Source: an uncultured delta proteobacterium
GTDB lineage: Bacteria > Desulfobacterota > BSN033 > UBA1163
Reading direction: 5' to 3'
Length of the DNA stretch: 64,000 nt
Assembly (NCBI GenBank): GCA_963827685.1
Contig: CAWHBU010000002.1
Coordinates: forward strand, 384,001-448,000
The notes beneath the pieces were generated by a model. That model did not search any database, had not been told where the DNA came from, and saw nothing but the letters and a program-made list of their open reading frames with translations. The number at the start of each line of letters is the position of its first letter. The stretch's first letter is position 1. Made by a program: the position numbers and the translations under genes. Below, piece after piece: positions 1 through 64,000 of this stretch.

Positions 1-2
1 GA

Positions 3-524
3 GTGAATGCTATCCTCCCTGAACGACCCCGGTTGGTCGTCTCGGGCATTAACAAGGGAGGAAACTTAGGGGATGATATTACTTATTCCGGAACCGTCTC
101 TGCCGCTTTTGAAGGGACCTTGTTAGGAATCCCTTCGTTCGCTATTTCCTTGGTTTCAAGGAGTCATTTCAAATTCAAAACCGCTGCCCGTTTTGCTCTG
201 AAAGTGGCACACCATATTCTTAAGGGGGGGCTTCCAAAGGATACGCTTCTCAATATCAATGTCCCTAATCTGGACGAAGAAAAAATCAAATCCTTTAAGA
301 TTACGCAACAGGGGAGATGGATCCATAATGGGAGTGGGGTAGTAGAGAAAATCGATCCAAGAGGGAAAAAATACTATTGGATCGGCGGCGGACAGCTGGT
401 TTTTGACAAGAGAGGGGACACCGATTTTGAGGCGGTGTCCAATTCCTATATCTCCGTCACTCCGCTCCATCTTGATTTGACGGACTATTCATCCATCCAG
501 CAGCTAAGAAAGTGGAGGCTTTGA
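3..524 (+). CDS. surE: 5'/3'-nucleotidase SurE (5' part lies outside the window)
   Basis: VVSGINKGGNLGDDITYSGTVSAA motif, LLNINVP, C-terminal ISVTPLHLDLT. Confidence 0.95.
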   Translation: MNAILPERPRLVVSGINKGGNLGDDITYSGTVSAAFEGTLLGIPSFAISLVSRSHFKFKTAARFALKVAHHILKGGLPKDTLLNINVPNLDEEKIKSFKITQQGRWIHNGSGVVEKIDPRGKKYYWIGGGQLVFDKRGDTDFEAVSNSYISVTPLHLDLTDYSSIQQLRKWRL

Positions 525-589
525 ATTTCACTCCCATTTTATCAAAGCAGGAGCAAATAGATTTCGTTTACGGAAAGATACTGAGCTAA

Positions 590-728
590 TAAATTCCAAA
601 TGACAAATTCCAAATTATAAATAAATTCCAATTTTCGAGCTCAAATTACCGAAACTAATTTGTTTGGAACATTTATGTTTTGAATTTGGTGCTTGTTTGG
701 GATTTGTCATTTGGGATTTGGAATTTTA
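590..728. repeat. Imperfect intergenic palindrome built of ~7-nt units
   Basis: Left arm AAATTCCAAATGACAAATTCCAAA, right arm TTTGGGATTTGTCATTTGGGATTTGGAATTT. Confidence 0.7.
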
Positions 729-772
729 ACTGGGATTCAAAATAAGGCAGTCAAATATTAGCAAAATTTCAG

Positions 773-2116
773 ATGGGAAAACACGTTTACATCGAGACTT
801 ACGGTTGCCAAATGAACGAGCATGATTCGGAGCGGATGCTTCGGCTCTTAGAGGGGATCTCTTACTCCGAGACGAAAGAAGCCAAAGAGGCCAACCTCAT
901 CCTCATCAACACTTGCAGCGTCCGGGAGAAACCAGAACATAAAGTCTATAGCGCCCTGGGAAGATTTAAGGAATTGAAGGAGGAAAGGGGCACGATCATC
1001 GGCGTGGCCGGATGCGTTGCTCAGCAGGAAGGCAAACGTCTCTTAGACCGGATACCTTATCTGGATATGGTTATCGGAACACAAGCGATCCCAGCACTTC
1101 CGGATTTGGTGCAAAAAGTTGAAGCCCTCGGTCAAAGGATCTGTGAAATAGGCTTCGATACAGAGGGAGAGTATCTGAAGACTCCTTTGCTCCCGAGACC
1201 CCCCGTGGCCGAATCTATTCGACTGGTCAAACTGAAATCCTATGTGACCATCATGCAGGGATGTGACCGTTTCTGTTCTTTTTGCATTGTTCCCTATGTG
1301 AGAGGAAGGGAGAGGAGCCGGCCGAGTCACGAGATTATTGAAGAGGTGAGAGACTTGGCTGAGATGGGCGTGAAAGAAGTCTGCCTTCTTGGTCAGAATG
1401 TCAATGGTTATGGGAAGGGAATAGGAGGAGAGTTAAGATTTCCAGAACTTCTCCACCGGATCAATGAGGTAAATGGTATCGAGCGGATTCGGTTTACCAC
1501 CTCCCATCCTGCAGATCTATCGGAAGAGTTGATTCAGGCCTTTTCTGACTTGCCTAAACTCTGTGAGCATATCCACCTCCCTTTTCAGTCGGGATCGAGT
1601 AGAATTCTAAAAGCAATGCATCGGGGGTATACGAAAGAATCCTATCTTGAAAAAATAGACCGCCTGAGAGAAGGCTGTCCCTCGATTGCTTTGACTGCTG
1701 ATGTGATCGTGGGATTTCCAGGTGAGGAGGAAAGGGACTTTGAGGAGACATTAGAACTTCTTCAGAAGGTTCGATTCGATGACCTCTTTTCCTTTAAATA
1801 CTCACCCAGAAAAAGGACACGAGCCGCACAATATGAGGACCGTGTTCAGGAGCAAGTGAAACAGGATCGATTGACGATCCTTCAGGGAATCCAAAAGGAA
1901 ATTACGCTTCAAAAGAATCAGGAATTAGAGGGTCGTGTGGAAGAAGTATTAGTCGAAGGCCAGAGCAAACAGAGCACCCAAGATGTGACCGGCCGAACCC
2001 GATCCAATAAGATCGCCAATTTTGAAGGCGATTTAAGTTTGGTGGGGAAATTGGTTCCTGTCCGAGTTGTAAAAGGTTATGCCCATTCTCTCAGGGGGGA
2101 GATATTTTCAGATTGA
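773..2116 (+). CDS. miaB: tRNA-i6A37 methylthiotransferase MiaB
   Basis: TYGCQMNEHDSE N-terminus, radical SAM CDRFCSFC motif, C-terminal TRAM domain. Confidence 0.96.
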   Translation: MGKHVYIETYGCQMNEHDSERMLRLLEGISYSETKEAKEANLILINTCSVREKPEHKVYSALGRFKELKEERGTIIGVAGCVAQQEGKRLLDRIPYLDMVIGTQAIPALPDLVQKVEALGQRICEIGFDTEGEYLKTPLLPRPPVAESIRLVKLKSYVTIMQGCDRFCSFCIVPYVRGRERSRPSHEIIEEVRDLAEMGVKEVCLLGQNVNGYGKGIGGELRFPELLHRINEVNGIERIRFTTSHPADLSEELIQAFSDLPKLCEHIHLPFQSGSSRILKAMHRGYTKESYLEKIDRLREGCPSIALTADVIVGFPGEEERDFEETLELLQKVRFDDLFSFKYSPRKRTRAAQYEDRVQEQVKQDRLTILQGIQKEITLQKNQELEGRVEEVLVEGQSKQSTQDVTGRTRSNKIANFEGDLSLVGKLVPVRVVKGYAHSLRGEIFSD

Positions 2117-2286
2117 ACTTCTATTCCGAAATCTGCAATCCGAATTCTGCAATTAAGAATGGGTTTACCCCCACTCCCTCCGCGGAGAGATTTGAAGTTC
2201 TGAGTTCGGCCGTCCCCGCAGTGCCACCTCCGCTGAAGTAGCTAAGGCTACGTAGGCCGGAAGCGCAGGTATGGAAAGGAGATTCC

Positions 2287-3276
2287 ATGATGCGATTCGA
2301 GCAAACCTTCATGAATTTTCTTCTTCAGCACCAGGAGAAACATAACCGGACATACCATTTCCTCATCCTGATGGACGCCATGATCAGTGCGGCAAGGCAT
2401 ATCCAGCACTACTATCTAACCGGTGCCTTAAAGGGAAATCTCGGCTTAGCCGGTGACGTAAACGTTCAGGGCGAGGATGTCATGCGTATGGATCAAATCG
2501 CCCAGGAGATCACCATCCATTATTTGAAGACCTCGGGCCGGGTCATTCATGCGGTCAGTGAAGAATCCGAAGCGATCATCCCGCTCAATCCCGACGGAGG
2601 ACGGTATTTTGTCTATTTCGACCCCATGGATGGTTCATCCAATATCCCCCATGGACTGCCGGTCGGGTTTCTATTCGGGATTGCTAAACGTAATCTGGAA
2701 GGGCCTGAGGACGGCCACCTGAGGGCCGGGAAAGATTTTATTGCTGCCGGTATGTTTGTGATTCCAACAGGGACGTTCACCCTCGGACTCAAGGATGCGG
2801 GTACGTGGCGGTTCCACATCGACGAGACCATGACGTATGTCAGGCCGACTCAAATGATCCTTCCTGAAGACACCAAGAGCTGGGAGTTGTCATTCAATGC
2901 GTCCAACCGGAACACCTATGCTGAATGGGTACAGAAATGGATTCTGGAGAATGAAAGTAAGTATGCTTTCAGGTACCTCGGCGCGTTAGCCGGAGATTTT
3001 CACAGGATTCTGGCGAACGGCGGTATGTTCATGTACCCCGCCATCGTCAATCATCCAAATCCGAAAAAGAACCGCCCCGAGGGCAAACTGCGGCTCATGT
3101 ATGAAGCCGCGGTGGTGGCTTTCATGTGCCGCGAAGCAGGCGGGTCAGCCGTCAATGAGGAGGGAATTCCGATTCTCGATATCCAACCGAAGAAACATCA
3201 CCAGCGAACAGCGCTCTATGTCGGTTCGAAGAAATTGGTGGAAGATATTGGGCAGGTCTTAAAGAACAAAGGTTAA
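2287..3276 (+). CDS. fbp: Fructose-1,6-bisphosphatase class 1
   Basis: NVQGED, SEE, FDPMDGSSN, RYLGALAGDFHR, GKLRLMYEA motifs; RBS AAGGAG. Confidence 0.92.
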   Translation: MMRFEQTFMNFLLQHQEKHNRTYHFLILMDAMISAARHIQHYYLTGALKGNLGLAGDVNVQGEDVMRMDQIAQEITIHYLKTSGRVIHAVSEESEAIIPLNPDGGRYFVYFDPMDGSSNIPHGLPVGFLFGIAKRNLEGPEDGHLRAGKDFIAAGMFVIPTGTFTLGLKDAGTWRFHIDETMTYVRPTQMILPEDTKSWELSFNASNRNTYAEWVQKWILENESKYAFRYLGALAGDFHRILANGGMFMYPAIVNHPNPKKNRPEGKLRLMYEAAVVAFMCREAGGSAVNEEGIPILDIQPKKHHQRTALYVGSKKLVEDIGQVLKNKG

Positions 3277-3312
3277 GGTTGAGGTTAAGGTTAAGGTTAA
3301 GGTTAAGGTTAA
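3271..3312 (+). repeat. Hexamer tandem repeat (GGTTAA)x7 overlapping the fbp stop
   Basis: ggttaa ggttga ggttaa ggttaa ggttaa ggttaa ggttaa read directly. Confidence 0.9.
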
Positions 3313-3496
3313 CATTAACCTCAAGATAAGATTAATACTGAGATTTCTGATTTCAGAGTTGAAGAATCGAATCACGAATCACGGACACGAGACACGTCAT
3401 TTAGTAAAAGTAGGTTGAGGTTGAGGTTCCTGATTTAAGAGTTAAAGAAGCGAATCACAAATCACCAACGCGAGTCACCTTAAAAGGAGAGAGGCC

Positions 3497-4789
3497 ATGG
3501 CCAAAAGGAGAGTTTCTTCAACCGGTTTTAAAAAAGCCCTTGAGATAGGAAGACCCCCCAATATTAAGAAGCTTTTTCCCAATTCCCAAGCCTTCATCGT
3601 GAGCGGAAAAGTGATAGACCGGGCCATGATGGCTAAAGGAAAAGCTGTGGCAATGGCTGCAAACGGCCGAAATCAATTTGTCATCCGGGGAGTGCTTCTG
3701 GCCGCCCAGCGCGCCAATGCTCCTGTTATTATCGAGATCGCAAAATCGGAAGGAGGCACAAAAGCCTATTGCGCAGTGAACTACTGGAATATTGCCATGG
3801 TGGTCGATGCCCTCTGCAACGAGCTTGGCATCACCATTCCGGTGGCAATCCATGCCGACCATTATGGGATTAGGAACGATAAGGACCTTGAAGCGGCAAA
3901 GGTTGAGATTCCGAGCTTCTTTGACGCAGGAATGACTTCGGTTGCCATTGATGCCTCTCATCTTCCGGATGACAAAAACCTTTTGGCCAATATTACCATC
4001 AATCCTTATATCCCTAAATGGGCAGGGCTTGAGACAGAAGTAGGTGAGATTAAAGGAGAGGAAGGTCTTTCAACAGTGGAAGAGGCCGTGTTTCTCATCC
4101 AGGGGCTCAACGCCCATAACATCTTCCCGGATTGGATTGCTTTAAACAATGGGACAACGCATGGCATCGAAGAGAAGGATTCCGGGATTCATGTGCCATT
4201 AACCGCAGATATTCACAAGGCCATAGAGAAATATAAAGTCTCCGGCGCCCAGCATGGAACATCGGGTAACAGCTCCGAGAGGCTTCGTCAAATCGCAGCC
4301 CAGACTCATACCACTAAAGCCAATGTTGCCACAGCCCTGCAGATGATCACGTGGGGTGTACAGGTAAATGATTACGGGAATGCCATTCTTGATGCAGAGG
4401 GAAATTTCAGCAAAGTGAAGGGAGAAGGCGTTTCGGAGGAGATGTGGGCTGAGATGGTGACTTATGCCCAATCGAAAAACTGGAAGAAGGGGGACTACAA
4501 AAACCTCAGCCTCCCGTTTGAAAATAAATTACTTGCCCAGCCAAAAGAGATCAGAGATCGGATGGTAGAGGAAGTAGAGGACTTTGCTTACAAGATGATG
4601 ACTGAGGTCTTCAATTCCCAGGATACAGCTTCCCTGGCCATCGAGGCCATTTTGAAAAAAGGTTCCTATCATCTTGGTCCTAAAGGTAGACGGATGGAAA
4701 ACCCCGCCGAATGGACGGAAAGTAAGATCGTGGAACGGTTTGCCAAACTTGGAACCGACAAGGGCCCCGCAGGCAAATTCGAGGATTGA
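3497..4789 (+). CDS. fba: Class II fructose-bisphosphate aldolase
   Basis: AIHADH, DASH, ETEVGEI, NGTTHG, QHGTSG, KANVAT motifs; follows fbp. Confidence 0.9.
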   Translation: MAKRRVSSTGFKKALEIGRPPNIKKLFPNSQAFIVSGKVIDRAMMAKGKAVAMAANGRNQFVIRGVLLAAQRANAPVIIEIAKSEGGTKAYCAVNYWNIAMVVDALCNELGITIPVAIHADHYGIRNDKDLEAAKVEIPSFFDAGMTSVAIDASHLPDDKNLLANITINPYIPKWAGLETEVGEIKGEEGLSTVEEAVFLIQGLNAHNIFPDWIALNNGTTHGIEEKDSGIHVPLTADIHKAIEKYKVSGAQHGTSGNSSERLRQIAAQTHTTKANVATALQMITWGVQVNDYGNAILDAEGNFSKVKGEGVSEEMWAEMVTYAQSKNWKKGDYKNLSLPFENKLLAQPKEIRDRMVEEVEDFAYKMMTEVFNSQDTASLAIEAILKKGSYHLGPKGRRMENPAEWTESKIVERFAKLGTDKGPAGKFED

Positions 4790-4883
4790 GAAATCCAGCG
4801 GCGCAGTTAAAATAACTAAGCATTGAGTTTTAAAATTTACTTAACTATAGTGTACAACCTAGATATGTTGACATCCTCAATGT

Positions 4884-4971
4884 GTCATTGCGAACGAAGT
4901 GAAGGTCGATACGACCCACGTCGCTTCGCCCTGTACACCAAGCGGTGCAGGGCTTCGCTCCTCGCAATGAC
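4884..4971. repeat. REP-like palindromic element
   Basis: GTCATTGCGA...TCGCAATGAC terminal inverted repeat between convergent genes. Confidence 0.7.
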
Positions 4972-5065
4972 TACTTTTGTGTGTCGTTCGCAATAACTTG
5001 AGTATGTTCCTGTAACCATCCCCCCCTATAGCCATCCCGACACAAAAGACCAAACTTTAATGGCT

Positions 5066-5737
5066 TTATTTTTCTTCGGGAAAGAAATGTTCGAACTGGA
5101 TGACTTGACCCGGAGGCACGACGATAAACTCATCATCCCACGGCCCATCAATCATCTTTTTCACCAGGGCTGTCGATCCTTCAATTTCTTCATACCTGAG
5201 CCCAAATCGCTCTGCGGTGCGCCGCGCATAATCGCGGTACCGTTCCAATTCGTGCTGACCCGTATTGATTAACGCTAACCGCTTGTAGTTTTTGAGCATC
5301 AGACGTGTGAGCCGCTCGGCGAGTTCCAGGCCACGGGTTGCCACCATCCGTTCGTATTCGGCAAAGGGAGTATCGCCTACCTCAATCCAGCCCTTGGTCA
5401 AGTAATATGTTCCCGGTTCAGAACGAGACTGTTGTCGGTAAGCCGAGTATGAGCCTAAAAAAATCGCAATGCAGTCATCCACGCGCGGCACAACCAGTGT
5501 ACAGTCCGTGGCCCGTATTCCGAGAACACCTTTTGAACAAAGCCCATAACCCAGGATGATCGTATCCGCCTCGTTGCTCGATGCATCAATGGCCTCCTGC
5601 AGGGCATGGCGGAGTTTCTCAGGGTCAATGTGCAGGCCAAAGTCAAGAGTCCGGTGCCCTACATCAGGAGGTAAGAGAGGCAACATCTCTTCGATGACAG
5701 TGGCACAGGCAATTACCATTTTACGTGTTTCGGTCAT
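5066..5737 (-). CDS. DUF1638-family protein
   Basis: IAC, GLH..PEKLR..LQ, LGYGLC, PRVDDCIAIFLGS, YYLTKGW motifs. Confidence 0.8.
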   Translation of the reverse strand: MTETRKMVIACATVIEEMLPLLPPDVGHRTLDFGLHIDPEKLRHALQEAIDASSNEADTIILGYGLCSKGVLGIRATDCTLVVPRVDDCIAIFLGSYSAYRQQSRSEPGTYYLTKGWIEVGDTPFAEYERMVATRGLELAERLTRLMLKNYKRLALINTGQHELERYRDYARRTAERFGLRYEEIEGSTALVKKMIDGPWDDEFIVVPPGQVIQFEHFFPEEK

Positions 5738-5889
5738 ACAGATTCCTTAAGATCACCTACATATAAATATAACTCAACTGCCACCGAAATTTAAATGGGG
5801 ATAATTATCCCAAATTCCGATTTAGAGAATGAACCTCTTTTCCTATTCTGCACCTAAAAGGTGCGTGCCTGCACGCCGAAGTGCTTGCC

Positions 5890-6478
5890 TTTGTTTGTTA
5901 AAAAAGGAGCTAAGCCCTGGATGCCATTCCCGTGGGTCTGTTATGCCGTTGGAGCGATATTCCTTTTTGTCGGCCTTGAACACTATTCTTATCCCTCACC
6001 CTGGCTTGCCTTGAATGCCTCTTTTTTGCCCAACGTCATTTTTGTATTCTCTCTCTGGGCGGGTGCCCGCCTCACCCGTCGACTCGATCTGAAACTCGAG
6101 GCAGATGTGCAAGGGCTGGCCGGCCATGCATTTTTGGCACTGCTGGTTGCAATGGAATGTGTACGCTGGAGTCACTACACCAGCATCATCACTCCTAAGA
6201 CGGGCTTCAGTCTGATTTCGGCTGCCTGGGCCGTACAGGCTTTTGTTGTCATTTGGATCGGTTTGGCCAGACGATCTCCTCTTCTTCGTTATCTTGGATT
6301 TGCTTTATTCCTCCTGGCGGTAGGTAAAACATTGATCATTGATACGAGTGAACTTGAGAAGGTCTATCGTATCGTATCTTTTGCGGCGTGTGGTCTGCTT
6401 CTGGTGGCGGCCGGCTATTTCTACCAGCGTTATAGCCCAAGGATATTGGAAAAATTAGATTCGGAGATAAAGAGATGA
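5890..6478 (+). pseudogene. C-terminal part of a DUF2339-type membrane protein, 5'-truncated
   Basis: Hydrophobic helices ending in KTLIIDTSELEKVYRIVSF...GYFYQR; no plausible start; a small repeat sits at 5860-5885. Confidence 0.6.
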
Positions 6479-7790
6479 AAAAACTCCTGGTATTGATCCT
6501 TTTGATCAGCATAGCAACTTCTGTCCATGCGGCGATCGACCTTACAGGGTGGAGCTGGCAGCGTTCCATTGATGTACGAACGTCCGCGGGATTTGTTCGC
6601 CTCGCCATCACTCCTGAAATTTTTAACGAGAGTCAGGCAACACTTGATGATCTCCGAGTGATCGACGAGAACAGAAGACTCGTCCCCCATGTCATTCACT
6701 GGGGGAGGGTGAAAGAAACCCAACACCTGGAGTGGTAACCGGCCCGGCTACTGAACGAAACATTTGTTCCGGGGAAGTATGCTACGGTGACAGCGGACTT
6801 CGGGGAGTTGACTGAAAAAAACCATATTATGGTAAACCTATCCGGTCAGAATTATCGGCGCCGGGCCCTGCTTGAGGGAAGTCATGACGGCCGGGTTTGG
6901 GAGGTGGTTGCTGAAGAGGTATGGCTTTTTGATGTGAGCCTGCCGGGCCAAAATTTTAAGGTGGACGCCATCAAATTCCCTACCAATAACTTTCGTTATC
7001 TTCGATTGACGGTTTATAACATGACCGATGACCCGAGGCGCATTACCATCGAAGCGGTCAAAGGCGCCTTCCAACGAGCCGAAATGGAAAAAGAACTGGT
7101 ACCCGTGCCCGTAAAGCAGATAGTTGTGTCCCACGATGAAAAGAAAAATCAGACGGTGATTGAGTTAGACCTCGCTTTTCGCAACCTGCCTGTGGCGAAT
7201 CTCCAAGTTGAGACTCCACCTCCTATTTTTATCGCGGCTATGAACTTCTTGGGCGGAATGAGCCGAAGGAGAGAGTTCCGCGCAAGACAGAAACCAAATG
7301 GGACACCATTGAGCGGGAGGTTCCCTGGAGATCGATTGACCGGGGAGTTTTATACCGGATTCAGCATAAACAAAAAGTGAGTGAATTGCTCAGAGTCGAA
7401 AACATAAACGCTCCATACCGGTTTCTGCAAATCTGCATTTATAACGGAGACAACCCGCCATTGAAGATCGATAAGATTTCATTGTATCGACGTGATACCA
7501 GTTTGGTTTTTCAGGTTCAGTCGGGTCAGGCTTATACATTGATTGGAGGAAATCCAAAAACCGGCGGGGCAAACTACGATCTTGCCCGGTCCATTCAGGG
7601 GGTTGACGAATTTAAGCTGCCGGTGGTGAGTCTCGGTGCGTCAATTCCCATTCCCCACAAAGAGAAAATGGCTCCTTGGACTGAACGCCACGGTACTCTC
7701 CTGTGGATCGTTCTTATACTTGCTGTGGTTGGAATGCTGATCCTTATTGTGAGAAGTATAAAGAAGCTTCCATCGCAAGGGAAAAGGTAA
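6475..7790 (+). pseudogene. DUF3999-like exported protein broken by an in-frame TAA and a frameshift
   Basis: Signal peptide, DLRVID..VP motif, TAA at 6736-6738 with the same frame continuing, frameshift near 7205-7220, C-terminal TM (WTERHGTLLWIVL). Confidence 0.7.
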
Positions 7791-7808
7791 GGTTGTTCAA
7801 TCGACGAC

Positions 7809-9740
7809 CTATTTCTTACCAATCTCCTCCAACACGACCTGCACAAGACTATCCACATCTAATCCTTGCATCCGGTAAAGCTCATCGGGTTTACCGGAAC
7901 TGCCATACTGAGTGATTCCAAGCTTCCGAAGACGGATCCCCAGACCTTGTCCTGCGAGAAAGTTGGCAATGAGGCTTCCCAGGCCAGTTTGAATATGATG
8001 GTCCTCATAAGTGATGATGATTCCTGTCTTAGCCGCTTTGAGGATCACCTCCCTATCCAATTCGCCCAAGCAGGAGATATTAATTACCTGAGCATAGATT
8101 CCCCTTTCTCTTAATATTTGACAGGCCTGGACAGCCCTGTAAACCATCCCCCCTGTGGTAAGTATCGCCGCATCTTTTCCATTCCTTACCAGATCGGCCT
8201 GACCGTATCGAAACTCATAAGAAGGGCCAAATAAGGGAGCTCCTTCTTCTGTGAGGAGGATTGGTATTGCAGAGCGACCCATCGGGACGAGAAAATTGCC
8301 ATAGGTTTTTGCCACATACCTAATGACACGATCCGTTTGATTGGGGTCAGCCGGAATAATGATTTTATATCCGAAGAGATTTTGCATCACCCCGACATAG
8401 TCAATACATTGATGAGTTTTCCCATCTTCACCTACATCAAGGCCATTATGGGTGCAGACGAGTTTAAGGTTTGTCTCATTGATATCGTTAAGGCGGTGTT
8501 GGTTATAGGTCTCATCCACACCAAAGACGCCAAAGTCGGCAAAGAAAGAGAGAAAACCGAGTGTAGAAATGGCCCCGGCGATGGTGGCAGTATTATGCTC
8601 CTGGATTCCTCCTTGGAAAAAATGATTCGGAAACTGCTTAGCGAACCCTGCCGTTTTCACAGAGGAGGCTAAATCACAGTCGAAGACTGCAATGGAAAGA
8701 GGGGAATCCTCCCGGAAATTGGCTTTAGCGATATCCACCAAGGCATTTCCAAAGGCGCTTCGATTATCTATTTTCTGGTCTTTCTCATAATTTCTCGGAT
8801 TCCCAGTCGAGATGGAAGGAACTTCCAGAGGATATTTTCGTCCGTCGAATGGAAAGGGACCTTTCTCGCGAATTTGGCGGTATCGATACAAATCATCTTC
8901 GACTCCCAACTCCTGAATCGCCTTTTTATATTCCTCAAGGGTAAGGGCTCTTCCATGAAATTCTTCTTTCCCTTCCATAAAAGAAACTCCTTTTCCCATT
9001 GTGGTATTTGCAATGATCACCGTGGGGTGTTTGGAAAGGGTCGCTTTTCGCAAGGAAGCATAGATTTCTTGAAATTGATGGCCATCTATTTCCATGACCT
9101 GCCATCCATCGGACTTAAAATTCTCTGAGATATTTTGTGGCATGATCTCCTGGGTGACTCCACTAATCTGCCTACAGTTGAAGTCGATGATCACAGTCAG
9201 GTTGTCAAGACCATATTTCATAGCAAAACGACGGGCCTCAGAAATTTGACCTTTCTGCTGTTCGCCACAGCCCATGGTGACAAAAACATGAAATCCTTTC
9301 TTTGAAATCTTTGATCCCAAAGCAAATCCACACCCCGCTGACAATCCCTGTCCCAAATTGCCGGTATTCCACTCCACCCCCGGAATGCTTTTCTCAACAT
9401 GCCCTTCAAAAGGACTTCCCGTCTTACGAAACGCAGCAATGGCTGCCTCAATCGGAAAGAAACCTATGCGGCCTAAAGCCGCATACACTCCCGGAGAGGT
9501 ATGGCCATGGCTGATCACAATCCTATCCCTATTTGGGTCTGATGAAGATTGGGGATGAATATTGGCATATGAATAGAGAACGAGATAGAAATCGATCGAG
9601 GACATGGACCCTCCGGGATGTCCAGATCCGGCAAGGGTCGTCATTTTTAATATATCGCCTCTCGCCAACCTCGCCAGTTCGGATAACCTTTTGAGAGATT
9701 CTTCATCCAATTTTTTGGCGCCAAATCTTTTCTTACTCAT
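7809..9740 (-). CDS. tkt: Transketolase
   Basis: SGHPGGSMS, SHGH, GNLGQG, GIQEH, DGKTHQ motifs. Confidence 0.93.
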   Translation of the reverse strand: MSKKRFGAKKLDEESLKRLSELARLARGDILKMTTLAGSGHPGGSMSSIDFYLVLYSYANIHPQSSSDPNRDRIVISHGHTSPGVYAALGRIGFFPIEAAIAAFRKTGSPFEGHVEKSIPGVEWNTGNLGQGLSAGCGFALGSKISKKGFHVFVTMGCGEQQKGQISEARRFAMKYGLDNLTVIIDFNCRQISGVTQEIMPQNISENFKSDGWQVMEIDGHQFQEIYASLRKATLSKHPTVIIANTTMGKGVSFMEGKEEFHGRALTLEEYKKAIQELGVEDDLYRYRQIREKGPFPFDGRKYPLEVPSISTGNPRNYEKDQKIDNRSAFGNALVDIAKANFREDSPLSIAVFDCDLASSVKTAGFAKQFPNHFFQGGIQEHNTATIAGAISTLGFLSFFADFGVFGVDETYNQHRLNDINETNLKLVCTHNGLDVGEDGKTHQCIDYVGVMQNLFGYKIIIPADPNQTDRVIRYVAKTYGNFLVPMGRSAIPILLTEEGAPLFGPSYEFRYGQADLVRNGKDAAILTTGGMVYRAVQACQILRERGIYAQVINISCLGELDREVILKAAKTGIIITYEDHHIQTGLGSLIANFLAGQGLGIRLRKLGITQYGSSGKPDELYRMQGLDVDSLVQVVLEEIGKK

Positions 9741-9940
9741 CTTCTACCTCCGTCGCAACACAGATTAATCCTAATAGCATATTTGTTACCTTTTTGGAAA
9801 GAGGATATTGTTACGAAGGTATATATTAAGAACATTATCGTTTCATTATCATTGACAATCTTTGAATTTGGTTATATTCGTTAGAAAATGATCTCAGAAT
9901 AACTTCAAAGATTCTCCTCTTCCCTCGGTGGGAGAGGATT

Positions 9941-10007
9941 CACACTGTTAGATAGAAAAATATATGTCTCTGACGTTGGTTTAGAAGAAGCCTTATCTAA
10001 CAGGGTG
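9941..10007. repeat. Miniature inverted-repeat element (ACCCCGTTAGAAA-type family), nested in a REP-like hairpin
   Basis: CACACTGTTAGATA...TATCTAACAGGGTG; related copies at 40468-40569 and 41074-41176. Confidence 0.6.
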
Positions 10008-10058
10008 AAGGCGAGGGGGGATCCAAAATTGCCTTGTCACCCCCACCCAACCCTCCCC

Positions 10059-10078
10059 CCTGCCTACCGGCAGGCAGG
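10059..10078. repeat. 20-bp palindrome CCTGCCTRCCGGYAGGCAGG
   Basis: Also present at 27568-27587 and 43230-43249. Confidence 0.75.
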
Positions 10079-10204
10079 CATCAAGGGAGAGGGGAATTAA
10101 TGGTATTGTCATCGTTCGTGAGGGCCGTATCATTCATGAACCATTGATTAGAAAACTTAATAAGAAAGTGAAGATTGGAAGTATCTTTGCTTAGGGAGGA
10201 TGCT

Positions 10205-11338
10205 ATGATCATTGGGGTACCAAAAGAGATTAAAGAGGATGAGAAAAGGGTGGGCATGACTCCTCAGGGTGTGGATGCCTTAGTTGCACACGGTCATCGT
10301 GTGCTTGTGGAAAGGACGGCAGGGGAGGGCAGCGGTTTCTCTGACCAGGAATATCGGAAAGCTGGAGCAACACTCGTTGAAGGGGCGAAGGGTGTTTGGG
10401 GCGAAGCCGAAATAGTGGTGAAAGTCAAGGAACCCTTGGAGCCAGAATTTCCCCTGATGAGACCCGCTCAAGTTCTCTTTACCTATCTTCATCTGGCTGC
10501 CAGTCGGGAACTCACTTTAAAATTGATGGAGCGGCGGATCGTTGGGATCGGGTATGAAACGGTTCAAGAGCAAGATGGATCTCTTCCTCTTCTTCGGCCA
10601 ATGAGCGAGATTGCGGGAAGGGCCTCGGTTCTCGCGGGAGGAATGTGCTTAGAGGCGAGGCACGGGGGAAGGGGGGTTCTACTCTGTGGGGCTTCGGGCG
10701 TCCCTCCGGCTAAGGTGGTCATCCTTGGAGCGGGGGTGGTGGGTACCAATGCCTGCAAGGTTGCTCTGGGGATCGGCGCCCGCGTCAGCATTCTCGATAT
10801 TCACCCGGAAAGGCTGGCTTATCTCCACGACATTACTCAAGGCCATATTGCCACTTTCATTTCCAATCGAATGACAATCGGAGAAGAGATCGCTGGTGCC
10901 GATCTTGTCATTGGAGCGGTCCTTATCCCAGGTGCTCATGCGCCTAAGCTGGTGACCCGCCAAATGCTGAAGAGGATGCGCCCCGGTTCTGCTGTGGTGG
11001 ATATCTCTGTGGATCAGGGCGGGTGCTTTGAAACTACACGCCCCACCACTCATGAGAATCCCACCTACATCGAAGAAGGAATCGTCCATTATTGCGTGAC
11101 CAATATCCCAGGTGTTTTTCCAAGGACTTCCACCTTTGCCCTCACGAATGCAACATTTCCCTATGTCCTTCAGATTGCAGACAAAGGTTATAAAAAGGCT
11201 ATGCAAGAGAATGCGGCGTTGAGAAAGGGCCTTAATTTGATGGAAGGACAGGTCGTTTATCAAGCCGTGGCCGAGAGTTTCGGATTGCCTTTTATACAGG
11301 AGCCTTTCTCTCCTCCTTCCTTGAAAAAACCTTCCTGA
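10205..11338 (+). CDS. ald: Alanine dehydrogenase
   Basis: MIIGVPKEIK, KVKEP, FTYLHLA, PMSEIAGR, DQGGCFET; RBS GGAGGA before the ATG at 10205. Confidence 0.95.
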   Translation: MIIGVPKEIKEDEKRVGMTPQGVDALVAHGHRVLVERTAGEGSGFSDQEYRKAGATLVEGAKGVWGEAEIVVKVKEPLEPEFPLMRPAQVLFTYLHLAASRELTLKLMERRIVGIGYETVQEQDGSLPLLRPMSEIAGRASVLAGGMCLEARHGGRGVLLCGASGVPPAKVVILGAGVVGTNACKVALGIGARVSILDIHPERLAYLHDITQGHIATFISNRMTIGEEIAGADLVIGAVLIPGAHAPKLVTRQMLKRMRPGSAVVDISVDQGGCFETTRPTTHENPTYIEEGIVHYCVTNIPGVFPRTSTFALTNATFPYVLQIADKGYKKAMQENAALRKGLNLMEGQVVYQAVAESFGLPFIQEPFSPPSLKKPS

Positions 11339-11379
11339 TATGGTAAACCCCCTTAGAAAAGGTAGGGGTGGGTGTTGGA

Positions 11380-12078
11380 ATGGGGAAACCATCCAAAAGA
11401 AAAGGATTGACCATTGCCATCGATGGCCCTTCTGGCGCGGGTAAGAGCACTGTAGCAAGATCTCTAGCCAAACGACTGGATTACATCTATATTGACACAG
11501 GAGCGATGTATCGGTCTGTTGCGCTCAGGGTTAAAGAGAAAAACATCTCACCAGAGAATGAATTAGCTCTCAACCAATTGGCTTCATCCCTTCATATTAC
11601 TTTCTTCACAAAGGGGGAACAAACCCATGTTTTCTGCGGTGGAGAGGATATTACGGAAGCCATACGCACATCGGAAATCAGCCGTCTCGCCTCTTCCATT
11701 TCAAGACAAAAGGGGGTAAGAAAAGCGCTTGTTCGGATGCAGAGGGAGATGGGAAAGGAAGGTGGCGTCATCCTGGAAGGAAGGGATATCGGTACGGTTG
11801 TTTTTCCCGACGCGGATGTAAAATTCTATTTGGATGCCGAGAGCGACGAAAGGGTGGGAAGAAGATACCGTGAAATGGTTGAAAAGGGAGTTCCCGTGGA
11901 TTACAAAGAAACAGAAGAGGAATTAGTTCAAAGGGATCATCATGATACGCATCGGATCCATTCTCCCCTGAAAAAAGCAGACGATGCCCACCTCATTGAC
12001 TCCACCCATCGGTCTGTAGGAGAGGTCGTGGGAGAGATGGTCCGGATCATCAAAGAAAAAATTGGGAGTGATGAGTGA
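11380..12078 (+). CDS. cmk: Cytidylate kinase
   Basis: IAIDGPSGAGKST, DTGAMYR, EGRDIGTVVFPDA. Confidence 0.96.
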   Translation: MGKPSKRKGLTIAIDGPSGAGKSTVARSLAKRLDYIYIDTGAMYRSVALRVKEKNISPENELALNQLASSLHITFFTKGEQTHVFCGGEDITEAIRTSEISRLASSISRQKGVRKALVRMQREMGKEGGVILEGRDIGTVVFPDADVKFYLDAESDERVGRRYREMVEKGVPVDYKETEEELVQRDHHDTHRIHSPLKKADDAHLIDSTHRSVGEVVGEMVRIIKEKIGSDE

Positions 12079-12206
12079 TCAGTTGAGCGTTAAGGATCAC
12101 GAGACACGCCTGCTCACAGAAATATCTAAATAGAAAAGTATATCAGGTAAAGCAGTCACTTCGGCGTGCAGGCACGCCTGCTTGCCTAAACATCTTATCG
12201 GCCGGC

Positions 12207-12333
12207 AAGTGCCCCGCAACCCCCGCCTTGCAGGCGGGGTTAAGGGGCACAATTAAAACGATATTTCCTTTGCTCGCTTTCCGCTCGCCACTACGTGCCC
12301 GGGAAGCCCCGGCCTGTGGCCGGGGAGCTTCAC
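12207..12333 (+). mobile_element. Probable non-autonomous IS200/IS605-type miniature element
   Basis: Two hairpins (CCCCGCCTTGCAGGCGGGG and CCCCGGCCTGTGGCCGGGG); ends in GAAGCCCC...GGGGAGCTTCAC, resembling IS605-type right ends. Confidence 0.45.
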
Positions 12334-12665
12334 TTTCACGTAAATAATGGAACGAAGATTGCCATCACATTAGACCCCCTCACCTTTATCCCCGTAATCG
12401 GGGGATAGGGGAGGGTGAGGGATGGTTGCCGGGGAGAGAGAATCGGCTCAGAGAGGGTGCCTCAATCCCCTCTCGGGTCATCAAAGGGGCAGAGGAGAAG
12501 GTTTGTCACCTGAAAGCCTAAGGGGTTAAAAAGATTTCTGAAAAAGTCCAGAAATCTCTAAATCAGGAGAGCCAAAATAGTTTTTCAAGCTCTCCCAAAA
12601 GATTTGTATTTTTTAACCTGGTGTGGTATATATCATCAAATTCCTTATAGGAAAGGGGTTTTTGA

Positions 12666-14465
12666 ATGGGGAAGGAAGAAATGGCTTCTTCAGAGGAAGA
12701 GAAAAAACAGGCCTCTCTTGAAGGAGAAGAGGGAAGGAGAGAGGTGAAAGACCTTCCTCGCAGGGATGAACCTGAAGATTTTCAAACGCTCTATGAGGAG
12801 AGCCTGAAGACCTTGGAGGAAGGTCAGATTCTTAGAGGAATCGTTGTTGACATTACCCCGGATCATGTGACTGTGGATGTGGGATATAAGTCCGAAGGAC
12901 AGATCCCCATGGAGGAGTTTTTGAAAAGGGATAAGAAGGTCGACGTCAAGATCGGAGACCGGATCGATGTCCTTTTGGAGAAGAAGGAGAGTGAGGAAGG
13001 GTTATTGACCCTCTCGAAGGAGAAGGCAGATAAAATAAGGATTTGGAGGGATATCAGCAGATCCTGCCGGGAAGGGGAGGTCATCGAGGGGGAGATTGTT
13101 GGCAAAGTGAAAGGAGGACTCTCCGTAGATATTGGCCTGATTCAAGCCTTTTTACCCGGCTCTCAAATTGATTTAAAACCCATTCGGAATCTGGATGCCT
13201 TGATCGGCCAACGACTAAAGTTTAAGGTGATCAAGTTCAATCGGAAACGAAACAATATTGTTCTCTCCCGGCGTGTTCTTCTCGATGAAGAGCGGAAACA
13301 GTTAAGAGGGGAAACCTTAAAAAATCTCAAAGAGGGGGATATCGTTGAGGGGACGGTGAAGAATCTCACCGACTACGGTGCCTTCATCGATTTAGGTGGA
13401 ATGGACGGCCTTCTCCATATCACGGATATCTCCTGGGGTAGAATCGGGCATCCATCTGAGAAACTCTCCGTCGGAGATCGGATCAAGGTAAAAGTCCTTC
13501 ACTTTGACCGGGAGAAAGAAAAGGTTTCGTTGGGGTTAAAGCAAGCCCTACCCGATCCGTGGGACTCAGTGCCCAAGCGATATCCAGCGGGTTCCCGGGT
13601 CAAGGGGAAAGTCGTCAATGTGACGGATTACGGAGTCTTTGTGGAGTTGGGAGAGGGAGTCGAAGGGCTCGTCCATATCTCAGAATTGACTTGGAGCAAG
13701 AAAATGAAACACCCCTCCAAGATCGTCCACATCGGTGACACGGTCGAGGTCATGGTCCTCGATTGCGACCCGGTCAAACGCCGAATCTCTTTGGGAATGA
13801 AACAGGTCGAACCCAATCCATGGGCTCTGATCGAGGAGAAATATCCCGTGGGGACTAAAGTGGTGGGAAGGGTAAAAACCGTAACCGATTTCGGCATCTT
13901 CATTGGATTTGATGAGGGCGTGGATGGTCTCGTCCATGTCTCCGAGATGTCATGGACCAAAAAGATCAAACATCCCGGTGAACTTTATAAGAAGGGGCAG
14001 GAAGTGGAGGCAGTGGTCTTGAATATTGATCGCAAGAATGAGCGCTTCTCGTTAGGCATTAAACAATTGACTCCTGACCCCTGGAAGGATGTTGCTCGGC
14101 GATATCGAAAAGGAGAGGTGGTCGGAGGGAAGGTCACCAATGTCACCGATTTTGGTGCCTTTGTGGAACTGGAAGAGGGGATTGAAGGACTCGTCCATGT
14201 TTCTGAGATCAGTCGGGAGAAAGTGGAGAAACCCTCGGATGCCCTGAAGGTCGGGGATACCCTATCTGCCATAGTCCTTCACATCGATCCCTATGAACGG
14301 AGAATTGGCCTCAGCATCAAAGGGCTCAAAGAGAAGACCGAGGAGGCGGAGATCGAAAAATATATCTCGGACCAAGGATCCACTTCTCACAGGTTGGGGG
14401 AATTGATTCAGGAGGAGATGGAAAAACGAGGAGGCGGATTGCCTTCTAAGAAGGAGGGGGATTGA
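12666..14465 (+). CDS. rpsA: 30S ribosomal protein S1
   Basis: Six S1 repeats (DYGAFIDLGGMDGLLHITD, GLVHISEL etc.), DVGYKSEG. Confidence 0.97.
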   Translation: MGKEEMASSEEEKKQASLEGEEGRREVKDLPRRDEPEDFQTLYEESLKTLEEGQILRGIVVDITPDHVTVDVGYKSEGQIPMEEFLKRDKKVDVKIGDRIDVLLEKKESEEGLLTLSKEKADKIRIWRDISRSCREGEVIEGEIVGKVKGGLSVDIGLIQAFLPGSQIDLKPIRNLDALIGQRLKFKVIKFNRKRNNIVLSRRVLLDEERKQLRGETLKNLKEGDIVEGTVKNLTDYGAFIDLGGMDGLLHITDISWGRIGHPSEKLSVGDRIKVKVLHFDREKEKVSLGLKQALPDPWDSVPKRYPAGSRVKGKVVNVTDYGVFVELGEGVEGLVHISELTWSKKMKHPSKIVHIGDTVEVMVLDCDPVKRRISLGMKQVEPNPWALIEEKYPVGTKVVGRVKTVTDFGIFIGFDEGVDGLVHVSEMSWTKKIKHPGELYKKGQEVEAVVLNIDRKNERFSLGIKQLTPDPWKDVARRYRKGEVVGGKVTNVTDFGAFVELEEGIEGLVHVSEISREKVEKPSDALKVGDTLSAIVLHIDPYERRIGLSIKGLKEKTEEAEIEKYISDQGSTSHRLGELIQEEMEKRGGGLPSKKEGD

Positions 14466-14468
14466 GCC

Positions 14469-15179
14469 TCACACCCTCTTGACATAAATATTCTTCACAA
14501 TATCCCTATCCAACGCAAGCGTTGTTTCTCCAATCTGTAAGACATAGGAAGGGTTTTTCTGGTGCATCCTGAGGATGCTGCCCGGAACGATGCCCAGGGT
14601 GCTCAACCGATCGAGCCTTTGGTGTGATTTGGGTGCGATGAAGACGATTCGACCCTCCTCGCCCAATCCCAATTCCTCAAGAGGAGTGACGAGAGGTTTC
14701 ATCTCTTTTCTAAATTTTGCACAGCAATCTCCTCTCGGAATTGGTTTTCCATGGATGCAAGTGGGCGGATGGCCGAGAAAGGTGCAGACGCTTTCCGTTA
14801 CTCCGGGACTCAAGATGTGTTCGAGTTTGCAAGCCTCTTCTTCGACTTCCTCTTCGGACATCTCAAAAATTTCATAGAGGAGTCTCTCTGTTAAGCGGTG
14901 ACGTCGAACGATCTCCCTTGCCTTCTCCTCCCCACGTTCCTTGAGGATCATCCGATTGCCTTCTATTTCAAAGAGATCGTCCTTGATCATCTTGCGGAGA
15001 ATGGAATTCGCTTCAATGTCCCGGGTCGTCCCAAGAAGGTGGTCCATATCCGACACCCCTTCTTCTCTTAAGGTCCAGACGAGCTCGAGGAGTTCATCGA
15101 TCCGGTCCTCTTCCACCCCGTCAACGGATGCGCCCATCCTTTGATGGTGGCCTCTTTTAGGTTCAGATTCTTTCGTCAT
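14469..15179 (-). CDS. DtxR/MntR-family metal-dependent regulator with C-terminal FeoA domain
   Basis: VRRHRLTERLL, EACKLEH, CIHGKPIP, then LSTLGIVPG FeoA motif. Confidence 0.88.
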   Translation of the reverse strand: MTKESEPKRGHHQRMGASVDGVEEDRIDELLELVWTLREEGVSDMDHLLGTTRDIEANSILRKMIKDDLFEIEGNRMILKERGEEKAREIVRRHRLTERLLYEIFEMSEEEVEEEACKLEHILSPGVTESVCTFLGHPPTCIHGKPIPRGDCCAKFRKEMKPLVTPLEELGLGEEGRIVFIAPKSHQRLDRLSTLGIVPGSILRMHQKNPSYVLQIGETTLALDRDIVKNIYVKRV

Positions 15180-15373
15180 GGTTTCGCCTTTCTTTTCCGT
15201 AAGGATTTAAAAAAATCGATGATGGCAGATTGTTCCTTATAGCTATACCCACAATGGGGACAGCAGAGGAGATTACAGTTCTTTGAAAGAAGGCAACCCG
15301 AATGGCATTTCATCTCCTCAGGAGAAAATTGCTTCCCACAAAGGGGACACCGGTAAGTGGTAGGTTTCTGCAT
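15176..15373 (-). CDS. Small cysteine-rich protein in the feoB operon
   Basis: CPLC, CHSGC, C...CCPHC; abuts feoB and overlaps the DtxR-gene start. Confidence 0.7.
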   Translation of the reverse strand: MQKPTTYRCPLCGKQFSPEEMKCHSGCLLSKNCNLLCCPHCGYSYKEQSAIIDFFKSLRKRKAKP

Positions 15374-15374
15374 A

Positions 15375-17348
15375 TTACACTCCAAAAATGTTTAATAAAA
15401 AATTTACAATCCCACCCACTCCAAAAGCAATGGGGATGATCACCGCCGATATCCACAGAGCTTTTCTTAAACCTCTCTCTTTGATCATCATAAAAAACTG
15501 GGCAATGCAGGGGATGAAAAGAGTGATGGTTACCAGGCTAACCAGGATTTGATGGGAATTGAGTTGCCCCTCTTTGGCTAGAATGAATAGACCTGCTGCT
15601 CCGTAGTCTCTTCGAAGAAATCCAATGAGGAATGCTTCCGTCACCTTAGGGGGAAGACCCAGAAAATGGACGATCAACGGGGTGGCAGCCCTTTCTAAAA
15701 GGGTTAAGACTTCTGTTTTGTGAAGTACAAAAAGAATCACGGTGCCCAGGATGAAAAGGGGAACAGCTTCTTTCAGGTACCATTCAATCCGGGCCAGGGT
15801 TTTGACGATCACATTGGAGATGAGAGGAATCCTTAAGGGTGGAATCTCCAAGATGAAATCAGAACCTTCACCCGGAATCACCCGCGATGCCAAATAACCC
15901 ACCAAGATCAGAATCCCAGCGATAATAAATATCCATGTGAAGAGGTAGAGGGCAGGAAGGGTTGCAAACATTCCAAGGGTGACCCCTAATTGGGCAGAAC
16001 AGGGTACCGCAAGGGCTAAAAGCAGTGTCACAATGGTCCTATCTTTTTCCGTCTCCAGGATCCGAGTGGTCATGGTAGCCATCGTGTCGCATCCGAGACC
16101 CAGAACCATGGGCAACACCGCCTTTCCATTTAACCCCATTTTTTTGAAGATCTGATTGGTCATCACGGCCAGTCTGGGTAAGTATCCCGAATCCTCCATC
16201 AGTCCAAAAACCAGAAAGAAACAGCCGACAATGGGGAGAACGATCGCAATGGCATACGTGAGAGCCATGGTGAGAACCCCATAGGGGCCGATAAAAAATT
16301 CTTGAATGAAGGGGATAGGGACAAAGAGCTGGAAGAGAGTGGTGACGGGCGGAAGAACCCATTTTCCAAACAGGGTTTCCTCTAAGAATTTGACACTGGT
16401 CTGTGCTCCGAAGACTCCGACAAATTCATAAGTGGCCCAGAGGATGAACAGAAGGATAGGGATCCCCCAGATAGGATGGAGGGAGAGGTTTCCTAAAAAG
16501 GAAGATATGGATTTGGGCGCCTCTCCTCGCAGCCCCATTACTTTTGACAAGAGCTCATCGACTTTCCGGAGCCTGGCCTGATTGATCAAATAACCGATCG
16601 AATCGGCAAGGTGAATCTGGATCTCGTGCCGGATTTTTTCAATTTGTTGAATATCCTTTTCTGAAAGGTTCGTGTGGAGCCATTCGGCAAGGCTCTCGTC
16701 TCCGGAGAGCAGCATGAGGGCTAAAGAGCGTTTGGAAATAGAGGCTTCAGGAAGGAGGGAGGTTATTTTTGAGAGGCCGCCTTCAATGACGTCTGGATAG
16801 TTGACCGAGATCGAGGAGGGCGGGCGAGCTTGAAGATTTTCTTTGATCTTCTCGAGACCTTTTTGTCTGGTGGCCACTGTTTTCAGGATGGGGGCGTCCA
16901 AGATCTCGGATAAGGTCTGGGTTTTAATTTCAATGCCTCTGCTCTTTGCCTCATCCCACATATTCAGGAGGACGATGAACGGAAGTCCCATCTCCGACAG
17001 CTGAAGAGAGATGAGAAGGCCCCGACGAATATTTTTCGTGTCGATGACCTGGACCAAATAGCTTTTGGGCTCTTTGAGGAGGATGTCTCGGGTCACCTTC
17101 TCATCTTCTGACATCGGGATGAGGGAATTGACGCCAGGGGTATCAAGCACCTGGAACTTCTTCCCATGAGCGGACAGAGTCCCGGTTGAAACTTCCACGG
17201 TGGTCCCCGGATAGTTTGAGACGGTCACATATTTTCCGGTGAGATAATTGAAGATGACCGATTTCCCAACGTTCGGATTTCCAATGAGAATCACTTTTTC
17301 TCTGGAAACATCGGTCCATTTCAGTACTATTTTGCTCGAAGATTCCAT
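15375..17348 (-). CDS. feoB: Ferrous iron transporter FeoB
   Basis: GNPNVGKS, NYPGTTVE, DTPG, EDSGYLPR, membrane domain. Confidence 0.96.
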   Translation of the reverse strand: MESSSKIVLKWTDVSREKVILIGNPNVGKSVIFNYLTGKYVTVSNYPGTTVEVSTGTLSAHGKKFQVLDTPGVNSLIPMSEDEKVTRDILLKEPKSYLVQVIDTKNIRRGLLISLQLSEMGLPFIVLLNMWDEAKSRGIEIKTQTLSEILDAPILKTVATRQKGLEKIKENLQARPPSSISVNYPDVIEGGLSKITSLLPEASISKRSLALMLLSGDESLAEWLHTNLSEKDIQQIEKIRHEIQIHLADSIGYLINQARLRKVDELLSKVMGLRGEAPKSISSFLGNLSLHPIWGIPILLFILWATYEFVGVFGAQTSVKFLEETLFGKWVLPPVTTLFQLFVPIPFIQEFFIGPYGVLTMALTYAIAIVLPIVGCFFLVFGLMEDSGYLPRLAVMTNQIFKKMGLNGKAVLPMVLGLGCDTMATMTTRILETEKDRTIVTLLLALAVPCSAQLGVTLGMFATLPALYLFTWIFIIAGILILVGYLASRVIPGEGSDFILEIPPLRIPLISNVIVKTLARIEWYLKEAVPLFILGTVILFVLHKTEVLTLLERAATPLIVHFLGLPPKVTEAFLIGFLRRDYGAAGLFILAKEGQLNSHQILVSLVTITLFIPCIAQFFMMIKERGLRKALWISAVIIPIAFGVGGIVNFLLNIFGV

Positions 17349-17351
17349 CCC

Positions 17352-17801
17352 CTAACGTTTTCTCCTGGCGGTTCTCTTCTTCCGGTTACATTCCTCACAG
17401 CGGCCGTAGAGCTCCAGGCGATGATGAGAGATCTTAAATCGGTGATGTTGAGCAATCTCATCCTGGAGCGCCTCAAGCGTTTGGTCCTCGAATTCAATGA
17501 TCTTTCCGCAATCCAGACAGATCAAGTGATCGTGATGGTTTCCTTCTGAAGCGGGTTCATATCGCGTCTCTTTGTCACCAAATTTCCGTTGGGTTGCAAG
17601 ACCGAGACGGGTGAGGAGCTTCAGGGTGCGATAAACGGTTGTGTAGCCGATTTTAGGATCTGTTTTGACGACCTGGGCATAAATTTGTGCGAGGCTTTTA
17701 TGCCCGGTCGAATTCAGGAAGATGTTGAGGATTTCTTCCCGCTGTCGGGTCGCGTTCAGCCCTTCTTCAGAAATTCGCGCTTTAAAAAGATCGGTCTTCA
17801 C
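17352..17801 (-). CDS. fur: Fur-family transcriptional regulator
   Basis: TRQREEIL, TTVYRTL, HHDHLICLDCG, CEEC. Confidence 0.93.
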   Translation of the reverse strand: MKTDLFKARISEEGLNATRQREEILNIFLNSTGHKSLAQIYAQVVKTDPKIGYTTVYRTLKLLTRLGLATQRKFGDKETRYEPASEGNHHDHLICLDCGKIIEFEDQTLEALQDEIAQHHRFKISHHRLELYGRCEECNRKKRTARRKR

Positions 17802-17816
17802 CCTTCATCCCCATTT

Positions 17817-17837
17817 TGAAATTGAATTTCAATTTCA
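17817..17837. promoter_or_regulatory. Fur-type operator (perfect 10-1-10 palindrome)
   Basis: TGAAATTGAA-T-TTCAATTTCA, 15 bp upstream of fur. Confidence 0.75.
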
Positions 17838-17926
17838 CTTTAACCCATAGCCTCCGATTTGTCAATGTTGAAATTGACCTTGCCTCTGCTCTCTGTTAAG
17901 ATTTTTTAAAGGGATGAATACGACCG

Positions 17927-18934
17927 ATGACCTCTCATCACAGCCCAGGTTTAGAGGGATACGAAAAGATCGTCACCCACAATGACTTCGACGGCATCAT
18001 CAGTGCCTCTCTCTGTTCCTGGGTTTTGAAAGTTCAGAAGGTGATCTTTGCGGGCCCGCTTAATATTGCCCGTTCTCAAATCACGATCACCGAGAAAGAT
18101 GTGGTCTGTGATTTGCCTTATCCCCTCCAATGTGGACTCTGGTTCGATCATCACGAAGGAAATCTTCAGGAATTGACACTCCGTAAAATTGATCCTAAAT
18201 CGATTCCTGGCCGATTTGATTTGAGGCCGAGTTGCAGCCGGGTGGTTTATGAATATTTTTCTGAAAGGGAAGAGCTTCCTTCCTATTTTTTGAAGGCGGT
18301 TGAAGAGGCGGATGTCATTGATAGCTTTTCTTTCTCTTCGATAGAGGATTGGAGGCGAGAGACCCCTGGAACGGTGATTGATTTAACTTTAAAGGTCTCT
18401 TTTCAATCAACCGAGGATCAGGCGAGCTACATGAGAAACTTAGTTCAACAACTTCGAGACCGTTCCATCGAAGAGGTATCCCGTCTCGACTTTGTCCAGA
18501 AATGGTTGAAAAAATATCGAGAAGAAGAGGGACGGATGCTTCGAATGATTCGGGATGCCTCTTATTTCATTGAACGGGACGAAAAGAAAGAGGTGGTCGT
18601 CATCGATCTCACGCCTTATCAACGGAGACCCCACCTCATCAAGAACCTGGCCTTCTTGGTCTATCCTGAAGCCTTGGGGGTTTTGGAGGTCTATAGTCTG
18701 ATGGACCACCAAGGAGTGAAGAGTAATCATCTCGGTCTCTCAATGTCCCTTTCTATTAACGGAAATAGAAAAGATCAGAGTAAGAATATCGGCGAGATCA
18801 TGCGAACTCTCAACATCGGAGACGGCCATCCGGGGGCAGCCGCAGGGACGGTTCACTGTAAGTCGAAACAGGAGATGCTGAAGAAGAAAAAGGAGTTGCT
18901 CAATCAGATCTTTAAACTTTGGTCTTCCCAATAA
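17927..18934 (+). CDS. DHH-superfamily phosphoesterase-like protein
   Basis: THNDFDG, CDLPY, WFDHH, GDGHPGAA motifs. Confidence 0.75.
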   Translation: MTSHHSPGLEGYEKIVTHNDFDGIISASLCSWVLKVQKVIFAGPLNIARSQITITEKDVVCDLPYPLQCGLWFDHHEGNLQELTLRKIDPKSIPGRFDLRPSCSRVVYEYFSEREELPSYFLKAVEEADVIDSFSFSSIEDWRRETPGTVIDLTLKVSFQSTEDQASYMRNLVQQLRDRSIEEVSRLDFVQKWLKKYREEEGRMLRMIRDASYFIERDEKKEVVVIDLTPYQRRPHLIKNLAFLVYPEALGVLEVYSLMDHQGVKSNHLGLSMSLSINGNRKDQSKNIGEIMRTLNIGDGHPGAAAGTVHCKSKQEMLKKKKELLNQIFKLWSSQ

Positions 18935-19032
18935 AGTAAAAAATAGCTAAAGCTGGAAAAGGCAAATGGGAAATGGGAGATTAGAAAGGGAAGGGGGCTT
19001 CAACATTTTTTAAGGCACCCTTCCCCAATGTT

Positions 19033-19300
19033 CTATTTTAAGAAGAGAGATTCGTGGGCGTTTGTACCTGCCTTATATCTTGTATCGTCTTTACCCTATC
19101 CTGTGCGGCACCCATTGCACGAATTTGGGACCGCGTTTTTGGGGTTCTTCCTGAGCATGTCAAGGTTCAGACTGGGCTGGATAATCTCAAATCATGGGCG
19201 TGCACATCATCCGCCCCTGCAAGGAGATACGGTCTTTATCACATCGCACCAAAAGCATCAACCAGTACCTACGTCCCTGGGGCATAGTAATGTTTAGATT
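19033..19300 (-). pseudogene. Eroded C-terminal remnant of a multiheme cytochrome c
   Basis: Across two frames with stops: DDVHAHD / FEIIQPSLNLDMLRKNPKNAVPNSCNGCR (degenerate CxxCH). Confidence 0.4.
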
Positions 19301-19325
19301 ACATTCGAAAAATCAACTATTATTC

Positions 19326-20162
19326 CTATGGATAGGGAAGTAGTTTTCCCCTGGCCAGAGTGATGTGCTCTTCTTTTCCAACGTGGGGATGATGGCATCG
19401 GGTGCAGGATTTTAGGGCATTCCCCCTCGCTATTTTTCCACCCTCCGGGGCATTGGTACCCATCATCATCTCTTGATATTTTTCACCCGGGCCATGACAG
19501 GCTTCACATCCCACGTTTTTCTCTTGATAGGTTTTCTTTTCCGAATTATATCCTGTTGCATGACAAGGGATACATTTCGTCTGATCCTTTTCGTTCTGGA
19601 TCAGAGAGAAGGCTTTTTGTGCCATCAAAGATTTTCTCCAGACGTCAATGTAGCTCTTGTTCATGCTTTCATGGCATTCGATGCAGGCATTAGAGCCGAC
19701 ATAGGCTGCTTCTTCTTGGGCAAAAAGAGCCGTCTCCTTGGGCGCTGCTTCTTCGGGATAGGTGGGTGCTGTTTTCTCCCAGTTTCGAATAAAGGCCACC
19801 AGTTGATTGATCTGTTCCGGATTCAGGGGGCCTCCCTCTTTCTCCCCGAGAGCAACCATCCCTGTTCCGGGAATTCCGCGTTCAATGATTTTATAAAGGA
19901 TAGTGTCATTGACCGCCTTGAGGTAGTTTCTTGAGTTGATGGCACGGATTCCTCTCTGAGGGGCTCCGTTCTCTCCGTGGCATCGAGCGCAATGTTTCTG
20001 GTAGAGGATGTTCCCCTTTCCTGCGGCCTCCAATTTCATCTGTTCAGCCTCAACTCTCACACGATGGGACTCCAATAGCCAATAGGCTGTTAGGAGGGTA
20101 GCAATGGCCACTGTCAATATCATAGCGATAAATATCTTCTTTTCCGTCACGTTTTTTAACAT
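19326..20162 (-). CDS. Membrane-anchored pentaheme cytochrome c (class I heme plus c554-like tetraheme part)
   Basis: N-terminal TM; CARCH, CIECH, CIPCH, CEACH, CTRCH. Confidence 0.85.
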   Translation of the reverse strand: MLKNVTEKKIFIAMILTVAIATLLTAYWLLESHRVRVEAEQMKLEAAGKGNILYQKHCARCHGENGAPQRGIRAINSRNYLKAVNDTILYKIIERGIPGTGMVALGEKEGGPLNPEQINQLVAFIRNWEKTAPTYPEEAAPKETALFAQEEAAYVGSNACIECHESMNKSYIDVWRKSLMAQKAFSLIQNEKDQTKCIPCHATGYNSEKKTYQEKNVGCEACHGPGEKYQEMMMGTNAPEGGKIARGNALKSCTRCHHPHVGKEEHITLARGKLLPYP

Positions 20163-20163
20163 C

Positions 20164-20673
20164 CTAAGTCTTGACCAGCTGAGAGGGGTCGAACTTACTC
20201 CTTTCAATCGCACTGACTGTATCAATGACGACGTTTCCAGCCACAATTTGAAGTTTGTAAAGATCTAATGGGCGTGGAGGAGGGCCGGCAACCACTTCTC
20301 CGAATTGATTGAATTTAGCTCCGTGGCAAGGACATTCGAATTCCTTAATGACCGCGTTCCAGTTGACGATGCAGTGGAGATGGGTGCAGACAGAGGAAAT
20401 GGCTAAGAATCCTCCTTCCGTTCTGACGATAAAGGTTCTTTCCTTACGAAAGGGAATGACCTCGCCCACTTTAAAATCGGTCACTTTACCGCCGATGAAA
20501 ACGGTTTCAATCTTTCCTCCCTTTCGCCTCGGCCAGAGAAAGGCAAAGGTGCCGCCAATCAATTCACCGATCACAACAGCCGCCGCGACAATCCAGGCAT
20601 AGGCAATAAATCTTCTCCGCGAGATAGGTTTTTTGTCAGCCTGTGAACCGGGGTCCTTTTTCTCTTTCATCAT
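20164..20673 (-). CDS. Rieske iron-sulfur protein of a Rieske/cytochrome b complex
   Basis: Twin-arginine SRRRFI, CTHLHC and CPCHG boxes, GPPPRPL. Confidence 0.92.
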   Translation of the reverse strand: MMKEKKDPGSQADKKPISRRRFIAYAWIVAAAVVIGELIGGTFAFLWPRRKGGKIETVFIGGKVTDFKVGEVIPFRKERTFIVRTEGGFLAISSVCTHLHCIVNWNAVIKEFECPCHGAKFNQFGEVVAGPPPRPLDLYKLQIVAGNVVIDTVSAIERSKFDPSQLVKT

Positions 20674-21218
20674 TTCCATGGCAGAACAAAACTCCAATTT
20701 GGTCCTCTAAAGAGGGACCCGATCATTGTGAAGATGAGAGCTCCGAAAATGAATAGGGTGAATAAAGTAATCAATATTCTCCTTTTCTCACCGCCGATAA
20801 AGATTCGATTAAAAAGGGACGTCAGTCTGTTTTTCGGCTTCCTATCGATATAGGGGATCAAGAAAAGCCATATGAAGATAAGGAGAGGAAGGATGATTGC
20901 AGGAATCACAGGTTTATTCGTGTAATGGATTAACTCCTGAATCCCCGTAAAATACCAGGGTGCTTTGCCGGGATTGGGGGTGACAAGAGGGTTCGCGAGA
21001 TCTTCTAAGGGGGCATCGAAGAAAAGGGAGATCAGTAAAAGGGCGAAGGTGACGGCTAAAGAGCAGATCGTTAGAAGAATGATGTAGTGCGGAAAGGTCT
21101 CCACTGTGTCTTCCGGAGCCTTCTCCAGCATCGGTGAAGTTCCTTCCACAATCTCCATGAGACCGTAGGTCTTATTGGGATCCTTGATGAACACCTTATC
21201 ATCATCTTTTGTGATCAT
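20670..21218 (-). CDS. Cytochrome b subunit IV (PetD/QcrC-like)
   Basis: APLEDLANP..TPNPGKAPWYF (PEWY-equivalent), three TM helices. Confidence 0.85.
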   Translation of the reverse strand: MITKDDDKVFIKDPNKTYGLMEIVEGTSPMLEKAPEDTVETFPHYIILLTICSLAVTFALLLISLFFDAPLEDLANPLVTPNPGKAPWYFTGIQELIHYTNKPVIPAIILPLLIFIWLFLIPYIDRKPKNRLTSLFNRIFIGGEKRRILITLFTLFIFGALIFTMIGSLFRGPNWSFVLPWK

Positions 21219-21239
21219 GATTGCCTCATTTATTAATAA

Positions 21240-21308
21240 GTTCGGAGTAATTAGTTCGGAGTTCGGAGCGCTTAATTTTATTAACTCCGAACTCTGAACT
21301 CCGAACTC
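21240..21308. repeat. Heptamer-periodic palindrome between the cytochrome b genes
   Basis: (AGTTCGG)n arm paired with (CCGAACT)n arm. Confidence 0.75.
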
Positions 21309-21320
21309 AAAAACTCAGTG

Positions 21321-22040
21321 TTAGAGTGGTCCTGATATCCCTCCATCTTTTCTCACCCTCCAGAAATGGACGACCATCAGGACGCCGATTATAAGAGGAA
21401 GCTCAACACAGTGCACTACATAAAAACGAAGCAAGGCTTCATGGCCTACCTCATCCGCTCCAAGAAGAAAGAAACGAACATAATTTCCGATGAAAGGAGT
21501 ATAGCTCATGATGGTCGTCCCTACTGTAATTCCCCAATAAGCAAGTTGATCCCATGGGAGAAGATATCCTGTGTAACTTAGAGCCAGGGTGAGGATGAGA
21601 AGGCCAATTCCGATCACCCAATTAAACTCCCGAGGAGGCCTGTATGACCGTGTGTAGAATACCCTCACCATGTGGAGGAAGACTGTCACCACCATTCCAT
21701 GAGCGGACCATCGATGCAAATTTCTTAAAATCTTGCCGTTGAAAATAAGGGCCAATGCCTGCATATCGAAGTAGGCCCTTTCAATAGAAGGCGTATAATG
21801 AAACATCAGAAGTATGCCAGTGACCGTGAGGATGATGAAGAGGAGACAGGAGATCCCTCCCAGGCAGAATGTATAAGAGAAACGGAGGCCGTGACGTTTT
21901 ATCTTGGCCGGGAAGATATGGAGGAAAAAGTTGTTATAGATCAACAGGGAACGCTTCAGATCGGTATCCGGCATCCCAGTTCTGAAGATCGAACGCCATA
22001 CTGCCGAATCTGAAATGCGTTGTAAAATCCCTCTCTTCAT
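21321..22040 (-). CDS. Cytochrome b6-type subunit (split cytochrome b, N-terminal part)
   Basis: FCLGG (heme ci cysteine position), [38 protein letters not shown]. Confidence 0.92.
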
Positions 22041-23800
22041 CCTTGTTCACCTCTGTAAAGGGTTGATTCACGATGGTACTCTTCCATCGTGATGGTTCCG
22101 GTAGGACATCGTTTAACACAGAGGCCACATTGGATGCAGCGCGATTCATCTTTGAAGATGACAGAGGCCAAGTTGAGTTTTTGAGCATCTTCTAAGGAAA
22201 CTTTGCAAAGAGATTCAACCAAATTTGAGAGCTTTTCGTCTCCCTCTATTTCATCGAGTCTTGCCATCCGAAAACAGGATTTTGGACAGATATCGACACA
22301 GCCGCCGCACAGAATACATTTTGTCCGATCGAAGATGGTGAAGATGTGGCACTGGAGACACCGAACAGCCTCCTTTACCGCCACCTCTCTGGAAAAACCC
22401 AATTCTACTTCTCTATCCATGGACCCTCTCTCCCGAGCAGGAAGAGTCTCCATTCTCTGTCGAGGTATCTTCTCCAGGTCGGGGTCGATTTGGACCTCCC
22501 GAATCGCGGTAAAGTAAGCGGGCTTCTTTTCGAATACTTCTCCACTCAGATACTTGTGGATCGAGAGACCTGCCTTCCTTCCATCGGCGATCACCCGTAT
22601 CACATCCCTGGGGCCTGTGACAAAGTCTCCTCCAGCGAAGATACCGTGCACATTCGTCTCAAAAGTTTCCGGATTGACGGATAAACGGTCCCACCTGGAA
22701 ATTTCGAAACCGATCTCTTCGGGAAGGAAAGAGATATCCGGCGATTGACTGACCGCCGGTATGAGGAGGTCGATATCGATGTCGAATTCAGTTCCTTCAA
22801 CGGGGATCGGCCTTCGGCGGCCATCCTTTTCGGGGTCACCCAACCGGTTTCGGATACATTGGACCCCTGAGACCCTTGTTCCATCTCTCGAGAGGACCCG
22901 AATCGGTTGGGTGAGATAATGTACTTTGATGCCTTCCTCTTCCACCTCCTCTAATTCCCTGGGATCAACAGGCATCTCCTCTCTGGTCCTACGATAGAGA
23001 ATGAAGACCTCCTTTGCGCCCAATCGAAAAGAAGAACGGGCTGAGTCCATAGCTGTATTTCCCCCTCCGATCACCGCAACCCTTGAGCCAATTTTTGGAT
23101 TCTTGTCGAAATTGACCATTCGCATAAAGGTCACGCCATGGATCACACCTTGAAGATCTTCCCCGGGGATCCCCAATTTCTCAGCCTTATGCGCCCCCGC
23201 AGCGATATAAACGGCATCATACTTCTTTCTCAAACTTTCTAAATTCAGTTCTTTTCCAATGGGGGTCTCAGTGATGATTTCAACTCCCAATTCTCTCACT
23301 TCATCAATTGCTTGCTGCACCACTTCTCTTGGAAGGCGGTAGGGAGGAATTCCAACATTAAGCATCCCGCCCGGAATGGGGAATGACTCATAGATTGTGA
23401 CGGAATAACCGAACCTGGCAAGATCATTGGCGGCTGAAAGCCCGGAGGGTCCGGCACCGATGACCGCGACGTTTTTGTCCCTCTTTTTGATCGCTGTTTC
23501 TTTTTGAGGGACGTGAGTTTCGAAATCCGCAGAAGCCCTCTTCAATGAGCAGATGGAAATGGGAAGGTCGAGCAGGAGGCCTCTTCGGCATTTCTCTTCG
23601 CAGGGGTGGACACAGATACGGCCCAGAATAGCGGGGAAGAGGTTATCGCCCCGGTTAAGCTCAAAGGCCAGATTATAATTCTCTTCTCGGATTGCAGAGA
23701 TGTATTGGGGAGCACGGGTATTCACGGGACAGGCATTTTCGCAGCCGATGTTTTCTTCAAACCAACGTTGATTCGGAATTTGGACATGAAATCGATTCAT
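22037..23800 (-). CDS. NfnB/GltD-like FAD/NAD(P)-dependent oxidoreductase with an extra C-terminal 2x[4Fe-4S] domain
   Basis: CENACP...[60 protein letters not shown]. Confidence 0.88.
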
Positions 23801-23918
23801 AAGAGGCCGATTCACGGCTATCCGGGAGATGCAGTGTATCATATGAGGAAAGACTTTGGAAGTAAATACAGAAAATCATGTATTTTTGATGGAGAAATGC
23901 AGTATTTTGAGGATGAAC

Positions 23919-25223
23919 TTAGAATTTTCTGAAGGAACCTTGTTTCCAAGCCTGATCTTCTTCTTCTCTCCTGAAGCTACGTTCAACATAACTGACGTGG
24001 CTGAATGCTCCTGTCTCTATCGGGATAGCCACCTTCATCAGGAGGGTGAAGACGAGGAGACCGACCGCCCAGATTCCAAAGGACACCATGAGTTCCAACA
24101 GGTTCGGAACATAAACGTAGATTTCACCGAGCGGGTCCGGGACAAATCCTGGTATGACGAAACCCGGTCCCTTTTCAATCCAGACCCCTATGATGACGAG
24201 AAGACAGCCCATGTTGAGGGTAGGCAATCGTTTTCGTGCACTGGGAACAAGGAAGAGGAGAAAAGCAATCACGTTCATGGCCATGGCTGCCCATATCCAG
24301 GGGACAAGCTGGTTGTGTCCATGGAGTCCTTCGAATAGGTATTTGAGGGGAGCAATATGGATGGTATTCGAATAATACTCCTTGTATATTTCGGCGGTGA
24401 GAAGAAAAAGGTTGACAAACATCGCATAGGCGATCAGCTCGGCAATCTTGAACAGTGCCCTGTCTTCAATCTTGATGTCTGATATCTTACGGATAATCTG
24501 AAAGATAATGATCATGATGGCCGGACCCGAGCACAAAGCGCTCGCCAAGAACCTCGGTGCGAGAATCGATGCATTCCAAAAAGGACGTGCCGCAAGGCCG
24601 TTGTAAAGGAACGCGGTCACGGTGTGAATGCCCACTGCCCATGGGATGGAGGCCAATATGAATGGAAGGATCAATTTCCAGTTGGGTTCTTTCCGATAGT
24701 AGAATTTGATCAAGAGGTAGATAGGAATAAGAAGATTCAAGAACAGATAGCAGTTGAGAACAAGGACATCCCAGGCCAGAAGCGATTGAGGAAAGTTCAT
24801 CAATCCGACAAAAGGAATCATGTGCCAGAACCGGTCGAGCCTTCCGAGGTCGACCATGACAAAGAGGATGGCCATCACAATGGACGATGCGGCGAAGAGT
24901 TCACCCAGGACGACGATCTCTTTGATCGGTTTGAACGAGTAGATATAGGATGGGATAACCAGCAGGACCGCGGCCGCAGCCATGCCAACCAGGTACGTGA
25001 AGTTGGCAATGTACAGGCCCCACGAAACCTGATCGGTCATATTCGTTTCGATGAGACCGAGTTCATGCTGTTTCAGGTAAAACGACAAACCTATGAATAT
25101 GATCGTCAACAGGAAAAGGCACCAGGCATAGTAGGCTTTGTTCCCTCTCACCACAAGGGACAGCGTCCTTTCGTAAAAATGCCATGTTTCTTTCATTATT
25201 TCCCTGAATTTATCCATTGGCAT
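23919..25223 (-). CDS. NrfD/DsrP-family membrane quinone-interacting subunit
   Basis: VSWGLYIANF, DLGRLDRFWH, SLLAWD, HTVTAFL; about 10 TM helices. Confidence 0.9.
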   Translation of the reverse strand: MPMDKFREIMKETWHFYERTLSLVVRGNKAYYAWCLFLLTIIFIGLSFYLKQHELGLIETNMTDQVSWGLYIANFTYLVGMAAAAVLLVIPSYIYSFKPIKEIVVLGELFAASSIVMAILFVMVDLGRLDRFWHMIPFVGLMNFPQSLLAWDVLVLNCYLFLNLLIPIYLLIKFYYRKEPNWKLILPFILASIPWAVGIHTVTAFLYNGLAARPFWNASILAPRFLASALCSGPAIMIIIFQIIRKISDIKIEDRALFKIAELIAYAMFVNLFLLTAEIYKEYYSNTIHIAPLKYLFEGLHGHNQLVPWIWAAMAMNVIAFLLFLVPSARKRLPTLNMGCLLVIIGVWIEKGPGFVIPGFVPDPLGEIYVYVPNLLELMVSFGIWAVGLLVFTLLMKVAIPIETGAFSHVSYVERSFRREEEDQAWKQGSFRKF

Positions 25224-25225
25224 CT

Positions 25226-26140
25226 CTATGCTTCGAAAAAATAATAGAACTTAGGCTCGGTATTTAAATCTTCCTTGAGCCGGAAGACCCGCTTTCGATC
25301 GATGATATACCTGATTTCGCTGTTAGGGTCGAGAAGATTTCCGAATTTCCTTGTTCCTGTGGGACAGGCTTCCACACAAGCCGGGTATCTTCCATTTCTC
25401 ACCCGCTGGATACAGAAGGTGCACTTGTCAACAGCACACTTCATCCTCGGTCTGTTTCCGAGGTAGTGGACCGAAGTATTCACCTCTTCGGACGGGATGT
25501 TTGGCTCCGCCCAGTTGAAGACTCTCCCTTTGTAGGGACATGCGGCGATACAGTACCTGCAACCGATGCACCAGTTGTAGTCGACAACCACCAATCCATC
25601 CGGCTCCTTCCAGGTGGCATGGACAGGGCATACCTTCACGCAAGGAGGATTCTCACAGTGCTGGCACTGTACGGGCAGATAGACGAACCCTTTCTCCGGG
25701 ACCTGAGGAGGATCGTAGTAATGCTCGGAGTTTTCAAGATTGATCAGATTCCCTCGCTTGAGTCTGAGAACCCTGATCCATTGGAGCTGAGGTTTATAGC
25801 GGGAATTATTGTTTTCTTTTACACACGCGTAGACGCATCGTCTGCAGCCGATGCAACGTGAAAGTTCAAAGCCGTAACCCCACAGGGTATCGGGGAGGGC
25901 TTCCTTTGTGCTGATCTCAAATTTCTTTCCGTATTTTTGCGAATATCTCTCTTCCAGCTTGGCAATGATGCGCTTCTTCTCATCAGGGGTTAATTCGCGA
26001 AAATGCTTTTGCAGAAGATCCTCTGCCTCTTCCTTCGAGCAAGAGGAGAGTATGGGAAGAGAAACACCTGCCAGAGCGGTCAGGGAGAGATTGTGGAGAA
26101 ACTCTCTTCGGGTATAACGTTTATTATTTCGATTTTGCAT
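25226..26140 (-). CDS. Tat-exported 4Fe-4S dicluster protein (NrfC/DsrO-like)
   Basis: TRREFL, CIGCRRCVYAC, CQHCENPPCVKVCP, CIGCRYCIAACP, KCTFC, PACVEACP. Confidence 0.9.
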   Translation of the reverse strand: MQNRNNKRYTRREFLHNLSLTALAGVSLPILSSCSKEEAEDLLQKHFRELTPDEKKRIIAKLEERYSQKYGKKFEISTKEALPDTLWGYGFELSRCIGCRRCVYACVKENNNSRYKPQLQWIRVLRLKRGNLINLENSEHYYDPPQVPEKGFVYLPVQCQHCENPPCVKVCPVHATWKEPDGLVVVDYNWCIGCRYCIAACPYKGRVFNWAEPNIPSEEVNTSVHYLGNRPRMKCAVDKCTFCIQRVRNGRYPACVEACPTGTRKFGNLLDPNSEIRYIIDRKRVFRLKEDLNTEPKFYYFFEA

Positions 26141-26633
26141 CGTGGTTTTTTTCCGGACGATATGGTGGAGGCTCAGGCTTCAACGGTTTAAATTTCGGGT
26201 CATGGGGGTTATGGCAATTGGCGCAGAGATAGTAAACCCTCTTGCCCTGACCGGAAAAGTATCCGACCCGCTTTCCATGAATACCGGCCTTCCAGTCCTT
26301 ATATTGAGGGCCATGACATTCGCCGCACAGCCGATAGCTTTCAGTGAATTTGATTAAATCCCCGTTATAGAGCCTCAGCTTATCTCGATTCTTCGCATCA
26401 TGGCAGTCGAGACACCATCGCATCGTTTCGGCGTGATGGAGCTTGATATCGGTGTGTTCTTCTTTCAGTTCTCTCTTCTTTCGATTCACCTCCAAGGTGG
26501 CATGACAATTGCTGCAAGGAAACATTCCCTCTGTCATTGGAGGAGGAGTATATTCTTCAACGACCGCCGTGGCAGAGGAAGCGAAAAAAAGCAGCAGAAA
26601 CAGTGAAGTAACTGCTGCGTTGGATACTTTCAT
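26124..26633 (-). CDS. Periplasmic tetraheme cytochrome c
   Basis: Signal peptide; CSNCH, CLDCH, CGECH, CANCH. Confidence 0.88.
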   Translation of the reverse strand: MKVSNAAVTSLFLLLFFASSATAVVEEYTPPPMTEGMFPCSNCHATLEVNRKKRELKEEHTDIKLHHAETMRWCLDCHDAKNRDKLRLYNGDLIKFTESYRLCGECHGPQYKDWKAGIHGKRVGYFSGQGKRVYYLCANCHNPHDPKFKPLKPEPPPYRPEKNHDAKSK

Positions 26634-26832
26634 GATCGTTCTGTAGCCTTCCTGCCCAAAAAAGAAATCTCGAAGATGTGCAATTCTATTCTACGAGGCA
26701 CTAAAAATAACAAATAGCATCTCCCGTGACAAATTGCAACCTCTTTTTCGATGGAAATTTCTGGCCGGGTATTCCATTTCTTGTTCCCTCAAGGAACTTG
26801 CAACCGTAAGAGAGGTGTGATAATTTTTGTTT

Positions 26833-27555
26833 ATGCACATCGATATTCAGTTTGTGCCTTCTCCTCCCAATCCTAATCTTCTTACTGATCGAGTCGTTGT
26901 GGTTATCGATGTTCTCAGGGCAACTTCTGTCATGGTGCATGCGATGTCACAAGGAGCTCTTGAGATCATTCCCGTGGCCACAATAGAGGAAGCTTTTCAA
27001 ATAGCTAAGGCTTTTCCACGAAGTTCTATGCTTTTGGGAGGAGAGAGGGAAAGCAAGAAGATCCCGGGATTTGATTTAGGAAATTCTCCCAAAGAGTATG
27101 TCGCAGAAAGAGTGAAAGGGAAGAAATTAGTCCTGACCACGACCAATGGGACAAAAGCGTTTCATTTGGTTTCTTCCGGGAAAGAGATTTTGGTAGGAAG
27201 TTTTTTTAACATTGGAGCCGTAGCACAGAGATGTCTTGAATTGGACAGGGACCTCCTTATTTTTCCTTCGGGGGATGGAGGAAGTTTTTCGCTGGAAGAT
27301 TCTATCTGCGGAGGAATGTTGATCGAACGGATCACAAACAAAGGAAAAAAATCCATTTCTTTGACCGATGCCTCCTACAGTGCTCAAATCCTTTATCAAA
27401 GATTCAAAGATAATTTATTAGAGGCTTTTCACCTCTCACACCACGGAAAAGAGCTGATTAACCATGGCTTCGAGGATGACCTCGTCTATTGCGTTCAGAT
27501 TGATACTACAAACATCGTTCCAGAATTTAAGGCTGGAGTAATCAGGGCTAAGTGA
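26833..27555 (+). CDS. comB: 2-phosphosulfolactate phosphatase family protein
   Basis: VVVIDVLRATS, GER, FDLGNSP, LTTTNGT, SLED. Confidence 0.88.
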   Translation: MHIDIQFVPSPPNPNLLTDRVVVVIDVLRATSVMVHAMSQGALEIIPVATIEEAFQIAKAFPRSSMLLGGERESKKIPGFDLGNSPKEYVAERVKGKKLVLTTTNGTKAFHLVSSGKEILVGSFFNIGAVAQRCLELDRDLLIFPSGDGGSFSLEDSICGGMLIERITNKGKKSISLTDASYSAQILYQRFKDNLLEAFHLSHHGKELINHGFEDDLVYCVQIDTTNIVPEFKAGVIRAK

Positions 27556-27724
27556 TTGCAGAATGGGTCTGCCTGCCGGCAGGCAGAGATTGGGCGATGC
27601 GGAGTATAATAAAGATAATTCGTCATGAGGGCTGCAACACCCACAAGCCACGAAAATAGAACTATTCCCCTCTCCCTTGATGGGGGAGGAAATTTTTTAT
27701 TTTCTCAGCAAAGAGGAGAGAGCG

Positions 27725-28195
27725 ATGCGACGCCGAGATCGGGAATTAGGGAATAAAGAAACCATCCTCGCCATTTTAGAACAGTCTCCGGTAGGAAGGA
27801 TGGCCACCATCAATCGGAAGGGCTTTCCGGTGATCAAGCCTGTCAACTTTCTCTATTGGGACGGAAGGATTTACCTCCACTCCTCAACGAAGGGAGAGAA
27901 GATCAGCGATATCCGTCGAGGAAGTCCCATCTGTTTTGAAGTGGATGAGCCCATTGCCTATGTGGCGGCTGTAAGCCCCGCCTGTAAGAGCACCTATTAC
28001 TATCGAAGCATCATCGTTAAAGGAAATGCTGCCATTGTGAGCCGGCTTGACAAGAAATTAGAAATTCTTGAGAGGCTGATGGAGAAATATCAGCCAGAAG
28101 GCGGCTGTGAAGGAGTAACAGAGGAGATTCTTAAGAGAACAGCGGTGATCGAAATCTCTATTCGTGAAATAACCGGAAAGGAGCATTTGGGATAA
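27725..28195 (+). CDS. Pyridoxamine 5'-phosphate oxidase-like (NimA-type) flavin-binding protein
   Basis: MRRRDRE, YLHS..KGEK, ICFEVD, YRSIIVKG, ITGK. Confidence 0.8.
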   Translation: MRRRDRELGNKETILAILEQSPVGRMATINRKGFPVIKPVNFLYWDGRIYLHSSTKGEKISDIRRGSPICFEVDEPIAYVAAVSPACKSTYYYRSIIVKGNAAIVSRLDKKLEILERLMEKYQPEGGCEGVTEEILKRTAVIEISIREITGKEHLG

Positions 28196-29344
28196 ATGAA
28201 ATCTACTGTCTCCATTGTCAAGTGCAAAAATTATGAGGAAGATAAAGTTTTGAATGCACTTCGGCAGTCCATTGACCTGATTGGAGGGATTCAGACTTTT
28301 GTAAAGAAGGGCAGGCGTGTCCTTCTCAAGCCAAATCTCCTTTTTGGAAAACCTCCAGAAAAGGCTGTGACGACTCATCCCTCTGTCATCAGAGGGATGA
28401 TCCAGATCGTTCGGGAAGCAGGAGGGGTCCCTTTCATTGGAGATAGTCCTTCGGTCGGAAGTTTGACGAGGACGGCTGAGAAAGCTGGCATCAAGGCAGT
28501 GGCCGATGAGATGAAATGCCCTCTTGTGGAATTTAACAGACCTGTTCTCCCTTTGAAAGGAGGAGGGAAAACATTTAAACAATTGGAAGTTGACCAGACT
28601 GTTTTGGAAGCGGATGTGATCATCAATCTTCCTAAATTCAAAACTCATAGCCTGACGCTTCTCACCCTGGGGGTAAAGAACCTCTTCGGGTGTATCCCCG
28701 GACCGAAGAAAGCCTTATGGCATCTTAAGGCAGGAGATGATCGAAAAATCTTTGCCCAAATACTTTTTGATATCTACCATGTGATCCAGCCCTCCCTCTC
28801 CATTTTGGATGGGATTGTGGGGATGGAAGGGAATGGACCGAATAGCGGCCGCCCGATTCCAATAGGATTGATTCTGGCAAGCGGGGATCCCTTGAGTTTG
28901 GATCAGATCGTATGTGACCTGTTGGGGATTTCAAGGGAATCTCTGTTGACGAACCGCGTGGCGCTTGAACAGGGGATGGGAAAAGATCCGATTGAGGTTT
29001 TGGGGGAGAGCGTAGAAGATCTTAAGATTTCTGACTTCCAATTTCCAGCCCTCTCTCAGCCGGATTGGAACTTACCGGGATTTTTGGGAAAGGCGTTGAA
29101 GAACGCTCTGACTTCCAAACCAGTGATTGATGAAGAAGTGTGCAAGGATTGTGATCGATGTGCAGAGATCTGTCCTCCTAAGGCCCTGGCGAGAAAGGGA
29201 GAGGATTTGATTTTCGATTACGGACAATGCATCCGCTGTTTATGTTGCCTCGAGGTCTGCCCAGAAGGAGCCATCTCGATCAAACCAGGATGGGCATTGA
29301 AGATAGTACGCGGTAGGCAGAAGGCAGAAAGCAGAAAAAAGTGA
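28196..29344 (+). CDS. DUF362-domain protein with 2x[4Fe-4S] ferredoxin
   Basis: LLKPNL, TTHP, INLPKFKTH, KNLFG, MEGNGP; two CxxCxxCxxxCP motifs. Confidence 0.88.
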   Translation: MKSTVSIVKCKNYEEDKVLNALRQSIDLIGGIQTFVKKGRRVLLKPNLLFGKPPEKAVTTHPSVIRGMIQIVREAGGVPFIGDSPSVGSLTRTAEKAGIKAVADEMKCPLVEFNRPVLPLKGGGKTFKQLEVDQTVLEADVIINLPKFKTHSLTLLTLGVKNLFGCIPGPKKALWHLKAGDDRKIFAQILFDIYHVIQPSLSILDGIVGMEGNGPNSGRPIPIGLILASGDPLSLDQIVCDLLGISRESLLTNRVALEQGMGKDPIEVLGESVEDLKISDFQFPALSQPDWNLPGFLGKALKNALTSKPVIDEEVCKDCDRCAEICPPKALARKGEDLIFDYGQCIRCLCCLEVCPEGAISIKPGWALKIVRGRQKAESRKK

Positions 29345-29378
29345 TGTAGCGCCCTCATTGATTGAGGGCGGAGAGCTG

Positions 29379-30116
29379 ATGCGCAATATCAAACTTATCA
29401 TTGAATATGACGGAACGAATTATCAGGGATGGCAGATTCAACCCAAGGGTCCGACCATCCAGGGAATCCTCGAACAAAAATTAGGGCTTCTCACAGGCCA
29501 ACCCGTACAATTGTTCGGTTCTGGAAGAACAGATTCGGGGGTTCATGCATTCGGCCAGGTAGCTCACTTCAAGACGCAAAGCCAAATGGATATCCGTACG
29601 ATCCAGAGGGCGCTGAACAGTCTCCTCCCTCCTGACATTGTGATTCAAGAGGTAGAAGAGGTTGATGAAAGTTTTCATGCACGAAAGCATTCGAAAAGCA
29701 AAGTCTATGAGTACCGAATTCTCAACCGAAATCTTCGGTCAGCCTTTCATCGAGGATATGTGTGGTATATCCCTCAAAAATTAAATTTGATCGAGATGAA
29801 GAAAGCGACCCAAGGTTTGATTGGAGAACATGACTTCTCAGCTTTTCGCACAGTGGGCTCTCCAACTCGAACGGCTGTTCGGAGGGTGATCCGGGCGGAA
29901 TGGAAGAGGGGACGTGATGGCCTCATCCGTTTCGAGATCGAAGCCAGTGGTTTTTTGAAACAAATGGTGAGATCAATCGTCGGAACATTAGTCGAGATTG
30001 GAAAAGGCAGGATGAATGCCGCGGATCTTCGAAAGATCTTAAATTCCAAAGACCGAAGAGAGGCAGGCCCCACCGCCCCAGCTCAGGGGCTTTTTCTGAA
30101 AGAAGTGAAATACTAG
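29379..30116 (+). CDS. truA: tRNA pseudouridine(38-40) synthase TruA
   Basis: EYDGTNYQGWQ, SGRTDSGVHA, FHAR, GEHDFSAF, GFLKQMVR, TAPAQGL. Confidence 0.96.
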   Translation: MRNIKLIIEYDGTNYQGWQIQPKGPTIQGILEQKLGLLTGQPVQLFGSGRTDSGVHAFGQVAHFKTQSQMDIRTIQRALNSLLPPDIVIQEVEEVDESFHARKHSKSKVYEYRILNRNLRSAFHRGYVWYIPQKLNLIEMKKATQGLIGEHDFSAFRTVGSPTRTAVRRVIRAEWKRGRDGLIRFEIEASGFLKQMVRSIVGTLVEIGKGRMNAADLRKILNSKDRREAGPTAPAQGLFLKEVKY

Positions 30117-30129
30117 ATTTAGGCATTGA

Positions 30130-30183
30130 GGGATTGCGAATTGAGGAATTAATTAACCTCAATTCCTTAATTCCATAATCCCT
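30130..30183. terminator. Hairpin between convergent genes (possible bidirectional terminator)
   Basis: GGGATTGCGAATTGAGGAATT...AATTCCTTAATTCCATAATCCC. Confidence 0.4.
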
Positions 30184-31315
30184 AAATTTTGATTAATTCG
30201 TAATTCCGTGTTCCCATCCCGATTTCTTCGGCATAAGCAAGCTGAACGGTCCAGTCCACTTTTGGATAAATCGCTCGAAATTTATCTTCTCCAGGTTCCC
30301 AGGCTCCAGGGAGTTTGGAGGATCGGTTTCCTTCTTGCCCATTCACCAAATCAACCGAGGCTTGATCGATTGCAACCGGATCCTCAGAAGAAAGGATCCC
30401 AATATCATTGACAATCGGTATATCGGAATACCCATAACAGTCACAGGCGGGGGAGATTTGAGTGAGAAAGTTGAGGTATAGGGTCTTGCTCTTTTTCTTG
30501 TGGATAACTCCATAAGCATGCTCCACCATTTTCTTTTGGAAAATAGGGACGCTCTCGTTCCATTGGATTTGAATGGCCCCTGAAGAACAGGTGAGGATGC
30601 ATTCTCCACACCCAACGCATTTCTTAGGATCGATAAAGGCAATGCCCTGTTTGGTTTCGACTCCCGATTGAGGCGGCCGCATCGAAATCGCTTCCTGTGC
30701 ACACCAACTGAGACAGGTTTTACACCCTTTGCAGGCTTTCCCATTGACTCGGGGTGAGATATTTGAATGCTGACTCAACTTTCCTTCACGGCTGGCGCAC
30801 CCCATTCCCAGATTCTTCAAAGCTCCTCCAAACCCCGACAGTTCATGTCCCTTGAAATGGGTAACGGTGATCAGTCCATCCGCCATATAGATCTCTCGGG
30901 CGATGGAAACTGTTTTGAAAATAGGTTTGTCAATTCGAACTTTCACGGCACTATTGCCTCTCAAACCATCGGCAATCAGAATAGGGGCATTCACGACAGA
31001 CTCTGTGAACCCGTTTTCGAAAGCGGTGATTAGGTGGGAGACCGCTTCACTCCGAGTTCCAACGTAGAGGGTGTTGGCATCGGTTAAGAAAGGTTTCCCT
31101 TTATATTGTTTGACTCGATCGACCACCCTTCTTAAAAAGATGGGCCGAACATAAGCTGTATTTCCTTTCTCCCCAAAATGGAGTTTAATTGCCACCAGAT
31201 CCTTCTCCCTGATCTTTTCCTTCAAATCAGCGCGATCCAAAAGGATGTCCAATTTATTCAGGAGTGTTTTCCCGGATTCAACCTTCAGATCTGAAAAGAA
31301 GACAGAGCTCTTCAT
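30182..31315 (-). CDS. DUF362-domain iron-sulfur protein
   Basis: AIKLHFGE, HFKGH, GGALKNLGMG, two Cys clusters, SPACDC, DPVAIDQAS. Confidence 0.88.
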   Translation of the reverse strand: MKSSVFFSDLKVESGKTLLNKLDILLDRADLKEKIREKDLVAIKLHFGEKGNTAYVRPIFLRRVVDRVKQYKGKPFLTDANTLYVGTRSEAVSHLITAFENGFTESVVNAPILIADGLRGNSAVKVRIDKPIFKTVSIAREIYMADGLITVTHFKGHELSGFGGALKNLGMGCASREGKLSQHSNISPRVNGKACKGCKTCLSWCAQEAISMRPPQSGVETKQGIAFIDPKKCVGCGECILTCSSGAIQIQWNESVPIFQKKMVEHAYGVIHKKKSKTLYLNFLTQISPACDCYGYSDIPIVNDIGILSSEDPVAIDQASVDLVNGQEGNRSSKLPGAWEPGEDKFRAIYPKVDWTVQLAYAEEIGMGTRNYELIKI

Positions 31316-31383
31316 ATTGGAACCTCCTTGCCAAACATTCTAAGGAAATCCCTCTGCTGTGTCAATGATCGGAGGGGAGACGA

Positions 31384-31571
31384 CAGGCTGTTGAAAAACG
31401 CCCATCTGCAGCGTTATCCGGCCGCCTCACCGTCTCGGCGGCGTGGCAACAAGTCGCTCCTTATTCGTCGCGACACCACCCCTCATCCTTCGTCGTTGCG
31501 ACGTACATTCAAGTGCGTCTCACTCCTCATGATTTCGGGCGCCTTGCATCTGGGCATTTTTGATCAGCCTG
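31384..31571. mobile_element. 188-bp MITE with ~26-bp terminal inverted repeats
   Basis: CAGGCTGTTGAAAAACGCCCATCTGC versus reverse-complemented right end CAGGCTGATCAAAAATGCCCAGATGC. Confidence 0.7.
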
Positions 31572-31758
31572 CAAAAAACAAATTTTCCACCAGGCCGATA
31601 AGAGGTTGACCCATTCGTTGAAAGCGAACCCCGTTATTCATCTGAAGAAGTTGAAAGGAAGAAGTCGAAAAAGAGGGCGCAAGGGTTGACTTTTGATTGG
31701 GAAAAGAGGTAATTTATATTGTTCTTTTAGATGGGGTAAGTGACGGAAAGGAGAAGAG

Positions 31759-33855
31759 ATGAAACGAGCTGAACCGACCCAGATTCGTAACATAGGAACC
31801 TTTGGCCATGGCGGAGAAGGGAAGACTTCCTTGGTCGAGGCAATTCTTTTCGATACGGGGGAGAATACCCGCCTTGGCCGCGTCGATGATGGGTCCTCTT
31901 TAATGGATTTTGAACCGGAGGAGATCAACCGAAAGATCAGCATCAGTGCCTCTCTTTCTCATTTTGAGTGGAATAAGCATCAGTTTCATATCATTGACAC
32001 ACCGGGTTATGCCAACTTCATCGCTGAGGCAAAGGCCTCCATGAGGGTGGTGGATGGAGCCATCATCGTTGTCAGTGGGAATTCGGGGGTGAAGGTTCAA
32101 ACCGAGACAGTATGGGGATATGCCAATGAGTTTCAAGTCCCACGGATCCTCTATGTCAGCAAAATGGACACAGAGCGGGCCAATTTCCTCAAAGTCGTCG
32201 AAGAGGTAAAGAAGACTTTTCCTTCTCAACCGGTTGTTCCTGTCCAACTTCCTATCGGAGGAGAGGGAAATTTTAAAGGAGTGGTAGATTTGATTCAGAG
32301 AAAGGCCTATTTCTACCGAGAAGACGGAAGTGGTCAATTCGAGCTCAAGGATGTTCCTGCGGACATGAAAGAAGAGGTAGAACGACTTCGTGAGAAGTTG
32401 GTCGAGACCGCAGTAGAAATGGACGATCAATTAATGGAAAAATATTTAGAGTCAGGAGAGGTGTCCATAGAGGAAATTATTCGGTGTCTTCGAAAAGGGA
32501 CCATGGAAAGGAAATTGGTACCTGCCGCTTGTGGTTCCTCCATCCGAAATATAGGGATTCAACCCCTTCTGGATCTGGCGATCTCCTGCTTTCCTTCACC
32601 TTTAGAAAGAGGTTCAGTTCAAGGAAAGAATCCCAGGACGGGAGAACCTGAAACGCGTGACCCTAAAGAAGATGCGCCGTTCTCTGCTTTTGTATTTAAA
32701 ACGGTCGCTGATCCTTTTGCCGGAAAGCTGAATCTCTTCAGGGTATATTCTGGATCGGCGAATGCAGATTCTACCCTCTACAATTCCAAAAAGGACGTGA
32801 AGGAGAGAATCGGCCAGATTTTCTTGTTGGAGGGGAAAAAGCAGAAGCCGGTAGGCTTCGCCGGTGTGGGGGATATCGTGGCGGTTGCCAAGTTAAAGGA
32901 GACCACCACAGGTGACACCTTCTCCGATGAGAAAAAGCCCATTATGTTTGAAGAAACCAAACTACCTCTCCCCGTGATCTCCTATGCGCTGACCCCAAAA
33001 AGCAAAGGGGATGAGGACAAGATCACCGCCTCGCTGGCGCGCATCCACGAGGAAGACCCGACGATGATGTTAGGCCGAGATGAACAAACCGGTGAGATCA
33101 TTCTCTCGGGTGTGGGGCAGACCCATGTGGAGGTGATCGTTGAAAAATTGAAAAGAAAATTCGGAGTGGAGGTGAACCTCAGTGTCCCGAAAGTTCCTTA
33201 CAAAGAGACAATTCGTGGATCAAAGACCGGTGTGATTTACCGTCACAAGAAACAGACCGGTGGCCGGGGGCAGTTTGCTGAAGTCCATTTCGATATTTCT
33301 TCTCTTCCACGGGGATCGGGTTTCGAATTCGACAATGCTCTCAGCGGGATGAACGTCCCAAGAAACTTTGTTCCAGCGGTGGAGAAGGGAGTTGCTGAAG
33401 CCATGCAAAGTGGAGTCCTGGCTGGCTATCCTGTAGTGGATGTGAAAGTCCGTTTTTATGATGGAAAATCTCACGAGGTCGATTCTTCGGAAATGGCTTT
33501 CAAGATCGCTGCGATCATGGCCTTTAAAAAGGGGGTACAGGAAGCCAACCCCGTGCTTCTTGAGCCTATTATGAAAGTGGTGGTGACGGCACCGGATGAG
33601 AACATCGGTGATGTGATCGGTGACCTCAACAGTCGCCGGGGAAGGGTTTTGAGAGTCGATGGCAAAGGAAATTATCAAATGATCGAGGCCAATGTCCCCA
33701 TGTCAGAAATGTTGAAATATGCCCCGGACCTTAACTCCAAGACAGGTGGGCGTGGAACCTTCACGATGGAATTTTCCCATTATGAAGAAGTTCCCGGACA
33801 ATTGGCTGAGAAGGTGATTGCTCAGGCTAAGAAGGATAAAGAGAAAGAGGATTAA
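31759..33855 (+). CDS. fusA: Elongation factor G (stand-alone EF-G2-type paralogue)
   Basis: GHGGEGKT, DTPG, HKKQTGGRGQF, DSSEMAF, LLEPIM; not in a str operon. Confidence 0.92.
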   Translation: MKRAEPTQIRNIGTFGHGGEGKTSLVEAILFDTGENTRLGRVDDGSSLMDFEPEEINRKISISASLSHFEWNKHQFHIIDTPGYANFIAEAKASMRVVDGAIIVVSGNSGVKVQTETVWGYANEFQVPRILYVSKMDTERANFLKVVEEVKKTFPSQPVVPVQLPIGGEGNFKGVVDLIQRKAYFYREDGSGQFELKDVPADMKEEVERLREKLVETAVEMDDQLMEKYLESGEVSIEEIIRCLRKGTMERKLVPAACGSSIRNIGIQPLLDLAISCFPSPLERGSVQGKNPRTGEPETRDPKEDAPFSAFVFKTVADPFAGKLNLFRVYSGSANADSTLYNSKKDVKERIGQIFLLEGKKQKPVGFAGVGDIVAVAKLKETTTGDTFSDEKKPIMFEETKLPLPVISYALTPKSKGDEDKITASLARIHEEDPTMMLGRDEQTGEIILSGVGQTHVEVIVEKLKRKFGVEVNLSVPKVPYKETIRGSKTGVIYRHKKQTGGRGQFAEVHFDISSLPRGSGFEFDNALSGMNVPRNFVPAVEKGVAEAMQSGVLAGYPVVDVKVRFYDGKSHEVDSSEMAFKIAAIMAFKKGVQEANPVLLEPIMKVVVTAPDENIGDVIGDLNSRRGRVLRVDGKGNYQMIEANVPMSEMLKYAPDLNSKTGGRGTFTMEFSHYEEVPGQLAEKVIAQAKKDKEKED

Positions 33856-33965
33856 GAATTAAGAGTTATGAGTTATGAATTGAGAATTCACAAATTACAA
33901 GTCACGCGTCACGAGGAACAAATTTCAGATAAAAGTAGCGGACACGTGGCGCGGACACGATAAAT

Positions 33966-34412
33966 ATGAAGGCCGTGATCCAAAGGGTAAAATCTGCCCA
34001 GGTTTGTGTGGATGGCCGAGTATCTGGAAAGATTGGAAAGGGCCTTCTGGTGCTCCTCGGTGTGGGAAAAGGGGACGGAGAGAGTGATCTCTCTTTTTTG
34101 ACCTCCAAGATACCTGAACTCAGAATCTTCGAAGACGACTTCGGAAAGTTTAACCTTTCTTTAAAAGAGATAGATGGAGAGATATTGGTCGTCTCCCAGT
34201 TCACTCTTTTCGGCGATTGCCGGAAAGGGAGGAGACCTTCTTTTACAGAAGCAGAAGAACCATCCACTGCGAAACATCTCTATGAACAATTCATTTTAAA
34301 ATTGAAGGAACGAGGCGTTCCGGTCCAGACAGGGGAATTTCAGGCGAAGATGGAGGTTCATCTCGTCAACGATGGACCTGTGACACTTCTATTGGATAGC
34401 AGACAAGGATAG
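33966..34412 (+). CDS. dtd: D-aminoacyl-tRNA deacylase
   Basis: [25 protein letters not shown]. Confidence 0.96.
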
Positions 34413-34423
34413 GGGAATAAATC

Positions 34424-35932
34424 ATGAGAAGGTGCATTTACCTCATTTTCTTAATCAGTTTTTTTCTCCTTGCGGGTTCTACAACAATAGCCCAGATTTC
34501 TAAGGGAGGAAAGGAGATGGGGATGAAAGAGATCAGAGAGCCAGTTGTTGCAGGGGCATTTTATCCCGATAACCCGGAAGTTCTTTCACGGGACGTGAAG
34601 CGTTATCTTGAAAATGCGAAGAAGGAGAAGTTGGAAGGGGAAATCGTTGCTCTGATCTCACCTCACGCTGGATATATGTATTCCGGCCAAGTAGCAGCCT
34701 ATGCCTATAAACTAATCGAGGGAAAGGCGTTTGATTCGGTTGTCGTGGTCGCGCCCAGCCATCGGGCTCTTTTTAAAGGTGCCTCCCTTTATGATCGGGG
34801 AAGCTTCCGAACCCCCCTGGGCGTTGTTCTTATTGACGCTGAACTTTCCAAAAAGATGATGGAGAAGCGGAAAGAGATTCAATTTCTTCCCGAGGCTCAT
34901 TCCCAGGAGCATTCGTTGGAAGTTCAAATTCCTTTCTTACAAGTCGTTTTAAAATCGTTTAAACTGGTTCCCATTGTAATGGAGCCCTACTGGAGCTGGG
35001 AAACCTGCCAATACCTCGCCTCAGCCATTGCCGAGGCTGTGAGAGGGAAAAAGGTCTTATTAGTTGCAAGTTCAGACCTCTCCCATTTTCATTCTTATGA
35101 TGAAGCGGTTAAACTCGATAAGATCGTTCTGAATCATATCGATCGATTCGACCCAGAAGGATTGAACCGAGATCTAAAGGATGGACGTTGTGAAGCCTGC
35201 GGCGGAGGGCCAATCATTTCTATCATGCTGGCAGCCAAAGCACTGGGGGCGAATAGGGGGAAGGTGCTCAAATATCTCAACTCTGGAGATGTGACTGGGG
35301 ATCGGGGCCGAGTGGTAGGTTACGCGGCTGGCGTTTTATATAAGACAGCCGGGGGGAAAGAGAAGATGAAAGATGAAAAGAAAGTTGGTGTCGATTTGGG
35401 TTTAAAGGAAGAGGAAAAGAAGACCCTCCATCATATTGCGAGAACAGTGATTGAGAATAAGGCAAGAGGAAAGGCCGTCCCAGAGTTCAAGATCGAATCG
35501 CCCGTTCTGAAGGAGAATCGGGGGGCCTTTGTGACCATTCAAAAAAGAGGACAACTGAGGGGTTGCATTGGTTACATTGAAGGGCATGGACCACTTCATA
35601 AGACGATTGAGAAAATGGCTGAGGCTGCGGCATTCAATGATCCCCGTTTCACCCCTGTTAAGGAAAAAGAACTTCCAGAACTCGATATTGAAATATCCGT
35701 TTTAACTCCCCTCAAGAGGATCACAGATGTCAATGAAATTCAAGTTGGGAAACACGGGATCTACATTAAGAAAGAATGGTTCTCAGGTCTTCTACTCCCC
35801 CAGGTCGCTACAGAATACGGATGGGATCGTCAGACCTTTTTAGAACACACCTGTCAGAAGGCAGGCCTTCCTTCCAATGCGTGGAAAGAAAAGGATATAG
35901 AAATCTATATTTTTTCGGCAGATATCTTTTAA
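34424..35932 (+). CDS. AmmeMemoRadiSam protein B (MEMO) - protein A (AMMECR1) fusion
   Basis: PVVAGAFYP, PHAGYMYSG, EHSLEVQ, SSDLSH; then GAFVT, LRGCIG, DPRF, LLPQVA. Confidence 0.9.
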   Translation: MRRCIYLIFLISFFLLAGSTTIAQISKGGKEMGMKEIREPVVAGAFYPDNPEVLSRDVKRYLENAKKEKLEGEIVALISPHAGYMYSGQVAAYAYKLIEGKAFDSVVVVAPSHRALFKGASLYDRGSFRTPLGVVLIDAELSKKMMEKRKEIQFLPEAHSQEHSLEVQIPFLQVVLKSFKLVPIVMEPYWSWETCQYLASAIAEAVRGKKVLLVASSDLSHFHSYDEAVKLDKIVLNHIDRFDPEGLNRDLKDGRCEACGGGPIISIMLAAKALGANRGKVLKYLNSGDVTGDRGRVVGYAAGVLYKTAGGKEKMKDEKKVGVDLGLKEEEKKTLHHIARTVIENKARGKAVPEFKIESPVLKENRGAFVTIQKRGQLRGCIGYIEGHGPLHKTIEKMAEAAAFNDPRFTPVKEKELPELDIEISVLTPLKRITDVNEIQVGKHGIYIKKEWFSGLLLPQVATEYGWDRQTFLEHTCQKAGLPSNAWKEKDIEIYIFSADIF

Positions 35933-35948
35933 CCCGCTCATCCCTTCG

Positions 35949-36110
35949 TCATTCGATTTTGTATTGTTTTACAATGGCGGTTAACTGTTTGCCCAGGTCA
36001 TTCAGGTTTTAGGCTGCTTGGTCCACCTGCTGCATGCCTTTCTGCATTTGCACCGCCCCTTGATTGATATTCTCCATCGCCCGTGTGATCTGATCCATTC
36101 CGGATACTTT
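35949..36110 (-). pseudogene. C-terminal remnant of a methyl-accepting chemotaxis protein
   Basis: Manual translation KVSGMDQITRAMENINQGAVQMQKGMQQVDQAA*NLNDLGKQLTAIVKQYKIE*. Confidence 0.7.
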
Positions 36111-36605
36111 TATTTTCCTGAAACCTGCCCAGTGCCGGATGAATATCATTCACCGTCGAAATGAGTAAGGGTCAAAAGCAGACTTGACCCCTTTTCTTCC
36201 TCTTGTGGCGGTGAGAAGAGAAGTGCATTGTTGAGAGAATTGGCAGAGAGAGAATGGATGGACGGGGAGGAACTAAGGGTGGTGAGGAGAGCGAGAGAGA
36301 TTGTGAGAGTGACAAAGCATCTTTGAGGTGGCGGTGCGGGGGTACGGGTATCCGGCCCTTAGTTGTTTCCCACGATTTTTCTTGAAATGATTGCAGGAAA
36401 TTCATTAAATTTTGTTGCTTTTTTTTAAAAGTGTAGTATAACTTCTTATGTTTAATCTTATATATTTATCCAAAAAAGGGATTTCTTCACAAACAAAGAA
36501 TTAGTTGTTTTACAGGATGTCTCCTGACAGGAACGTATAACCATAGCATTGCAGCACGGTTAATATGACATCAACCATATTAATTTTCTAACCGGAGATT
36601 GGATT

Positions 36606-37007
36606 ATGGACAAAGAACTTATCCTAGACAACGAAAATATGACCATATGGTATTATCCTCACAAAAAAATCGTCCACCATGAATTTCATAAATTTACGTA
36701 TGGGAAGACATTGCGGGACGGATTAAGTGCAGGAGCTGCAATATTAGAGGAAAAGGGGGCTCAAAAATGGTTATCAGATGACAGGAAGAATACTGGTCTC
36801 GGTAAAGATGACATGGATTGGACTGCGACTGTTTGGAGGCCTCGAGTCATAAAGGCAGGATGGAAATATTGGGCTCTTGTTCTCCCGGAAAAAATTCTAG
36901 GACAGATGAGTATGAAACGAATAATCGAAGAATATGCCAATACTGGCGTTACGGTACAGATATTCAGCGACCCCGATGAAGCCATGAGGTGGCTTGAGAC
37001 CCAATAG
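36606..37007 (+). CDS. Hypothetical protein, probably SpoIIAA/STAS-SEC14-like
   Basis: KWLSDDR, WALVLP, C-terminal FSDPDEAMRWL pattern; RBS GGAG. Confidence 0.6.
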   Translation: MDKELILDNENMTIWYYPHKKIVHHEFHKFTYGKTLRDGLSAGAAILEEKGAQKWLSDDRKNTGLGKDDMDWTATVWRPRVIKAGWKYWALVLPEKILGQMSMKRIIEEYANTGVTVQIFSDPDEAMRWLETQ

Positions 37008-37143
37008 GCTGCCAATAGATGGTATGAGCTTATATGTATGCTTTTTAACTCCACGAAAGATCAAGTTTTTCGGGACGAACCTATCTCTTCAATAAATTTA
37101 TAGAAGTCGTTTGTGTTCTGATTGTTTTCATTTCTCTTGTTTT

Positions 37144-37298
37144 GTACCAGTTTAGTCCCTATCTTACCCGCCGCTATCGAGACATCAGCTTGAATTGTTA
37201 TACAGGGCCGCTTGGGCCGTTGCCGTATCCGCAGTGAGGAGGGTTTGCAGGAATTCCCTTGGATGGATGCCTTGTCTTCTGGCAGTTTGCACTAAAAA
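37144..37298 (-). mobile_element. Right-end remnant of an IS66-like element, cut off by the adjacent element
   Basis: LVQTARRQGIHPREFLQTLL resembles IS66 TnpC C-termini; ends ...ACTAAACTGGTAC. Confidence 0.5.
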
Positions 37299-37377
37299 TG
37301 AGCTAACTACCAGATCGTAAGCTAAAGAAGAAGGGAGAAATGGGTGACACTCCTGAGAAGGAGAAAGGAGTGTACCC

Positions 37378-39324
37378 ATGGAGAATGTAGCAGGAGTTAA
37401 GAAGAAGGGCAAGAGGAAAGGAAGTCGGTATGGGAAGCGGTATGGGGTTGAGTTCAAGCTTCGGTGTGTGAAGTTACGATTAGAAGAAGGGTTACCAGTT
37501 TCTTTGTTGTCCGAGGAGGCAGGAGCCAGTAAAGATGTCATTCGTCGTTGGGTGAAGGCATATCAGGAACGGGGAGAAGCGGGGTTACGGAATCGTATTA
37601 TATCCTCGGGGAGACGACGGAAGCTTCCCGGACCAGTACGCGAGAAGATCGTCGAGATCAAGAAGCGTGAGCCTCTCTTTGGTGTCAAGCGGATTTCCCA
37701 TCTTTTAAAGCGTGCGTTCTTCCTCAGCGCGAGCCCGGAGACAGTCCGTCGGACGCTGCGGGCAGAATCGTTGATTGTTCCTTCCAGAAAGAAACACCAT
37801 CGCAACATCACCCGTCCTCGGTTTTTTGAGCGGTCGACACCGAATCAATTGTGGCAGTCGGACATCTTCACCTTTCGCCTGGGGGGTCGGTATGCCTATT
37901 TGATCGGGTTTATCGACGATTACTCGCGGTACATGGCGGGTTTGGAGTTATACCGGAGCCAGACGGCGGATCAGGTACTGGAGGTGTATCGTCGGGCAGT
38001 TGGGGAGTATGGGGTACCGAAGGAGGTGTTGACAGATCGGGGACGGCAATATACGAACTGGCGGGGATCGACTCGGTTTGAGCGGGAGTTACGGAAGGAC
38101 CGAGTCAGACACATTAAGTCCCAGGCCCATCATCCGATGACGCTGGGGAAGGTGGAGCGGTTTTGGAAGACGATCTATGAGGAGTTTTTGGTACGGGCGC
38201 AGTTTGGGAGTTTTGAGGAGGCGAGAGAGAGGATTCGGCAGTGGGTGCAGTATTACAATTACAAGCGGCCTCACCAGGGGATTGGAGGGCTGTGTCCTGC
38301 GGATCGGTACTTTGAGATCCAGGCAGAGCTGCGAAAGACGATGGAGCAAGGGATCGCAGAGAATGTGCTGGAGATGGCCTTGCGGGGGAAGCCGCGGGAG
38401 CCGTTTTACATGGTAGGGCGGATGGAGGGGCAGTCGGTGGTCTTACGGGCGGAGAAGGGAAAGCTGCGTTTGATGGTGGATGATGAAGAGGGCGGTGGAA
38501 AGCAGGAGATGATCTATGAAGTTGGCGCCAAAGGAGAAGAGAAAGATCGTTCTATTAAGAGGGAGGAGAGCGATGGACAAGGTAGAGAAGCCGAAGGTAG
38601 AGAGGTCAGGGATAGAGGACAAGAGAGGGAGGAAGGTTTCGGGGCACACGGCGGAGGAGAAGTGCCGGGCGGTGTTGTCGGTATGGACGGAGAGACGCAA
38701 ACCCGGAGAGGTTTGCCAGGAGTTGGGAGTCGCGTGGAGTTTATTGAACCAGTGGCAGGAGCGGGCGATGGAGGGGATGCTCTTGGCATTGCAGTCACGG
38801 GTTGCGGTGATGGAGAAGAGAGTGGCATTGAACTCGCGTCTTGCGGTATTGTTGGAGCGGAAGAGCAAGGGAGGAGCGATGAAAGGATTGGAGCGGCGTT
38901 TGGCGAGACTGCAGGGAAGTCCGGTGGCCAAGCCAGGAGAGTTGAAGGAGGTTGGGGCAGAGAAGAAGGTCTGACAATCTACAGGGAGATTTTGGATGGA
39001 GGAAAGGAAACGGCGGCACGAGAGGGAGAAGGAACAGAAACTTGCACGGGAGCGGGCGCTGGTGATTCTCCAGGTGCGCAGTGGAGCCTTAACTGCAAAG
39101 GAGGGAGCGCAGCGGCTGGGGGTGTCGCGCAAGACGTATTACGAGTGGGAGGAGAAGTCGCTCAAAGCCATGGCCCTGGCGTTGGAGAATCATCCTGCGG
39201 GAAGACCGCCTGTGCCTGTGGACGAAGAGAAGGAGACGCTTCTGGAGCGGATCCAGGAATTGGAGAAGAAGCTGGATGTCGCGAAGCAGACCACCAAGGT
39301 GAAAGAGTTCCTGGGGGTGTATGA
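37378..39324 (+). CDS. IS481-like DDE transposase with a long low-complexity C-terminal extension
   Basis: HTH, PNQLWQSD, IDDYSR, LTDRG, GKVERF, YNYKRPHQG. Confidence 0.85.
   Translation: MENVAGVKKKGKRKGSRYGKRYGVEFKLRCVKLRLEEGLPVSLLSEEAGASKDVIRRWVKAYQERGEAGLRNRIISSGRRRKLPGPVREKIVEIKKREPLFGVKRISHLLKRAFFLSASPETVRRTLRAESLIVPSRKKHHRNITRPRFFERSTPNQLWQSDIFTFRLGGRYAYLIGFIDDYSRYMAGLELYRSQTADQVLEVYRRAVGEYGVPKEVLTDRGRQYTNWRGSTRFERELRKDRVRHIKSQAHHPMTLGKVERFWKTIYEEFLVRAQFGSFEEARERIRQWVQYYNYKRPHQGIGGLCPADRYFEIQAELRKTMEQGIAENVLEMALRGKPREPFYMVGRMEGQSVVLRAEKGKLRLMVDDEEGGGKQEMIYEVGAKGEEKDRSIKREESDGQGREAEGREVRDRGQEREEGFGAHGGGEVPGGVVGMDGETQTRRGLPGVGSRVEFIEPVAGAGDGGDALGIAVTGCGDGEESGIELASCGIVGAEEQGRSDERIGAAFGETAGKSGGQARRVEGGWGREEGLTIYREILDGGKETAAREGEGTETCTGAGAGDSPGAQWSLNCKGGSAAAGGVAQDVLRVGGEVAQSHGPGVGESSCGKTACACGRREGDASGADPGIGEEAGCREADHQGERVPGGV
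38573..38974 (+). CDS. Small HTH/coiled-coil protein (OrfA-like) nested in another frame of the transposase ORF
   Basis: RBS GGGAGGAG; HTAEEKCRAVLSVW..EVCQELGVAWSLLNQW. Confidence 0.7.
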   Translation: MDKVEKPKVERSGIEDKRGRKVSGHTAEEKCRAVLSVWTERRKPGEVCQELGVAWSLLNQWQERAMEGMLLALQSRVAVMEKRVALNSRLAVLLERKSKGGAMKGLERRLARLQGSPVAKPGELKEVGAEKKV

Positions 39325-39364
39325 GGAGTTTCGGGACCGCGGCGGCGCTAAAAAAAAACAATAG
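38996..39364 (+). CDS. HTH protein (OrfA of an IS3-like pair)
   Basis: AKEGAQRLGVSRKTYYEW, GRPP, coiled coil; ends in an A9 run (39350-39358). Confidence 0.75.
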   Translation: MEERKRRHEREKEQKLARERALVILQVRSGALTAKEGAQRLGVSRKTYYEWEEKSLKAMALALENHPAGRPPVPVDEEKETLLERIQELEKKLDVAKQTTKVKEFLGVYEEFRDRGGAKKKQ

Positions 39365-39408
39365 ATCGGCAAGAAGCGATCAGAAAGGTTGTAGAGACGA
39401 TTGAGAGT

Positions 39409-40446
39409 ATGAAGGAACGGACAGGGATGCCTTATGGGATGATTTGCAAGACGCTTCAGCTCCCTTTAGCGAGTTTTAACCGGTGGCGCTTCAGGATCAA
39501 GGAAAACGTTGTTTTAATCAATCGTCCGGGTCCGAAGAAGGTACAACCGTTTGATCCTTCGGTTCTTGACACGGAGGTTCAATCGTTAGATCATGGGGTG
39601 AAGCGGAGTGTAGGAACAACCGGCTTATATCAACGGTACCGGTTTAGTGTGTCACGGCGGGAGCTGGGGCGAATGGTGGAGCGGGTACGGCACGACCTGG
39701 AGTCGGATCGCCGTGCCCATCTTCGCTGGATCGAATGGCTGACGCCAGGGGTAGTGTGGGCTATGGACTTCACGGCATATGACCTGGGGATAGCCGGTAA
39801 AATCTATTTGCACAATACGCAGGATCTGGGCTCGCGGTACAAGTTTTTGCCGATGGCCGGAGAGTATCCGGTTGGAGAAGAGGTGGCTGGATATCTGAGC
39901 GAGAAGTTTGATCGGTATGGCACGCCTCTGGTGTTGAAGCGGGATAATGAAGGGAATATGAACCACACCGCCATCAACGATGTATTAGCCGAATCATTTG
40001 TTCTACCTTTGAACAATCCGGAGTATTATGCACCCTACAATGGAGCAATCGAAGAGTCACAACGAGAGGTGAAGACAACTCTACGGAAGAAAATTATGTT
40101 GGGTTTGCATGGCTACCGGGATCATATCGCTGCGTATGCGGAAGCTGCGGTCAATGATCTGAACCATCGGATCCGGCCTTGCCTGAATGGGAAGACATCC
40201 TGTCAGGCATTCTTTGAATCTGGCAACAGACCGGCTTTTACGAAACGGCAAAGGAGGGGAATCTATGATTGGGTAATGGAAAGGGTGGAAAGGATTTTGT
40301 TGGCAATGAATCAATCTGGACTGGCTGTCAGAGAATCAGCCTGGAGGATCGCGGTGGAATCCTGGCTCCAATCCAGTGGACATATCAGGGTTCACATCAA
40401 TAAAAAGTGTCACCCAATTTTACCCCTTTTTTTAGCTCATGAATAG
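39409..40446 (+). CDS. Second DDE transposase (OrfB-like, -1 frame relative to the upstream HTH ORF)
   Basis: VWAMDF, DLGSR, KRDNEG, NGAIE; frame is open from 39352. Confidence 0.8.
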   Translation: MKERTGMPYGMICKTLQLPLASFNRWRFRIKENVVLINRPGPKKVQPFDPSVLDTEVQSLDHGVKRSVGTTGLYQRYRFSVSRRELGRMVERVRHDLESDRRAHLRWIEWLTPGVVWAMDFTAYDLGIAGKIYLHNTQDLGSRYKFLPMAGEYPVGEEVAGYLSEKFDRYGTPLVLKRDNEGNMNHTAINDVLAESFVLPLNNPEYYAPYNGAIEESQREVKTTLRKKIMLGLHGYRDHIAAYAEAAVNDLNHRIRPCLNGKTSCQAFFESGNRPAFTKRQRRGIYDWVMERVERILLAMNQSGLAVRESAWRIAVESWLQSSGHIRVHINKKCHPILPLFLAHE

Positions 40447-40464
40447 GTAGCGTGTACAATCGAG

Positions 40465-41064
40465 TCAACCCCGTTTGAAAGGGCCGTGCTTTACCCTGTC
40501 CTTTCTGTTAGAAATTGCATCTTTTTTGATATCATCCCCACCATCATTGGCGGGGTTTTCTAACGGGGTCAACCTGTCGACCCTTTCCACACCATTGTTC
40601 GGCAACAACCGAGAGGCGTCGAGGACCAATATCATGGTATCCTCCTGCTGGACGGCCGCTGAAAGAAAGCGCGACTGCGACACAGCCGCTGGAGGAGATT
40701 GGATCTGCTTTGATGAAAATTCAAGAATGTTCAACACTTCATCTACAATGACTGCCACCGTTTGGTCCTGGATCTGAACGATCAAGAGGACATCCTGCAA
40801 TTCAGGATGATTGCCCGCTTGGCCGAAAAGCCTTCTCAAGTCAATCACTGGCAGCATCTGTCCAGCCATTGCGATAATCCCCAACATCGAATTAGGCGCA
40901 TCGGGAATCGGGGTTACGGCCACCATACGTACCGCTCGACTCACATGATCCAATGGCAAGGCATAGCGCTGCTGATCAATCCGGAAAACAACATAGTGTC
41001 TGGACTTGCCCTCTGATTGAGAAGGCTCGGTCACTTTTTGCATTGATAAGGCTGCGAGGTCCAT
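40465..41064 (-). CDS. cheW: Chemotaxis coupling protein CheW (C-terminal tail read through a MITE)
   Basis: YVVFRID..YALPL, TPIPDAP..LGII, PVIDLR, IVDEV, LVLD. Confidence 0.85.
   Translation of the reverse strand: MDLAALSMQKVTEPSQSEGKSRHYVVFRIDQQRYALPLDHVSRAVRMVAVTPIPDAPNSMLGIIAMAGQMLPVIDLRRLFGQAGNHPELQDVLLIVQIQDQTVAVIVDEVLNILEFSSKQIQSPPAAVSQSRFLSAAVQQEDTMILVLDASRLLPNNGVERVDRLTPLENPANDGGDDIKKDAISNRKDRVKHGPFKRG
40468..40569. repeat. Miniature inverted-repeat element (ACCCCGTT...AACGGGGT)
   Basis: ACCCCGTTTGAAA...TTTCTAACGGGGT. Confidence 0.7.
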
Positions 41065-41073
41065 ATCCTGTTC

Positions 41074-41176
41074 ACCCCGTTGGAAAGCCCCGCATTTTAT
41101 GTGCGGGGCTGACCTGGATTTGTATTTCCTTCCTTATAGAAAGATCGAGTAAAAGCCCCGTGATTTCTAACGGGGT
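41074..41176. repeat. Miniature inverted-repeat element (ACCCCGTT...AACGGGGT)
   Basis: ACCCCGTTGGAAA...TTTCTAACGGGGT with an internal GCCCCGCA/TGCGGGGC hairpin. Confidence 0.7.
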
Positions 41177-42736
41177 TCACTCCTTATTCAAGAGAGGCAA
41201 CCTAAAAAAGAAGGTGGAGCCTTTCCCAACTTCACTTTCAACCCCAATGGTACCTTGATGCCCTTCGACGATCTTCTTTACAATGGCCAGCCCGAGACCT
41301 GTACTTTTTTCACCCGCTGTTGGTTTGGTGCTTGCTTTTTGAAAGGGTTTAAAAACATGCGGCAATTCATTTTCGGGAATGCCTTGACCCTGGTCGATCA
41401 CTTTGGTGACCACAAAGTCCTTTTCCTTTAACACTTCGATACGCATCATCGTATTGGGATGAGAATATTTGATGGCATTGCTGATTAAGTTATTCAATAC
41501 TTGTTCAATTTTATTCTTATCAAAATCGACCAGAGGGATGTCATCCGAAAGCACGGAATCGATTGAGATGCCTTTCTCCGTTGCAAAGAATCTATTGAAT
41601 TCGATATTCTTTCTTACAAAGTCTGGATAATTATTCTTCGTTATCTCCAGCTCTAATTTTCCCGATTCAATTTTTGATATGTCTAACAAACTATTCAAGA
41701 GTTCGAGCATGAATTTGCTTGTGTCATAGATCTTTTTCAAAAATTCCTTCTGTTTTTCTGATAAATTTTCGCTTGAATATCTCGATAGGACTGAGGAAGA
41801 ATTCTGTATCACAGCAATTGGATTTCTCAGGTCATGAGCTGCCATTCCCAAAAATTCATTCTTCTGTATGTTTAGCTCTCGCAGCTGATCGTTGGACTGT
41901 CGCAATGCCTCCTCAGCCAGCTTGCGCTCGGTGATGTCGTGAATGATGGAGTACAATAGTTGTTTGCCACGCATGAAAAGCGGGCCGCTGTAGACTTCGA
42001 CGTCCCGGATTTGACCATTCGCCAGCCGATGCTGATAGTAAGAATGGTTCTGCTGCTCGGTCAGAACGCGCTGCATCTCGGTCTTGACCTCCTCTGCCGT
42101 CAGGGTGTTGATATCCGTCATCTTAAGTTTGAGCATCTTTTCATAGGGGTAACCGTAGAAAACGCAGGCACCTAAGTTGGCATCCACAATCGTCGCTGTT
42201 TCCGGATCGATCATCAGCATGGCCGCCTGATTCTTCTTAAACAGGCTGTGATAGCGTGCCTCGCTTTCGTGCAATTCTTTCTCAGCCTGCCGGAGCGCAG
42301 TGATATCCTGCATCATGCCGATCATACGAGTCGCTTTTCCCTGCCCACTGGTCGTGAAACTTCCGCGGTCGTGGACCCAGCGATAGGCGCCGTCCTTATG
42401 ACGGAAGCGGTATTGCGCGTCTAAGGGTGTCAGATATTTTTCGGAAATCTTCAACATCCGAAGGACCTTCTCCCGATCCTCCGGATGGATCATCTGCTCC
42501 CATTGGGCAATTCCTCCCCGCATCTCATCGGGGGAATATCCCAGTACCTGTTCGAGGCAGTCGCCCCACATCATGTCGCCCGTGCTGACATCGTACTCGT
42601 GCACGAGCTGTCCAGAGGCTGCAAACAGCAGCTCATAGCGGTTCTTCCAGGCGGCGATTTTCCCCTCGGCTTTTTTGTGCTTGGCGATATCAGCAACGAT
42701 GCAGAGTTCAGCCGGGGTTGATGAATTCTCATTCAT
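41177..42736 (-). CDS. Cytoplasmic PAS-PAS sensor histidine kinase
   Basis: IHPEDR, DIT PAC ends, AAHDLRNP, NLISNAIKY, DQGQGI, GLGLAIVK, GKGSTF. Confidence 0.92.
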   Translation of the reverse strand: MNENSSTPAELCIVADIAKHKKAEGKIAAWKNRYELLFAASGQLVHEYDVSTGDMMWGDCLEQVLGYSPDEMRGGIAQWEQMIHPEDREKVLRMLKISEKYLTPLDAQYRFRHKDGAYRWVHDRGSFTTSGQGKATRMIGMMQDITALRQAEKELHESEARYHSLFKKNQAAMLMIDPETATIVDANLGACVFYGYPYEKMLKLKMTDINTLTAEEVKTEMQRVLTEQQNHSYYQHRLANGQIRDVEVYSGPLFMRGKQLLYSIIHDITERKLAEEALRQSNDQLRELNIQKNEFLGMAAHDLRNPIAVIQNSSSVLSRYSSENLSEKQKEFLKKIYDTSKFMLELLNSLLDISKIESGKLELEITKNNYPDFVRKNIEFNRFFATEKGISIDSVLSDDIPLVDFDKNKIEQVLNNLISNAIKYSHPNTMMRIEVLKEKDFVVTKVIDQGQGIPENELPHVFKPFQKASTKPTAGEKSTGLGLAIVKKIVEGHQGTIGVESEVGKGSTFFFRLPLLNKE

Positions 42737-42744
42737 ACCATTTA

Positions 42745-42927
42745 TTACCTTTCCATTACGTTCAGAAATCGGTACAACTCGGATTGGTGTACCCTCCAGC
42801 CGTTCCCGGCTTTTACGGCTTTGATTCTTCCAAGTCGGATATACTTCAGATAAGTAGGTTTCGAAATCTTAAGATAGTGGATGGCTTCATTGGTTGTTAG
42901 GACGACGTCTTTGTCCGTTAAAGGCAT
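42745..42927 (-). CDS. Excisionase-like (HTH_17) small DNA-binding protein
   Basis: LTTNEAIHYLKIS..T...IR.GRIKAVK.G..WRV pattern; RBS GGGAG. Confidence 0.8.
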   Translation of the reverse strand: MPLTDKDVVLTTNEAIHYLKISKPTYLKYIRLGRIKAVKAGNGWRVHQSELYRFLNVMER

Positions 42928-42966
42928 TATCTTGACTCCCTTTTTCCGTGTTTTCTGGGGTTTTAC

Positions 42967-42983
42967 TGCAAATTAAGTGCCAA
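42967..42983 (-). promoter_or_regulatory. Sigma54 (-24/-12) promoter
   Basis: Minus strand TTGGCAC-TTAAT-TTGCA matches TGGCAC-N5-TTGCW. Confidence 0.8.
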
Positions 42984-43093
42984 GGCCTGAATTTGTGTAT
43001 TTCGATTCAATAAGTAATGGATATTCATAGTTAATTAAATTTCGGAAGGGGTCGGTAGTGGTAAGAATTCAGTTGACAAGAGCGACTTCTTGG

Positions 43094-43135
43094 CAAAACA
43101 GACAAAATTCTGTACAAAACAGACAAAATTTTGTA
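43094..43135. promoter_or_regulatory. Tandem 21-bp repeats, probable enhancer-binding-protein sites
   Basis: CAAAACAGACAAAATTCTGTA and CAAAACAGACAAAATTTTGTA, each containing an ACAAAATTTTGT-type palindrome, ~110-150 bp upstream of the sigma54 promoter. Confidence 0.6.
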
Positions 43136-43202
43136 GATGGATGACCGCCGTTCACGGCCCATGGGCCCGCCAAAGGCCCGTTGGGTCCCGCAGACGGCGG
43201 GA

Positions 43203-43760
43203 TTAGAAAAATCTTTCTAAATCTCTATTCCTGCCTGCCGGTAGGCAGGTACAAAGGGAGACTTTCAGTCTTCCCCATTTGGAAAAAGGAAGGTGTGAAA
43301 AAATCCCTGAAAGCACATTTATCAATTTTTTGATACTTTCTGGGCCAATATGGTCTGCAATTAAGCGTCCCCACCACGGTAAGTATTCATACCATATTAC
43401 ATCTTCTAGGAAAGGGACGATTTCGCCTAGTTTTTCTATAGGGAGATAGAATGGAGTTGCCCTTTTGATTGCCTGATTCGGGGGTTCTGGATTCAGGGAA
43501 GGGTTAGTAAGAATTGCCAGTGGGAAGTTACGCACCAGCGCCCAGTCCAATAGGTCGAAGTCACGAGTACCCATGCCGTCCAAGATGACCGCATCATAAG
43601 TCCAAGACATCATCTTCTCGACGGCTTCTTGATAGGTGGTGGCAGTTTCAAACCTGCATTCTGGGCATGATTCCGAGATTTCTTTTTCCAAAACCGCCAA
43701 CACATCTGGTTTGTCGTCCACAGCTAAGATCCTCTTGCCCATTAGAATAGATTCTTTCAT
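43203..43760 (-). CDS. Receiver-domain protein (atypical response regulator)
   Basis: KRILAVDD, YDAVILD; lacks the canonical K in the YLP.EK region; 20-bp palindrome near the 3' end. Confidence 0.7.
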   Translation of the reverse strand: MKESILMGKRILAVDDKPDVLAVLEKEISESCPECRFETATTYQEAVEKMMSWTYDAVILDGMGTRDFDLLDWALVRNFPLAILTNPSLNPEPPNQAIKRATPFYLPIEKLGEIVPFLEDVIWYEYLPWWGRLIADHIGPESIKKLINVLSGIFSHLPFSKWGRLKVSLCTCLPAGRNRDLERFF

Positions 43761-44292
43761 GACTACCCTCCTTACTTGATACGGAACACAAAGCGAAAAG
43801 CGCTAAGCCTATCACTCTTGCCCAAATTAGGCTTTTAAAAAGAGGCGCATTTAAGATAGAACCAAGCTTAAAACCCGCGATAGCCAATAACTTGAATTTT
43901 ATGTCCTTTTTTAAAAGGGTAAATGCATAGACTGTACCAAATGCTAAAATCTGACTAAGAGTCAAAGATGTTTAATGTAAGATATAAACAAAATATTAAT
44001 AACTTATGACCCAAAAGGACTGGGAATCGATAAAAGAGAAAAAGGTGAACCTGGTTTTGAAAACATCCAAAATTTGTCAAAAGTCGTAATAATTTCAATA
44101 CATTTTTAAAAATTCTCGTTTAATTTGGAGAGCAGTATAAGTGGGTATTCCGACGCAATCCCAAACGACGCTGTGGCTGAATTTTTTCAAAGCTCCAGGG
44201 GAGAGGGGGATTTTCCGACCAGCTTATTTTCGAGATCAATTTAATTAGGTGGGGCTGACTTTGAAGTTAACGTAGTCCACATTCAAAAATGA

Positions 44293-44321
44293 TTGACAAG
44301 GATCGGTAGTTTATATATATT
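44293..44321 (+). promoter_or_regulatory. Sigma70-type promoter of the riboswitch operon
   Basis: TTGACA-17 bp-TATATT. Confidence 0.6.
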
Positions 44322-44334
44322 TTTTCATAATATA

Positions 44335-44443
44335 CTGGCCGAATTGAAATAAGCGGGGGAACCATTTTTTTTGGGGGTGAATTCCAGAAATCCTGGAAAG
44401 GATATCCCTTAATTCTAACCCGTCAGCTAACCCCGCAGGCGAC
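44335..44443 (+). ncRNA. c-di-AMP (ydaO/yuaA) riboswitch
   Basis: GCCGAAT...GCGGGGGAACCA...TGGGGGTGAAT...CCCGTCAGCTAACCCCGCAGGC matches the known conserved segments; lies upstream of K+-transport-type genes. Confidence 0.88.
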
Positions 44444-44462
44444 TAAGGGAGAGAATCGAGGG

Positions 44463-44489
44463 TAGGGGACCTTCCTCTACTTTTTTTTT
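44463..44489 (+). terminator. Intrinsic terminator (riboswitch expression platform)
   Basis: GTAGGGGA-CCT-TCCTCTAC followed by T9. Confidence 0.7.
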
Positions 44490-44492
44490 GGG

Positions 44493-46100
44493 ATGAATAT
44501 GAAGAACGAAGTGCTGAAAGAAGCTTCTTGCCCGGTGGAGAAAGTGGAACTCCGTAGAGACGTGACGGTTTGGGGTTCCTATATGTGGGGATATGCTGAT
44601 GTCGGAGCGGACATCTATGCCGCCCTGGGTTTGGTGATGGGAGCTGCTCATGGTGGAGCGAGCCTTGCCTTTTTTGTGGCTGGCCTCATCTATATCATGA
44701 TCGGACTCTCCTATACGGAGATGGCGTCGACCTACCCAGTTGCTGGAGGAGGCCATTACTATGCGCTAAGGGGTTTGGGGGACTTTTGGGGATATGCGGC
44801 GGGGGTGGCCCTTCTGTTGGACTACACCATTGATATTGCCCTCTTTGCTACTGCCTCGGCTGGGTATATGAACTTCTTCATGCCTTTTGTCATAGGTGTT
44901 CCGCCGGAGTATTTTGCGATGGACATCTGGGTCTTTAAGAAAGTGAATCCTATCTGGGCAGCCGAAACGATCATCCTCATCAGCTTTCTCATCTGGCTCA
45001 ACATCCGGGGAGTCCGTGAATCCTCCCTCTTCAACGAGGTCATCGGTGCCATCGATATCATCACGGAATCGTCCATTATTGTACTGGGTTTTCTTTTCGC
45101 ATGGAAACCCGAGCTCTTCGTCTTACAATGGAAGACCCAATTTCCAACGATGAAGGAGTTCATGTATGGTTCGTCCTTAGCGATCATCTCCTTCGTGGGG
45201 TTGGAATCGATCTCCCAGGCGGCTCAAGAGACCAGAAGACCGGCCACGATCATTCCGCGAACTTCCATCACTTTGATTTTTACGGTTTTCATTTTTGCTT
45301 TGGCGTTTTCGACCATGGGTCTTGGAGTTCTCCCTTGGCAGGAATTTCCACAGGGAGATCCTGTGGCCAAACTGGCCCATGCCATTCCTATTTTTGGTGT
45401 GATGGCTGGACCCTTTGCGGCCATCCTTGGGGCAACGATCCTTCTGATCTCTTCTAATACCGGTGTCATGGGCGCGTCACGTCTCACCTATTCGATGAGC
45501 GAACTCCATCTGATCACTCCCTGGTTTGATAAAGTTCATCCGAAATATAGAACGCCGGTCCGCACTATTGTATTCTTTTCCCTCATTGGTATGCTTGAAG
45601 CGATTCTTGCGTTTCTAACACCCAGTGCCATGGATACGCTCGGGAATATGTACGCTTTTGGGGCAGCAAGTGGTTATCTCCTCGTCTTCATCTCAATGAT
45701 CAAGCTTCGGTTCTCCGATCCTTATTCTCCACGGCCGTACAAGATGCCTCTCAACATCAAATGGAATCACAAAGGGAAGACGGTAGACATCCCGGTCCTT
45801 GGATTCATCGGGATGATAGGAGTCAGTTTTATTCTTTTTGAGGTTATTCTGACCCATGAGATAGGTCGTATTGCTGGACCCGCGTGGGTGTTAGTCTGTC
45901 TCATTTATTATTTCTGGTTTCGAAAGAAAAAAGGGTTACCTTTAATGGGAAGTGTGAAGCACGACTGGGAGGAGGAACAAAAGAATATATTGACCTCCGC
46001 AGAGGAATTTGACATGCTCGAACAGTACAAAATCGCCCTGGCTGAAAGAGATAAACGGGAAAAGGAGAAGGCGTTTGGTAAAGTTACCCGAAGTTCCTGA
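44493..46100 (+). CDS. APC-superfamily permease, probable KimA-like K+ transporter
   Basis: About 12 TM helices, YTEMASTYPVAGG, GLESISQAAQET, GASRLTYSM; riboswitch and TrkA context. Confidence 0.85.
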   Translation: MNMKNEVLKEASCPVEKVELRRDVTVWGSYMWGYADVGADIYAALGLVMGAAHGGASLAFFVAGLIYIMIGLSYTEMASTYPVAGGGHYYALRGLGDFWGYAAGVALLLDYTIDIALFATASAGYMNFFMPFVIGVPPEYFAMDIWVFKKVNPIWAAETIILISFLIWLNIRGVRESSLFNEVIGAIDIITESSIIVLGFLFAWKPELFVLQWKTQFPTMKEFMYGSSLAIISFVGLESISQAAQETRRPATIIPRTSITLIFTVFIFALAFSTMGLGVLPWQEFPQGDPVAKLAHAIPIFGVMAGPFAAILGATILLISSNTGVMGASRLTYSMSELHLITPWFDKVHPKYRTPVRTIVFFSLIGMLEAILAFLTPSAMDTLGNMYAFGAASGYLLVFISMIKLRFSDPYSPRPYKMPLNIKWNHKGKTVDIPVLGFIGMIGVSFILFEVILTHEIGRIAGPAWVLVCLIYYFWFRKKKGLPLMGSVKHDWEEEQKNILTSAEEFDMLEQYKIALAERDKREKEKAFGKVTRSS

Positions 46101-46305
46101 GCGACCTGGATGGCGGGATTATTTTCAGATGATCACGACCGGCTTCATGGTCGTTCTGGGTTTTTACATCTTATGGCAGACCCTTTTCGTGAGGTGGGCG
46201 ATTCCATCTCTGATTTTTTCCATTGCCCTCGTCCTCTTCAGCATCTTCCGAATCAGAATGATCTGGACTTACTTCCAACAGAAAGGCAGGAGAAATGGGA
46301 TCTGA
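46075..46305 (+). CDS. Small two-TM membrane protein
   Basis: TTG start after AAGGAG; two hydrophobic helices; overlaps both neighbours. Confidence 0.6.
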   Translation: MVKLPEVPERPGWRDYFQMITTGFMVVLGFYILWQTLFVRWAIPSLIFSIALVLFSIFRIRMIWTYFQQKGRRNGI

Positions 46306-46858
46306 GATTCAGATCAGCTTTATAGGGGCATTTCTGGCTTTTATCTTTACGGCGTCTATGACTGCCCTTCTCTGGTGGATGTTTCATGTTCCCAGAGCCA
46401 TCCCCCAAGCGGCAGCGAAGGCCAGAAGGGCCGTCGGGGCGATCAAGAAAATTTTGGTTCCCACTTCGGGGACTCTTTATTCAGAGCGGGGAATTGAATT
46501 AGCATGTCGACTTGGGGAAGAACAGAAGGCGGAGATCTATCTTGTGACTGTTCTCGAAGTTCCCAGGACACTCCCCTTGGAAGCACCCATGCCTGACGCA
46601 GAGGCTAAGGCAGAAGATGTGATCAAGCGTGGGGAGGAGATTGTCAGCCTGAGAGGACTTCAGGGAAAGGGAGAGGTGAGGCGAGGACGAGTTGCAGGAG
46701 AAGAAATTATCAGAGCGGCCAAAGACTGGGAGGCTGATTTGATTGTGATGGGAATCCGATCGCAGGTCACGATGGCCCAGGATATCTTGGGTCGTAATTC
46801 TGATTTGGTTTTGCGTCGAGCTCCGTGTGAAGTGATTGTGGACAAACTCTCTGGGTAG
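46295..46858 (+). CDS. Membrane-anchored universal stress protein
   Basis: N-terminal TM, KKILVPT, ADLIVMG, VLRRAPCEV. Confidence 0.88.
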   Translation: MGSEIQISFIGAFLAFIFTASMTALLWWMFHVPRAIPQAAAKARRAVGAIKKILVPTSGTLYSERGIELACRLGEEQKAEIYLVTVLEVPRTLPLEAPMPDAEAKAEDVIKRGEEIVSLRGLQGKGEVRRGRVAGEEIIRAAKDWEADLIVMGIRSQVTMAQDILGRNSDLVLRRAPCEVIVDKLSG

Positions 46859-46877
46859 ACAGAATGGGAGGGGTTGG

Positions 46878-47279
46878 ATGAAAGTGATGATTATCGGTTG
46901 TGGCAGAGTAGGATCGGTTCTGGCGAACCGTTTGGATGAGGCAGGTCATCAGGTGTCGGTTCTCGACAGGAGTCAGCAGGCCTTTCGGAGGCTCTCCGAG
47001 AAATTTTCTGGTAGGCGGATAGTCGGCAATGGTCTGGTGGAAGAATATGTGCGTCCAACGCTGCAAGAGGAGGCCGATATCCTTTTTGCGATGACGGATG
47101 AGGATAATGTTAATCTGATGATTGTCCAGAGAGTGAAACGAAACTTCAAGTTAGAGAGGGTAGTCGCAGTGGTTCACGACTCCATTCTGGCAGGACTCTA
47201 CAAGGAGCTGGGAGTAGAGACGGTCTGTCCCACCGACCTGGTTATAAAAGATTTATTACAGACGATCCAAGAAAGATAA
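46878..47279 (+). CDS. TrkA-N (RCK_N) domain protein
   Basis: IIGCGRVG, AMTDEDNVN. Confidence 0.85.
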   Translation: MKVMIIGCGRVGSVLANRLDEAGHQVSVLDRSQQAFRRLSEKFSGRRIVGNGLVEEYVRPTLQEEADILFAMTDEDNVNLMIVQRVKRNFKLERVVAVVHDSILAGLYKELGVETVCPTDLVIKDLLQTIQER

Positions 47280-47944
47280 TGGGTGAAGTCATGTATATCA
47301 TTATTGTAGGCGCTGGAAAGGTCGGATATCATCTCGGAAGTCTGTTGATGGCCGAAGGTCATGAGGTGATGGTGATCGAGGAAGACCGTTCCAAGGTAGA
47401 ACTCCTTTCTTTGGAGTTTCATGATGCGATCATGCAAGGAAATGGTTCAACGGTCGAGGTTTTGAAGGAGGCAGGGGCCAACCGGGCGGATGTGGTTGTA
47501 GCAACGACGGGCAATGATGAGGACAATCTGGTGATCTGCCAAGTTGTAAAATTGATGTTCCTCCGCCCCCGGACCATTGCAAGGGTTAACAATCCCCGGA
47601 ACGAAGAGCTTTTCGCTGGCCTTGGAGTGGATGCCTCCGTCAGCGCAACGAAGATCATCAATGCCGTTATTCAGGAACAGGTCAAGGCCGGAGACATGAT
47701 GATTCCTCTTCTCACCTTGAAGGCAGGAGATGTGGAGATTGTAGAAGTGGAACTCTCACGTTCCTCACATATTGTGAAGAAGAAGATCAGGGATCTATCA
47801 CTACCCCAAGGGTCGATCTTCATCGCCGTGATCCGGGGAGAAGAGGTCATTATCCCCACTGGGGAGACCGTGTTCCAGCCGGAAGATAAGGTCCTCGCCC
47901 TCGTCAAACGCGAAAGCGAACAAATTCTTCGGAAGATGTTGTAA
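47279..47944 (+). CDS. trkA: TrkA-family K+ uptake regulatory protein (RCK_N + RCK_C)
   Basis: IVGAGKVG, TGNDEDNL, ARVNNPRN, IIPTGETVFQPEDKV. Confidence 0.85.
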   Translation: MGEVMYIIIVGAGKVGYHLGSLLMAEGHEVMVIEEDRSKVELLSLEFHDAIMQGNGSTVEVLKEAGANRADVVVATTGNDEDNLVICQVVKLMFLRPRTIARVNNPRNEELFAGLGVDASVSATKIINAVIQEQVKAGDMMIPLLTLKAGDVEIVEVELSRSSHIVKKKIRDLSLPQGSIFIAVIRGEEVIIPTGETVFQPEDKVLALVKRESEQILRKML

Positions 47945-47956
47945 TTTCAGCCATAG

Positions 47957-49309
47957 ATGACCGCAACAATAAGCCAGTCGCTCAATATCCTTATCGTGGA
48001 TGACGAGGTCAACATCCGCAAGACTCTGTCCGTCTGCCTTGAGACCGAAGGTCACAAAGTGATTGCTGTCAGCAACTTTCAGGATGCCTTAGCGGAGGCG
48101 TCACGAAGGTCCTTTGAACTTGCATTCGTAGATCTAAGGCTTGGTACGGAAGATGGACTGGATTTAATCCCTCCTTTGCTGGCAGCAGCGCCATGGCTTA
48201 AGGTTATTGTCATTACAGCCTACGCTTCTATCGATACGGCCGTCGAGGCCATGCGACGCGGGGCAACCGACTACATTCCGAAACCATTCACACCCGCCCA
48301 GGTAAAACTGGCGGTTAACAAGGTATTCGAAATGCGTACGCTGGAGCAAAGAGTTGCAGTTCTACAAGAAGACCTTAAACGGTTAAATCCTGAAGTGGAC
48401 TTTTCAAGTTCCAGTGCTATCATGCAGCGGGCTGTGAATCTGCTGCACCAGGTGGCCTCCACTGAAGCCACCATTCTTTTGCGCGGGGAAAGTGGAACAG
48501 GTAAGACCGTGCTCGCCCGCGCCATCCATTCCTGGAGCAAACGGGCCGACAAGCCTTTTGCCGTCATTTCCTGTCCCTCTCTTTTGCCAGAACTTCTGGA
48601 GAGCGAACTCTTTGGTCATGTAAAAGGGGCTTTTACAGGCGCTGTGCGGGATAATCCTGGCCGCATTGCAACCTGTGAAGGTGGGACCCTTTTACTGGAT
48701 GAGATCGGCGATTTACCGGCAAACCTGCAGCCAAAACTTCTGCGCTTTCTTCAGGACAGGGAGTATGAGAGGGTGGGAGATTATACAACACGAAAAGCGG
48801 ACGTCCGCATCATTGCCAGCACCAACAGGGATCTCGATAGAGCAGTCAAAGAAGGCCAGTTTCGCGAAGACCTCTTTTATCGACTCAATGTGATCCAGAT
48901 CGATATTCCCCCTTTGCGTGAACGGCCGGAGGATGTGACGATCCTTGCTGAGAGGTTATTAGCCTTTTTTGGTCGGGCCGGGCATCATCTCTTTCTCGGT
49001 TTTACCCCGGAGGCGCTTCAAGCCCTCAAACAATACCACTGGCCTGGAAACCTCAGAGAGCTGCGAAACGTTGTTGAACGGGCAGCCATTCTCTGTCAAA
49101 CAGACAAGGTTGGAATCGAATGTCTTCCTGAAAATCTGTTGCCAAGTGATTCAGGCGCGAGACCTGGCGATAGGGTCTCTTTGGAGAAAATCGAGGAGGA
49201 ACATATCCGGCGGGTGTTGGCTACGACAAAATCGCTTCAAGAGGCCGCAGATATACTCGGCATAGATCAGGCGACCCTATGGCGCCGCAGGAAGAAGTAT
49301 GGAATTTGA
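47957..49309 (+). CDS. Sigma54-dependent response regulator (NtrC/AlgB-like)
   Basis: Receiver domain, GESGTGKT, ELFGHVKGAFTGA, LLDEIG, WPGNLREL, Fis-type HTH. Confidence 0.93.
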   Translation: MTATISQSLNILIVDDEVNIRKTLSVCLETEGHKVIAVSNFQDALAEASRRSFELAFVDLRLGTEDGLDLIPPLLAAAPWLKVIVITAYASIDTAVEAMRRGATDYIPKPFTPAQVKLAVNKVFEMRTLEQRVAVLQEDLKRLNPEVDFSSSSAIMQRAVNLLHQVASTEATILLRGESGTGKTVLARAIHSWSKRADKPFAVISCPSLLPELLESELFGHVKGAFTGAVRDNPGRIATCEGGTLLLDEIGDLPANLQPKLLRFLQDREYERVGDYTTRKADVRIIASTNRDLDRAVKEGQFREDLFYRLNVIQIDIPPLRERPEDVTILAERLLAFFGRAGHHLFLGFTPEALQALKQYHWPGNLRELRNVVERAAILCQTDKVGIECLPENLLPSDSGARPGDRVSLEKIEEEHIRRVLATTKSLQEAADILGIDQATLWRRRKKYGI

Positions 49310-49351
49310 TATTAGTGGAAGGAAGGATTCGGTGCTTTGTTCCACCTACAA
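49227..49351 (+). repeat. Gene 3'-end segment duplicated at 59872-59986 and 61982-62106
   Basis: CAAAATCGCTTCAAGAGGCCGCAGATATACTCGGCATAGATCAGGCGACCCTATGGCGCCGCAGG...GGAAGGAAGGATTCGGTGCTTTG. Confidence 0.95.
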
Positions 49352-49635
49352 CTAAAGAATTCTCAAAATCATTTGAACTATTGATTTCGATTTGAAAGTG
49401 AGCATAACGCTCAAGGCCAAGAGAAGTGTGAAGGCTCCTTATTGCTCGCATCAATAACATATAAAATTGGTTGCACAAAACTAACTTGAGGCATCGGTAA
49501 CCCTCAATCATTATCTTTTTCAAGGTCTGGCTTCTCTTTAAACCAGTAATCATCAGGTAAATCCTTAACCAATGTTTTAAAGCCAGTGAACGGCTTCATA
49601 TCTTCTTGGAATTTGTTCTGAGGCTTGGGCCCCGA

Positions 49636-50061
49636 TTAATGCCCTGACTGGGTGCCAGCTAGGATTTGGGTAAATACTACATTAGTCTTTCTTGTCTCTC
49701 CGTCTCGAATATACTCAGCATAACATTCCACCCTATGTGAGCCAATGCTAACACCGGGAAGGTACACTTGGAAAGCTCTCTTCGTTCCTAAGGTTAAATA
49801 CGATGCATCCGATACATCAAAACAGTATGGCTCCTGCCCTGATTCATAGATACAGGCTCTTTTAATCTCTGGCTTACCAGCTGCCTCAAAAAAAATATTA
49901 ACCGCAAAGGATGCATTCGCTTGGATACCACTTCCCAGAGCATCTATACTTAATAATCTTACCTCGCCTGAAGCGAGAGGCTCCCTTGGGACCGTAGCAC
50001 AAGAAGAAGCTATCAACAAAACCACTCCACTCAACAAAACAGTTATTAATATAGACCTCAT
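49636..50061 (-). CDS. Hypothetical lipoprotein
   Basis: Lipobox-like IASSC after a hydrophobic stretch; RBS GGAGG. Confidence 0.7.
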   Translation of the reverse strand: MRSILITVLLSGVVLLIASSCATVPREPLASGEVRLLSIDALGSGIQANASFAVNIFFEAAGKPEIKRACIYESGQEPYCFDVSDASYLTLGTKRAFQVYLPGVSIGSHRVECYAEYIRDGETRKTNVVFTQILAGTQSGH

Positions 50062-50150
50062 AGAAATAACCTCCTTCCTATTTTTTTATATCGTGTTATA
50101 CAGCAAATGTGACCAATTTCTTTGCCTTGTAAATCTGACAGAAATCTTAC

Positions 50151-51259
50151 TAATACAAACGCATTAAGTAATGTTACATAGCCTACGAATCTTTTGACAA
50201 GACCATGAGCGAGTTGTTTTACAAACGACAGACCAAAGATTATCAAGGTTTTCAAACCAACGGTTGGTGGTGGATTCATAGCGAACACTGCGCCAAATCC
50301 GTTCTTGCACGTTTAATCCCGGTTGATACGGGGGTAAATATTCGATATGGAGCCTCGGATGTTTTTTAAGAAATTGTTCGATGGGATCGCCTCTGTGCCA
50401 GCGGGCCCTGTCGACATAAAGCCAAATGGTATATTCTTTAAACCTTCCATAGAGGTGGCGCAAAAGTTTGAGAAACCCTTCTCTATCCCCCCGTTTTGTC
50501 TGAATCATGCCATAGCGTCCAAGCAAAGGATTGACCCACCCAGAGATATTCAAGCGGATACGATGCTGGCTGGTGGTGGGAATCTTAAGACGCTTTCCTT
50601 TCTTCGCCCAGCCCCGGCTAAGCCTGGGGTGCATCGTAAAGCCTGTCTCATCCTGGAATACAATTGTCTCTTTTGGCCCCAGGGACTCAAGTTTTTTTTA
50701 AAGCCCGCTGGAACTTTCGGGCTTCTTGGCTTTGTGCTTGAAGATAAGAATAACTCGCTCTCTTTAACCGATAACCCAAATGATGCATCCAGCGTTGGGC
50801 TTGCCGCACCTTCAGGTTTATCCCGAAAGACCGCTTCAGATGAATCGCAACCGTTGGCCCATCCCATTGAGTCCGGTTTAAACCAAATTCCCGCGGAGAC
50901 TTCTCTAAGTGTCCCTCCAGCACCCTTTGAATCTTTGTCTCTAACCGTGAAGGCCTTCCCGATCTTGGCTTGGATTTTAAGAACTCTAAGCCGTCTTTGT
51001 TCACCCCGTGAATCCATCGGCTTAAACTCATCCGGGTCAACCCTAACACCTCGGTTATCCATCCCGGACGTTGCCCTTCAAGCACCAGGAGTAAGGCGGC
51101 TATCTTTATGCCTATCCAAGCCCCTGATATTTGTTCGGCTAATGCTAATAAACGCTCTTTATTGGCCTCTTTATGCTCTAAGATTAATGTGGGATTTTTC
51201 ATGCCCACATATTAACATAAATAAACTGCTATGTCACTTTATTTAGGACGTTCGTATTA
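50151..51259 (-). mobile_element. IS630-family element, two-ORF transposase joined by a -1 frameshift
   Basis: TIRs TAATACAAACGCATTAAGTAATGTTACATAG / rc TAATACGAACGTCCTAAATAAAGTGACATAG with TA ends; HTH ORF 50687-51208; A8C slip at 50691-50699; YVDRARWH, LPPYQPGLNVQERIW. Confidence 0.9.
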
Positions 51260-51410
51260 AATAAAGATTAAACGGGCATTAAATTTAGATTAAGATTTCT
51301 TAACTTCGGCAAATAGAATTTTAAGCTTTTGGGAGAGGGCAATTCACAAAGCGAAGGTTGAACCCTTACTCGGTTCCCTTCACACCTCAATTCCTTCGTA
51401 CCGTAGAGAA

Positions 51411-52534
51411 CTAGTATCTAATTATATAAATAAGCGTACTTATTTTTAGGGTGAACTGATTTGACATAACGCTTGGTCCATTCAAACGGGGCTGCCTTTT
51501 CGTTATGGACGGAAATAAACTCATCGATCGCCTGGCGCAACTGTCGGACGCTTGTAAAGGAGGCGCCCCTCAAGGCATAGCGGCTCAGAAGACTGAACCA
51601 GATTTCGATCTGGTTCAGCCAGGAAGCATGTGTGGGCGTAAAATGAAAATGAACCTTCGGATGGCGTTTAATCCAATGATCCCTCTTCGGTCGATGAGTC
51701 TTCAAATTGTCCATAATCACATGGATTTCCTCGTCCGGATGTTCGGCAACGATCTCGTTCATAAAATCCAGAAACTCCCGGCGACGACGGCGGCCGTAAT
51801 GGCCCGCCTTCACTTGTCCCGTGGCCACATTCAAGGCTGCAAAGAGGGTACTCGTTCCATGCCGTCTATACTCATGGTTGGCTCCCGTCAGCGCCTTGCC
51901 ATTGGGCAGTTTAAGCCACCCCTGAGCCCGTTCCAACGCCTGAATGGCTGGCTTCTCATCCATGCATACCACCATGGCGTTCTCAGGAGGATCCAGGTAA
52001 AGCCCAACAATATCAGCGGACTTCCGTGCAAATTCAGGGTCCGTCGAAATACACCAACTGCGCCGTCTCTGAAGGCTAATCCCATACTTGCGCAACACCG
52101 CCCACACTTCATAATCCGGGATGCTCGTCCTCTCCCCCAGAAGCCTTCCGTTCCACTGGGCATATCCCTTCGGAGGAGCTTCATCGATCTTGCGCAGAAT
52201 TGTGTGTTCGGTCTCTGCGGTGTACTTACGTGGCTGCCCGGGGCGCGGTTCATCAAGCAAACCTGCCAACCCTTCTCTGACGAAACGGCTACGCCATTTG
52301 CAAACGCGTGCAACACGAGTCCTCAGCCTTTTGGCAATCTCCGTGTTACTCTGCCCTTCAGCACCCCAGAGAATAATTTGCGCCCTCTCCGCCATACGCT
52401 TGGGAGTGGTATGGGTTCGAACCAATCGATCCAACTCAGCCCGTTGCTCGGGCTCCAACGTGATTTCTTTTGCTTTCCTGCTCATAATACAGGAAAGTTA
52501 GCATATTACGCTTATTATGTCAAGTAGATACTAG
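51411..52534 (-). mobile_element. IS630-family element, single ORF
   Basis: CTAGTATCTA...TAGATACTAG ends with an inner ATAAGCGTA/TACGCTTAT match. Confidence 0.9.
51418..52485 (-). CDS. IS630-family transposase
   Basis: CMDEKP, HEYRRHGT, IMDNLKTH, TPTHASWLNQIEIWF. Confidence 0.95.
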   Translation of the reverse strand: MSRKAKEITLEPEQRAELDRLVRTHTTPKRMAERAQIILWGAEGQSNTEIAKRLRTRVARVCKWRSRFVREGLAGLLDEPRPGQPRKYTAETEHTILRKIDEAPPKGYAQWNGRLLGERTSIPDYEVWAVLRKYGISLQRRRSWCISTDPEFARKSADIVGLYLDPPENAMVVCMDEKPAIQALERAQGWLKLPNGKALTGANHEYRRHGTSTLFAALNVATGQVKAGHYGRRRRREFLDFMNEIVAEHPDEEIHVIMDNLKTHRPKRDHWIKRHPKVHFHFTPTHASWLNQIEIWFSLLSRYALRGASFTSVRQLRQAIDEFISVHNEKAAPFEWTKRYVKSVHPKNKYAYLYN

Positions 52535-52604
52535 TCCATCTTATCGATTACTGTTTGAAATGTCGTACTGAGGGAAGATTTACAAGAATCACGCTTTCAA
52601 GAAG

Positions 52605-52766
52605 AAGCTTTTGGGCGGGAGTTTGGTCGGAGGCAATCCCCAGTGGAGGTCTGAGGAGGTTGAAAGACCTTAGGAATGCAGGTAAATATTTTAGATTATT
52701 CTGTGAAGTCCGGAGACCTTTGTAACCCGTACTTATTTAACAAACTTAACTACGACCCCTGGGCAT
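52605..52766 (+). repeat. Conserved ~160-bp non-coding unit, copy A (no gene-end duplicate attached)
   Basis: AAGCTTTTGGGCGGGAGTTTGGTCGGAGGCAATCCCC...AACCCGTACTTATTTAACAAACTTAACTACGACCCCTGGGCAT. Confidence 0.95.
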
Positions 52767-52866
52767 GCGATTACCAGTTGAAAGAGAGCATGATGCCCCA
52801 ACCTACCCGCCGTTTCTTCTATGGTTTCTTAACCAAGACAAGCAGATATCCCGATTATCGCCTTGC

Positions 52867-54150
52867 CTAAGGTTCCGTCTCATCGGGATCCTCTATAACG
52901 TCGATCCCGACACCCGGTTTAAAAGGGTAAGAAATTACCCGCGAGGTCGCAAAGACATTTTGCTTGCTGGCCTCCAATAGCTTCTTTGCTTCTGCGACTA
53001 CGGCATCAGTTTGAATTAGCCTCGGCCGGACAGCAACGGCAATCTCAGCATGAAGCAAAATCGGGTTTGCGAAGCTGTCCGCATAGACCTTTGCACCAAA
53101 CTCGGCTTTACAGGCACCCGATGCCAGAAGGTACGTAAACGGCTGTACGAGGCGAACTCGATGTGGCTGAAGTGCTTCCCACTCAAAGCTATATTTCCAT
53201 TCGTCACCTTCTTTTGTCAAGCCTTTACCGCTTAACTTTTCAAGCTTACGTTCTATTTCACTGGGTTCACCCATCTGCAGATTTTCAGCGAGGGAATACC
53301 AAGTTACGGCATATTGGGACCTTGCCGAACGTAAAGGATTCGTTTGCGATACCTGAAAAGCACCTGCCGATGCCGTTATTGACATTTCCACGTAGAGGTT
53401 GCGTATTCCAGATGAACTGATGTTCTTAATTGCCAAGATGGCTGGAACTAATCCAGCTTCCATGCGCGCGTCTTGAAGGACTCGCTCAAAATACTGCTTG
53501 AGCTCGCGATCAATTTCAATATCGGGGGCCGACAGTTTAAGCACGTCGACACCTGTTGACAATGAGTTACCCGCAAGCTCGCCTGTTTCCAGAGACACAA
53601 ACTGGAGATCGAGAGGCAGCGGTTGACCTGAATTGTCCACCCTTTGCAGATCACGGATCTTCAATTCCAGTTGGTTTGCAAATTTGTCACGAAAATTAAG
53701 TGAAGAACCGAAGACCTCTACAAGTGCATGCGATGATATTCTCTCCTTGAAAGTTTTTAGCTTTTCCATCTGGTCAAGATCGACATGGCTAGGATCAACT
53801 GGGACATGGGAAAAATACAGCATCACTGGCTTGCCGGCTTTTGCCACTCGTTCGATTTCTTCCAATGTGCCGCTGTCAGCCTCACCGGTTGGCGTACCGA
53901 GCCTGGTCCAGAAAATCCCGACGAGAAGGTCACAATCATCAACTATCCTGCGGTTAACCGCCTCTTGTGGTCGCACGTTATATTCAGGGGCAGCATGGGT
54001 TTCCCACCTGAGAGGAAGAACGACAACGCGGCGATTGTCCGAATGAAGGTTATTCCAGTCTTGCATCACACGGACAGCTGCTTCACGCTCTTCAAGAACG
54101 TCAGAAGGAGATGCGATGAGAATTCGGTACACGCGAGCGTCATAGGACAT
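52867..54150 (-). CDS. DUF4062-like (TIR/deoxyribosyltransferase-type fold) domain fused to an unknown C-terminal domain
   Basis: ILIASPSDV.EER, RWE, CDLLVGIFWTRLGTPT..ADSGTLEEI. Confidence 0.75.
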   Translation of the reverse strand: MSYDARVYRILIASPSDVLEEREAAVRVMQDWNNLHSDNRRVVVLPLRWETHAAPEYNVRPQEAVNRRIVDDCDLLVGIFWTRLGTPTGEADSGTLEEIERVAKAGKPVMLYFSHVPVDPSHVDLDQMEKLKTFKERISSHALVEVFGSSLNFRDKFANQLELKIRDLQRVDNSGQPLPLDLQFVSLETGELAGNSLSTGVDVLKLSAPDIEIDRELKQYFERVLQDARMEAGLVPAILAIKNISSSGIRNLYVEMSITASAGAFQVSQTNPLRSARSQYAVTWYSLAENLQMGEPSEIERKLEKLSGKGLTKEGDEWKYSFEWEALQPHRVRLVQPFTYLLASGACKAEFGAKVYADSFANPILLHAEIAVAVRPRLIQTDAVVAEAKKLLEASKQNVFATSRVISYPFKPGVGIDVIEDPDETEP

Positions 54151-54522
54151 TAGGGAATCTCACTCTACACCAGAGGTCCACACCGCTAATCGCGCCTCGA
54201 ATATTTTCTAAACCATTGAGGCTTTTCTGCTCAAAAAGGTCTGAATTAGATAAAATTCATCCAGCAAGAAAAGATCGTTTAGCACTATAAAACACAGAAT
54301 TGAGATAATTGGAACAAATTATCGTCGGAATCGGAGCATACCCCATTGCTACTTTTCGTTTATAATATACACCTTTTTCAAAAAATAGCAAAGCGAAAAC
54401 TTCATGAAGAACTTCTCTTTTCTCCTAAATCTTGCCGGCCTCAATCCCGTTTTAACGCTTCCCTACAAATCTTCAGTCTAAGATGACTCTGAGGATCGAC
54501 AATTACTGGTAGAAACATGCAC

Positions 54523-54556
54523 AAAAAAAGGCAGGACTATTTCTAACCCTGCCTTT
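54523..54556 (-). terminator. Intrinsic terminator
   Basis: AAAGGCAGG...CCTGCCTTT hairpin with a T7 tail on the minus strand. Confidence 0.65.
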
Positions 54557-54627
54557 GCTCTTTGACCACTGAATATTGACTTACTTCCCTCGATGATGGC
54601 GTGCTTAGTCCAAGCCTCCATCCCCTC

Positions 54628-55212
54628 CTACCGGTATTTTCTGCGTTGGATTTCACTCCGAATCCTACTCCTCTCCCGCCCATCAGAGACATAGAGGGAG
54701 GGTGGGACATTCCATCCCAATCCCCGATGCTGTCTGATGATTGAATGAAAATTTTTTAGGCCAACCTTCCGCCCTATCGTGTGGATCCGGAGTCGTTTCA
54801 TAAAATAGATCGCATAAGCCTTCTCTGCTCTCTTTGAGCGGAGTCTTCCAAATTTCTGACTGACCAATCCCCGGTTTCTCAGCGTTCGGAAATGGTAAAA
54901 GTATTTTGCTCTTGATCCCCCCGTTTCCTTTTTGATCGTGTGGGAAGAAATAAATTCGCTGTGGGGTTTCTTGCTGATCTGGATCAGCTTCTGACAAAAA
55001 CGACATCCCTCCGTTTGATGCCCTCTGGGTTTCAATGGTCTCTTGATCCCCTGCCTTTTAGAAAAGGCATAAACCGCCTGCCTCGACACTCCATACCTTT
55101 TCCCCAGTTTCTCGAAGGGAAGAGTAGTCCTTTTCAAGTCCCTTAGCAAATCGTCTTCCTTACCCCGAAGTATTCCCCATCTTCTCATTATCATCTTAGG
55201 AACTTTCAGCAA
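54628..55212 (-). CDS. Very basic hypothetical protein with an HTH-like segment (start uncertain)
   Basis: FEKLGKRYGVSRQAVYAF, CRFC; K/R-rich; followed by a terminator. Confidence 0.6.
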   Translation of the reverse strand: MLKVPKMIMRRWGILRGKEDDLLRDLKRTTLPFEKLGKRYGVSRQAVYAFSKRQGIKRPLKPRGHQTEGCRFCQKLIQISKKPHSEFISSHTIKKETGGSRAKYFYHFRTLRNRGLVSQKFGRLRSKRAEKAYAIYFMKRLRIHTIGRKVGLKNFHSIIRQHRGLGWNVPPSLYVSDGRERSRIRSEIQRRKYR

Positions 55213-55410
55213 AATTTTAATTCTTCCATTCCAATCTATTCAATCAGAAACGAGGTGTCAATGAGAATTGGGAGGAGGGTTTAGTCGTCCTTGAATTTTT
55301 GCTAAGCACGGAGTATCTATGAAAAAGAGAGTGCGGGGATGAACTTCGGCCTGCAAATTGAAGACCACTGTTATAAATTGTGATAAAATTAGCTCAAAAG
55401 GACTGGAAAG

Positions 55411-55590
55411 ATGAAGGTATGGGAATACCTTTTAGATTTTTCGGCAAGGATACTTGCTCCGAATTTTCTAAAAATTGGCCTCATCGTTGTTGTTATATGG
55501 CTTCTAATTTCAGGTCTTAGAAAGGGGTTAAGAAAGGCGAGTCGGAATAACGATTCTGAGGAAAATAACGAAGATAACAATAGGGACTAA
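55411..55590 (+). CDS. 59-aa single-TM protein (below the ORF-track cut-off)
   Basis: MKVWEYLLDFSARILAPNFLKIGLIVVVIWLLISGLRKGLRKASRNNDSEENNEDNNRD; purine-rich leader. Confidence 0.5.
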   Translation: MKVWEYLLDFSARILAPNFLKIGLIVVVIWLLISGLRKGLRKASRNNDSEENNEDNNRD

Positions 55591-55685
55591 TTTAGATTTT
55601 TGAATCCTCTTTTAAGAAGTCACTGGGGAGCATCTTCTCAATAGGATTGTGGGTTGGTAGTTCAAATCCCTCCGTGGGCTGTGAA

Positions 55686-55839
55686 TTATCCCGAAAGAAT
55701 ATTCAAAAACTTTTTAAACTTAATCATATCCTCTGGAGAGATATCAATAAATTTTACTCCACACCGATAATCTCCCCAGCTTTCACCCAAATGAATCTCT
55801 GTCCAACCTACCTCGGCCAGCACTTCAACGAAATTCGAC
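55686..55839 (-). pseudogene. C-terminal remnant of a PilZ-domain protein
   Basis: Manual translation VEVLAEVGWTEIHLGESWGDYRCGVKFIDISPEDMIKFKKFL*; no 5' part. Confidence 0.55.
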
Positions 55840-55848
55840 CATATCCTC

Positions 55849-56280
55849 TCAGGGTGGCCAAATGAGAGAAGCGCTGAGACAGTCGCCTTGCTCGTGAAAA
55901 ACTCTTTCCCCCAGAGTCAAGGTTATTCCGACCTCAGAGCAGCATTCGATCGTCCGGGTCCGCTCTTTTGCCAACTTTTCGTTCCAGGAGTAAACACCCG
56001 CTGTATAATATTCTTCAGTCCCGCGGTCGGTACGCACCGAAAATCGGGAGAAGCGCCAAGGTACTCCAAAACGGATTGAAACCGGCCGGTGGGTGACGGA
56101 GTGAATGAATTCAATCCGGCCCTCCTGCCAGGCCCAGAACCAGAATGTATTGGAGCTGCGATTTCCGGCGATTCGGACCGGCCGGACGAATCCCGCCACG
56201 AAAAGGACTGGAATCAGGATAACCGCAAGGGACAAAGTTCTTGTGGAAACCCATTTGCCTTCTGGGGCAAGGTCAATCAC
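55849..56280 (-). CDS. DUF1850-like TRAP-associated protein
   Basis: IEFIHSV motif; coupled to the TAXI gene. Confidence 0.6.
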   Translation of the reverse strand: MIDLAPEGKWVSTRTLSLAVILIPVLFVAGFVRPVRIAGNRSSNTFWFWAWQEGRIEFIHSVTHRPVSIRFGVPWRFSRFSVRTDRGTEEYYTAGVYSWNEKLAKERTRTIECCSEVGITLTLGERVFHEQGDCLSASLIWPP

Positions 56281-57272
56281 TTCAACGTGCCTGTTTCCTT
56301 AAAGTAGCGTAACGAACCCGGGTCGTAAGGAATGATTCCATGAATGAACTTTACCGCATTCGCAGGAGTGGTGTCCTTGGCCGCTTTGGCCGAAGCCTGC
56401 AGTTGCGCCAGATGTTCGAAGACTGCCTTGGTGATGGAGTAAGAATATTTCTCGGGCAAATCCTTTGGTCCCACGAAGAGGTTCCAGAAGGCCAGTGTCG
56501 GGTTGTCCCTGTCGGTCTTGTAGACTTCCTTGGGGATCACGCCCGCTTCCAGCACTCCGGGGAATTTCTGGAGAAGTTTTTTTACCAGGTCTGACGGTAT
56601 GTCCACCAATTCTATCTTACTCCCCTTGCGAGCCAAAGAGGTGGCAAGCTCGGTCACCGAGGCAGTAGGGAGGCCCCCGGACCAGAAATAAGCGTCCAGA
56701 GTTCCTTGTGACATCGCTTCCGACAATTCAGAGGCTCCCAAACGTTCTTGCTTGCCTAAATCGGAAGTCTTCAGCCCGGCCGCATCCAGCACCATAAAGG
56801 CCTCTACCTCGGTGCCCGACCCTGGGGCCCCGGTAGAGACACGCTTTCCCTTCAAGTCGGCTACGGTTTTAATACTTGATCCAGACACGGCCACGAGATG
56901 TAGGTAGTTGGGATACATGGCCCACATGATTCTGATTTCTTTAGCGGGTTTATCTTTGAAGCGATCAAGTTTTCCGGTATATGCAAGGTAAGCCGAATCG
57001 GGAAGGACCGTCCCGAGATAGTAGGTATTCTTGGCCGGGATCGTCCGCCGTTGAATCAGGAGAAGATTGTCCACCGATGCCGCAGTCTGGATGGCGGTTG
57101 CTTCTACTCCAGCGTACTTCGTCAGGATTTCGGCGACTGTCGTCCCGTAGTAATAGTAAACTCCGCCAATGCCACCGGTAGTAACCAAAATCCTGGGTTT
57201 CTCCTCCGCGGCGACGACCAGGGTAGCCAGTCCAAAAATCATTGCCAAAACGATACATGTGATTTTCTTCAT
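56277..57272 (-). CDS. TAXI-family TRAP solute-binding protein
   Basis: TGGIGGVYY, ASVDN, DLKGKRVSTGAPGSGTE; signal peptide. Confidence 0.92.
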   Translation of the reverse strand: MKKITCIVLAMIFGLATLVVAAEEKPRILVTTGGIGGVYYYYGTTVAEILTKYAGVEATAIQTAASVDNLLLIQRRTIPAKNTYYLGTVLPDSAYLAYTGKLDRFKDKPAKEIRIMWAMYPNYLHLVAVSGSSIKTVADLKGKRVSTGAPGSGTEVEAFMVLDAAGLKTSDLGKQERLGASELSEAMSQGTLDAYFWSGGLPTASVTELATSLARKGSKIELVDIPSDLVKKLLQKFPGVLEAGVIPKEVYKTDRDNPTLAFWNLFVGPKDLPEKYSYSITKAVFEHLAQLQASAKAAKDTTPANAVKFIHGIIPYDPGSLRYFKETGTLK

Positions 57273-57360
57273 TCCAACCTCCTCTCACGTTTTGAAAATC
57301 GGGTTAAAGGTGCTTTCCTCAGAAGGTGTCAAGAAATCGCATGCCTTACAGAATGATTCT

Positions 57361-59466
57361 CTATTCGGCAGCGCTGACAGCTTCGGATTTCTTACCCAGG
57401 AAGAACCAGATCGAAACAAGCAAAACTGCCATGTTGACCCAAAGATAAGGTGCAAATAGACCAATAGAAATGATTCCGAGGACCCAACATTCCCATGGGC
57501 GCAACGGCCGCCGTGCATAACCCACCGTGGCTGCTGCCATACAGATCGCGCCCGCCGACACGATTGCCAGGCGAAGGATGAAGCCGGTGATCGCGTCGAA
57601 ACCCGAAGCAGTCCGCCACATTGGCAACAGGAGAAGGGCCGTGCCCCGGTAAGCCAGGATGAAGGAAAAGCCCACGAGATACTTGGGCAAGGCCACAATG
57701 GCCGCATGCCAACCTGTCTTTAACGGGTTCGTTAAAAAAACCGAAGCCGAGGCATACGCGGAGAGGGCCACGGGCGGGGTCACATCGGCCAGAATCGAAT
57801 AATACATCAGGAACATATGTGTGGACAGCAGGGCCGCTTCGGGAGGGATGCCGTTAGCGATGGCTATTTGCACGATGCCCGGGGCCGTCAGGGACGAAGC
57901 CACCACGTATGTCGCCGTTGGCGGAATCCCCATTCCCAGGAGCAAACTTAACACCGCCGCTAAAAAGGTGGCAATAAACAGGCTCTGTCCGGAAACCAAT
58001 GCCATGAACTGGGAAAATTTGTTCGGAAGACCGGTCATGACCATTAAGGTCAGGATCAAGTTGGCACAGACCACGGCTGTGCCGATGGGGATCAAGGTTG
58101 AGAAACCATCAGCCAGCCCTTTCAGGAGCACACGCGGGCTCACTGGACGAAGCGTGGGGTCCAGGTAGCAAAAAATGACGAAGAGAACCACGGCAGAAGC
58201 TACGGCCATGCTGATCGAGTAGCCCAGATAGATGAAGACCACAATTAAAAGGATGGGGACGAAAATGTAGCAGTACCGGCGAAAATACCGCCCACCATAG
58301 CTTTTTTCATTCTCGATGGGCTTCAGCCCGATCTTCTTAACATAAAAATAGTTGTAAGCCATGATGGCCACGAGATAGAGAAACATCGGTCCCAAGGCCA
58401 TGATGCAAACCCATAAATAAGGGATGGAAAGTATCTCCACCATGACAAAGGCCATGGAGCCCAAAACGGGTGGGGTGATCATGGCTATGGTGCCTGCAGT
58501 GGCGGCTATTCCGGAGGCGACATAGCGATCATATCCTGCCTTTTCGAACATGGGCTTGCTGATAGTCGATACGAACTGGGTGTCCGCCGCGCCGGAACCG
58601 CTGAACATGCCCATGAAAACGGAAGCCAGACACGTGACTATGCCTGGGCTGTCGGCCCGCCCGCGGGCGGCCATTGAGGCGATGTTGGCGATTATCCGGC
58701 CCAAATTCAAGACGCTAATCATACCCCCCAAGATGGTGAAGTAGACGAGATACTTCATGGACACGCCGGTAATGAGTCCGAACAGCCCGGCCTCGGTCTC
58801 GCTGAAAAGTTTTCCCAGCAACAGGTCAAAGCCGAAAGAAGGGTGTGAAAAGACGCCCGAGAGCATATCTCCATACAGGTTGTAAAGAAGGAAAATAAGA
58901 ACCAGAGACGGCAGGATGGCTCCGGTATAACGGTAAACCTGGCCGAGCAAGAGAAGAGTGAGCCCGAAACCCATGACGAGGTCCCAAGGTTCCGGTATCA
59001 TGGCCCGCTCAATGATGTCTTGGAAAAAGATCACCAAATAAAGAAAAGCCACGGTGGCGAGGATAGCCCCGACTTTATTCAGCCACGGGCCCGAGCGGGG
59101 ATAAACGGCCGGCAGGACTGCCACCAGCCAAAAAATGGTGGCCACAACATTGAATTGCAGGTTCAACCCCAGCTGCCAGAAGGCATAGAGCGGAAATGCA
59201 GCCAAAATTGCGAAGACAAAAGAACCGACTCCCGCTCGCCTATCGACTCGGATCGAGGATAGAAGGTATCCTGTCAGGAGAAGGAAAAACACGTGAGTCG
59301 CCCTCTGTACCTGGGTGAGGTCCAGGATGGAAATGGATAGTTTTGAGAGCGGCGTGTAAGGGTGAACCACTAAGTACAAGCTGTAGAGGCTGGCGATGAT
59401 CAGGAGCGGGGTGATGATAAAACGTCTGAGGATGCTATCTTGGGTACTCTGGGGTTCTGCGTGCAT
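57361..59466 (-). CDS. TRAP transporter 4TM/12TM fusion permease
   Basis: GMFSGSG, PPVLGSMAFVM, LGMGIPPTATY, ADVTPPVAL. Confidence 0.92.
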   Translation of the reverse strand: MHAEPQSTQDSILRRFIITPLLIIASLYSLYLVVHPYTPLSKLSISILDLTQVQRATHVFFLLLTGYLLSSIRVDRRAGVGSFVFAILAAFPLYAFWQLGLNLQFNVVATIFWLVAVLPAVYPRSGPWLNKVGAILATVAFLYLVIFFQDIIERAMIPEPWDLVMGFGLTLLLLGQVYRYTGAILPSLVLIFLLYNLYGDMLSGVFSHPSFGFDLLLGKLFSETEAGLFGLITGVSMKYLVYFTILGGMISVLNLGRIIANIASMAARGRADSPGIVTCLASVFMGMFSGSGAADTQFVSTISKPMFEKAGYDRYVASGIAATAGTIAMITPPVLGSMAFVMVEILSIPYLWVCIMALGPMFLYLVAIMAYNYFYVKKIGLKPIENEKSYGGRYFRRYCYIFVPILLIVVFIYLGYSISMAVASAVVLFVIFCYLDPTLRPVSPRVLLKGLADGFSTLIPIGTAVVCANLILTLMVMTGLPNKFSQFMALVSGQSLFIATFLAAVLSLLLGMGIPPTATYVVASSLTAPGIVQIAIANGIPPEAALLSTHMFLMYYSILADVTPPVALSAYASASVFLTNPLKTGWHAAIVALPKYLVGFSFILAYRGTALLLLPMWRTASGFDAITGFILRLAIVSAGAICMAAATVGYARRPLRPWECWVLGIISIGLFAPYLWVNMAVLLVSIWFFLGKKSEAVSAAE

Positions 59467-59705
59467 ATTCAGTCTTATTTCTTTATCCAGGAATTAAATT
59501 CTACGAGACCTGGCTTCTTACCTATTTATCCCCCGCCACCCGCCACAATCTGAGGGTGAACTAAATATACGAAAGAACGAAGTTGAATGTCAAGAAGGAA
59601 GACAACAAGATATGAAGGAAGGTTTTAGGCCAGTATTGCAGATAACGATTACCAAATGAAAACTTGCATCATGGGCGAAATCTGTCAGCCGACGACTACA
59701 GGAAA

Positions 59706-59986
59706 AAGCTTTTGGGCGGGAGTTTGGTCGGAGGCAATCCCCAATGGAGGTCTGAGGAGGTTAAAAGACCTTAGGTTTGCAGTTAAATATTTTAGATTAT
59801 TCTGTGAAGTCCAGAGACCTTTGCAACCCGTACTTATTTAACAAACTTAACTACGCCCCCTGGGCATTAACCGAAATCGCTGCAAGAGGCCGCAGATATA
59901 CTCGGCATAGATCAGGCGACCCTATGGCGCCGCAGGAAGAAGTACGGGATTTGATATGAGTGGAAGGAAGGATTCGGTGCTTTGTT
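59706..59986 (+). repeat. Copy B: ~160-bp unit plus duplicate of the regulator 3' end
   Basis: Matches copy A over ~160 bp, then matches 49227-49341. Confidence 0.95.
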
Positions 59987-60196
59987 ACGGTAGAAATAGC
60001 ATATACTAATTAAATGTATAAAGATCACATCACAACTTTTTGAAACTGCATACCCATAAGAGAAAAACACAAAATATTTTGCAGGAGTCTCTATTGAAAA
60101 CGAATCAACCCTTTTGAAATTTGTCCCGCCGGGGGGAAGTTCAGCCAATTCTTCAGAAGGCTAATTTGTTAGGTGGGTTATCATTTCCGGGTAGAT

Positions 60197-61534
60197 CTAT
60201 GAATTATTCTCCTTTGAGTGGTGACTCAATCGCGCAAGCTTCCCACGAACGGAATCAACGTACTCTTTAAGCCTATAGACCTCTCCAAAAAAAGTAAGGG
60301 GCACGCGAATTCGATGGATCGAAGCTTCGATCTGATCAAGTCTTCCCTGATATTCCAATACCCTTTCTGGCTCCGGATTTTTCATTGCATCCGATTCGAG
60401 ATTCTTTAGTTCTCCAAACCAGCGGTAGAATTTGCGGCGGTTCCGCCAGGAGTATAGCCAGGGTATGCCTCGCATTAGAGGAATCAAGACGATGGCCACC
60501 GGCACCAGGATCAAAATCAGGCGGTCAACTAAAACCGCCACCCCAAAAGGAAGGTAATCGAGCAAAAAAGGGCGGCCTTTCTTATAAAATCTCTCCGCAG
60601 AGGTGGACAACGGAAAATCCAGTTCCTTAGGCGAGGGGAATTCTCCTCTCTTATTCAACCAGCCGGCCCTGCTGTGAATCTCCATAGCCGCGTCCAAAAG
60701 CAGATACTGGAGAGCCGGATGCAGATTCTGGCGTACAATCAAACTTGTTGTCGTGGCGACAAGATGAATATCCTGGGGCGGTACTTTCTCCGACAGATTC
60801 AGTATTCCTTCAGGCAAAATGATATGCGACAAGGCTGGAAAAAGCCGGGTATAGGCCTCGGCATGTTTGAAACTCATCAACTTTATTTTTTCGGCGTACA
60901 GAAGTTCCCGAACGAGCGCATTGTCCTCTGTTCCGATTATCATGACTACATCCAGGGTCCCTTCGAGGAGGGCCTTATTGGCGGCGGCGCTGGGAATATC
61001 CAGCAGCAAGGTGGGAGGTTTGGCTGCACCGCTTGCCTTCAGCAAATCCAAGGAAAACTTCCGCGCCCCGCTGCCCTCTGGCCCGATGGCAATCTTCTTT
61101 CCTATAAGCCTCGAAAGGTCATCCCATGTCTCTTGGCTCCGATAAAAAACCCAGAGGGGCGAGTAGCATATTGCCCCGAGGGAAACGAGATTTTTCGTCT
61201 CGGAGGGGGAGCTTGTCCCATCCTGCACAAAACCAGCATCCACTCGCAAGGACGTATCTCCAAGACGCTTGAGGTTTTCCACCGAACCTGACGAGGGGAG
61301 TAGCTCAAGACGGACCTTTTCCCGCGCCAGGATTTTTTTGTACCGCTCACCAAAATTTGCGTAAGTCCCTCGTTCGAACCCAGTGCTCATGGTCAAAGTA
61401 TCCGGAGGTGTCAAATGATAGGCTATGACGATGGAGATGAGGGCGGTTAACAGTACCGAGGCAATAACCACCAGAAGCCTGCGATTTCGTATACCAGGAA
61501 TGAATTTTCGTCCCATTTTCGGTTCTTTGGGCAT
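60197..61534 (-). CDS. Membrane-anchored TAXI-like solute-binding protein
   Basis: GSVENL, DAGFVQDG, IAIGPEGSG, LHPALQYLL, PFLLDYLPF; N- and C-terminal TM; start uncertain. Confidence 0.8.
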   Translation of the reverse strand: MPKEPKMGRKFIPGIRNRRLLVVIASVLLTALISIVIAYHLTPPDTLTMSTGFERGTYANFGERYKKILAREKVRLELLPSSGSVENLKRLGDTSLRVDAGFVQDGTSSPSETKNLVSLGAICYSPLWVFYRSQETWDDLSRLIGKKIAIGPEGSGARKFSLDLLKASGAAKPPTLLLDIPSAAANKALLEGTLDVVMIIGTEDNALVRELLYAEKIKLMSFKHAEAYTRLFPALSHIILPEGILNLSEKVPPQDIHLVATTTSLIVRQNLHPALQYLLLDAAMEIHSRAGWLNKRGEFPSPKELDFPLSTSAERFYKKGRPFLLDYLPFGVAVLVDRLILILVPVAIVLIPLMRGIPWLYSWRNRRKFYRWFGELKNLESDAMKNPEPERVLEYQGRLDQIEASIHRIRVPLTFFGEVYRLKEYVDSVRGKLARLSHHSKENNS

Positions 61535-61815
61535 GTTACACTCCCATGCAGGCAAAGCTTTTGTCGCCGAGTAGTGATAGTGATAAAAACTTGCTTCGGG
61601 ATAGGTTGAACATACAAAAAACAAAGGAGTAGGTCAAGAAAAATCACCAGAAAAATCACCACAAGATATGGGAGTGTCCTCCTTATCCGTTTGAGACCCA
61701 ACCCACCAATAAAAAAGTGAGGGAGGACTTTGGAGGGTCAAGAAAATAACACTGATGATTACCAATTCACATCGAGCATGCTTGGCCAAAGTGTCGGGTT
61801 GTTGACCTCAGTAAT

Positions 61816-62106
61816 AAGTTTTTGGGCGGGAGTTTGGTCGGAGGCAATCCCCAAGGGAGGTCTATCGAGGTTAAAAGACCTTAGGAATGCAGTTAAATAT
61901 TTTGAATTATTTTGTGAAGTCCAGAGACCTTTGTAACCCGTACTTATTTAACAAACTTAACTACGTCCCTTGGGCATTAACCAAAATCGCTTCAAGAGGC
62001 CGCAGATATACTCGGCATAGATCAGGCGACCCTATGGCGCCGCAGGGAGAAGTACGGGATTTGATATTAGTGGAAGGAAGGATTCGGTGCTTTGGTACGC
62101 CTACAA
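61816..62106 (+). repeat. Copy C: ~160-bp unit plus duplicate of the regulator 3' end
   Basis: Matches copies A and B, then matches 49227-49351. Confidence 0.95.
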
Positions 62107-62157
62107 GTCATTGCTGGGAACCGTATTCAAGGATCGAAGATTACGGGATGAAAGAGA

Positions 62158-62235
62158 GGCTAACGTTCGCGTTCAGTGGCGGGAGCCAGTGGGCGAAGCC
62201 CCCTGGTGACCGTCCACTACAACGCGGGGTTAGCC
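62158..62235 (-). other. Integron attC recombination site (78 bp)
   Basis: Minus strand GGCTAACCCCGCGTTGTAGTGGACGG...CCGCCACTGAACGCGAACGTTAGCC; complementary outer boxes, internal hairpin, 1 bp after a stop codon. Confidence 0.85.
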
Positions 62236-62236
62236 G

Positions 62237-63064
62237 TCATTTCGCAAGTGTGGTTATGAGTCTTCCGCCTGGGCTTAGGACCCGGAAGTCCTCGATGACT
62301 TCATCGTCATTGCTCGCAATGGCACCGGCAAGAGAACCGAGGATGACGTACGCCATGTCATGCACGGAGTGCTCGGCGCGCTCAAGCACGCGGGCAGTAG
62401 GACTTGTCGGTACGTTGCACTGGTACCGTTCGAAGATGCGAAGAGCGGCGAGCAATTGGCATTGAACCCACCTGAACCACGCCCAATCGGGACTGATTTC
62501 CGCAGGCATCGGCGCCTTTGGTGGAAGATCTTCTCGTAAGAAGGATGCATACACAGTGCGGACAACCTCGGGATTCGTGGCGACCCTGGTCCGGGCTGCT
62601 GCAACCGCAGCAGGAAAGTCTCGGAACTCGATTCCGATCAACTCCGGGAAAAACGCATGGACCGACTGGCAACGCCGGAGAAACGACTGCGCGTCTTGGT
62701 AGACCTGGTTGCGCCATGACTGGAGGGTTTCGAGAATCTCACCTCCGGCTATGTAGGTTCCGTTGCGCAGCTTCGGATTGAAGATGTACGAACCCTGGAT
62801 GACGTGCCGTTCAAGCGGACCGCATGGGGATTGGTTCTCGATCTCTGTACGCAGTAAGGTGCCTACGTTCGGGAGAAGCGCGAATGAGCCTGGGCGACTT
62901 GGCAGCTTCGAAAAGCACCGCACTTGGCTCTTCGGGCTCGCGGTCATGAGCTCGTAGAACAGATTCTGGGAAACCATGACTGAGTGGTCTCGACACAGCG
63001 CGGTGATCAACTCTGATGGCGCGCCATCGAGGTAGCTCTTATCGAGTATAAGCGCGGCGGACAC
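62237..63064 (-). CDS. PIN-like domain protein in a gene cassette (GTG start)
   Basis: LILDKSYL, FYEL, HDMAY, ASND acidic-residue pattern; starts 9 bp after GTTAGCC. Confidence 0.55.
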   Translation of the reverse strand: MSAALILDKSYLDGAPSELITALCRDHSVMVSQNLFYELMTASPKSQVRCFSKLPSRPGSFALLPNVGTLLRTEIENQSPCGPLERHVIQGSYIFNPKLRNGTYIAGGEILETLQSWRNQVYQDAQSFLRRCQSVHAFFPELIGIEFRDFPAAVAAARTRVATNPEVVRTVYASFLREDLPPKAPMPAEISPDWAWFRWVQCQLLAALRIFERYQCNVPTSPTARVLERAEHSVHDMAYVILGSLAGAIASNDDEVIEDFRVLSPGGRLITTLAK

Positions 63065-63073
63065 GCTGGTGGC

Positions 63074-63093
63074 GGCTAACTTATTTTTTATGC
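63074..63093 (-). other. attI-like cassette entry junction
   Basis: Minus strand GCATAAAAAATAAGTTAGCC; GTTAGCC is complementary to the GGCTAAC of the attC; composition shifts from AT-rich to GC-rich. Confidence 0.55.
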
Positions 63094-63162
63094 TGCTTCC
63101 ACATTTTCGTAAGTCTTGAACCAATAAAGGCTCTCTTCTACTCAAAACCGCATGCCAGGACA

Positions 63163-63846
63163 CTACTGACCTATAAGTGCAGTCCATAAGTTAAAGGAGA
63201 CACGGGCTACGAGATCTCGCCATGTAGCATACACGCGCATCGATGCTCCGCGAGTTGATGGAACTTTTGGCGTAACTTTAAGTTTCTCGCTTAAAGCCCA
63301 CATAGTATTCTGAATATTCTTAATTAGAGGATAGCGATGCCAGGTCGGAAGTTTGTTCACATCGAAAAACCCGAATGGTAGGTTCCTTTCACCGAACTTT
63401 AAATTCTCGGGCCATAAATATCGCTCCCTATCGTTCTGTGGGTGTACGACCCCGCTAGTGTAATCATGTTTCCAGTTCGAGAAGGTCTCAGCAACTGCTG
63501 CAAATAGTCTTTGGGATACAACCACAACATCTAAGTCAGAGTTTTCGCCAAATGGTCGGCCAAAATTTGTACGCCCAGCCATGGAAAAGCCTATTCGGGC
63601 GCCACCAACGACAGTGATCTCCTTCGGGCACACCTCAAGACGGATCCCCAACCACCGTCGCAGTTCTTCGTATGTGCCCGGGCAGTCGCGGAAAGCAAAC
63701 GGCGCTCCCTCAGTCAGCCAAAGTCGAACCACATGTTCCCTCGATCGTTTAGAGACATCGACGAGGGCTGCCCGAAATTCTTCAGGCGAGGGGTACTGGG
63801 CTAACAGCTTTTGTAAGCTTTCTTGAACCTCGAAAGGCTGAGCCAT
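63163..63846 (-). CDS. Pol-beta-superfamily nucleotidyltransferase-like protein
   Basis: ITVVGGARIGFS...SDLDVVVVS (hG[GS]...DxD motif). Confidence 0.7.
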   Translation of the reverse strand: MAQPFEVQESLQKLLAQYPSPEEFRAALVDVSKRSREHVVRLWLTEGAPFAFRDCPGTYEELRRWLGIRLEVCPKEITVVGGARIGFSMAGRTNFGRPFGENSDLDVVVVSQRLFAAVAETFSNWKHDYTSGVVHPQNDRERYLWPENLKFGERNLPFGFFDVNKLPTWHRYPLIKNIQNTMWALSEKLKVTPKVPSTRGASMRVYATWRDLVARVSFNLWTALIGQ

Positions 63847-64000
63847 GTTTTGCGATTCCAAGATAGTCATATGTGCCATCAGCAATGTGGGTCCAGTAAA
63901 ATCTTTTCAAGTACTTCATTCTTTGTTCGATTTGTATAACCCGTTGGAGAGGAGAGATTCTAGGCTCCGGGTATTTGAGCCGTGCAACAATAGCTGCAGC

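Follow-up and report, generated by a model that had tools for sequence, protein, structure and literature searches.

The stretch downstream of a sigma54-dependent response regulator gene in the window (the whole 64,000-nt piece of DNA analyzed) is a hypervariable island between that gene and its partner kinase gene. The explanation that we favor, on balance, is that gene cassettes lacking a recombinase were inserted site-specifically, one after another, just past the regulator, served in trans, and the site family looks like an undescribed, integron-like means of gene collection in these anaerobic bacteria. Judged from the alleles compared below, the crossover would be a 7-bp core, c1 (CAGGAAG-like), that lies 9-10 nt past the stop codon, outside the gene.

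Empty and filled alleles of the insertion site

In the sister species G008 the kinase gene lies about 220 bp past the regulator gene, and this empty chromosomal site consists of the stop codon, 7 nt, c1 (AGGAAGG), about 15 nt, and a CACC..TAC-like motif (c2). The same interval holds 16.8 kb in the genome of the window (G000), 25.4 kb in the sister species G010, and 7.6 kb in G002, with other cargo again in G009, which bears out the repeated insertion at one place that a sequence-only reading of the window had suggested. The regulator orthologue, found in 6 of the 15 genus genomes, is 94% identical in G010; the islands of G000 and G010 share no cargo, only modules, and one of the three other filled sister alleles also has three unit plus gene-end copies. 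At the left junction the gene end is followed by AAGGAAGG and then by a spacer, CACCTAC, and a P' end; at the right junction a P end is followed by TTTCAGGAAG, with homology to the G008 site from AGGAAG onward. A matching pair of junctions bounds the G010 island. The last cargo block of G000 runs past the end of the window for 2.1 kb, up to a P end and an exact CAGGAAG (C2:450083-450150), the point at which synteny with relatives is restored.

These junctions bear on the first interpretation of the array, according to which islets enter the regulator gene by means of a tyrosine integrase and each swaps the C-terminal helix-turn-helix. Direct copies of the last 27 codons at each joint are in agreement with it, and so is the known behavior of islands that target gene 3' ends (PMC3146451, PMC5704250). 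However, comparison with the empty allele places the boundary past the stop codon and not within the gene, so that a swap of the C terminus is not needed, and together with the features of the gene-end copies given below this makes such in-gene integration improbable.

Anatomy of the repeat array

Repeat search and MAFFT alignment revealed a unit of ~165-180 nt in three direct copies, two of which (B and C) are joined to a 125-bp copy of the regulator gene end (Table 1). Counting the native one, the gene end is present in three direct copies, the template being the last 27 codons of the regulator plus 42 nt. BLAST of unit and gene end against the whole genome gave E values of 1e-48 to 1e-94 for the array copies, which rules out chance and confirms the directly oriented repeats described earlier. 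Unit A is a deletion variant of the unit plus gene-end module because the distal half of a P' end (GATTACCAGTTGAAAGAGAGCAT) directly abuts its 3' side. The tandem opening of the unit (TTTGGGCGGGAG / TTTGGTCGGAGG) and its AT-rich middle are present as previously noted; the supposedly tRNA-end-like CCCCTGGGCA is really a small GCCC-n3-GGGC hairpin, and ARAGORN found no tRNA in positions 47000-64000.

Table 1. Features of the island and its left flank (window coordinates)
Feature	Position	Strand	Remarks
Sigma54-dependent response regulator gene, 450 aa	47957..49309	+	Pfam Response_reg, Sigma54_activat, AAA_lid_14, HTH_8
Native gene end (x0)	49227..49351	+	last 27 codons, stop 49307-49309, plus 42 nt
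c1-like core AAGGAAG, left island edge	49319..49325	+	10 nt past stop; by comparison with G008 empty site and right junction C2:450135
c2 core CACCTAC and P' end, first cargo block	49343..49410	+	ends GATTTC-N4-TGAAAG-TGAGCAT
Cargo block 1	49411..52540	-	two small family-less ORFs, IS630 fragment, complete IS630
IS630 fragment, block 1	50164-50634		
Complete IS630, block 1	51418-52485		inverted ends 51410-51438 / 52507-52535
P end of block 1	52546..52604	+	GATTAC-N4-TGAAAT...; c1 variant CAAGAAG 52598-52604; nhmmer C2:436542-436613
Unit A body, long form	52605..52766	+	repeat search, MAFFT; distal half of P' end at 52769-52791, gene-end copy deleted
Cargo, 427-aa protein	52867..54150	-	weak DUF4062 match, E 1.2e-4, below cut-off
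Solitary P' end, remnant joint within island	54462..54524	+	nhmmer C2:438462-438524
Cargo	54628..59466	-	194-aa basic HTH-like ORF, 143-aa ORF, TAXI-type binding protein, fused TRAP permease
TAXI-type binding protein	56277-57272	-	
Fused TRAP permease	57361-59466	-	
P end	59647..59705	+	c1 variant CAGGAAA 59699-59705; nhmmer C2:443643-443714
Unit B body, long form	59706..59867	+	ends in hairpin GCCCCCTGGGC; TAAC linker 59868-59871
Gene-end copy B	59872..59996	+	stop copy 59952-59954; c1-like AAGGAAG 59964-59970; degenerate c2 and P' end to about 60054
Cargo, 475-aa NMT1_3/TAXI-like protein	60197..61624	-	
P end	61757..61815	+	c1 variant CAGTAAT 61809-61815; missed by P HMM
Unit C body, long form	61816..61977	+	TAAC linker 61978-61981
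Gene-end copy C	61982..62106	+	stop copy 62062-62064; c1-like AAGGAAG 62074-62080
c2-like core (GCCTAC) and P' end, last cargo block	62098..62165	+	GATTAC 62139-62144; nhmmer C2:446093-446162
Cargo block 4	62237..64000	-	ORFs of 316 and 240 aa, no family

The cargo contains no integrase, as the idea of integrase-less islets had it, and in the two species compared in full, no array member carries a recombinase. The cargo blocks have promoter-like sites of their own. The 194-aa ORF is multi-copy in relatives, G012 has a 93% identical copy of the 475-aa gene in another context without P' or P ends, and the solitary P' end is homologous to the sequence just past the gene end in G010 and G009.

Whether the unit is a structured RNA gene (a regulatory leader, an antisense RNA to the cargo, or a guide/bridge-like RNA), with the gene-end copy as its target-matching part, was also considered. 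The bridge RNAs of IS110 elements have a size comparable to that of the unit, at about 17-19 of 26 positions its 5' part agrees with the sequence that precedes the transposase start codon in the local IS110, and the unit is antisense to the cargo. Nevertheless, Rfam gave no matches at E <= 1, the folding energy was no better than that of shuffled sequences on either strand (z +0.77 and +0.79), the consensus fold of 25 mini units reached just -4.3 kcal/mol with compensatory change in none of nine pairs, and a small ORF has a putative TTG start that is not conserved, all of which renders an RNA gene very unlikely.

The gene-end copies

Gene-end copies B and C are 90% and 95% identical to the native end, respectively. 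In both, an in-frame TAA stands two codons ahead of the first shared codon (CAT TAA CCR AAA TCG) and no in-frame start codon is present, which indicates that they are not translated as fusions. The earlier claim that the copies differ from the gene by synonymous changes only, a point in favor of integration within the gene, holds for copy B against the G000 gene and fails across the five copies of G000 and G010, where comparison with the copy consensus revealed five non-synonymous or nonsense changes (K>E, D>N, I>L, L>P, and W>stop, the last creating an internal stop in one G010 copy) and two synonymous ones, and thus no sign of purifying selection. The copies are untranslated and decaying. 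Moreover, only the G000 gene reads TAT GGA, all copies and all other species having TAC GGG, and the joint between unit and gene end is identical in all five copies of the two species, which points to a single event rather than to a recurring crossover and suggests that the module arose once and was then copied. All these features argue against integration within the gene.

Genome-wide families of P and P' ends

A search with nhmmer found 52 P' and 48 P ends in G000, nine P-P' pairs among them being spaced 10-184 nt, and the motif common to both ends occurs 71 times versus about 14 expected from base composition. The ORFs that flank the ends are antisense in 149 of 200 cases. The unit is dispersed over many unrelated loci, and no gene-end copy follows its relatives elsewhere in the genus. 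According to HMM searches, only 15 of 38 units abut a P arm, and 6 of 31 have a P' within 400 nt downstream. Hence the unit, previously regarded as the defining site of the system, is really one optional filler between two conserved cores. Other arrays of the genus have blocks of one to three genes between units, with cargo such as a Bpu10I restriction-modification pair, a PIN toxin pair, a methyltransferase, and binding proteins, and the mini-unit arrays of G000 and G010 both adjoin a polysaccharide deacetylase gene and differ in cargo.

Such dispersal raised the question of whether P, P', and the unit are intergenic repeats of the REP/ERIC/MITE kind that have no cassette recombination of their own, the island having grown by homologous recombination between repeats and incoming DNA and by local duplication of one unit, gene-end, and P' module. 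About 100 P/P' copies and dozens of units at unrelated loci fit this proposal, and the modules, 300-400 bp long and 90-95% alike, are good RecA substrates; the promoter-like sites of the cargo blocks fit it as well, and no circle, excision scar, or alternative c1 joint was seen among the assembled contigs. P/P' could then be a dispersed repeat that several site-specific elements target by chance: the three kinds of such elements that use these repeats, the recombinase-pair and IS110 elements described below among them, would merely land on abundant repeats. Integron attC sites, likewise, are targeted by IS1111 elements and group IIC introns. In contrast, both island edges coincide with the 7-bp core of the site unoccupied in G008, P' and P following immediately inward, an arrangement that homologous exchange would not yield. 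The ends are direct, not inverted, and biased in their orientation relative to genes, a recombinase gene lies between inverted P-c1 arms, and the module copies within the genome are 91-94% alike, the same as between species, which argues against recent local duplication. Growth by ordinary recombination between repeats is thus possible, although we consider it unlikely.

Candidate recombinases, and elements that use the cores

Both conserved 7-mers of the joint, CAGGAAG and CACCTAC, are exact insertion cores of Xer-like recombinase-pair elements. A 2172-bp element with two Xer-like recombinases, whose ends form 11-bp inverted arms around GTAGGTG, is inserted in all three of its identical copies at the CACCTAC that starts a P'. 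Relatives in G010 and G002 (57% identical protein) insert likewise, and the P' motif is present at five of the seven relatives with both ends on the locus. A subfamily whose overlap reads CTTCCTG (L165-L167), which is CAGGAAG on the opposite strand, is located exactly at a P arm end in the genus member G006. In the joined ends of the pair element, a 7-bp asymmetric overlap, which varies between subfamilies, is flanked by constant 13-bp inverted arms that end in CGTATAG. At E <= 1e-60 only 5 of the 15 genus genomes yielded the pair element, and the CAGGAAG type was not found in G010. In addition, an IS110-family element splits CAGGAAG and adjoins a mini unit in G004.

The gene for a 199-aa tyrosine recombinase that has the catalytic domain only is, in three of six full genus copies (L232, L233, L247), enclosed by a pair of inverted P arms with their c1 ends turned toward it, and the segment between the arms is 84-89% conserved; no homologue above 40% identity was found in G010, though this species has arrays. 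The linked recombinases are element-borne, with scores below all Xer equivalog cut-offs. Of the dispersed MITE without a recombinase link that the original proposal had named as its refutation, the dispersal is real, but a recombinase link exists for the neighboring cores.

Reliability of the assembly

That a repeat-induced misjoin made the array is highly improbable. The source is a metagenome-type assembly (94.5% complete, 8% contamination), but the copies are 5-10% divergent and thus neither collapsed nor duplicated reads, and the independent assembly of G010, in two contigs, has a matching architecture. Public metagenome contigs, which may derive from the sample of origin, span three joints with 0-2 differing letters (records 1, 8, and 14, covering 49238-49767, 61372-61849, and 62038-63107), and the only variants among them were unit sizes and one rearranged joint (63147 to 54347).

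Proposed mechanism

In the cassette explanation, a cassette would read c1, short spacer, c2 (CACCTAC), P', cargo genes, P, c1, with almost all cargo genes antisense and a promoter of its own for each block. P' and P each contain one 20-nt motif (GATTAC-N4-TGAAA-N2-GCAT), co-oriented, like arm sites around a core, and the head-to-tail joint (P, c1, spacer, c2, P') would form a junction element of about 170 nt in the role of integron attC. Every second inter-c1 segment in this island is a 260-300-nt module of the unit and a copy of the last 125 nt of the regulator, which sits between two c1 cores. Because the gene-end copy supplies the chromosomal site's left arm together with the c1 behind it, the landing site would be re-created with each module, and the array could grow and shuffle. 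At the unit starts c1 is degenerate, which would hinder present-day strand exchange, and no cassette turned up a second time with its homology breaking off at c1. Whereas the anatomy, the empty and filled alleles, the genome-wide end families, and the use of both cores by other site-specific elements were observed, we infer both the movement of cassettes by recombination at c1 and the identity of the enzyme, which would act in trans; candidates are the 199-aa recombinase encoded between the inverted P-c1 arms and the Xer-like pair elements, in which the 7-bp crossover region is precisely CAGGAAG or CACCTAC.

Comparison with known systems

Like integrons and integrase-less attC clusters (CALINs), the arrays string together cassettes of one or a few genes that all point the same way, with a conserved non-coding site containing a 7-bp crossover core between neighbors; they lie distant from any recombinase gene and have sites that are themselves hit by specialized insertion elements. 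Unlike in integrons, there is no IntI here, G000 having just a 119-residue C-terminal fragment on another contig; the junction has two cores and direct arm motifs, no R''/R' inverse cores, and no hairpin signal, and cassette size is greater, reaching 13 kb in G010, with promoter-like sites. The array is not an integron, since the true integron integrases of the genus have a different attC family, ending in GGCCAACTTTTTTATGGATGAC, and no unit was matched near them in five loci.

The pdif or Xer modules of Acinetobacter plasmids and the IMEX are small gene modules without a recombinase of their own that use short Xer-type tyrosine recombinase sites, namely 28-bp dif-like sites in alternating orientation served by host XerC/XerD. 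Here, too, small recombinase-less modules are bounded by sites, but these are direct, of about 170 nt, and equipped with arm motifs, and the linked recombinases belong to elements. The joined ends of the pair element presumably resemble a lox site, although, in contrast to Cre/loxP, it has two recombinase genes and is a chromosomal mobile element with a specific P'/P-end target.

A parallel to the proposed growth of the island is the tandem accretion of integrative and cis-mobilizable elements, as in ICESt1/ICESt3 at fda and the Dehalococcoides ssrA islands, with serial insertion 3' of one gene and a direct repeat of the gene end at each boundary, many members being devoid of integration genes and thought to be mobilized in trans (PMC5704250, PMC3146451). 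The accretion proposed from the sequence stands in this respect: all repeats are direct, and each module repeats the left target arm, as in CIME and IME biology (PMC5704250). In those systems, however, the repeat itself serves as the crossover region (20 bp of ssrA), and an integrase is encoded by some members (the serine recombinase DsiB in Dehalococcoides), whereas here the crossover would lie outside the gene, the array members of the two species compared in full carry no recombinase, and the ends recur at about 50 other places in the genome.

The regulator gene end and its copies

The layout of direct repeats proposed by the sequence-only reading was recovered by a repeat search, which returned a 296-nt family comprising units A, B and C and a 125-nt family comprising the 3' end of the regulator gene and its two copies (see the table). 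The regulator gene encodes a product with receiver, sigma54-AAA+ and HTH_8 domains, and alignment showed that units B and C are followed by its last 27 codons plus 42 nt. When the repeats were compared by BLAST with the whole genome (G000), a check recommended by that reading, the array copies gave E values of 1e-48 to 1e-94. The tRNA-like unit end that it had suggested was not supported, since ARAGORN predicted no tRNA in positions 47000-64000 of the window; a search of the same interval against Rfam gave no match at E <= 1.

Copies B and C contain an in-frame TAA two codons upstream of the shared part and no in-frame start after it, and therefore they are not expressed as fusions. Compared with the copy consensus, the non-synonymous or nonsense changes are K>E in copy C, D>N, I>L and W>stop in copy 1 of the sister species G010, and L>P in its copy 3, alongside two synonymous changes. 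The differences near the stop codon (TAT GGA) that had been taken as synonymous divergence of the copies turned out to be private to the G000 gene and two in number. The gene-end copies appear to be under no selection. The joint between unit and gene end is base-for-base identical in all five copies of the two species, which indicates that it arose only once, and unit A is, as judged from its sequence, a version from which the gene end and the proximal block start were deleted.

Positions of features in the window and in genome G000
Feature	Location	Position in locus (L number)
Regulator gene	window 47957-49309	
296-nt repeat family (units A, B, C)	window 52593, 59694, 61804	
125-nt gene-end family (gene, copies B, C)	window 49227, 59872, 61982	
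c1 and c1-like cores	window 49319-49325, 52598-52604, 59699-59705, 59964-59970, 61809-61815, 62074-62080	
P-c1-spacer-c2-P' junction, example	C3:932234-932373	
Right edge of the island	C2:450135	
Left-edge spacer plus CACCTAC, further occurrence	C2:13588	
Joint in contigs of public run X4	window 63147 to 54347-54353	
194-aa ORF	window 54628-55212 (-)	
Short module overlapping the start of the 475-aa gene	window 61579-61649	
Short module corresponding to a P arm	window 61736-61810	
rve-type transposase and 345-aa ORF	window 37378-40446 (+)	
Solitary unit	C4:283835	
Pair element, copy	C2:700934-703105	L133
Pair element, copy	C4:734774-736945	L136
Pair element, copy	C1:55738-57905	L128
199-aa recombinase locus with inverted P arms	C6:132075-133606	L232 742-2273; also L233, L247
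IS110-family element splitting a P-arm core	C3:911.7k	
Inverted IS110-family pair	C3:911763-913165, 915625-916989	L221 8763-10165, 12625-13989
intI fragment	C3:782919-783275	L056 about 7920-8276
85-nt palindromic repeats	C3:779.8k, 786.1k	L056 4787-4871, 11072-11156
Integrase-less arrays of the true attC family	C1:260-265k, C5:58-70k, C4:504-519k	
Tandem 75-nt repeats	C3:1158448-1159100	

Alleles of the island and the crossover point

The locus is an insertion hot spot between the regulator gene and its partner kinase gene, and a regulator orthologue was found in 6 of the 15 genomes of the genus. The comparison of empty and filled alleles that the sequence-only reading had called for identified the empty site in a second sister species, G008, where the kinase gene begins about 220 bp past the regulator stop codon. 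In G010, a two-contig genome whose regulator is 94% identical, three unit plus gene-end copies again follow the gene, and the distance from the regulator to the next conserved gene is 25.4 kb, versus 16.8 kb in G000, with no cargo in common. The G000 cargo consists of IS630 copies, a DUF4062-like gene, a TAXI-TRAP transporter, a second TAXI-like gene and unknowns, and that of G010 of a glycosyltransferase/LptFG block, a 13-kb CoA-ligase/Liv transporter/molybdenum hydroxylase block, a cupin-Fur block and a kinase-GmrSD block. As had been claimed, the islets are integrase-less, with no recombinase in either island. Two further relatives carry other alleles, with 7.6 kb of other DNA and no units in G002, and with the gene end, a block start and then other cargo in G009. 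The island layout agrees between the two independent assemblies (G000 and G010), and the alleles differing among relatives indicate that the island is real, old and in flux.

In two contigs of the public metagenome run X4, with depths of 10 and 14, the last cargo block is joined to the sequence just left of a solitary block start; this joint is another block order in some related population. Eight kilobases upstream of the regulator is a gene whose 648-aa product is an rve-type transposase containing several HTH domains. A 345-aa ORF that weakly matches rve comes next, and no relation to the array was apparent.

The empty G008 site reads TGA, TGACAGT, AGGAAGG, 15 nt and CACCGCTTAC, followed by the TTGAAATGCAC motif. 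The right edge of the G000 island, 2.1 kb past the window, ends in ...TTTCAGGAAG and is collinear with G008 from there on. At the left edge, the gene end is followed by AAGGAAGG, a 17-nt spacer, CACCTAC (core c2) and DNA missing from G008, and because the stretch of spacer and CACCTAC recurs at unrelated loci, it is part of the incoming DNA. The edges thus place the crossover not inside the regulator gene, as had been claimed, but at the AGGAAG core (c1), 9-10 nt past the stop codon. This core is found at every boundary and a gene-end copy at two internal ones, which is the boundary pattern of islands formed by tyrosine-integrase accretion (ICE/IME/CIME).

Conserved ends of the cargo blocks

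The cargo blocks share a conserved start, P', which consists of CACCTAC-AAGTC, about 35 nt and then GA-GATTAC-N4-TGAAAG-N-GCAT, and a conserved end, P, in which GATTAC-N4-TGAAAT-N-TTGCAT is followed after about 28 nt by TTTCAGGAAG. The motif common to both occurs 71 times in G000, versus about 14 occurrences expected from base composition, and iterated nhmmer searches of this genome retrieved 52 P' and 48 P. Nine head-to-tail P-P' pairs were found, with 10-184 nt between their members, giving junction elements of about 170 nt, and in 149 of 200 cases the adjacent ORF runs antisense to the element. Since the P and P' motifs are in direct orientation, a DDE-type transposon is ruled out, as is a MITE or a remnant of such a transposon, which would have terminal inverted repeats; the unit itself shows none beyond a weak 9-bp stem, in some mini copies only. 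The flanking 7-mer is identical everywhere and hence represents a site rather than a target-site duplication. The direct motifs would fit arm sites around a core.

Other functions of the motif were discarded. As a promoter, it fitted none of the sigma70, sigma54 and sigma32 consensus types when read by eye, and a promoter scan gave no more sites than shuffled sequences. As a CRISPR repeat, it was rejected because a scan for CRISPR-like repeats found no such array in G000; its only two matches were tandem repeats rather than repeat-spacer arrays. The same scan revealed eight tandem 75-nt repeats that lie in or beside a coding region and have a tRNA-like sequence after them. Two short modules upstream of the window's 475-aa cargo gene recur with 70-87% identity in 13 of the 14 other genomes of the genus, one of them being the P arm.

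The unit family

Unit sequences occur genus-wide in a mini form of 75 nt and a long form of 165-180 nt, the latter being a mini unit with about 95 nt inserted mid-way. BLAST of the unit against relatives, another check that had been proposed, detected it in 11 of the 14 other genomes of the genus, in one of 10 from other genera of the family and in none of 16 from outside the family. The unit always starts directly after the c1 core, and unit arrays contain blocks of one to three genes between copies, such as restriction-modification (Bpu10I) and PIN pairs and genes for a methyltransferase, a cytochrome and binding proteins. In an HMM analysis, a P arm abuts 15 of 38 units and a P' lies within 400 nt downstream of 6 of 31, and on a looser reading a TGAAAT-TGCA motif is located about 41 nt upstream of the unit in roughly 28 of 38. 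In our reading the unit is an optional element that fills the c1-c2 spacer. At the window locus, unit, gene end and c1 form a 260-300-nt segment with c1 on both sides, and the array is an alternation of [spacer-c2-P'-cargo-P] with [unit-gene end]; in other genomes, no gene end comes after the long units.

The fold signal of unit B was no better than that of shuffles on either strand, and RNAalifold on 25 mini units gave no structure signal. For the solitary unit on C4, an empty allele was sought in five relatives, with no collinear match. The right flank common to two mini units on C4, considered as a second gene-end copy, proved to combine an IS with part of a member of the true attC/MITE family. 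The IS3 elements of the G010 array were likewise set aside as bystanders, being six identical copies with ordinary TG..CA ends at unrelated positions.

Recombinases linked to the junction cores

The junction cores have, as far as sequence can tell, three independent recombinase links, namely a CACCTAC pair element, a CAGGAAG-type subfamily of it and IS110, in addition to a 199-aa recombinase. The pair element, a mobile element of 2172 bp of which G000 has three identical copies, carries genes for two tyrosine recombinases of Xer-like type (387 and 297 aa), both of which score under every equivalog cut-off. Its ends are 11-bp inverted arms flanking GTAGGTG, and all three copies are inserted at a CACCTAC that opens a P'. 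Relatives in G010 (four copies) and G002 (three copies), with 57% protein identity, keep arms and target, and the P' motif is present at five of the seven with both ends on the locus. In public genomes the family extends to Syntrophales, Smithella, Desulfobacterales and beyond, with both arms at 51 of 80 loci; the arms are constant across loci, and the 7-bp overlap, and with it the target, varies by subfamily. Elements with CACCTAC are adjoined by P'-like sequence, a strict pattern giving 5 of 43 and inspection by eye about 12 of 14 of the CACCTAC type. The subfamily of L165-L167 has the overlap CTTCCTG, the reverse complement of CAGGAAG, and in the genus member G006 it is located exactly at a P-arm end.

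In G000 the CAGGAAG core of one P arm is interrupted by an IS110-family element, which in G004 abuts a mini unit. Given the pair elements and IS110, both junction 7-mers serve enzymes of the genus as crossover or insertion cores. On C3, two IS110-family elements in inverted orientation, one of them this insertion, flank a 5'-nucleotidase-like gene. The leader before the start codon of the element in the CAGGAAG core has a stretch of 26 nt that resembles the unit start, a weak likeness; the unit as an IS110 bridge-RNA gene was rejected, with no DEDD gene beside any unit in the window and no structure signal.

The remaining enzyme is a tyrosine recombinase of 198-199 aa whose matches to Xer models are confined to their catalytic half (positions 105-280 of 295); G000 has three copies of it, G004 two and G011 one or two. 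Three of the six full copies have a P arm on either side of the gene, inverted relative to each other and with their c1 ends pointing towards it; the intervening 1.4 kb are 84-89% conserved. This recombinase is the best candidate enzyme for P-c1, and its inverted arms could constitute an invertible switch or a minimal mobile element. The pair-element arm pattern gave no match at this locus, so the two are unrelated. A 194-aa ORF of the window encodes a very basic protein that contains helix-turn-helix-like repeats and belongs to no Pfam or NCBIfam family. G011 has four copies of it and G006 three, and in G011:C64 it lies about 1 kb from the 199-aa recombinase. Our guess is that it supplies the missing DNA-binding half. 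G010 has arrays, and the searches found neither the 199-aa recombinase nor a CAGGAAG-type pair element in it. The recombinases that might act on the att sites lie outside the G000 and G010 islands, at inverted P-c1 arms and in pair elements.

A proposed cassette system

The array is real, and its mechanism we infer in part. Each gene block would have at its borders a bipartite, roughly 170-nt junction that combines the cores CAGGAAG and CACCTAC with direct arm motifs. The minimal tyrosine recombinase that consists only of a catalytic domain, perhaps together with a separate, basic DNA-binding protein, would move the blocks in trans. The lox-like recombinase-pair elements would exploit the block junctions, and at the window locus cassettes would alternate with portable landing pads, each consisting of the core and a copied left arm of the target, by which the array would re-create its own insertion site. 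We tentatively propose, as a possibility well short of an even chance, that Syntrophales-type bacteria possess such a second, integron-independent cassette system.

The alternative, to which we assign a rather low probability, treats P, P' and the unit as dispersed repeats driving homologous exchange and attracting site-specific elements. The empty G008 site, with island edges at the 7-bp core on either side, speaks for the cassettes. The assembled contigs of four public runs contained neither a c1-to-c1 joint nor a circle or excision product, a result that does not argue for their absence, and no second occurrence of a cassette with homology ending at c1 was found. The c1 copies beside units are degenerate, the 475-aa cargo gene recurs in G012 without P/P' ends, and only the 194-aa ORF of block 2 recurs in other genomes, with no adjacent P' at the three loci read.

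If cassettes move as proposed, strictly anaerobic, syntrophic sediment and peat bacteria would have a platform for gene capture that lies outside the integron family; the arrays contain accessory catabolic and transport genes of these bacteria (TRAP/TAXI transporters in G000 and the 13-kb block in G010). The system would be testable as a set of a ~170-nt site, two 7-bp cores, an empty chromosomal site and three candidate enzymes, including an unusually small tyrosine recombinase without a core-binding domain. The pair elements also bear on recombinase specificity, because their arms are constant and their overlap varies between subfamilies.

Comparison with known systems

Among the open-literature papers listed, we found no published description of the pair-element arms or of a Syntrophales/Smithella cassette system. 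The ends of the pair element are lox-like, with inverted arms of 11-13 bp ending in CGTATAG around a 7-bp overlap. A diversity-generating retroelement was rejected, given that no reverse transcriptase was found among the scanned ORFs and that the repeat differences (T>G, T>C, A>G) are not adenine-specific.

The array works like integrons and integrase-less attC clusters, but it has no IntI and no attC-type site, and the genus has its own true intI and a different attC family; the integron reading was therefore rejected. No integron integrase was found in the island, and the best TIGR02249 match in G000 was a 119-residue C-terminal fragment on C3 (191 bits versus a cut-off of 265), with a similar fragment in G010. 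Full intI genes are present in G013, G001, G011 and G006, and the array beside that of G011 is filled by a repeat family other than unit or P-P'. G000 has integrase-less arrays of the true attC family on three contigs. No pair of attC inverse cores (RYYYAAC ... GTTRRRY) was seen in the unit or the P-P' junctions, read by eye. The intI fragment on C3 lies in a 6.3-kb segment flanked by two palindromic, G/C-run-rich 85-nt repeats that are 99% identical.

Tandem accretion with cis-mobilizable elements has been described at fda in streptococci and at ssrA in Dehalococcoides (PMC5704250, PMC3146451), and the array resembles it. It differs from fda/ssrA accretion in that its crossover lies outside the gene, its tandem carries no integrase, and its ends exist in about 100 further copies.

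Follow-up and report, generated by a model that had tools for sequence, protein, structure and literature searches.

Exactly 59 bp upstream of a 162-bp repeat unit, a short motif of the form GATTAC-N4-TGAAA (the box) recurs along an island that lies behind a sigma-54-dependent response regulator gene (R) in the window, the whole 64-kb stretch of DNA analysed. The same arrangement was found at a diverged unit copy from a second genome. We tentatively propose, with a probability of roughly 0.45, that the box is a putative protein-binding site located in the outer arms of a junction that is att-like and large, in which the length of the spacers is constrained and their sequence is free. The island itself resembles a series of tandem elements, none with an integrase, stacked behind the regulator gene.

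Enrichment and form of the box motif

The exact motif (GATTACNNNNTGAAA) was searched on both strands of the window and gave 4 matches, at 52546, 52769, 59647 and 62139, all on the + strand, while 0.06 were expected and 0/100 shuffles got to 4. With up to one mismatch, 6 matches were obtained against 1.44 expected, a number reached by 1/100 shuffles. These were the four exact copies, 49383 (GATTTC) and the inverted copy at 49537-49551, and all of them fell within 49383-62153. A relaxed pattern, loosened so as to take in the TCACA box at 61757, also gave 6 matches, all on the + strand, none of them within bases 1-49000 and all within 49001-64000 (in 200 runs of a Markov simulation, mean 1.7 and maximum 5). 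In this respect the first-pass annotation is supported: the motif does not occur at random, and in the window it is restricted to the island.

Alignment of the copies revealed a longer form, GATTAC-N4-TGAAA-NN-GAGCAT. The weak variants at 54501 and 59983, already listed as such in that annotation together with the inverted copy, are real relatives of the box, as both have GGTAGAAA after TTAC; box 54501 also has a ~39-bp spacer of the kind preceding boxes 49383 and 62139. The hexamer reads GCTTTC, GATTAA or GATTTC in some copies, and TTAC is therefore not invariant. The strong boxes all run in the same direction.

Within a ~60-bp boundary segment, made up of the 15-23 bp motif and a poorly conserved linker of ~44 nt, conservation is highest in the box. 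This segment stands at both edges of each cargo cassette, in one orientation throughout (Table 1), and boxes lie specifically at cassette edges in both the window and the second genome. Two flavours can be distinguished. Alpha boxes mark the right edge of a cargo, 18-119 bp beyond its own promoter, with the unit following exactly 59 bp downstream. Beta boxes mark the left edge and bear the extension TGAAAGAGAG..TAAC, and four of them are preceded by a 38-39-bp spacer beginning CCTACAA. Half of the boxes have no unit and are sited at gene 3' ends.

Table 1. Features of the island behind the regulator gene R (window coordinates)
Feature	Position	Strand	Evidence
Sigma-54-dependent response regulator gene R, intact, island target	47957..49309	+	ORF; Pfam, NCBIfam matches
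O0, repeated gene-end segment (last 26 codons of R and ~35 bp downstream)	49228..49344	+	direct-repeat family D2; codon comparison
Beta block 0: 38-bp spacer starting CCTACAA, box GATTTC-GATT-TGAAAGTGAGCATAAC (49383), linker	49345..49441	+	
Inverted beta-type box GATTACTGGTTTAAAGAGAAGCC	49527..49551	-	1 mismatch; nhmmer E=0.17
Cargo 1: 141-aa gene, frameshifted IS630-like gene (50164-51208), intact IS630-like element (51411-52535)	49636..52535	-	
Alpha box 1 (GATTAC-TGTT-TGAAA) and 44-nt linker	52546..52604	+	
Unit A, 162 bp	52605..52766	+	
Beta box 2 (GATTAC-CAGT-TGAAAGAGAGCAT) and linker	52769..52827	+	
Cargo 2a: 427-aa protein, N-terminal DUF4062 / PDC-S60 (candidate defence) domain	52867..54150	-	
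Beta block with weak box: 39-bp spacer starting CCTACAA, AATTAC-TGGT-AGAAA (54501)	54462..54520	+	
Cargo 2b: 194-aa wHTH protein, small ORFs, TAXI solute receptor (56277-57272), fused TRAP permease (57361-59466)	54628..59466	-	
Alpha box 3 (GATTAC-CAAA-TGAAA) and linker	59647..59705	+	
Unit B (162 bp) and TAACC	59706..59872	+	
O1, displaced R gene-end copy	59873..59988	+	direct repeat; codon comparison
Weak box TGTTAC-GGTA-GAAAT; its TTAC is the end of O1; no spacer	59983..59997	+	
Cargo 3: TAXI-like 475-aa gene, own promoter (61637-61609)	60197..61637	-	
Alpha box 5 (GATTAC-CAAT-TCACA) and linker	61757..61815	+	
Unit C (162 bp) and TAACC	61816..61982	+	
O2, displaced R gene-end copy	61983..62099	+	direct repeat; codon comparison
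Beta block 6: 39-bp spacer starting CCTACAA, box GATTAC-GGGA-TGAAAGAGAGGCTAAC (62139), linker	62100..62197	+	
Cargo 4: 316-aa and 240-aa genes, no known family; runs past window end	62237..64000	-	

Several details of the map should be further pointed out. R carries receiver, sigma-54 AAA+ and Fis-type HTH domains according to Pfam and NCBIfam. In our reading, a CTAG sequence 10 bp to the left of box 52546 received the intact IS630-like element of cargo 1, and TA was duplicated. Only the dinucleotide GC separates unit A from box 52769. A terminator hairpin follows weak box 54501, and cargo 2b has its own promoter (TTGACA-18-TATATT, 59593-59564).

The 59-bp offset is kept while the linker drifts

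The units (AAG[C/T]TTTTGGGCGGG...) start at 52605, 59706 and 61816 and GATTAC starts at 52546, 59647 and 61757, which reproduces the reported 59-bp offset in 3/3 window copies. The hand counts of the first-pass annotation for the 59-bp segments, 34/59 identical positions for B versus C and 28/59 for A versus B, were recovered exactly, and A versus C gave 25/59. At the unit start the identity jumps from ~50% to 91-94%, with 148-154/163 positions matching among the units of the window. Linkers share 15-24/44 positions in most pairs, where chance gives ~11 (sd 3), and their length is identical.

An independent, diverged copy of the unit was available on L001, a 6-kb contig of a Thermodesulfobacteriota MAG, and it is 76-77% identical to the units of the window. 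As a check set beforehand, the offset was sought in this further copy, and it holds: the box variant GCTTTC-N4-TGAAA stands exactly 59 bp before the unit. A box-type 15-mer is therefore found at this distance in 4/4 DNA unit copies (A, B, C and L001) by ungapped alignment. Between the two genomes, the much better conserved unit has acquired a 1-nt and a 9-nt indel, while the net length of the linker is unchanged. An initial genome scan with an exact unit 20-mer found no copy. Metagenomic copies came as 8 short ORF proteins, four of which (P0002, P0006, P0012 and P0013) extend back to the box position. By hand reading of the translations, all four are compatible with a box and 3/4 retain 49 nt from pentamer to unit; the hexamer-to-pentamer spacing varies among these translated copies.

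L001 carries three relaxed-pattern boxes, namely the unit box and two more, all on one strand, whereas simulations gave a mean of 0.15 and 0/500 runs reached 3. The intervals between the boxes are occupied by single small genes that have promoters of their own. A fourth weak box can be read by eye on this contig. Identity to L001 is 74-80% in the alpha block (window 61572-61814) and in the beta block (62100-62164), while the intervening genes differ. Alpha box 5 and its linker, together with 61572-61717, are homologous to L001 5302-5502, and beta block 6 to L001 3904-3968. When L001 5359 is compared with window 61757, box and linker are identical at 45/59 positions, and from +60 L001 continues into unrelated DNA with no unit. 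In this one cross-genome comparison, +59 is an exact homology breakpoint. In L001 the stretch from the linker to the next spacer is not just empty but has been replaced, and an IS3 disturbs it.

The regulator gene end is repeated along the island

The end of R (its last 26 codons and ~35 bp) recurs after units B and C, not after unit A. The three segments O0, O1 and O2 are 90-95% identical over 125 nt. Compared with O0, O1 has 3 synonymous and 0 non-synonymous differences and O2 has 2 synonymous and 1 non-synonymous; the distinct coding changes among the copies amount to 3 synonymous and 1 non-synonymous in 78 nt. Such mostly synonymous change is as expected if the gene-end copies once served as real gene ends. 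Direct repeats of the R 3' end bound the elements while R stays intact, as in island accretion, and an element-side arm is conserved as well: unit-TAACC precedes both O1 and O2, and is kept in L001, while unit A has no O. The motif itself matches the earlier remark that it is not recognised from known elements. The remark does not extend to the architecture of the island, as tandem elements that each carry a copy of the target gene 3' end are of a known kind.

A large att-like junction as the preferred explanation

In the explanation that we favor, site-specific recombination would have inserted small elements into the regulator gene at its 3' end, giving a tandem array. Each element would bring its own gene-end copy, so that the regulator gene stays intact. 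The internal junctions, which run alpha box, linker, unit, TAACC, O, spacer and beta box over ~460 bp, may then be attP-like hybrids. The unit and O would form the functional centre of the recombination site, and the boxes would be arm-type or accessory protein-binding sites of a recombinase acting in trans. If the boxes are such outer-arm sites, the 59 bp from box to unit and the 38-39 bp from CCTACAA to box are expected to be kept while the sequence between drifts. Recombination is here the proposed process, protein binding the putative role of the box, and the spacing presumably an architectural constraint.

Several observations weigh against this model. In its simple form it needs extra deletions or other targets for unit A and the L001 unit, because unit A is without a gene-end copy and what comes after the L001 unit is a promoter, then a TPP-enzyme gene, instead of the regulator gene end. 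The sharp +59 breakpoint between L001 and the window is not predicted by crossover at the unit/O junction. Moreover, ~460 bp is large for an att site.

The first-pass annotation had pointed to a co-occurring recombinase or targeting protein, but none was found, which also counts against the att-like model. No Phage_integrase, Resolvase or Recombinase domain was detected in the 53 ORFs of the window or the 8 ORFs of L001, and no tyrosine or serine recombinase or targeting protein in either; the array continues beyond base 64000. The only mobility genes present are ordinary IS transposase genes (IS630-like, IS3, IS110) and one rve transposase gene at 37378-39324, about 10 kb upstream, near which HMMs of box and unit found nothing.

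Alternative explanations

A protein or RNA-protein complex might instead read the box and set insertion or crossover exactly 59 bp downstream, which we consider rather unlikely. The unit, with or without a captured gene end, would then be the end of a small inserted element, and the unit-less boxes would be unoccupied targets. Tn7-like and CRISPR-associated transposons typically insert at a fixed distance, tens of bp, from the site that they recognise. The invariant offset in all four DNA copies, the break at exactly +59 in L001, the rise in identity at the unit start and a linker that keeps its net length despite saturated substitution all agree with such targeting. However, the window contains no inverted copy of the unit as a partner end and no visible target duplication, no TnsB/TnsC/TniQ-like set adjoins the units there, and the sole rve gene is remote. 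The replaced and IS3-disturbed segment of L001 is also not simply an empty target. The earlier proposal that cargo ends are defined by a short motif plus a ruler therefore stood only in part: the exact +59 break and the offset kept over a saturated linker speak for it, but the three unit-less boxes show no +59 boundary as sharp as that at the unit boxes, and beta boxes have no common boundary at +59. Architectural spacing within a large att site explains the 59 bp as well as a cutting ruler does.

It is likewise doubtful that the boxes are recombination sites of a new integron-like, IntI-independent cassette system of Thermodesulfobacteriota, in which an enzyme acting in trans would recognise GATTAC-N4-TGAAA and exchange DNA at a measured 59 bp. 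In such a system, sites of ~60-110 bp, with conservation in their length and in a short core, would bound single genes that have their own promoters. The 162-bp unit would serve for docking or as a platform, and inversion besides excision would be hinted at by the inverted box at 49551. IntI, attI and Pc were not found in the window, and the head of the array is the sigma-54 regulator gene.

Box and unit might also form one non-coding RNA or regulatory region, with the box as promoter, operator or 5' part of a transcript and with repeats that exist because the module was duplicated along with the cassettes. This is improbable. The layout of conserved head, variable linker and conserved body would suit it, as would the position of alpha boxes just beyond strong cargo promoters and one hairpin change in L001 that is G-U compatible on the + strand only. 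However, Rfam 15 gave no match on units or boxes at the gathering threshold or at E<5, and the folding energy was no better than that of shuffles on either strand (z +0.87 and +1.0). Covariation was essentially absent: of the 36 and 45 predicted pairs, a single one covaried on each strand, although four sequences give weak power. The distance from box to -35 element varies (18, 53, 77 and 119 bp), unlike that of an operator, half of the boxes are unit-less and at gene 3' ends, and by inspection the boxes show neither a consistent -10 after TTGAAA nor a sigma-54 promoter pattern. Single-stranded DNA folds of 8 box regions, which bear on an attC-type hairpin, ranged from z -2.2 to +1.5, the low values being ordinary terminators. 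Of the 6 regions downstream of beta boxes, 62150-62245 alone stood out (z -5.3), and its behaviour is that of a terminator for the convergent gene. No support was found for RNA, coding, attC-hairpin or promoter readings.

Passive homology is more improbable still. The box-linker copies would descend from one ancestor by segmental duplication, the box being the slowest-evolving stretch and the 59 bp reflecting that no indel has occurred yet. Linkers do exceed the chance mean of 11 in B-C (22/44), C-L001(i) (32/44) and B-L001(i) (24/44). But the box persists in two genomes and several metagenomic copies next to a nearly randomised linker, and the indels fall in the conserved unit with no net indel in the linker. 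The placement of boxes at cassette edges in both genomes and the one inverted box with a beta extension also argue against it.

IS608-like IS200/IS605 elements use TTAC as a cleavage or target site, and a single-strand (HUH-type) mobile system in which the TTAC of the box plays this part, with direct-orientation ends and subterminal structure at a fixed distance, is very improbable: the direct orientation of the strong boxes, the short stems around some boxes and site 59983, where the final TTAC of the gene-end copy replaces that of the box and the second half of the box follows at once, agree with it, but Pfam found no HUH transposase, Rep or relaxase domain in the window or L001, TTAC varies, and the box regions fold no better than shuffles apart from the terminators. 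The short stems share this lack of folding excess and are not conserved in L001. A supposed covarying stem around boxes 59647 and 61757 was rejected, as it is missing from their close homologue there.

Significance and comparison with known systems

Provided that a recombination site works through the box and its measured spacers, the locus shows how very small cassettes move. These cassettes carry defence and transport genes and no mobility gene, and they stack up downstream of a regulator gene, in a phylum that has been little studied. The combination of box, 59 bp and unit can serve as a sequence handle for finding the missing recombinase by co-occurrence in metagenomes, and a recognition site that combines a strict length ruler with a free spacer sequence would be attractive as a recombination tool, too. 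Should the box prove to be no more than an arm-type site for an ordinary integrase, the island is a tidy and unsurprising case of island accretion.

The island shares with Tn7-like and CRISPR-associated transposons a fixed distance, some tens of bp, that separates the recognised sequence from the point where the inserted DNA starts (59 bp, 4/4 here), as well as a fixed orientation and a site downstream of a conserved gene. Unlike in those systems, there is no inverted second end, visible target duplication or adjacent TnsABC/TniQ set, and the "inserted" part would be just 162-290 bp. IS200/IS605 elements and their miniature derivatives share direct-orientation ends, a short target-like tetranucleotide within the motif and measured distances between a recognised feature and the junction. 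Unlike them, the island shows no Pfam domain of the Y1 HUH transposase TnpA or of TnpB in the window or L001, its short stems at some sites do not stand out from shuffles as subterminal hairpins, and the tetranucleotide is not invariant.

The resemblance to integron attC arrays (formerly "59-base elements") lies in mostly single-gene cassettes, sites in one orientation, and a bounding site of ~60-110 bp conserved in short core and length but not in sequence. Apart from the lack of IntI, attI and Pc in the window, the differences are that the box-linker is not an imperfect palindrome and folds as single-stranded DNA no better than shuffles, that the cassettes have their own promoters, and that a near-identical 162-bp unit and a gene-end copy stand between cassettes.

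The islands at ssrA of Dehalococcoides are arranged in tandem and bounded by repeats of the target-gene 3' end, with a conserved motif by each repeat and with integrase-less members, according to the portion of the account cited here (PMC3146451). Tycheposons, in the cited part of their description, show repeated integrations at one site and degenerate remnants (bioRxiv 10.1101/2020.12.28.424599). As far as these portions go, the present island agrees with such tandem 3'-end islands in its intact target gene, in several islands each ended by a 3'-end direct repeat, in the conserved element-side sequence by each repeat, in the occurrence of islands without integration genes ("cis-mobilizable"), and in a cargo of defence and transport genes plus IS elements. 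It differs from what they describe in its target, a sigma-54 regulator gene in place of a tRNA or tmRNA gene, in its long repeat (~115 bp), in that no integrase at all is seen, and in the very small size of its elements (1.8-10 kb). Single-gene sub-cassettes bounded by a 15-23-bp motif, as present here, are a feature that the cited portions do not describe for ssrA islands or tycheposons.

Conservation of the box and its 59-bp offset

The first-pass annotation had described a GATTAC-N4-TGAAA motif (the box) at a fixed distance before each copy of a 162-bp repeat (units A, B and C). When the window sequence was read, the coordinates of all three claimed GATTAC starts were verified, and each unit start was located exactly 59 bp past its own box (3/3 copies). 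The hand-counted identities of the 59-bp segments also proved exact, with 34/59 for B versus C and 28/59 for A versus B; segments A and C are identical at 25/59 positions, and the units are pairwise alike at 148-154 of 163 positions. The box motif is strongly non-random in the window, since GATTACNNNNTGAAA gave 4 exact matches in 64 kb versus 0.06 expected. With at most one mismatch, 6 matches were obtained, every one within 49383-62153 (five on the plus strand and one inverted at 49537-49551). A relaxed pattern admitting the TCACA copy found six plus-strand sites and none in bases 1-49000. Alignment of the copies extends the motif to GATTAC-N4-TGAAA-NN-GAGCAT.

Further copies were sought outside the window. 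Plasmid and phage collections yielded no similar DNA (blastn, distant mode), and an exact 20-mer of the unit gave 0 matches in 185,579 species-representative genomes. The ORF running through the unit, used as query, retrieved three metagenomic proteins, and a profile of those added five diverged short ones. A degenerate pattern built from blocks common to these proteins located one 6-kb contig of a second genome, L001, whose unit is 76-77% identical to units A, B and C. GCTTTC-CACT-TGAAA-CA-TTGCAT begins exactly 59 bp upstream of this unit in an ungapped alignment, and hence the offset holds in all four copies known as DNA. Two more boxes on the same strand of L001 match the relaxed pattern (3 in total versus 0.15 expected; 0/500 simulations reached 3), and a fourth, weak one was recognised by eye. 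One of the two lies in a beta block (left cargo edge) 80% identical to window 62100-62164, and the other in an alpha block (right cargo edge) homologous to window 61572-61814 (74-79% identity), cargo promoter included. Between its boxes L001 carries other genes than the window does, namely an IS3 and two genes of 98 aa and 124 aa, both with strong promoters.

Four of the eight short metagenomic proteins (P0002, P0006, P0012 and P0013) reach the box position, and by hand reading of the translations all four would be compatible with a box. On the same reading, the 49 nt from pentamer to unit appear to be kept in three of them, P0006 being one nucleotide shorter, and P0002 and P0012 seem to have a shorter spacer between hexamer and pentamer. 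The observation of box and offset is confirmed and extended.

Organization of the island

As listed in the table, the landmarks lie beside an intact regulator gene; ARAGORN detected no tRNA or tmRNA target in the window. The last 26 codons of this gene together with about 35 bp 3' of it are repeated immediately past units B and C. Over 78 coding nt, the distinct differences between these copies and the resident end are three synonymous and one non-synonymous, the pattern to be expected if the copies had functioned as genuine gene ends. The DNA between the landmarks is cargo, on the minus strand throughout.

Features of the island, its neighbourhood and the related contig
Feature	Position	Strand	Description
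Sigma-54-dependent response regulator gene	47957-49309		intact; Pfam/NCBIfam domains
Alpha boxes	52546, 59647, 61757		right cargo edge, past the cargo's own promoter; followed by 44-nt linker and unit
Units A, B, C	52605, 59706, 61816		162-bp repeat
Beta boxes	49383, 52769, 62139; weak 54501, 59983		left cargo edge; read TGAAAGAGAG..TAAC
Cargo		minus	141-aa gene with two IS630-like elements
Cargo		minus	DUF4062/PDC-S60 candidate defence gene
Cargo		minus	wHTH gene, then TAXI-TRAP transporter
Cargo		minus	TAXI-like gene
Cargo		minus	two genes without known family, extending past window end
Inverted beta-type box	49527-49551	minus	GATTACTGGTTTAAAGAGAAGCC; about 130 bp from box 49383, the pair facing each other
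IS630-like gene	50164-51208		frameshift-split
IS630-like element	51411-52535		intact; 10 bp left of box 52546
427-aa protein	52867-54150	minus	N-terminal 170 residues match PADLOC PDC-S60 (E 4.6e-28), weakly DUF4062
Hairpin	62158-62235	plus	imperfect; -29.1 kcal/mol as ssDNA, z -5.3, 0/200 shuffles; starts GGCTAAC, ends GTTAGCC
c-di-AMP riboswitch	44327-44456	plus	RF00379, 91.7 bits; upstream of operon
APC-family transporter	44493-46100		riboswitch operon
TrkA-like protein	47279-47944		riboswitch operon
Candidate transposon	36606-40446		rve-type transposase flanked by 133-aa and 345-aa genes (no family at E<1e-5)
rve-type transposase	37378-39324		648 aa
L001	JBAVGF010000347.1		Thermodesulfobacteriota MAG contig; degenerate-pattern match

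A 38-39-bp spacer beginning CCTACAA precedes three beta boxes in the window, and the weak box at 54501 divides cargo 2 into two cassettes. The inverted beta-type box and box 49383 could represent either an invertible segment or the remains of an inverted cassette. The flanking bases suggest insertion of the intact IS630-like element at CTAG, with TA duplicated. At 51324-51345, AAGCTTTTGGGAGAGGGCAAT matches the unit over its initial 11 bases; the HMM of the unit gave no report there at E up to 10, and the match may be due to chance. The hairpin, which is very stable, occupies the interval between box 62139 and the convergent 316-aa gene, directly past the stop of this gene, and is probably its terminator; none of the other beta boxes has an equivalent hairpin. 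The 5' leaders at window 61572-61620 and L001 5465-5545, which belong to different cargo genes, have in common a conserved promoter and tandem repeats of TATCAC type (GTGATA on the plus strand of the window); this may be an operator common to cassettes. In L001, an IS3-family element without obvious target duplication (3988-5214) separates an alpha linker from the beta spacer that follows it, which makes this a rearranged junction, and a partial IS110-family transposase gene occupies the contig end (3-962).

Upstream, the riboswitch operon comprises the APC-family transporter, a Usp-like protein, the TrkA-like protein and, last, the sigma-54 regulator. The rve-type transposase and its flanking genes may together form a transposon of their own, set between housekeeping genes, and neither box nor unit was found near it.

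A proposed tandem array of integrase-less elements

In our preferred reading, to which we give a probability of about 45%, small elements without an integrase entered the 3' end of the regulator gene by site-specific recombination and make up the island as a tandem array. Each element would have carried a replacement gene end into that site. Internal junctions would then be attP-like, in the order alpha box, 44-nt linker, unit, TAACC, gene end, spacer of about 39 bp and beta box. Unit and gene end would form the functional centre of the recombination site, with the boxes as putative protein-binding sites in its outer arms, and the geometry of the recombination complex would keep the boxes at fixed distances.

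Three observations strain the tandem-array reading. A recombinase or targeting protein co-occurring with the box, which the first-pass annotation had proposed to identify, was not found: neither the window nor L001 contains genes for an integrase, a resolvase or an HUH enzyme, or a Tn7-type set. Neither the 194-aa nor the 316-aa cargo protein reads as a recombinase; the former, a wHTH protein, belongs to a small cluster from Thermodesulfobacteriota, and the latter resembles unnamed proteins alone. Moreover, unit A abuts a box directly without a gene end, and next to the L001 unit the place of the gene end is taken by a promoter and a TPP-enzyme gene. A further strain is the +59 breakpoint. The L001 homologue of box 61757 matches to the last linker base (45/59), after which unrelated DNA replaces the unit; as judged from this alignment, position +59 is a real module boundary.

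Alternative readings

This breakpoint is best accounted for by the model of the first-pass annotation, in which a motif plus a measured distance sets the crossover or insertion point. However, that model has no second element end, target duplication or targeting genes to show, and we regard it as unlikely.

More doubtful still is an RNA or regulatory role of box and unit. Rfam gave no match for the units at gathering and E<5 thresholds, neither strand of box plus unit folds better than shuffles (z +0.87 and +1.0), and RNAalifold on the four copies found covariation essentially absent. A covarying stem seen by eye around boxes 59647 and 61757 was rejected, being absent from the close homologue in L001. 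An attC-like hairpin at the box-linker was not supported by folds, the lone exceptional hairpin being the terminator-like one. As for promoters, TTGAAA on the plus strand has no consistent -10 by inspection and the promoter list is empty there, and a sigma-54 promoter in the unit lacks a consistent -12 element by inspection. The distances from box to -35 of four cargo promoters (18, 53, 77 and 119 bp) speak against a fixed-position operator. In A, B and C, an ORF of 56-68 aa runs open from box through unit, and we conclude that it is incidental. A coding unit was rejected because P0006, P0007, P0010 and P0012 read its 5' half in other frames, in L001 the frame is closed by a stop where the unit begins (our own reading), and differences among A, B and C number about 4 synonymous to 6 non-synonymous (hand count), with the supposedly non-coding tail best conserved. 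The unit ORF matched nothing in Pfam, NCBIfam or PHROGs, and no longer relative was found among 1.84 billion representatives.

Passive homology of the box-linker copies is improbable. The linkers are near-randomised, most pairs being identical at 15-24/44 positions versus a null mean of 11 (sd 3), with C versus L001(i), a linker of L001, as the exception (32/44). Nevertheless, net linker length is equal in all DNA copies, while in the far better conserved unit the two genomes differ by indels of 1 nt and 9 nt; a length kept despite sequence drift argues for a length constraint. Guide-like identity between the two linkers of one cassette was rejected at chance level (11 and 14 of 44 ungapped, identity alone being compared). 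Least credible is an HUH-type single-strand system for which the TTAC of the box would serve as the site.

Comparison with known systems

That the motif could not be recognised from known elements was borne out for the motif itself. Motif and unit match nothing in the libraries searched. Titles and summaries of the literature on a sigma-54 regulator gene as attB site or on Desulfobacterota cassette arrays do not describe the motif, and at summary level no description of motif or unit was found. According to the parts of the source consulted, Dehalococcoides ssrA islands are tandem, bounded by repeats of the 3' end of the gene with a conserved motif beside each repeat, and some carry no integration genes (PMC3146451); on that account, their architecture is the same as that proposed for the present island. 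Tycheposons, as portrayed in the portions consulted, integrate repeatedly at one site, each newer arrival shifting its predecessors inward, with degenerate remnants staying behind (bioRxiv 10.1101/2020.12.28.424599), and can be likened to this island for their repeated one-site integrations. The island type is already known from such precedents, and what is new here is its insertion target, a regulator gene, together with the boundary motif at measured distances and the sub-cassettes made up of one gene and its own promoter.
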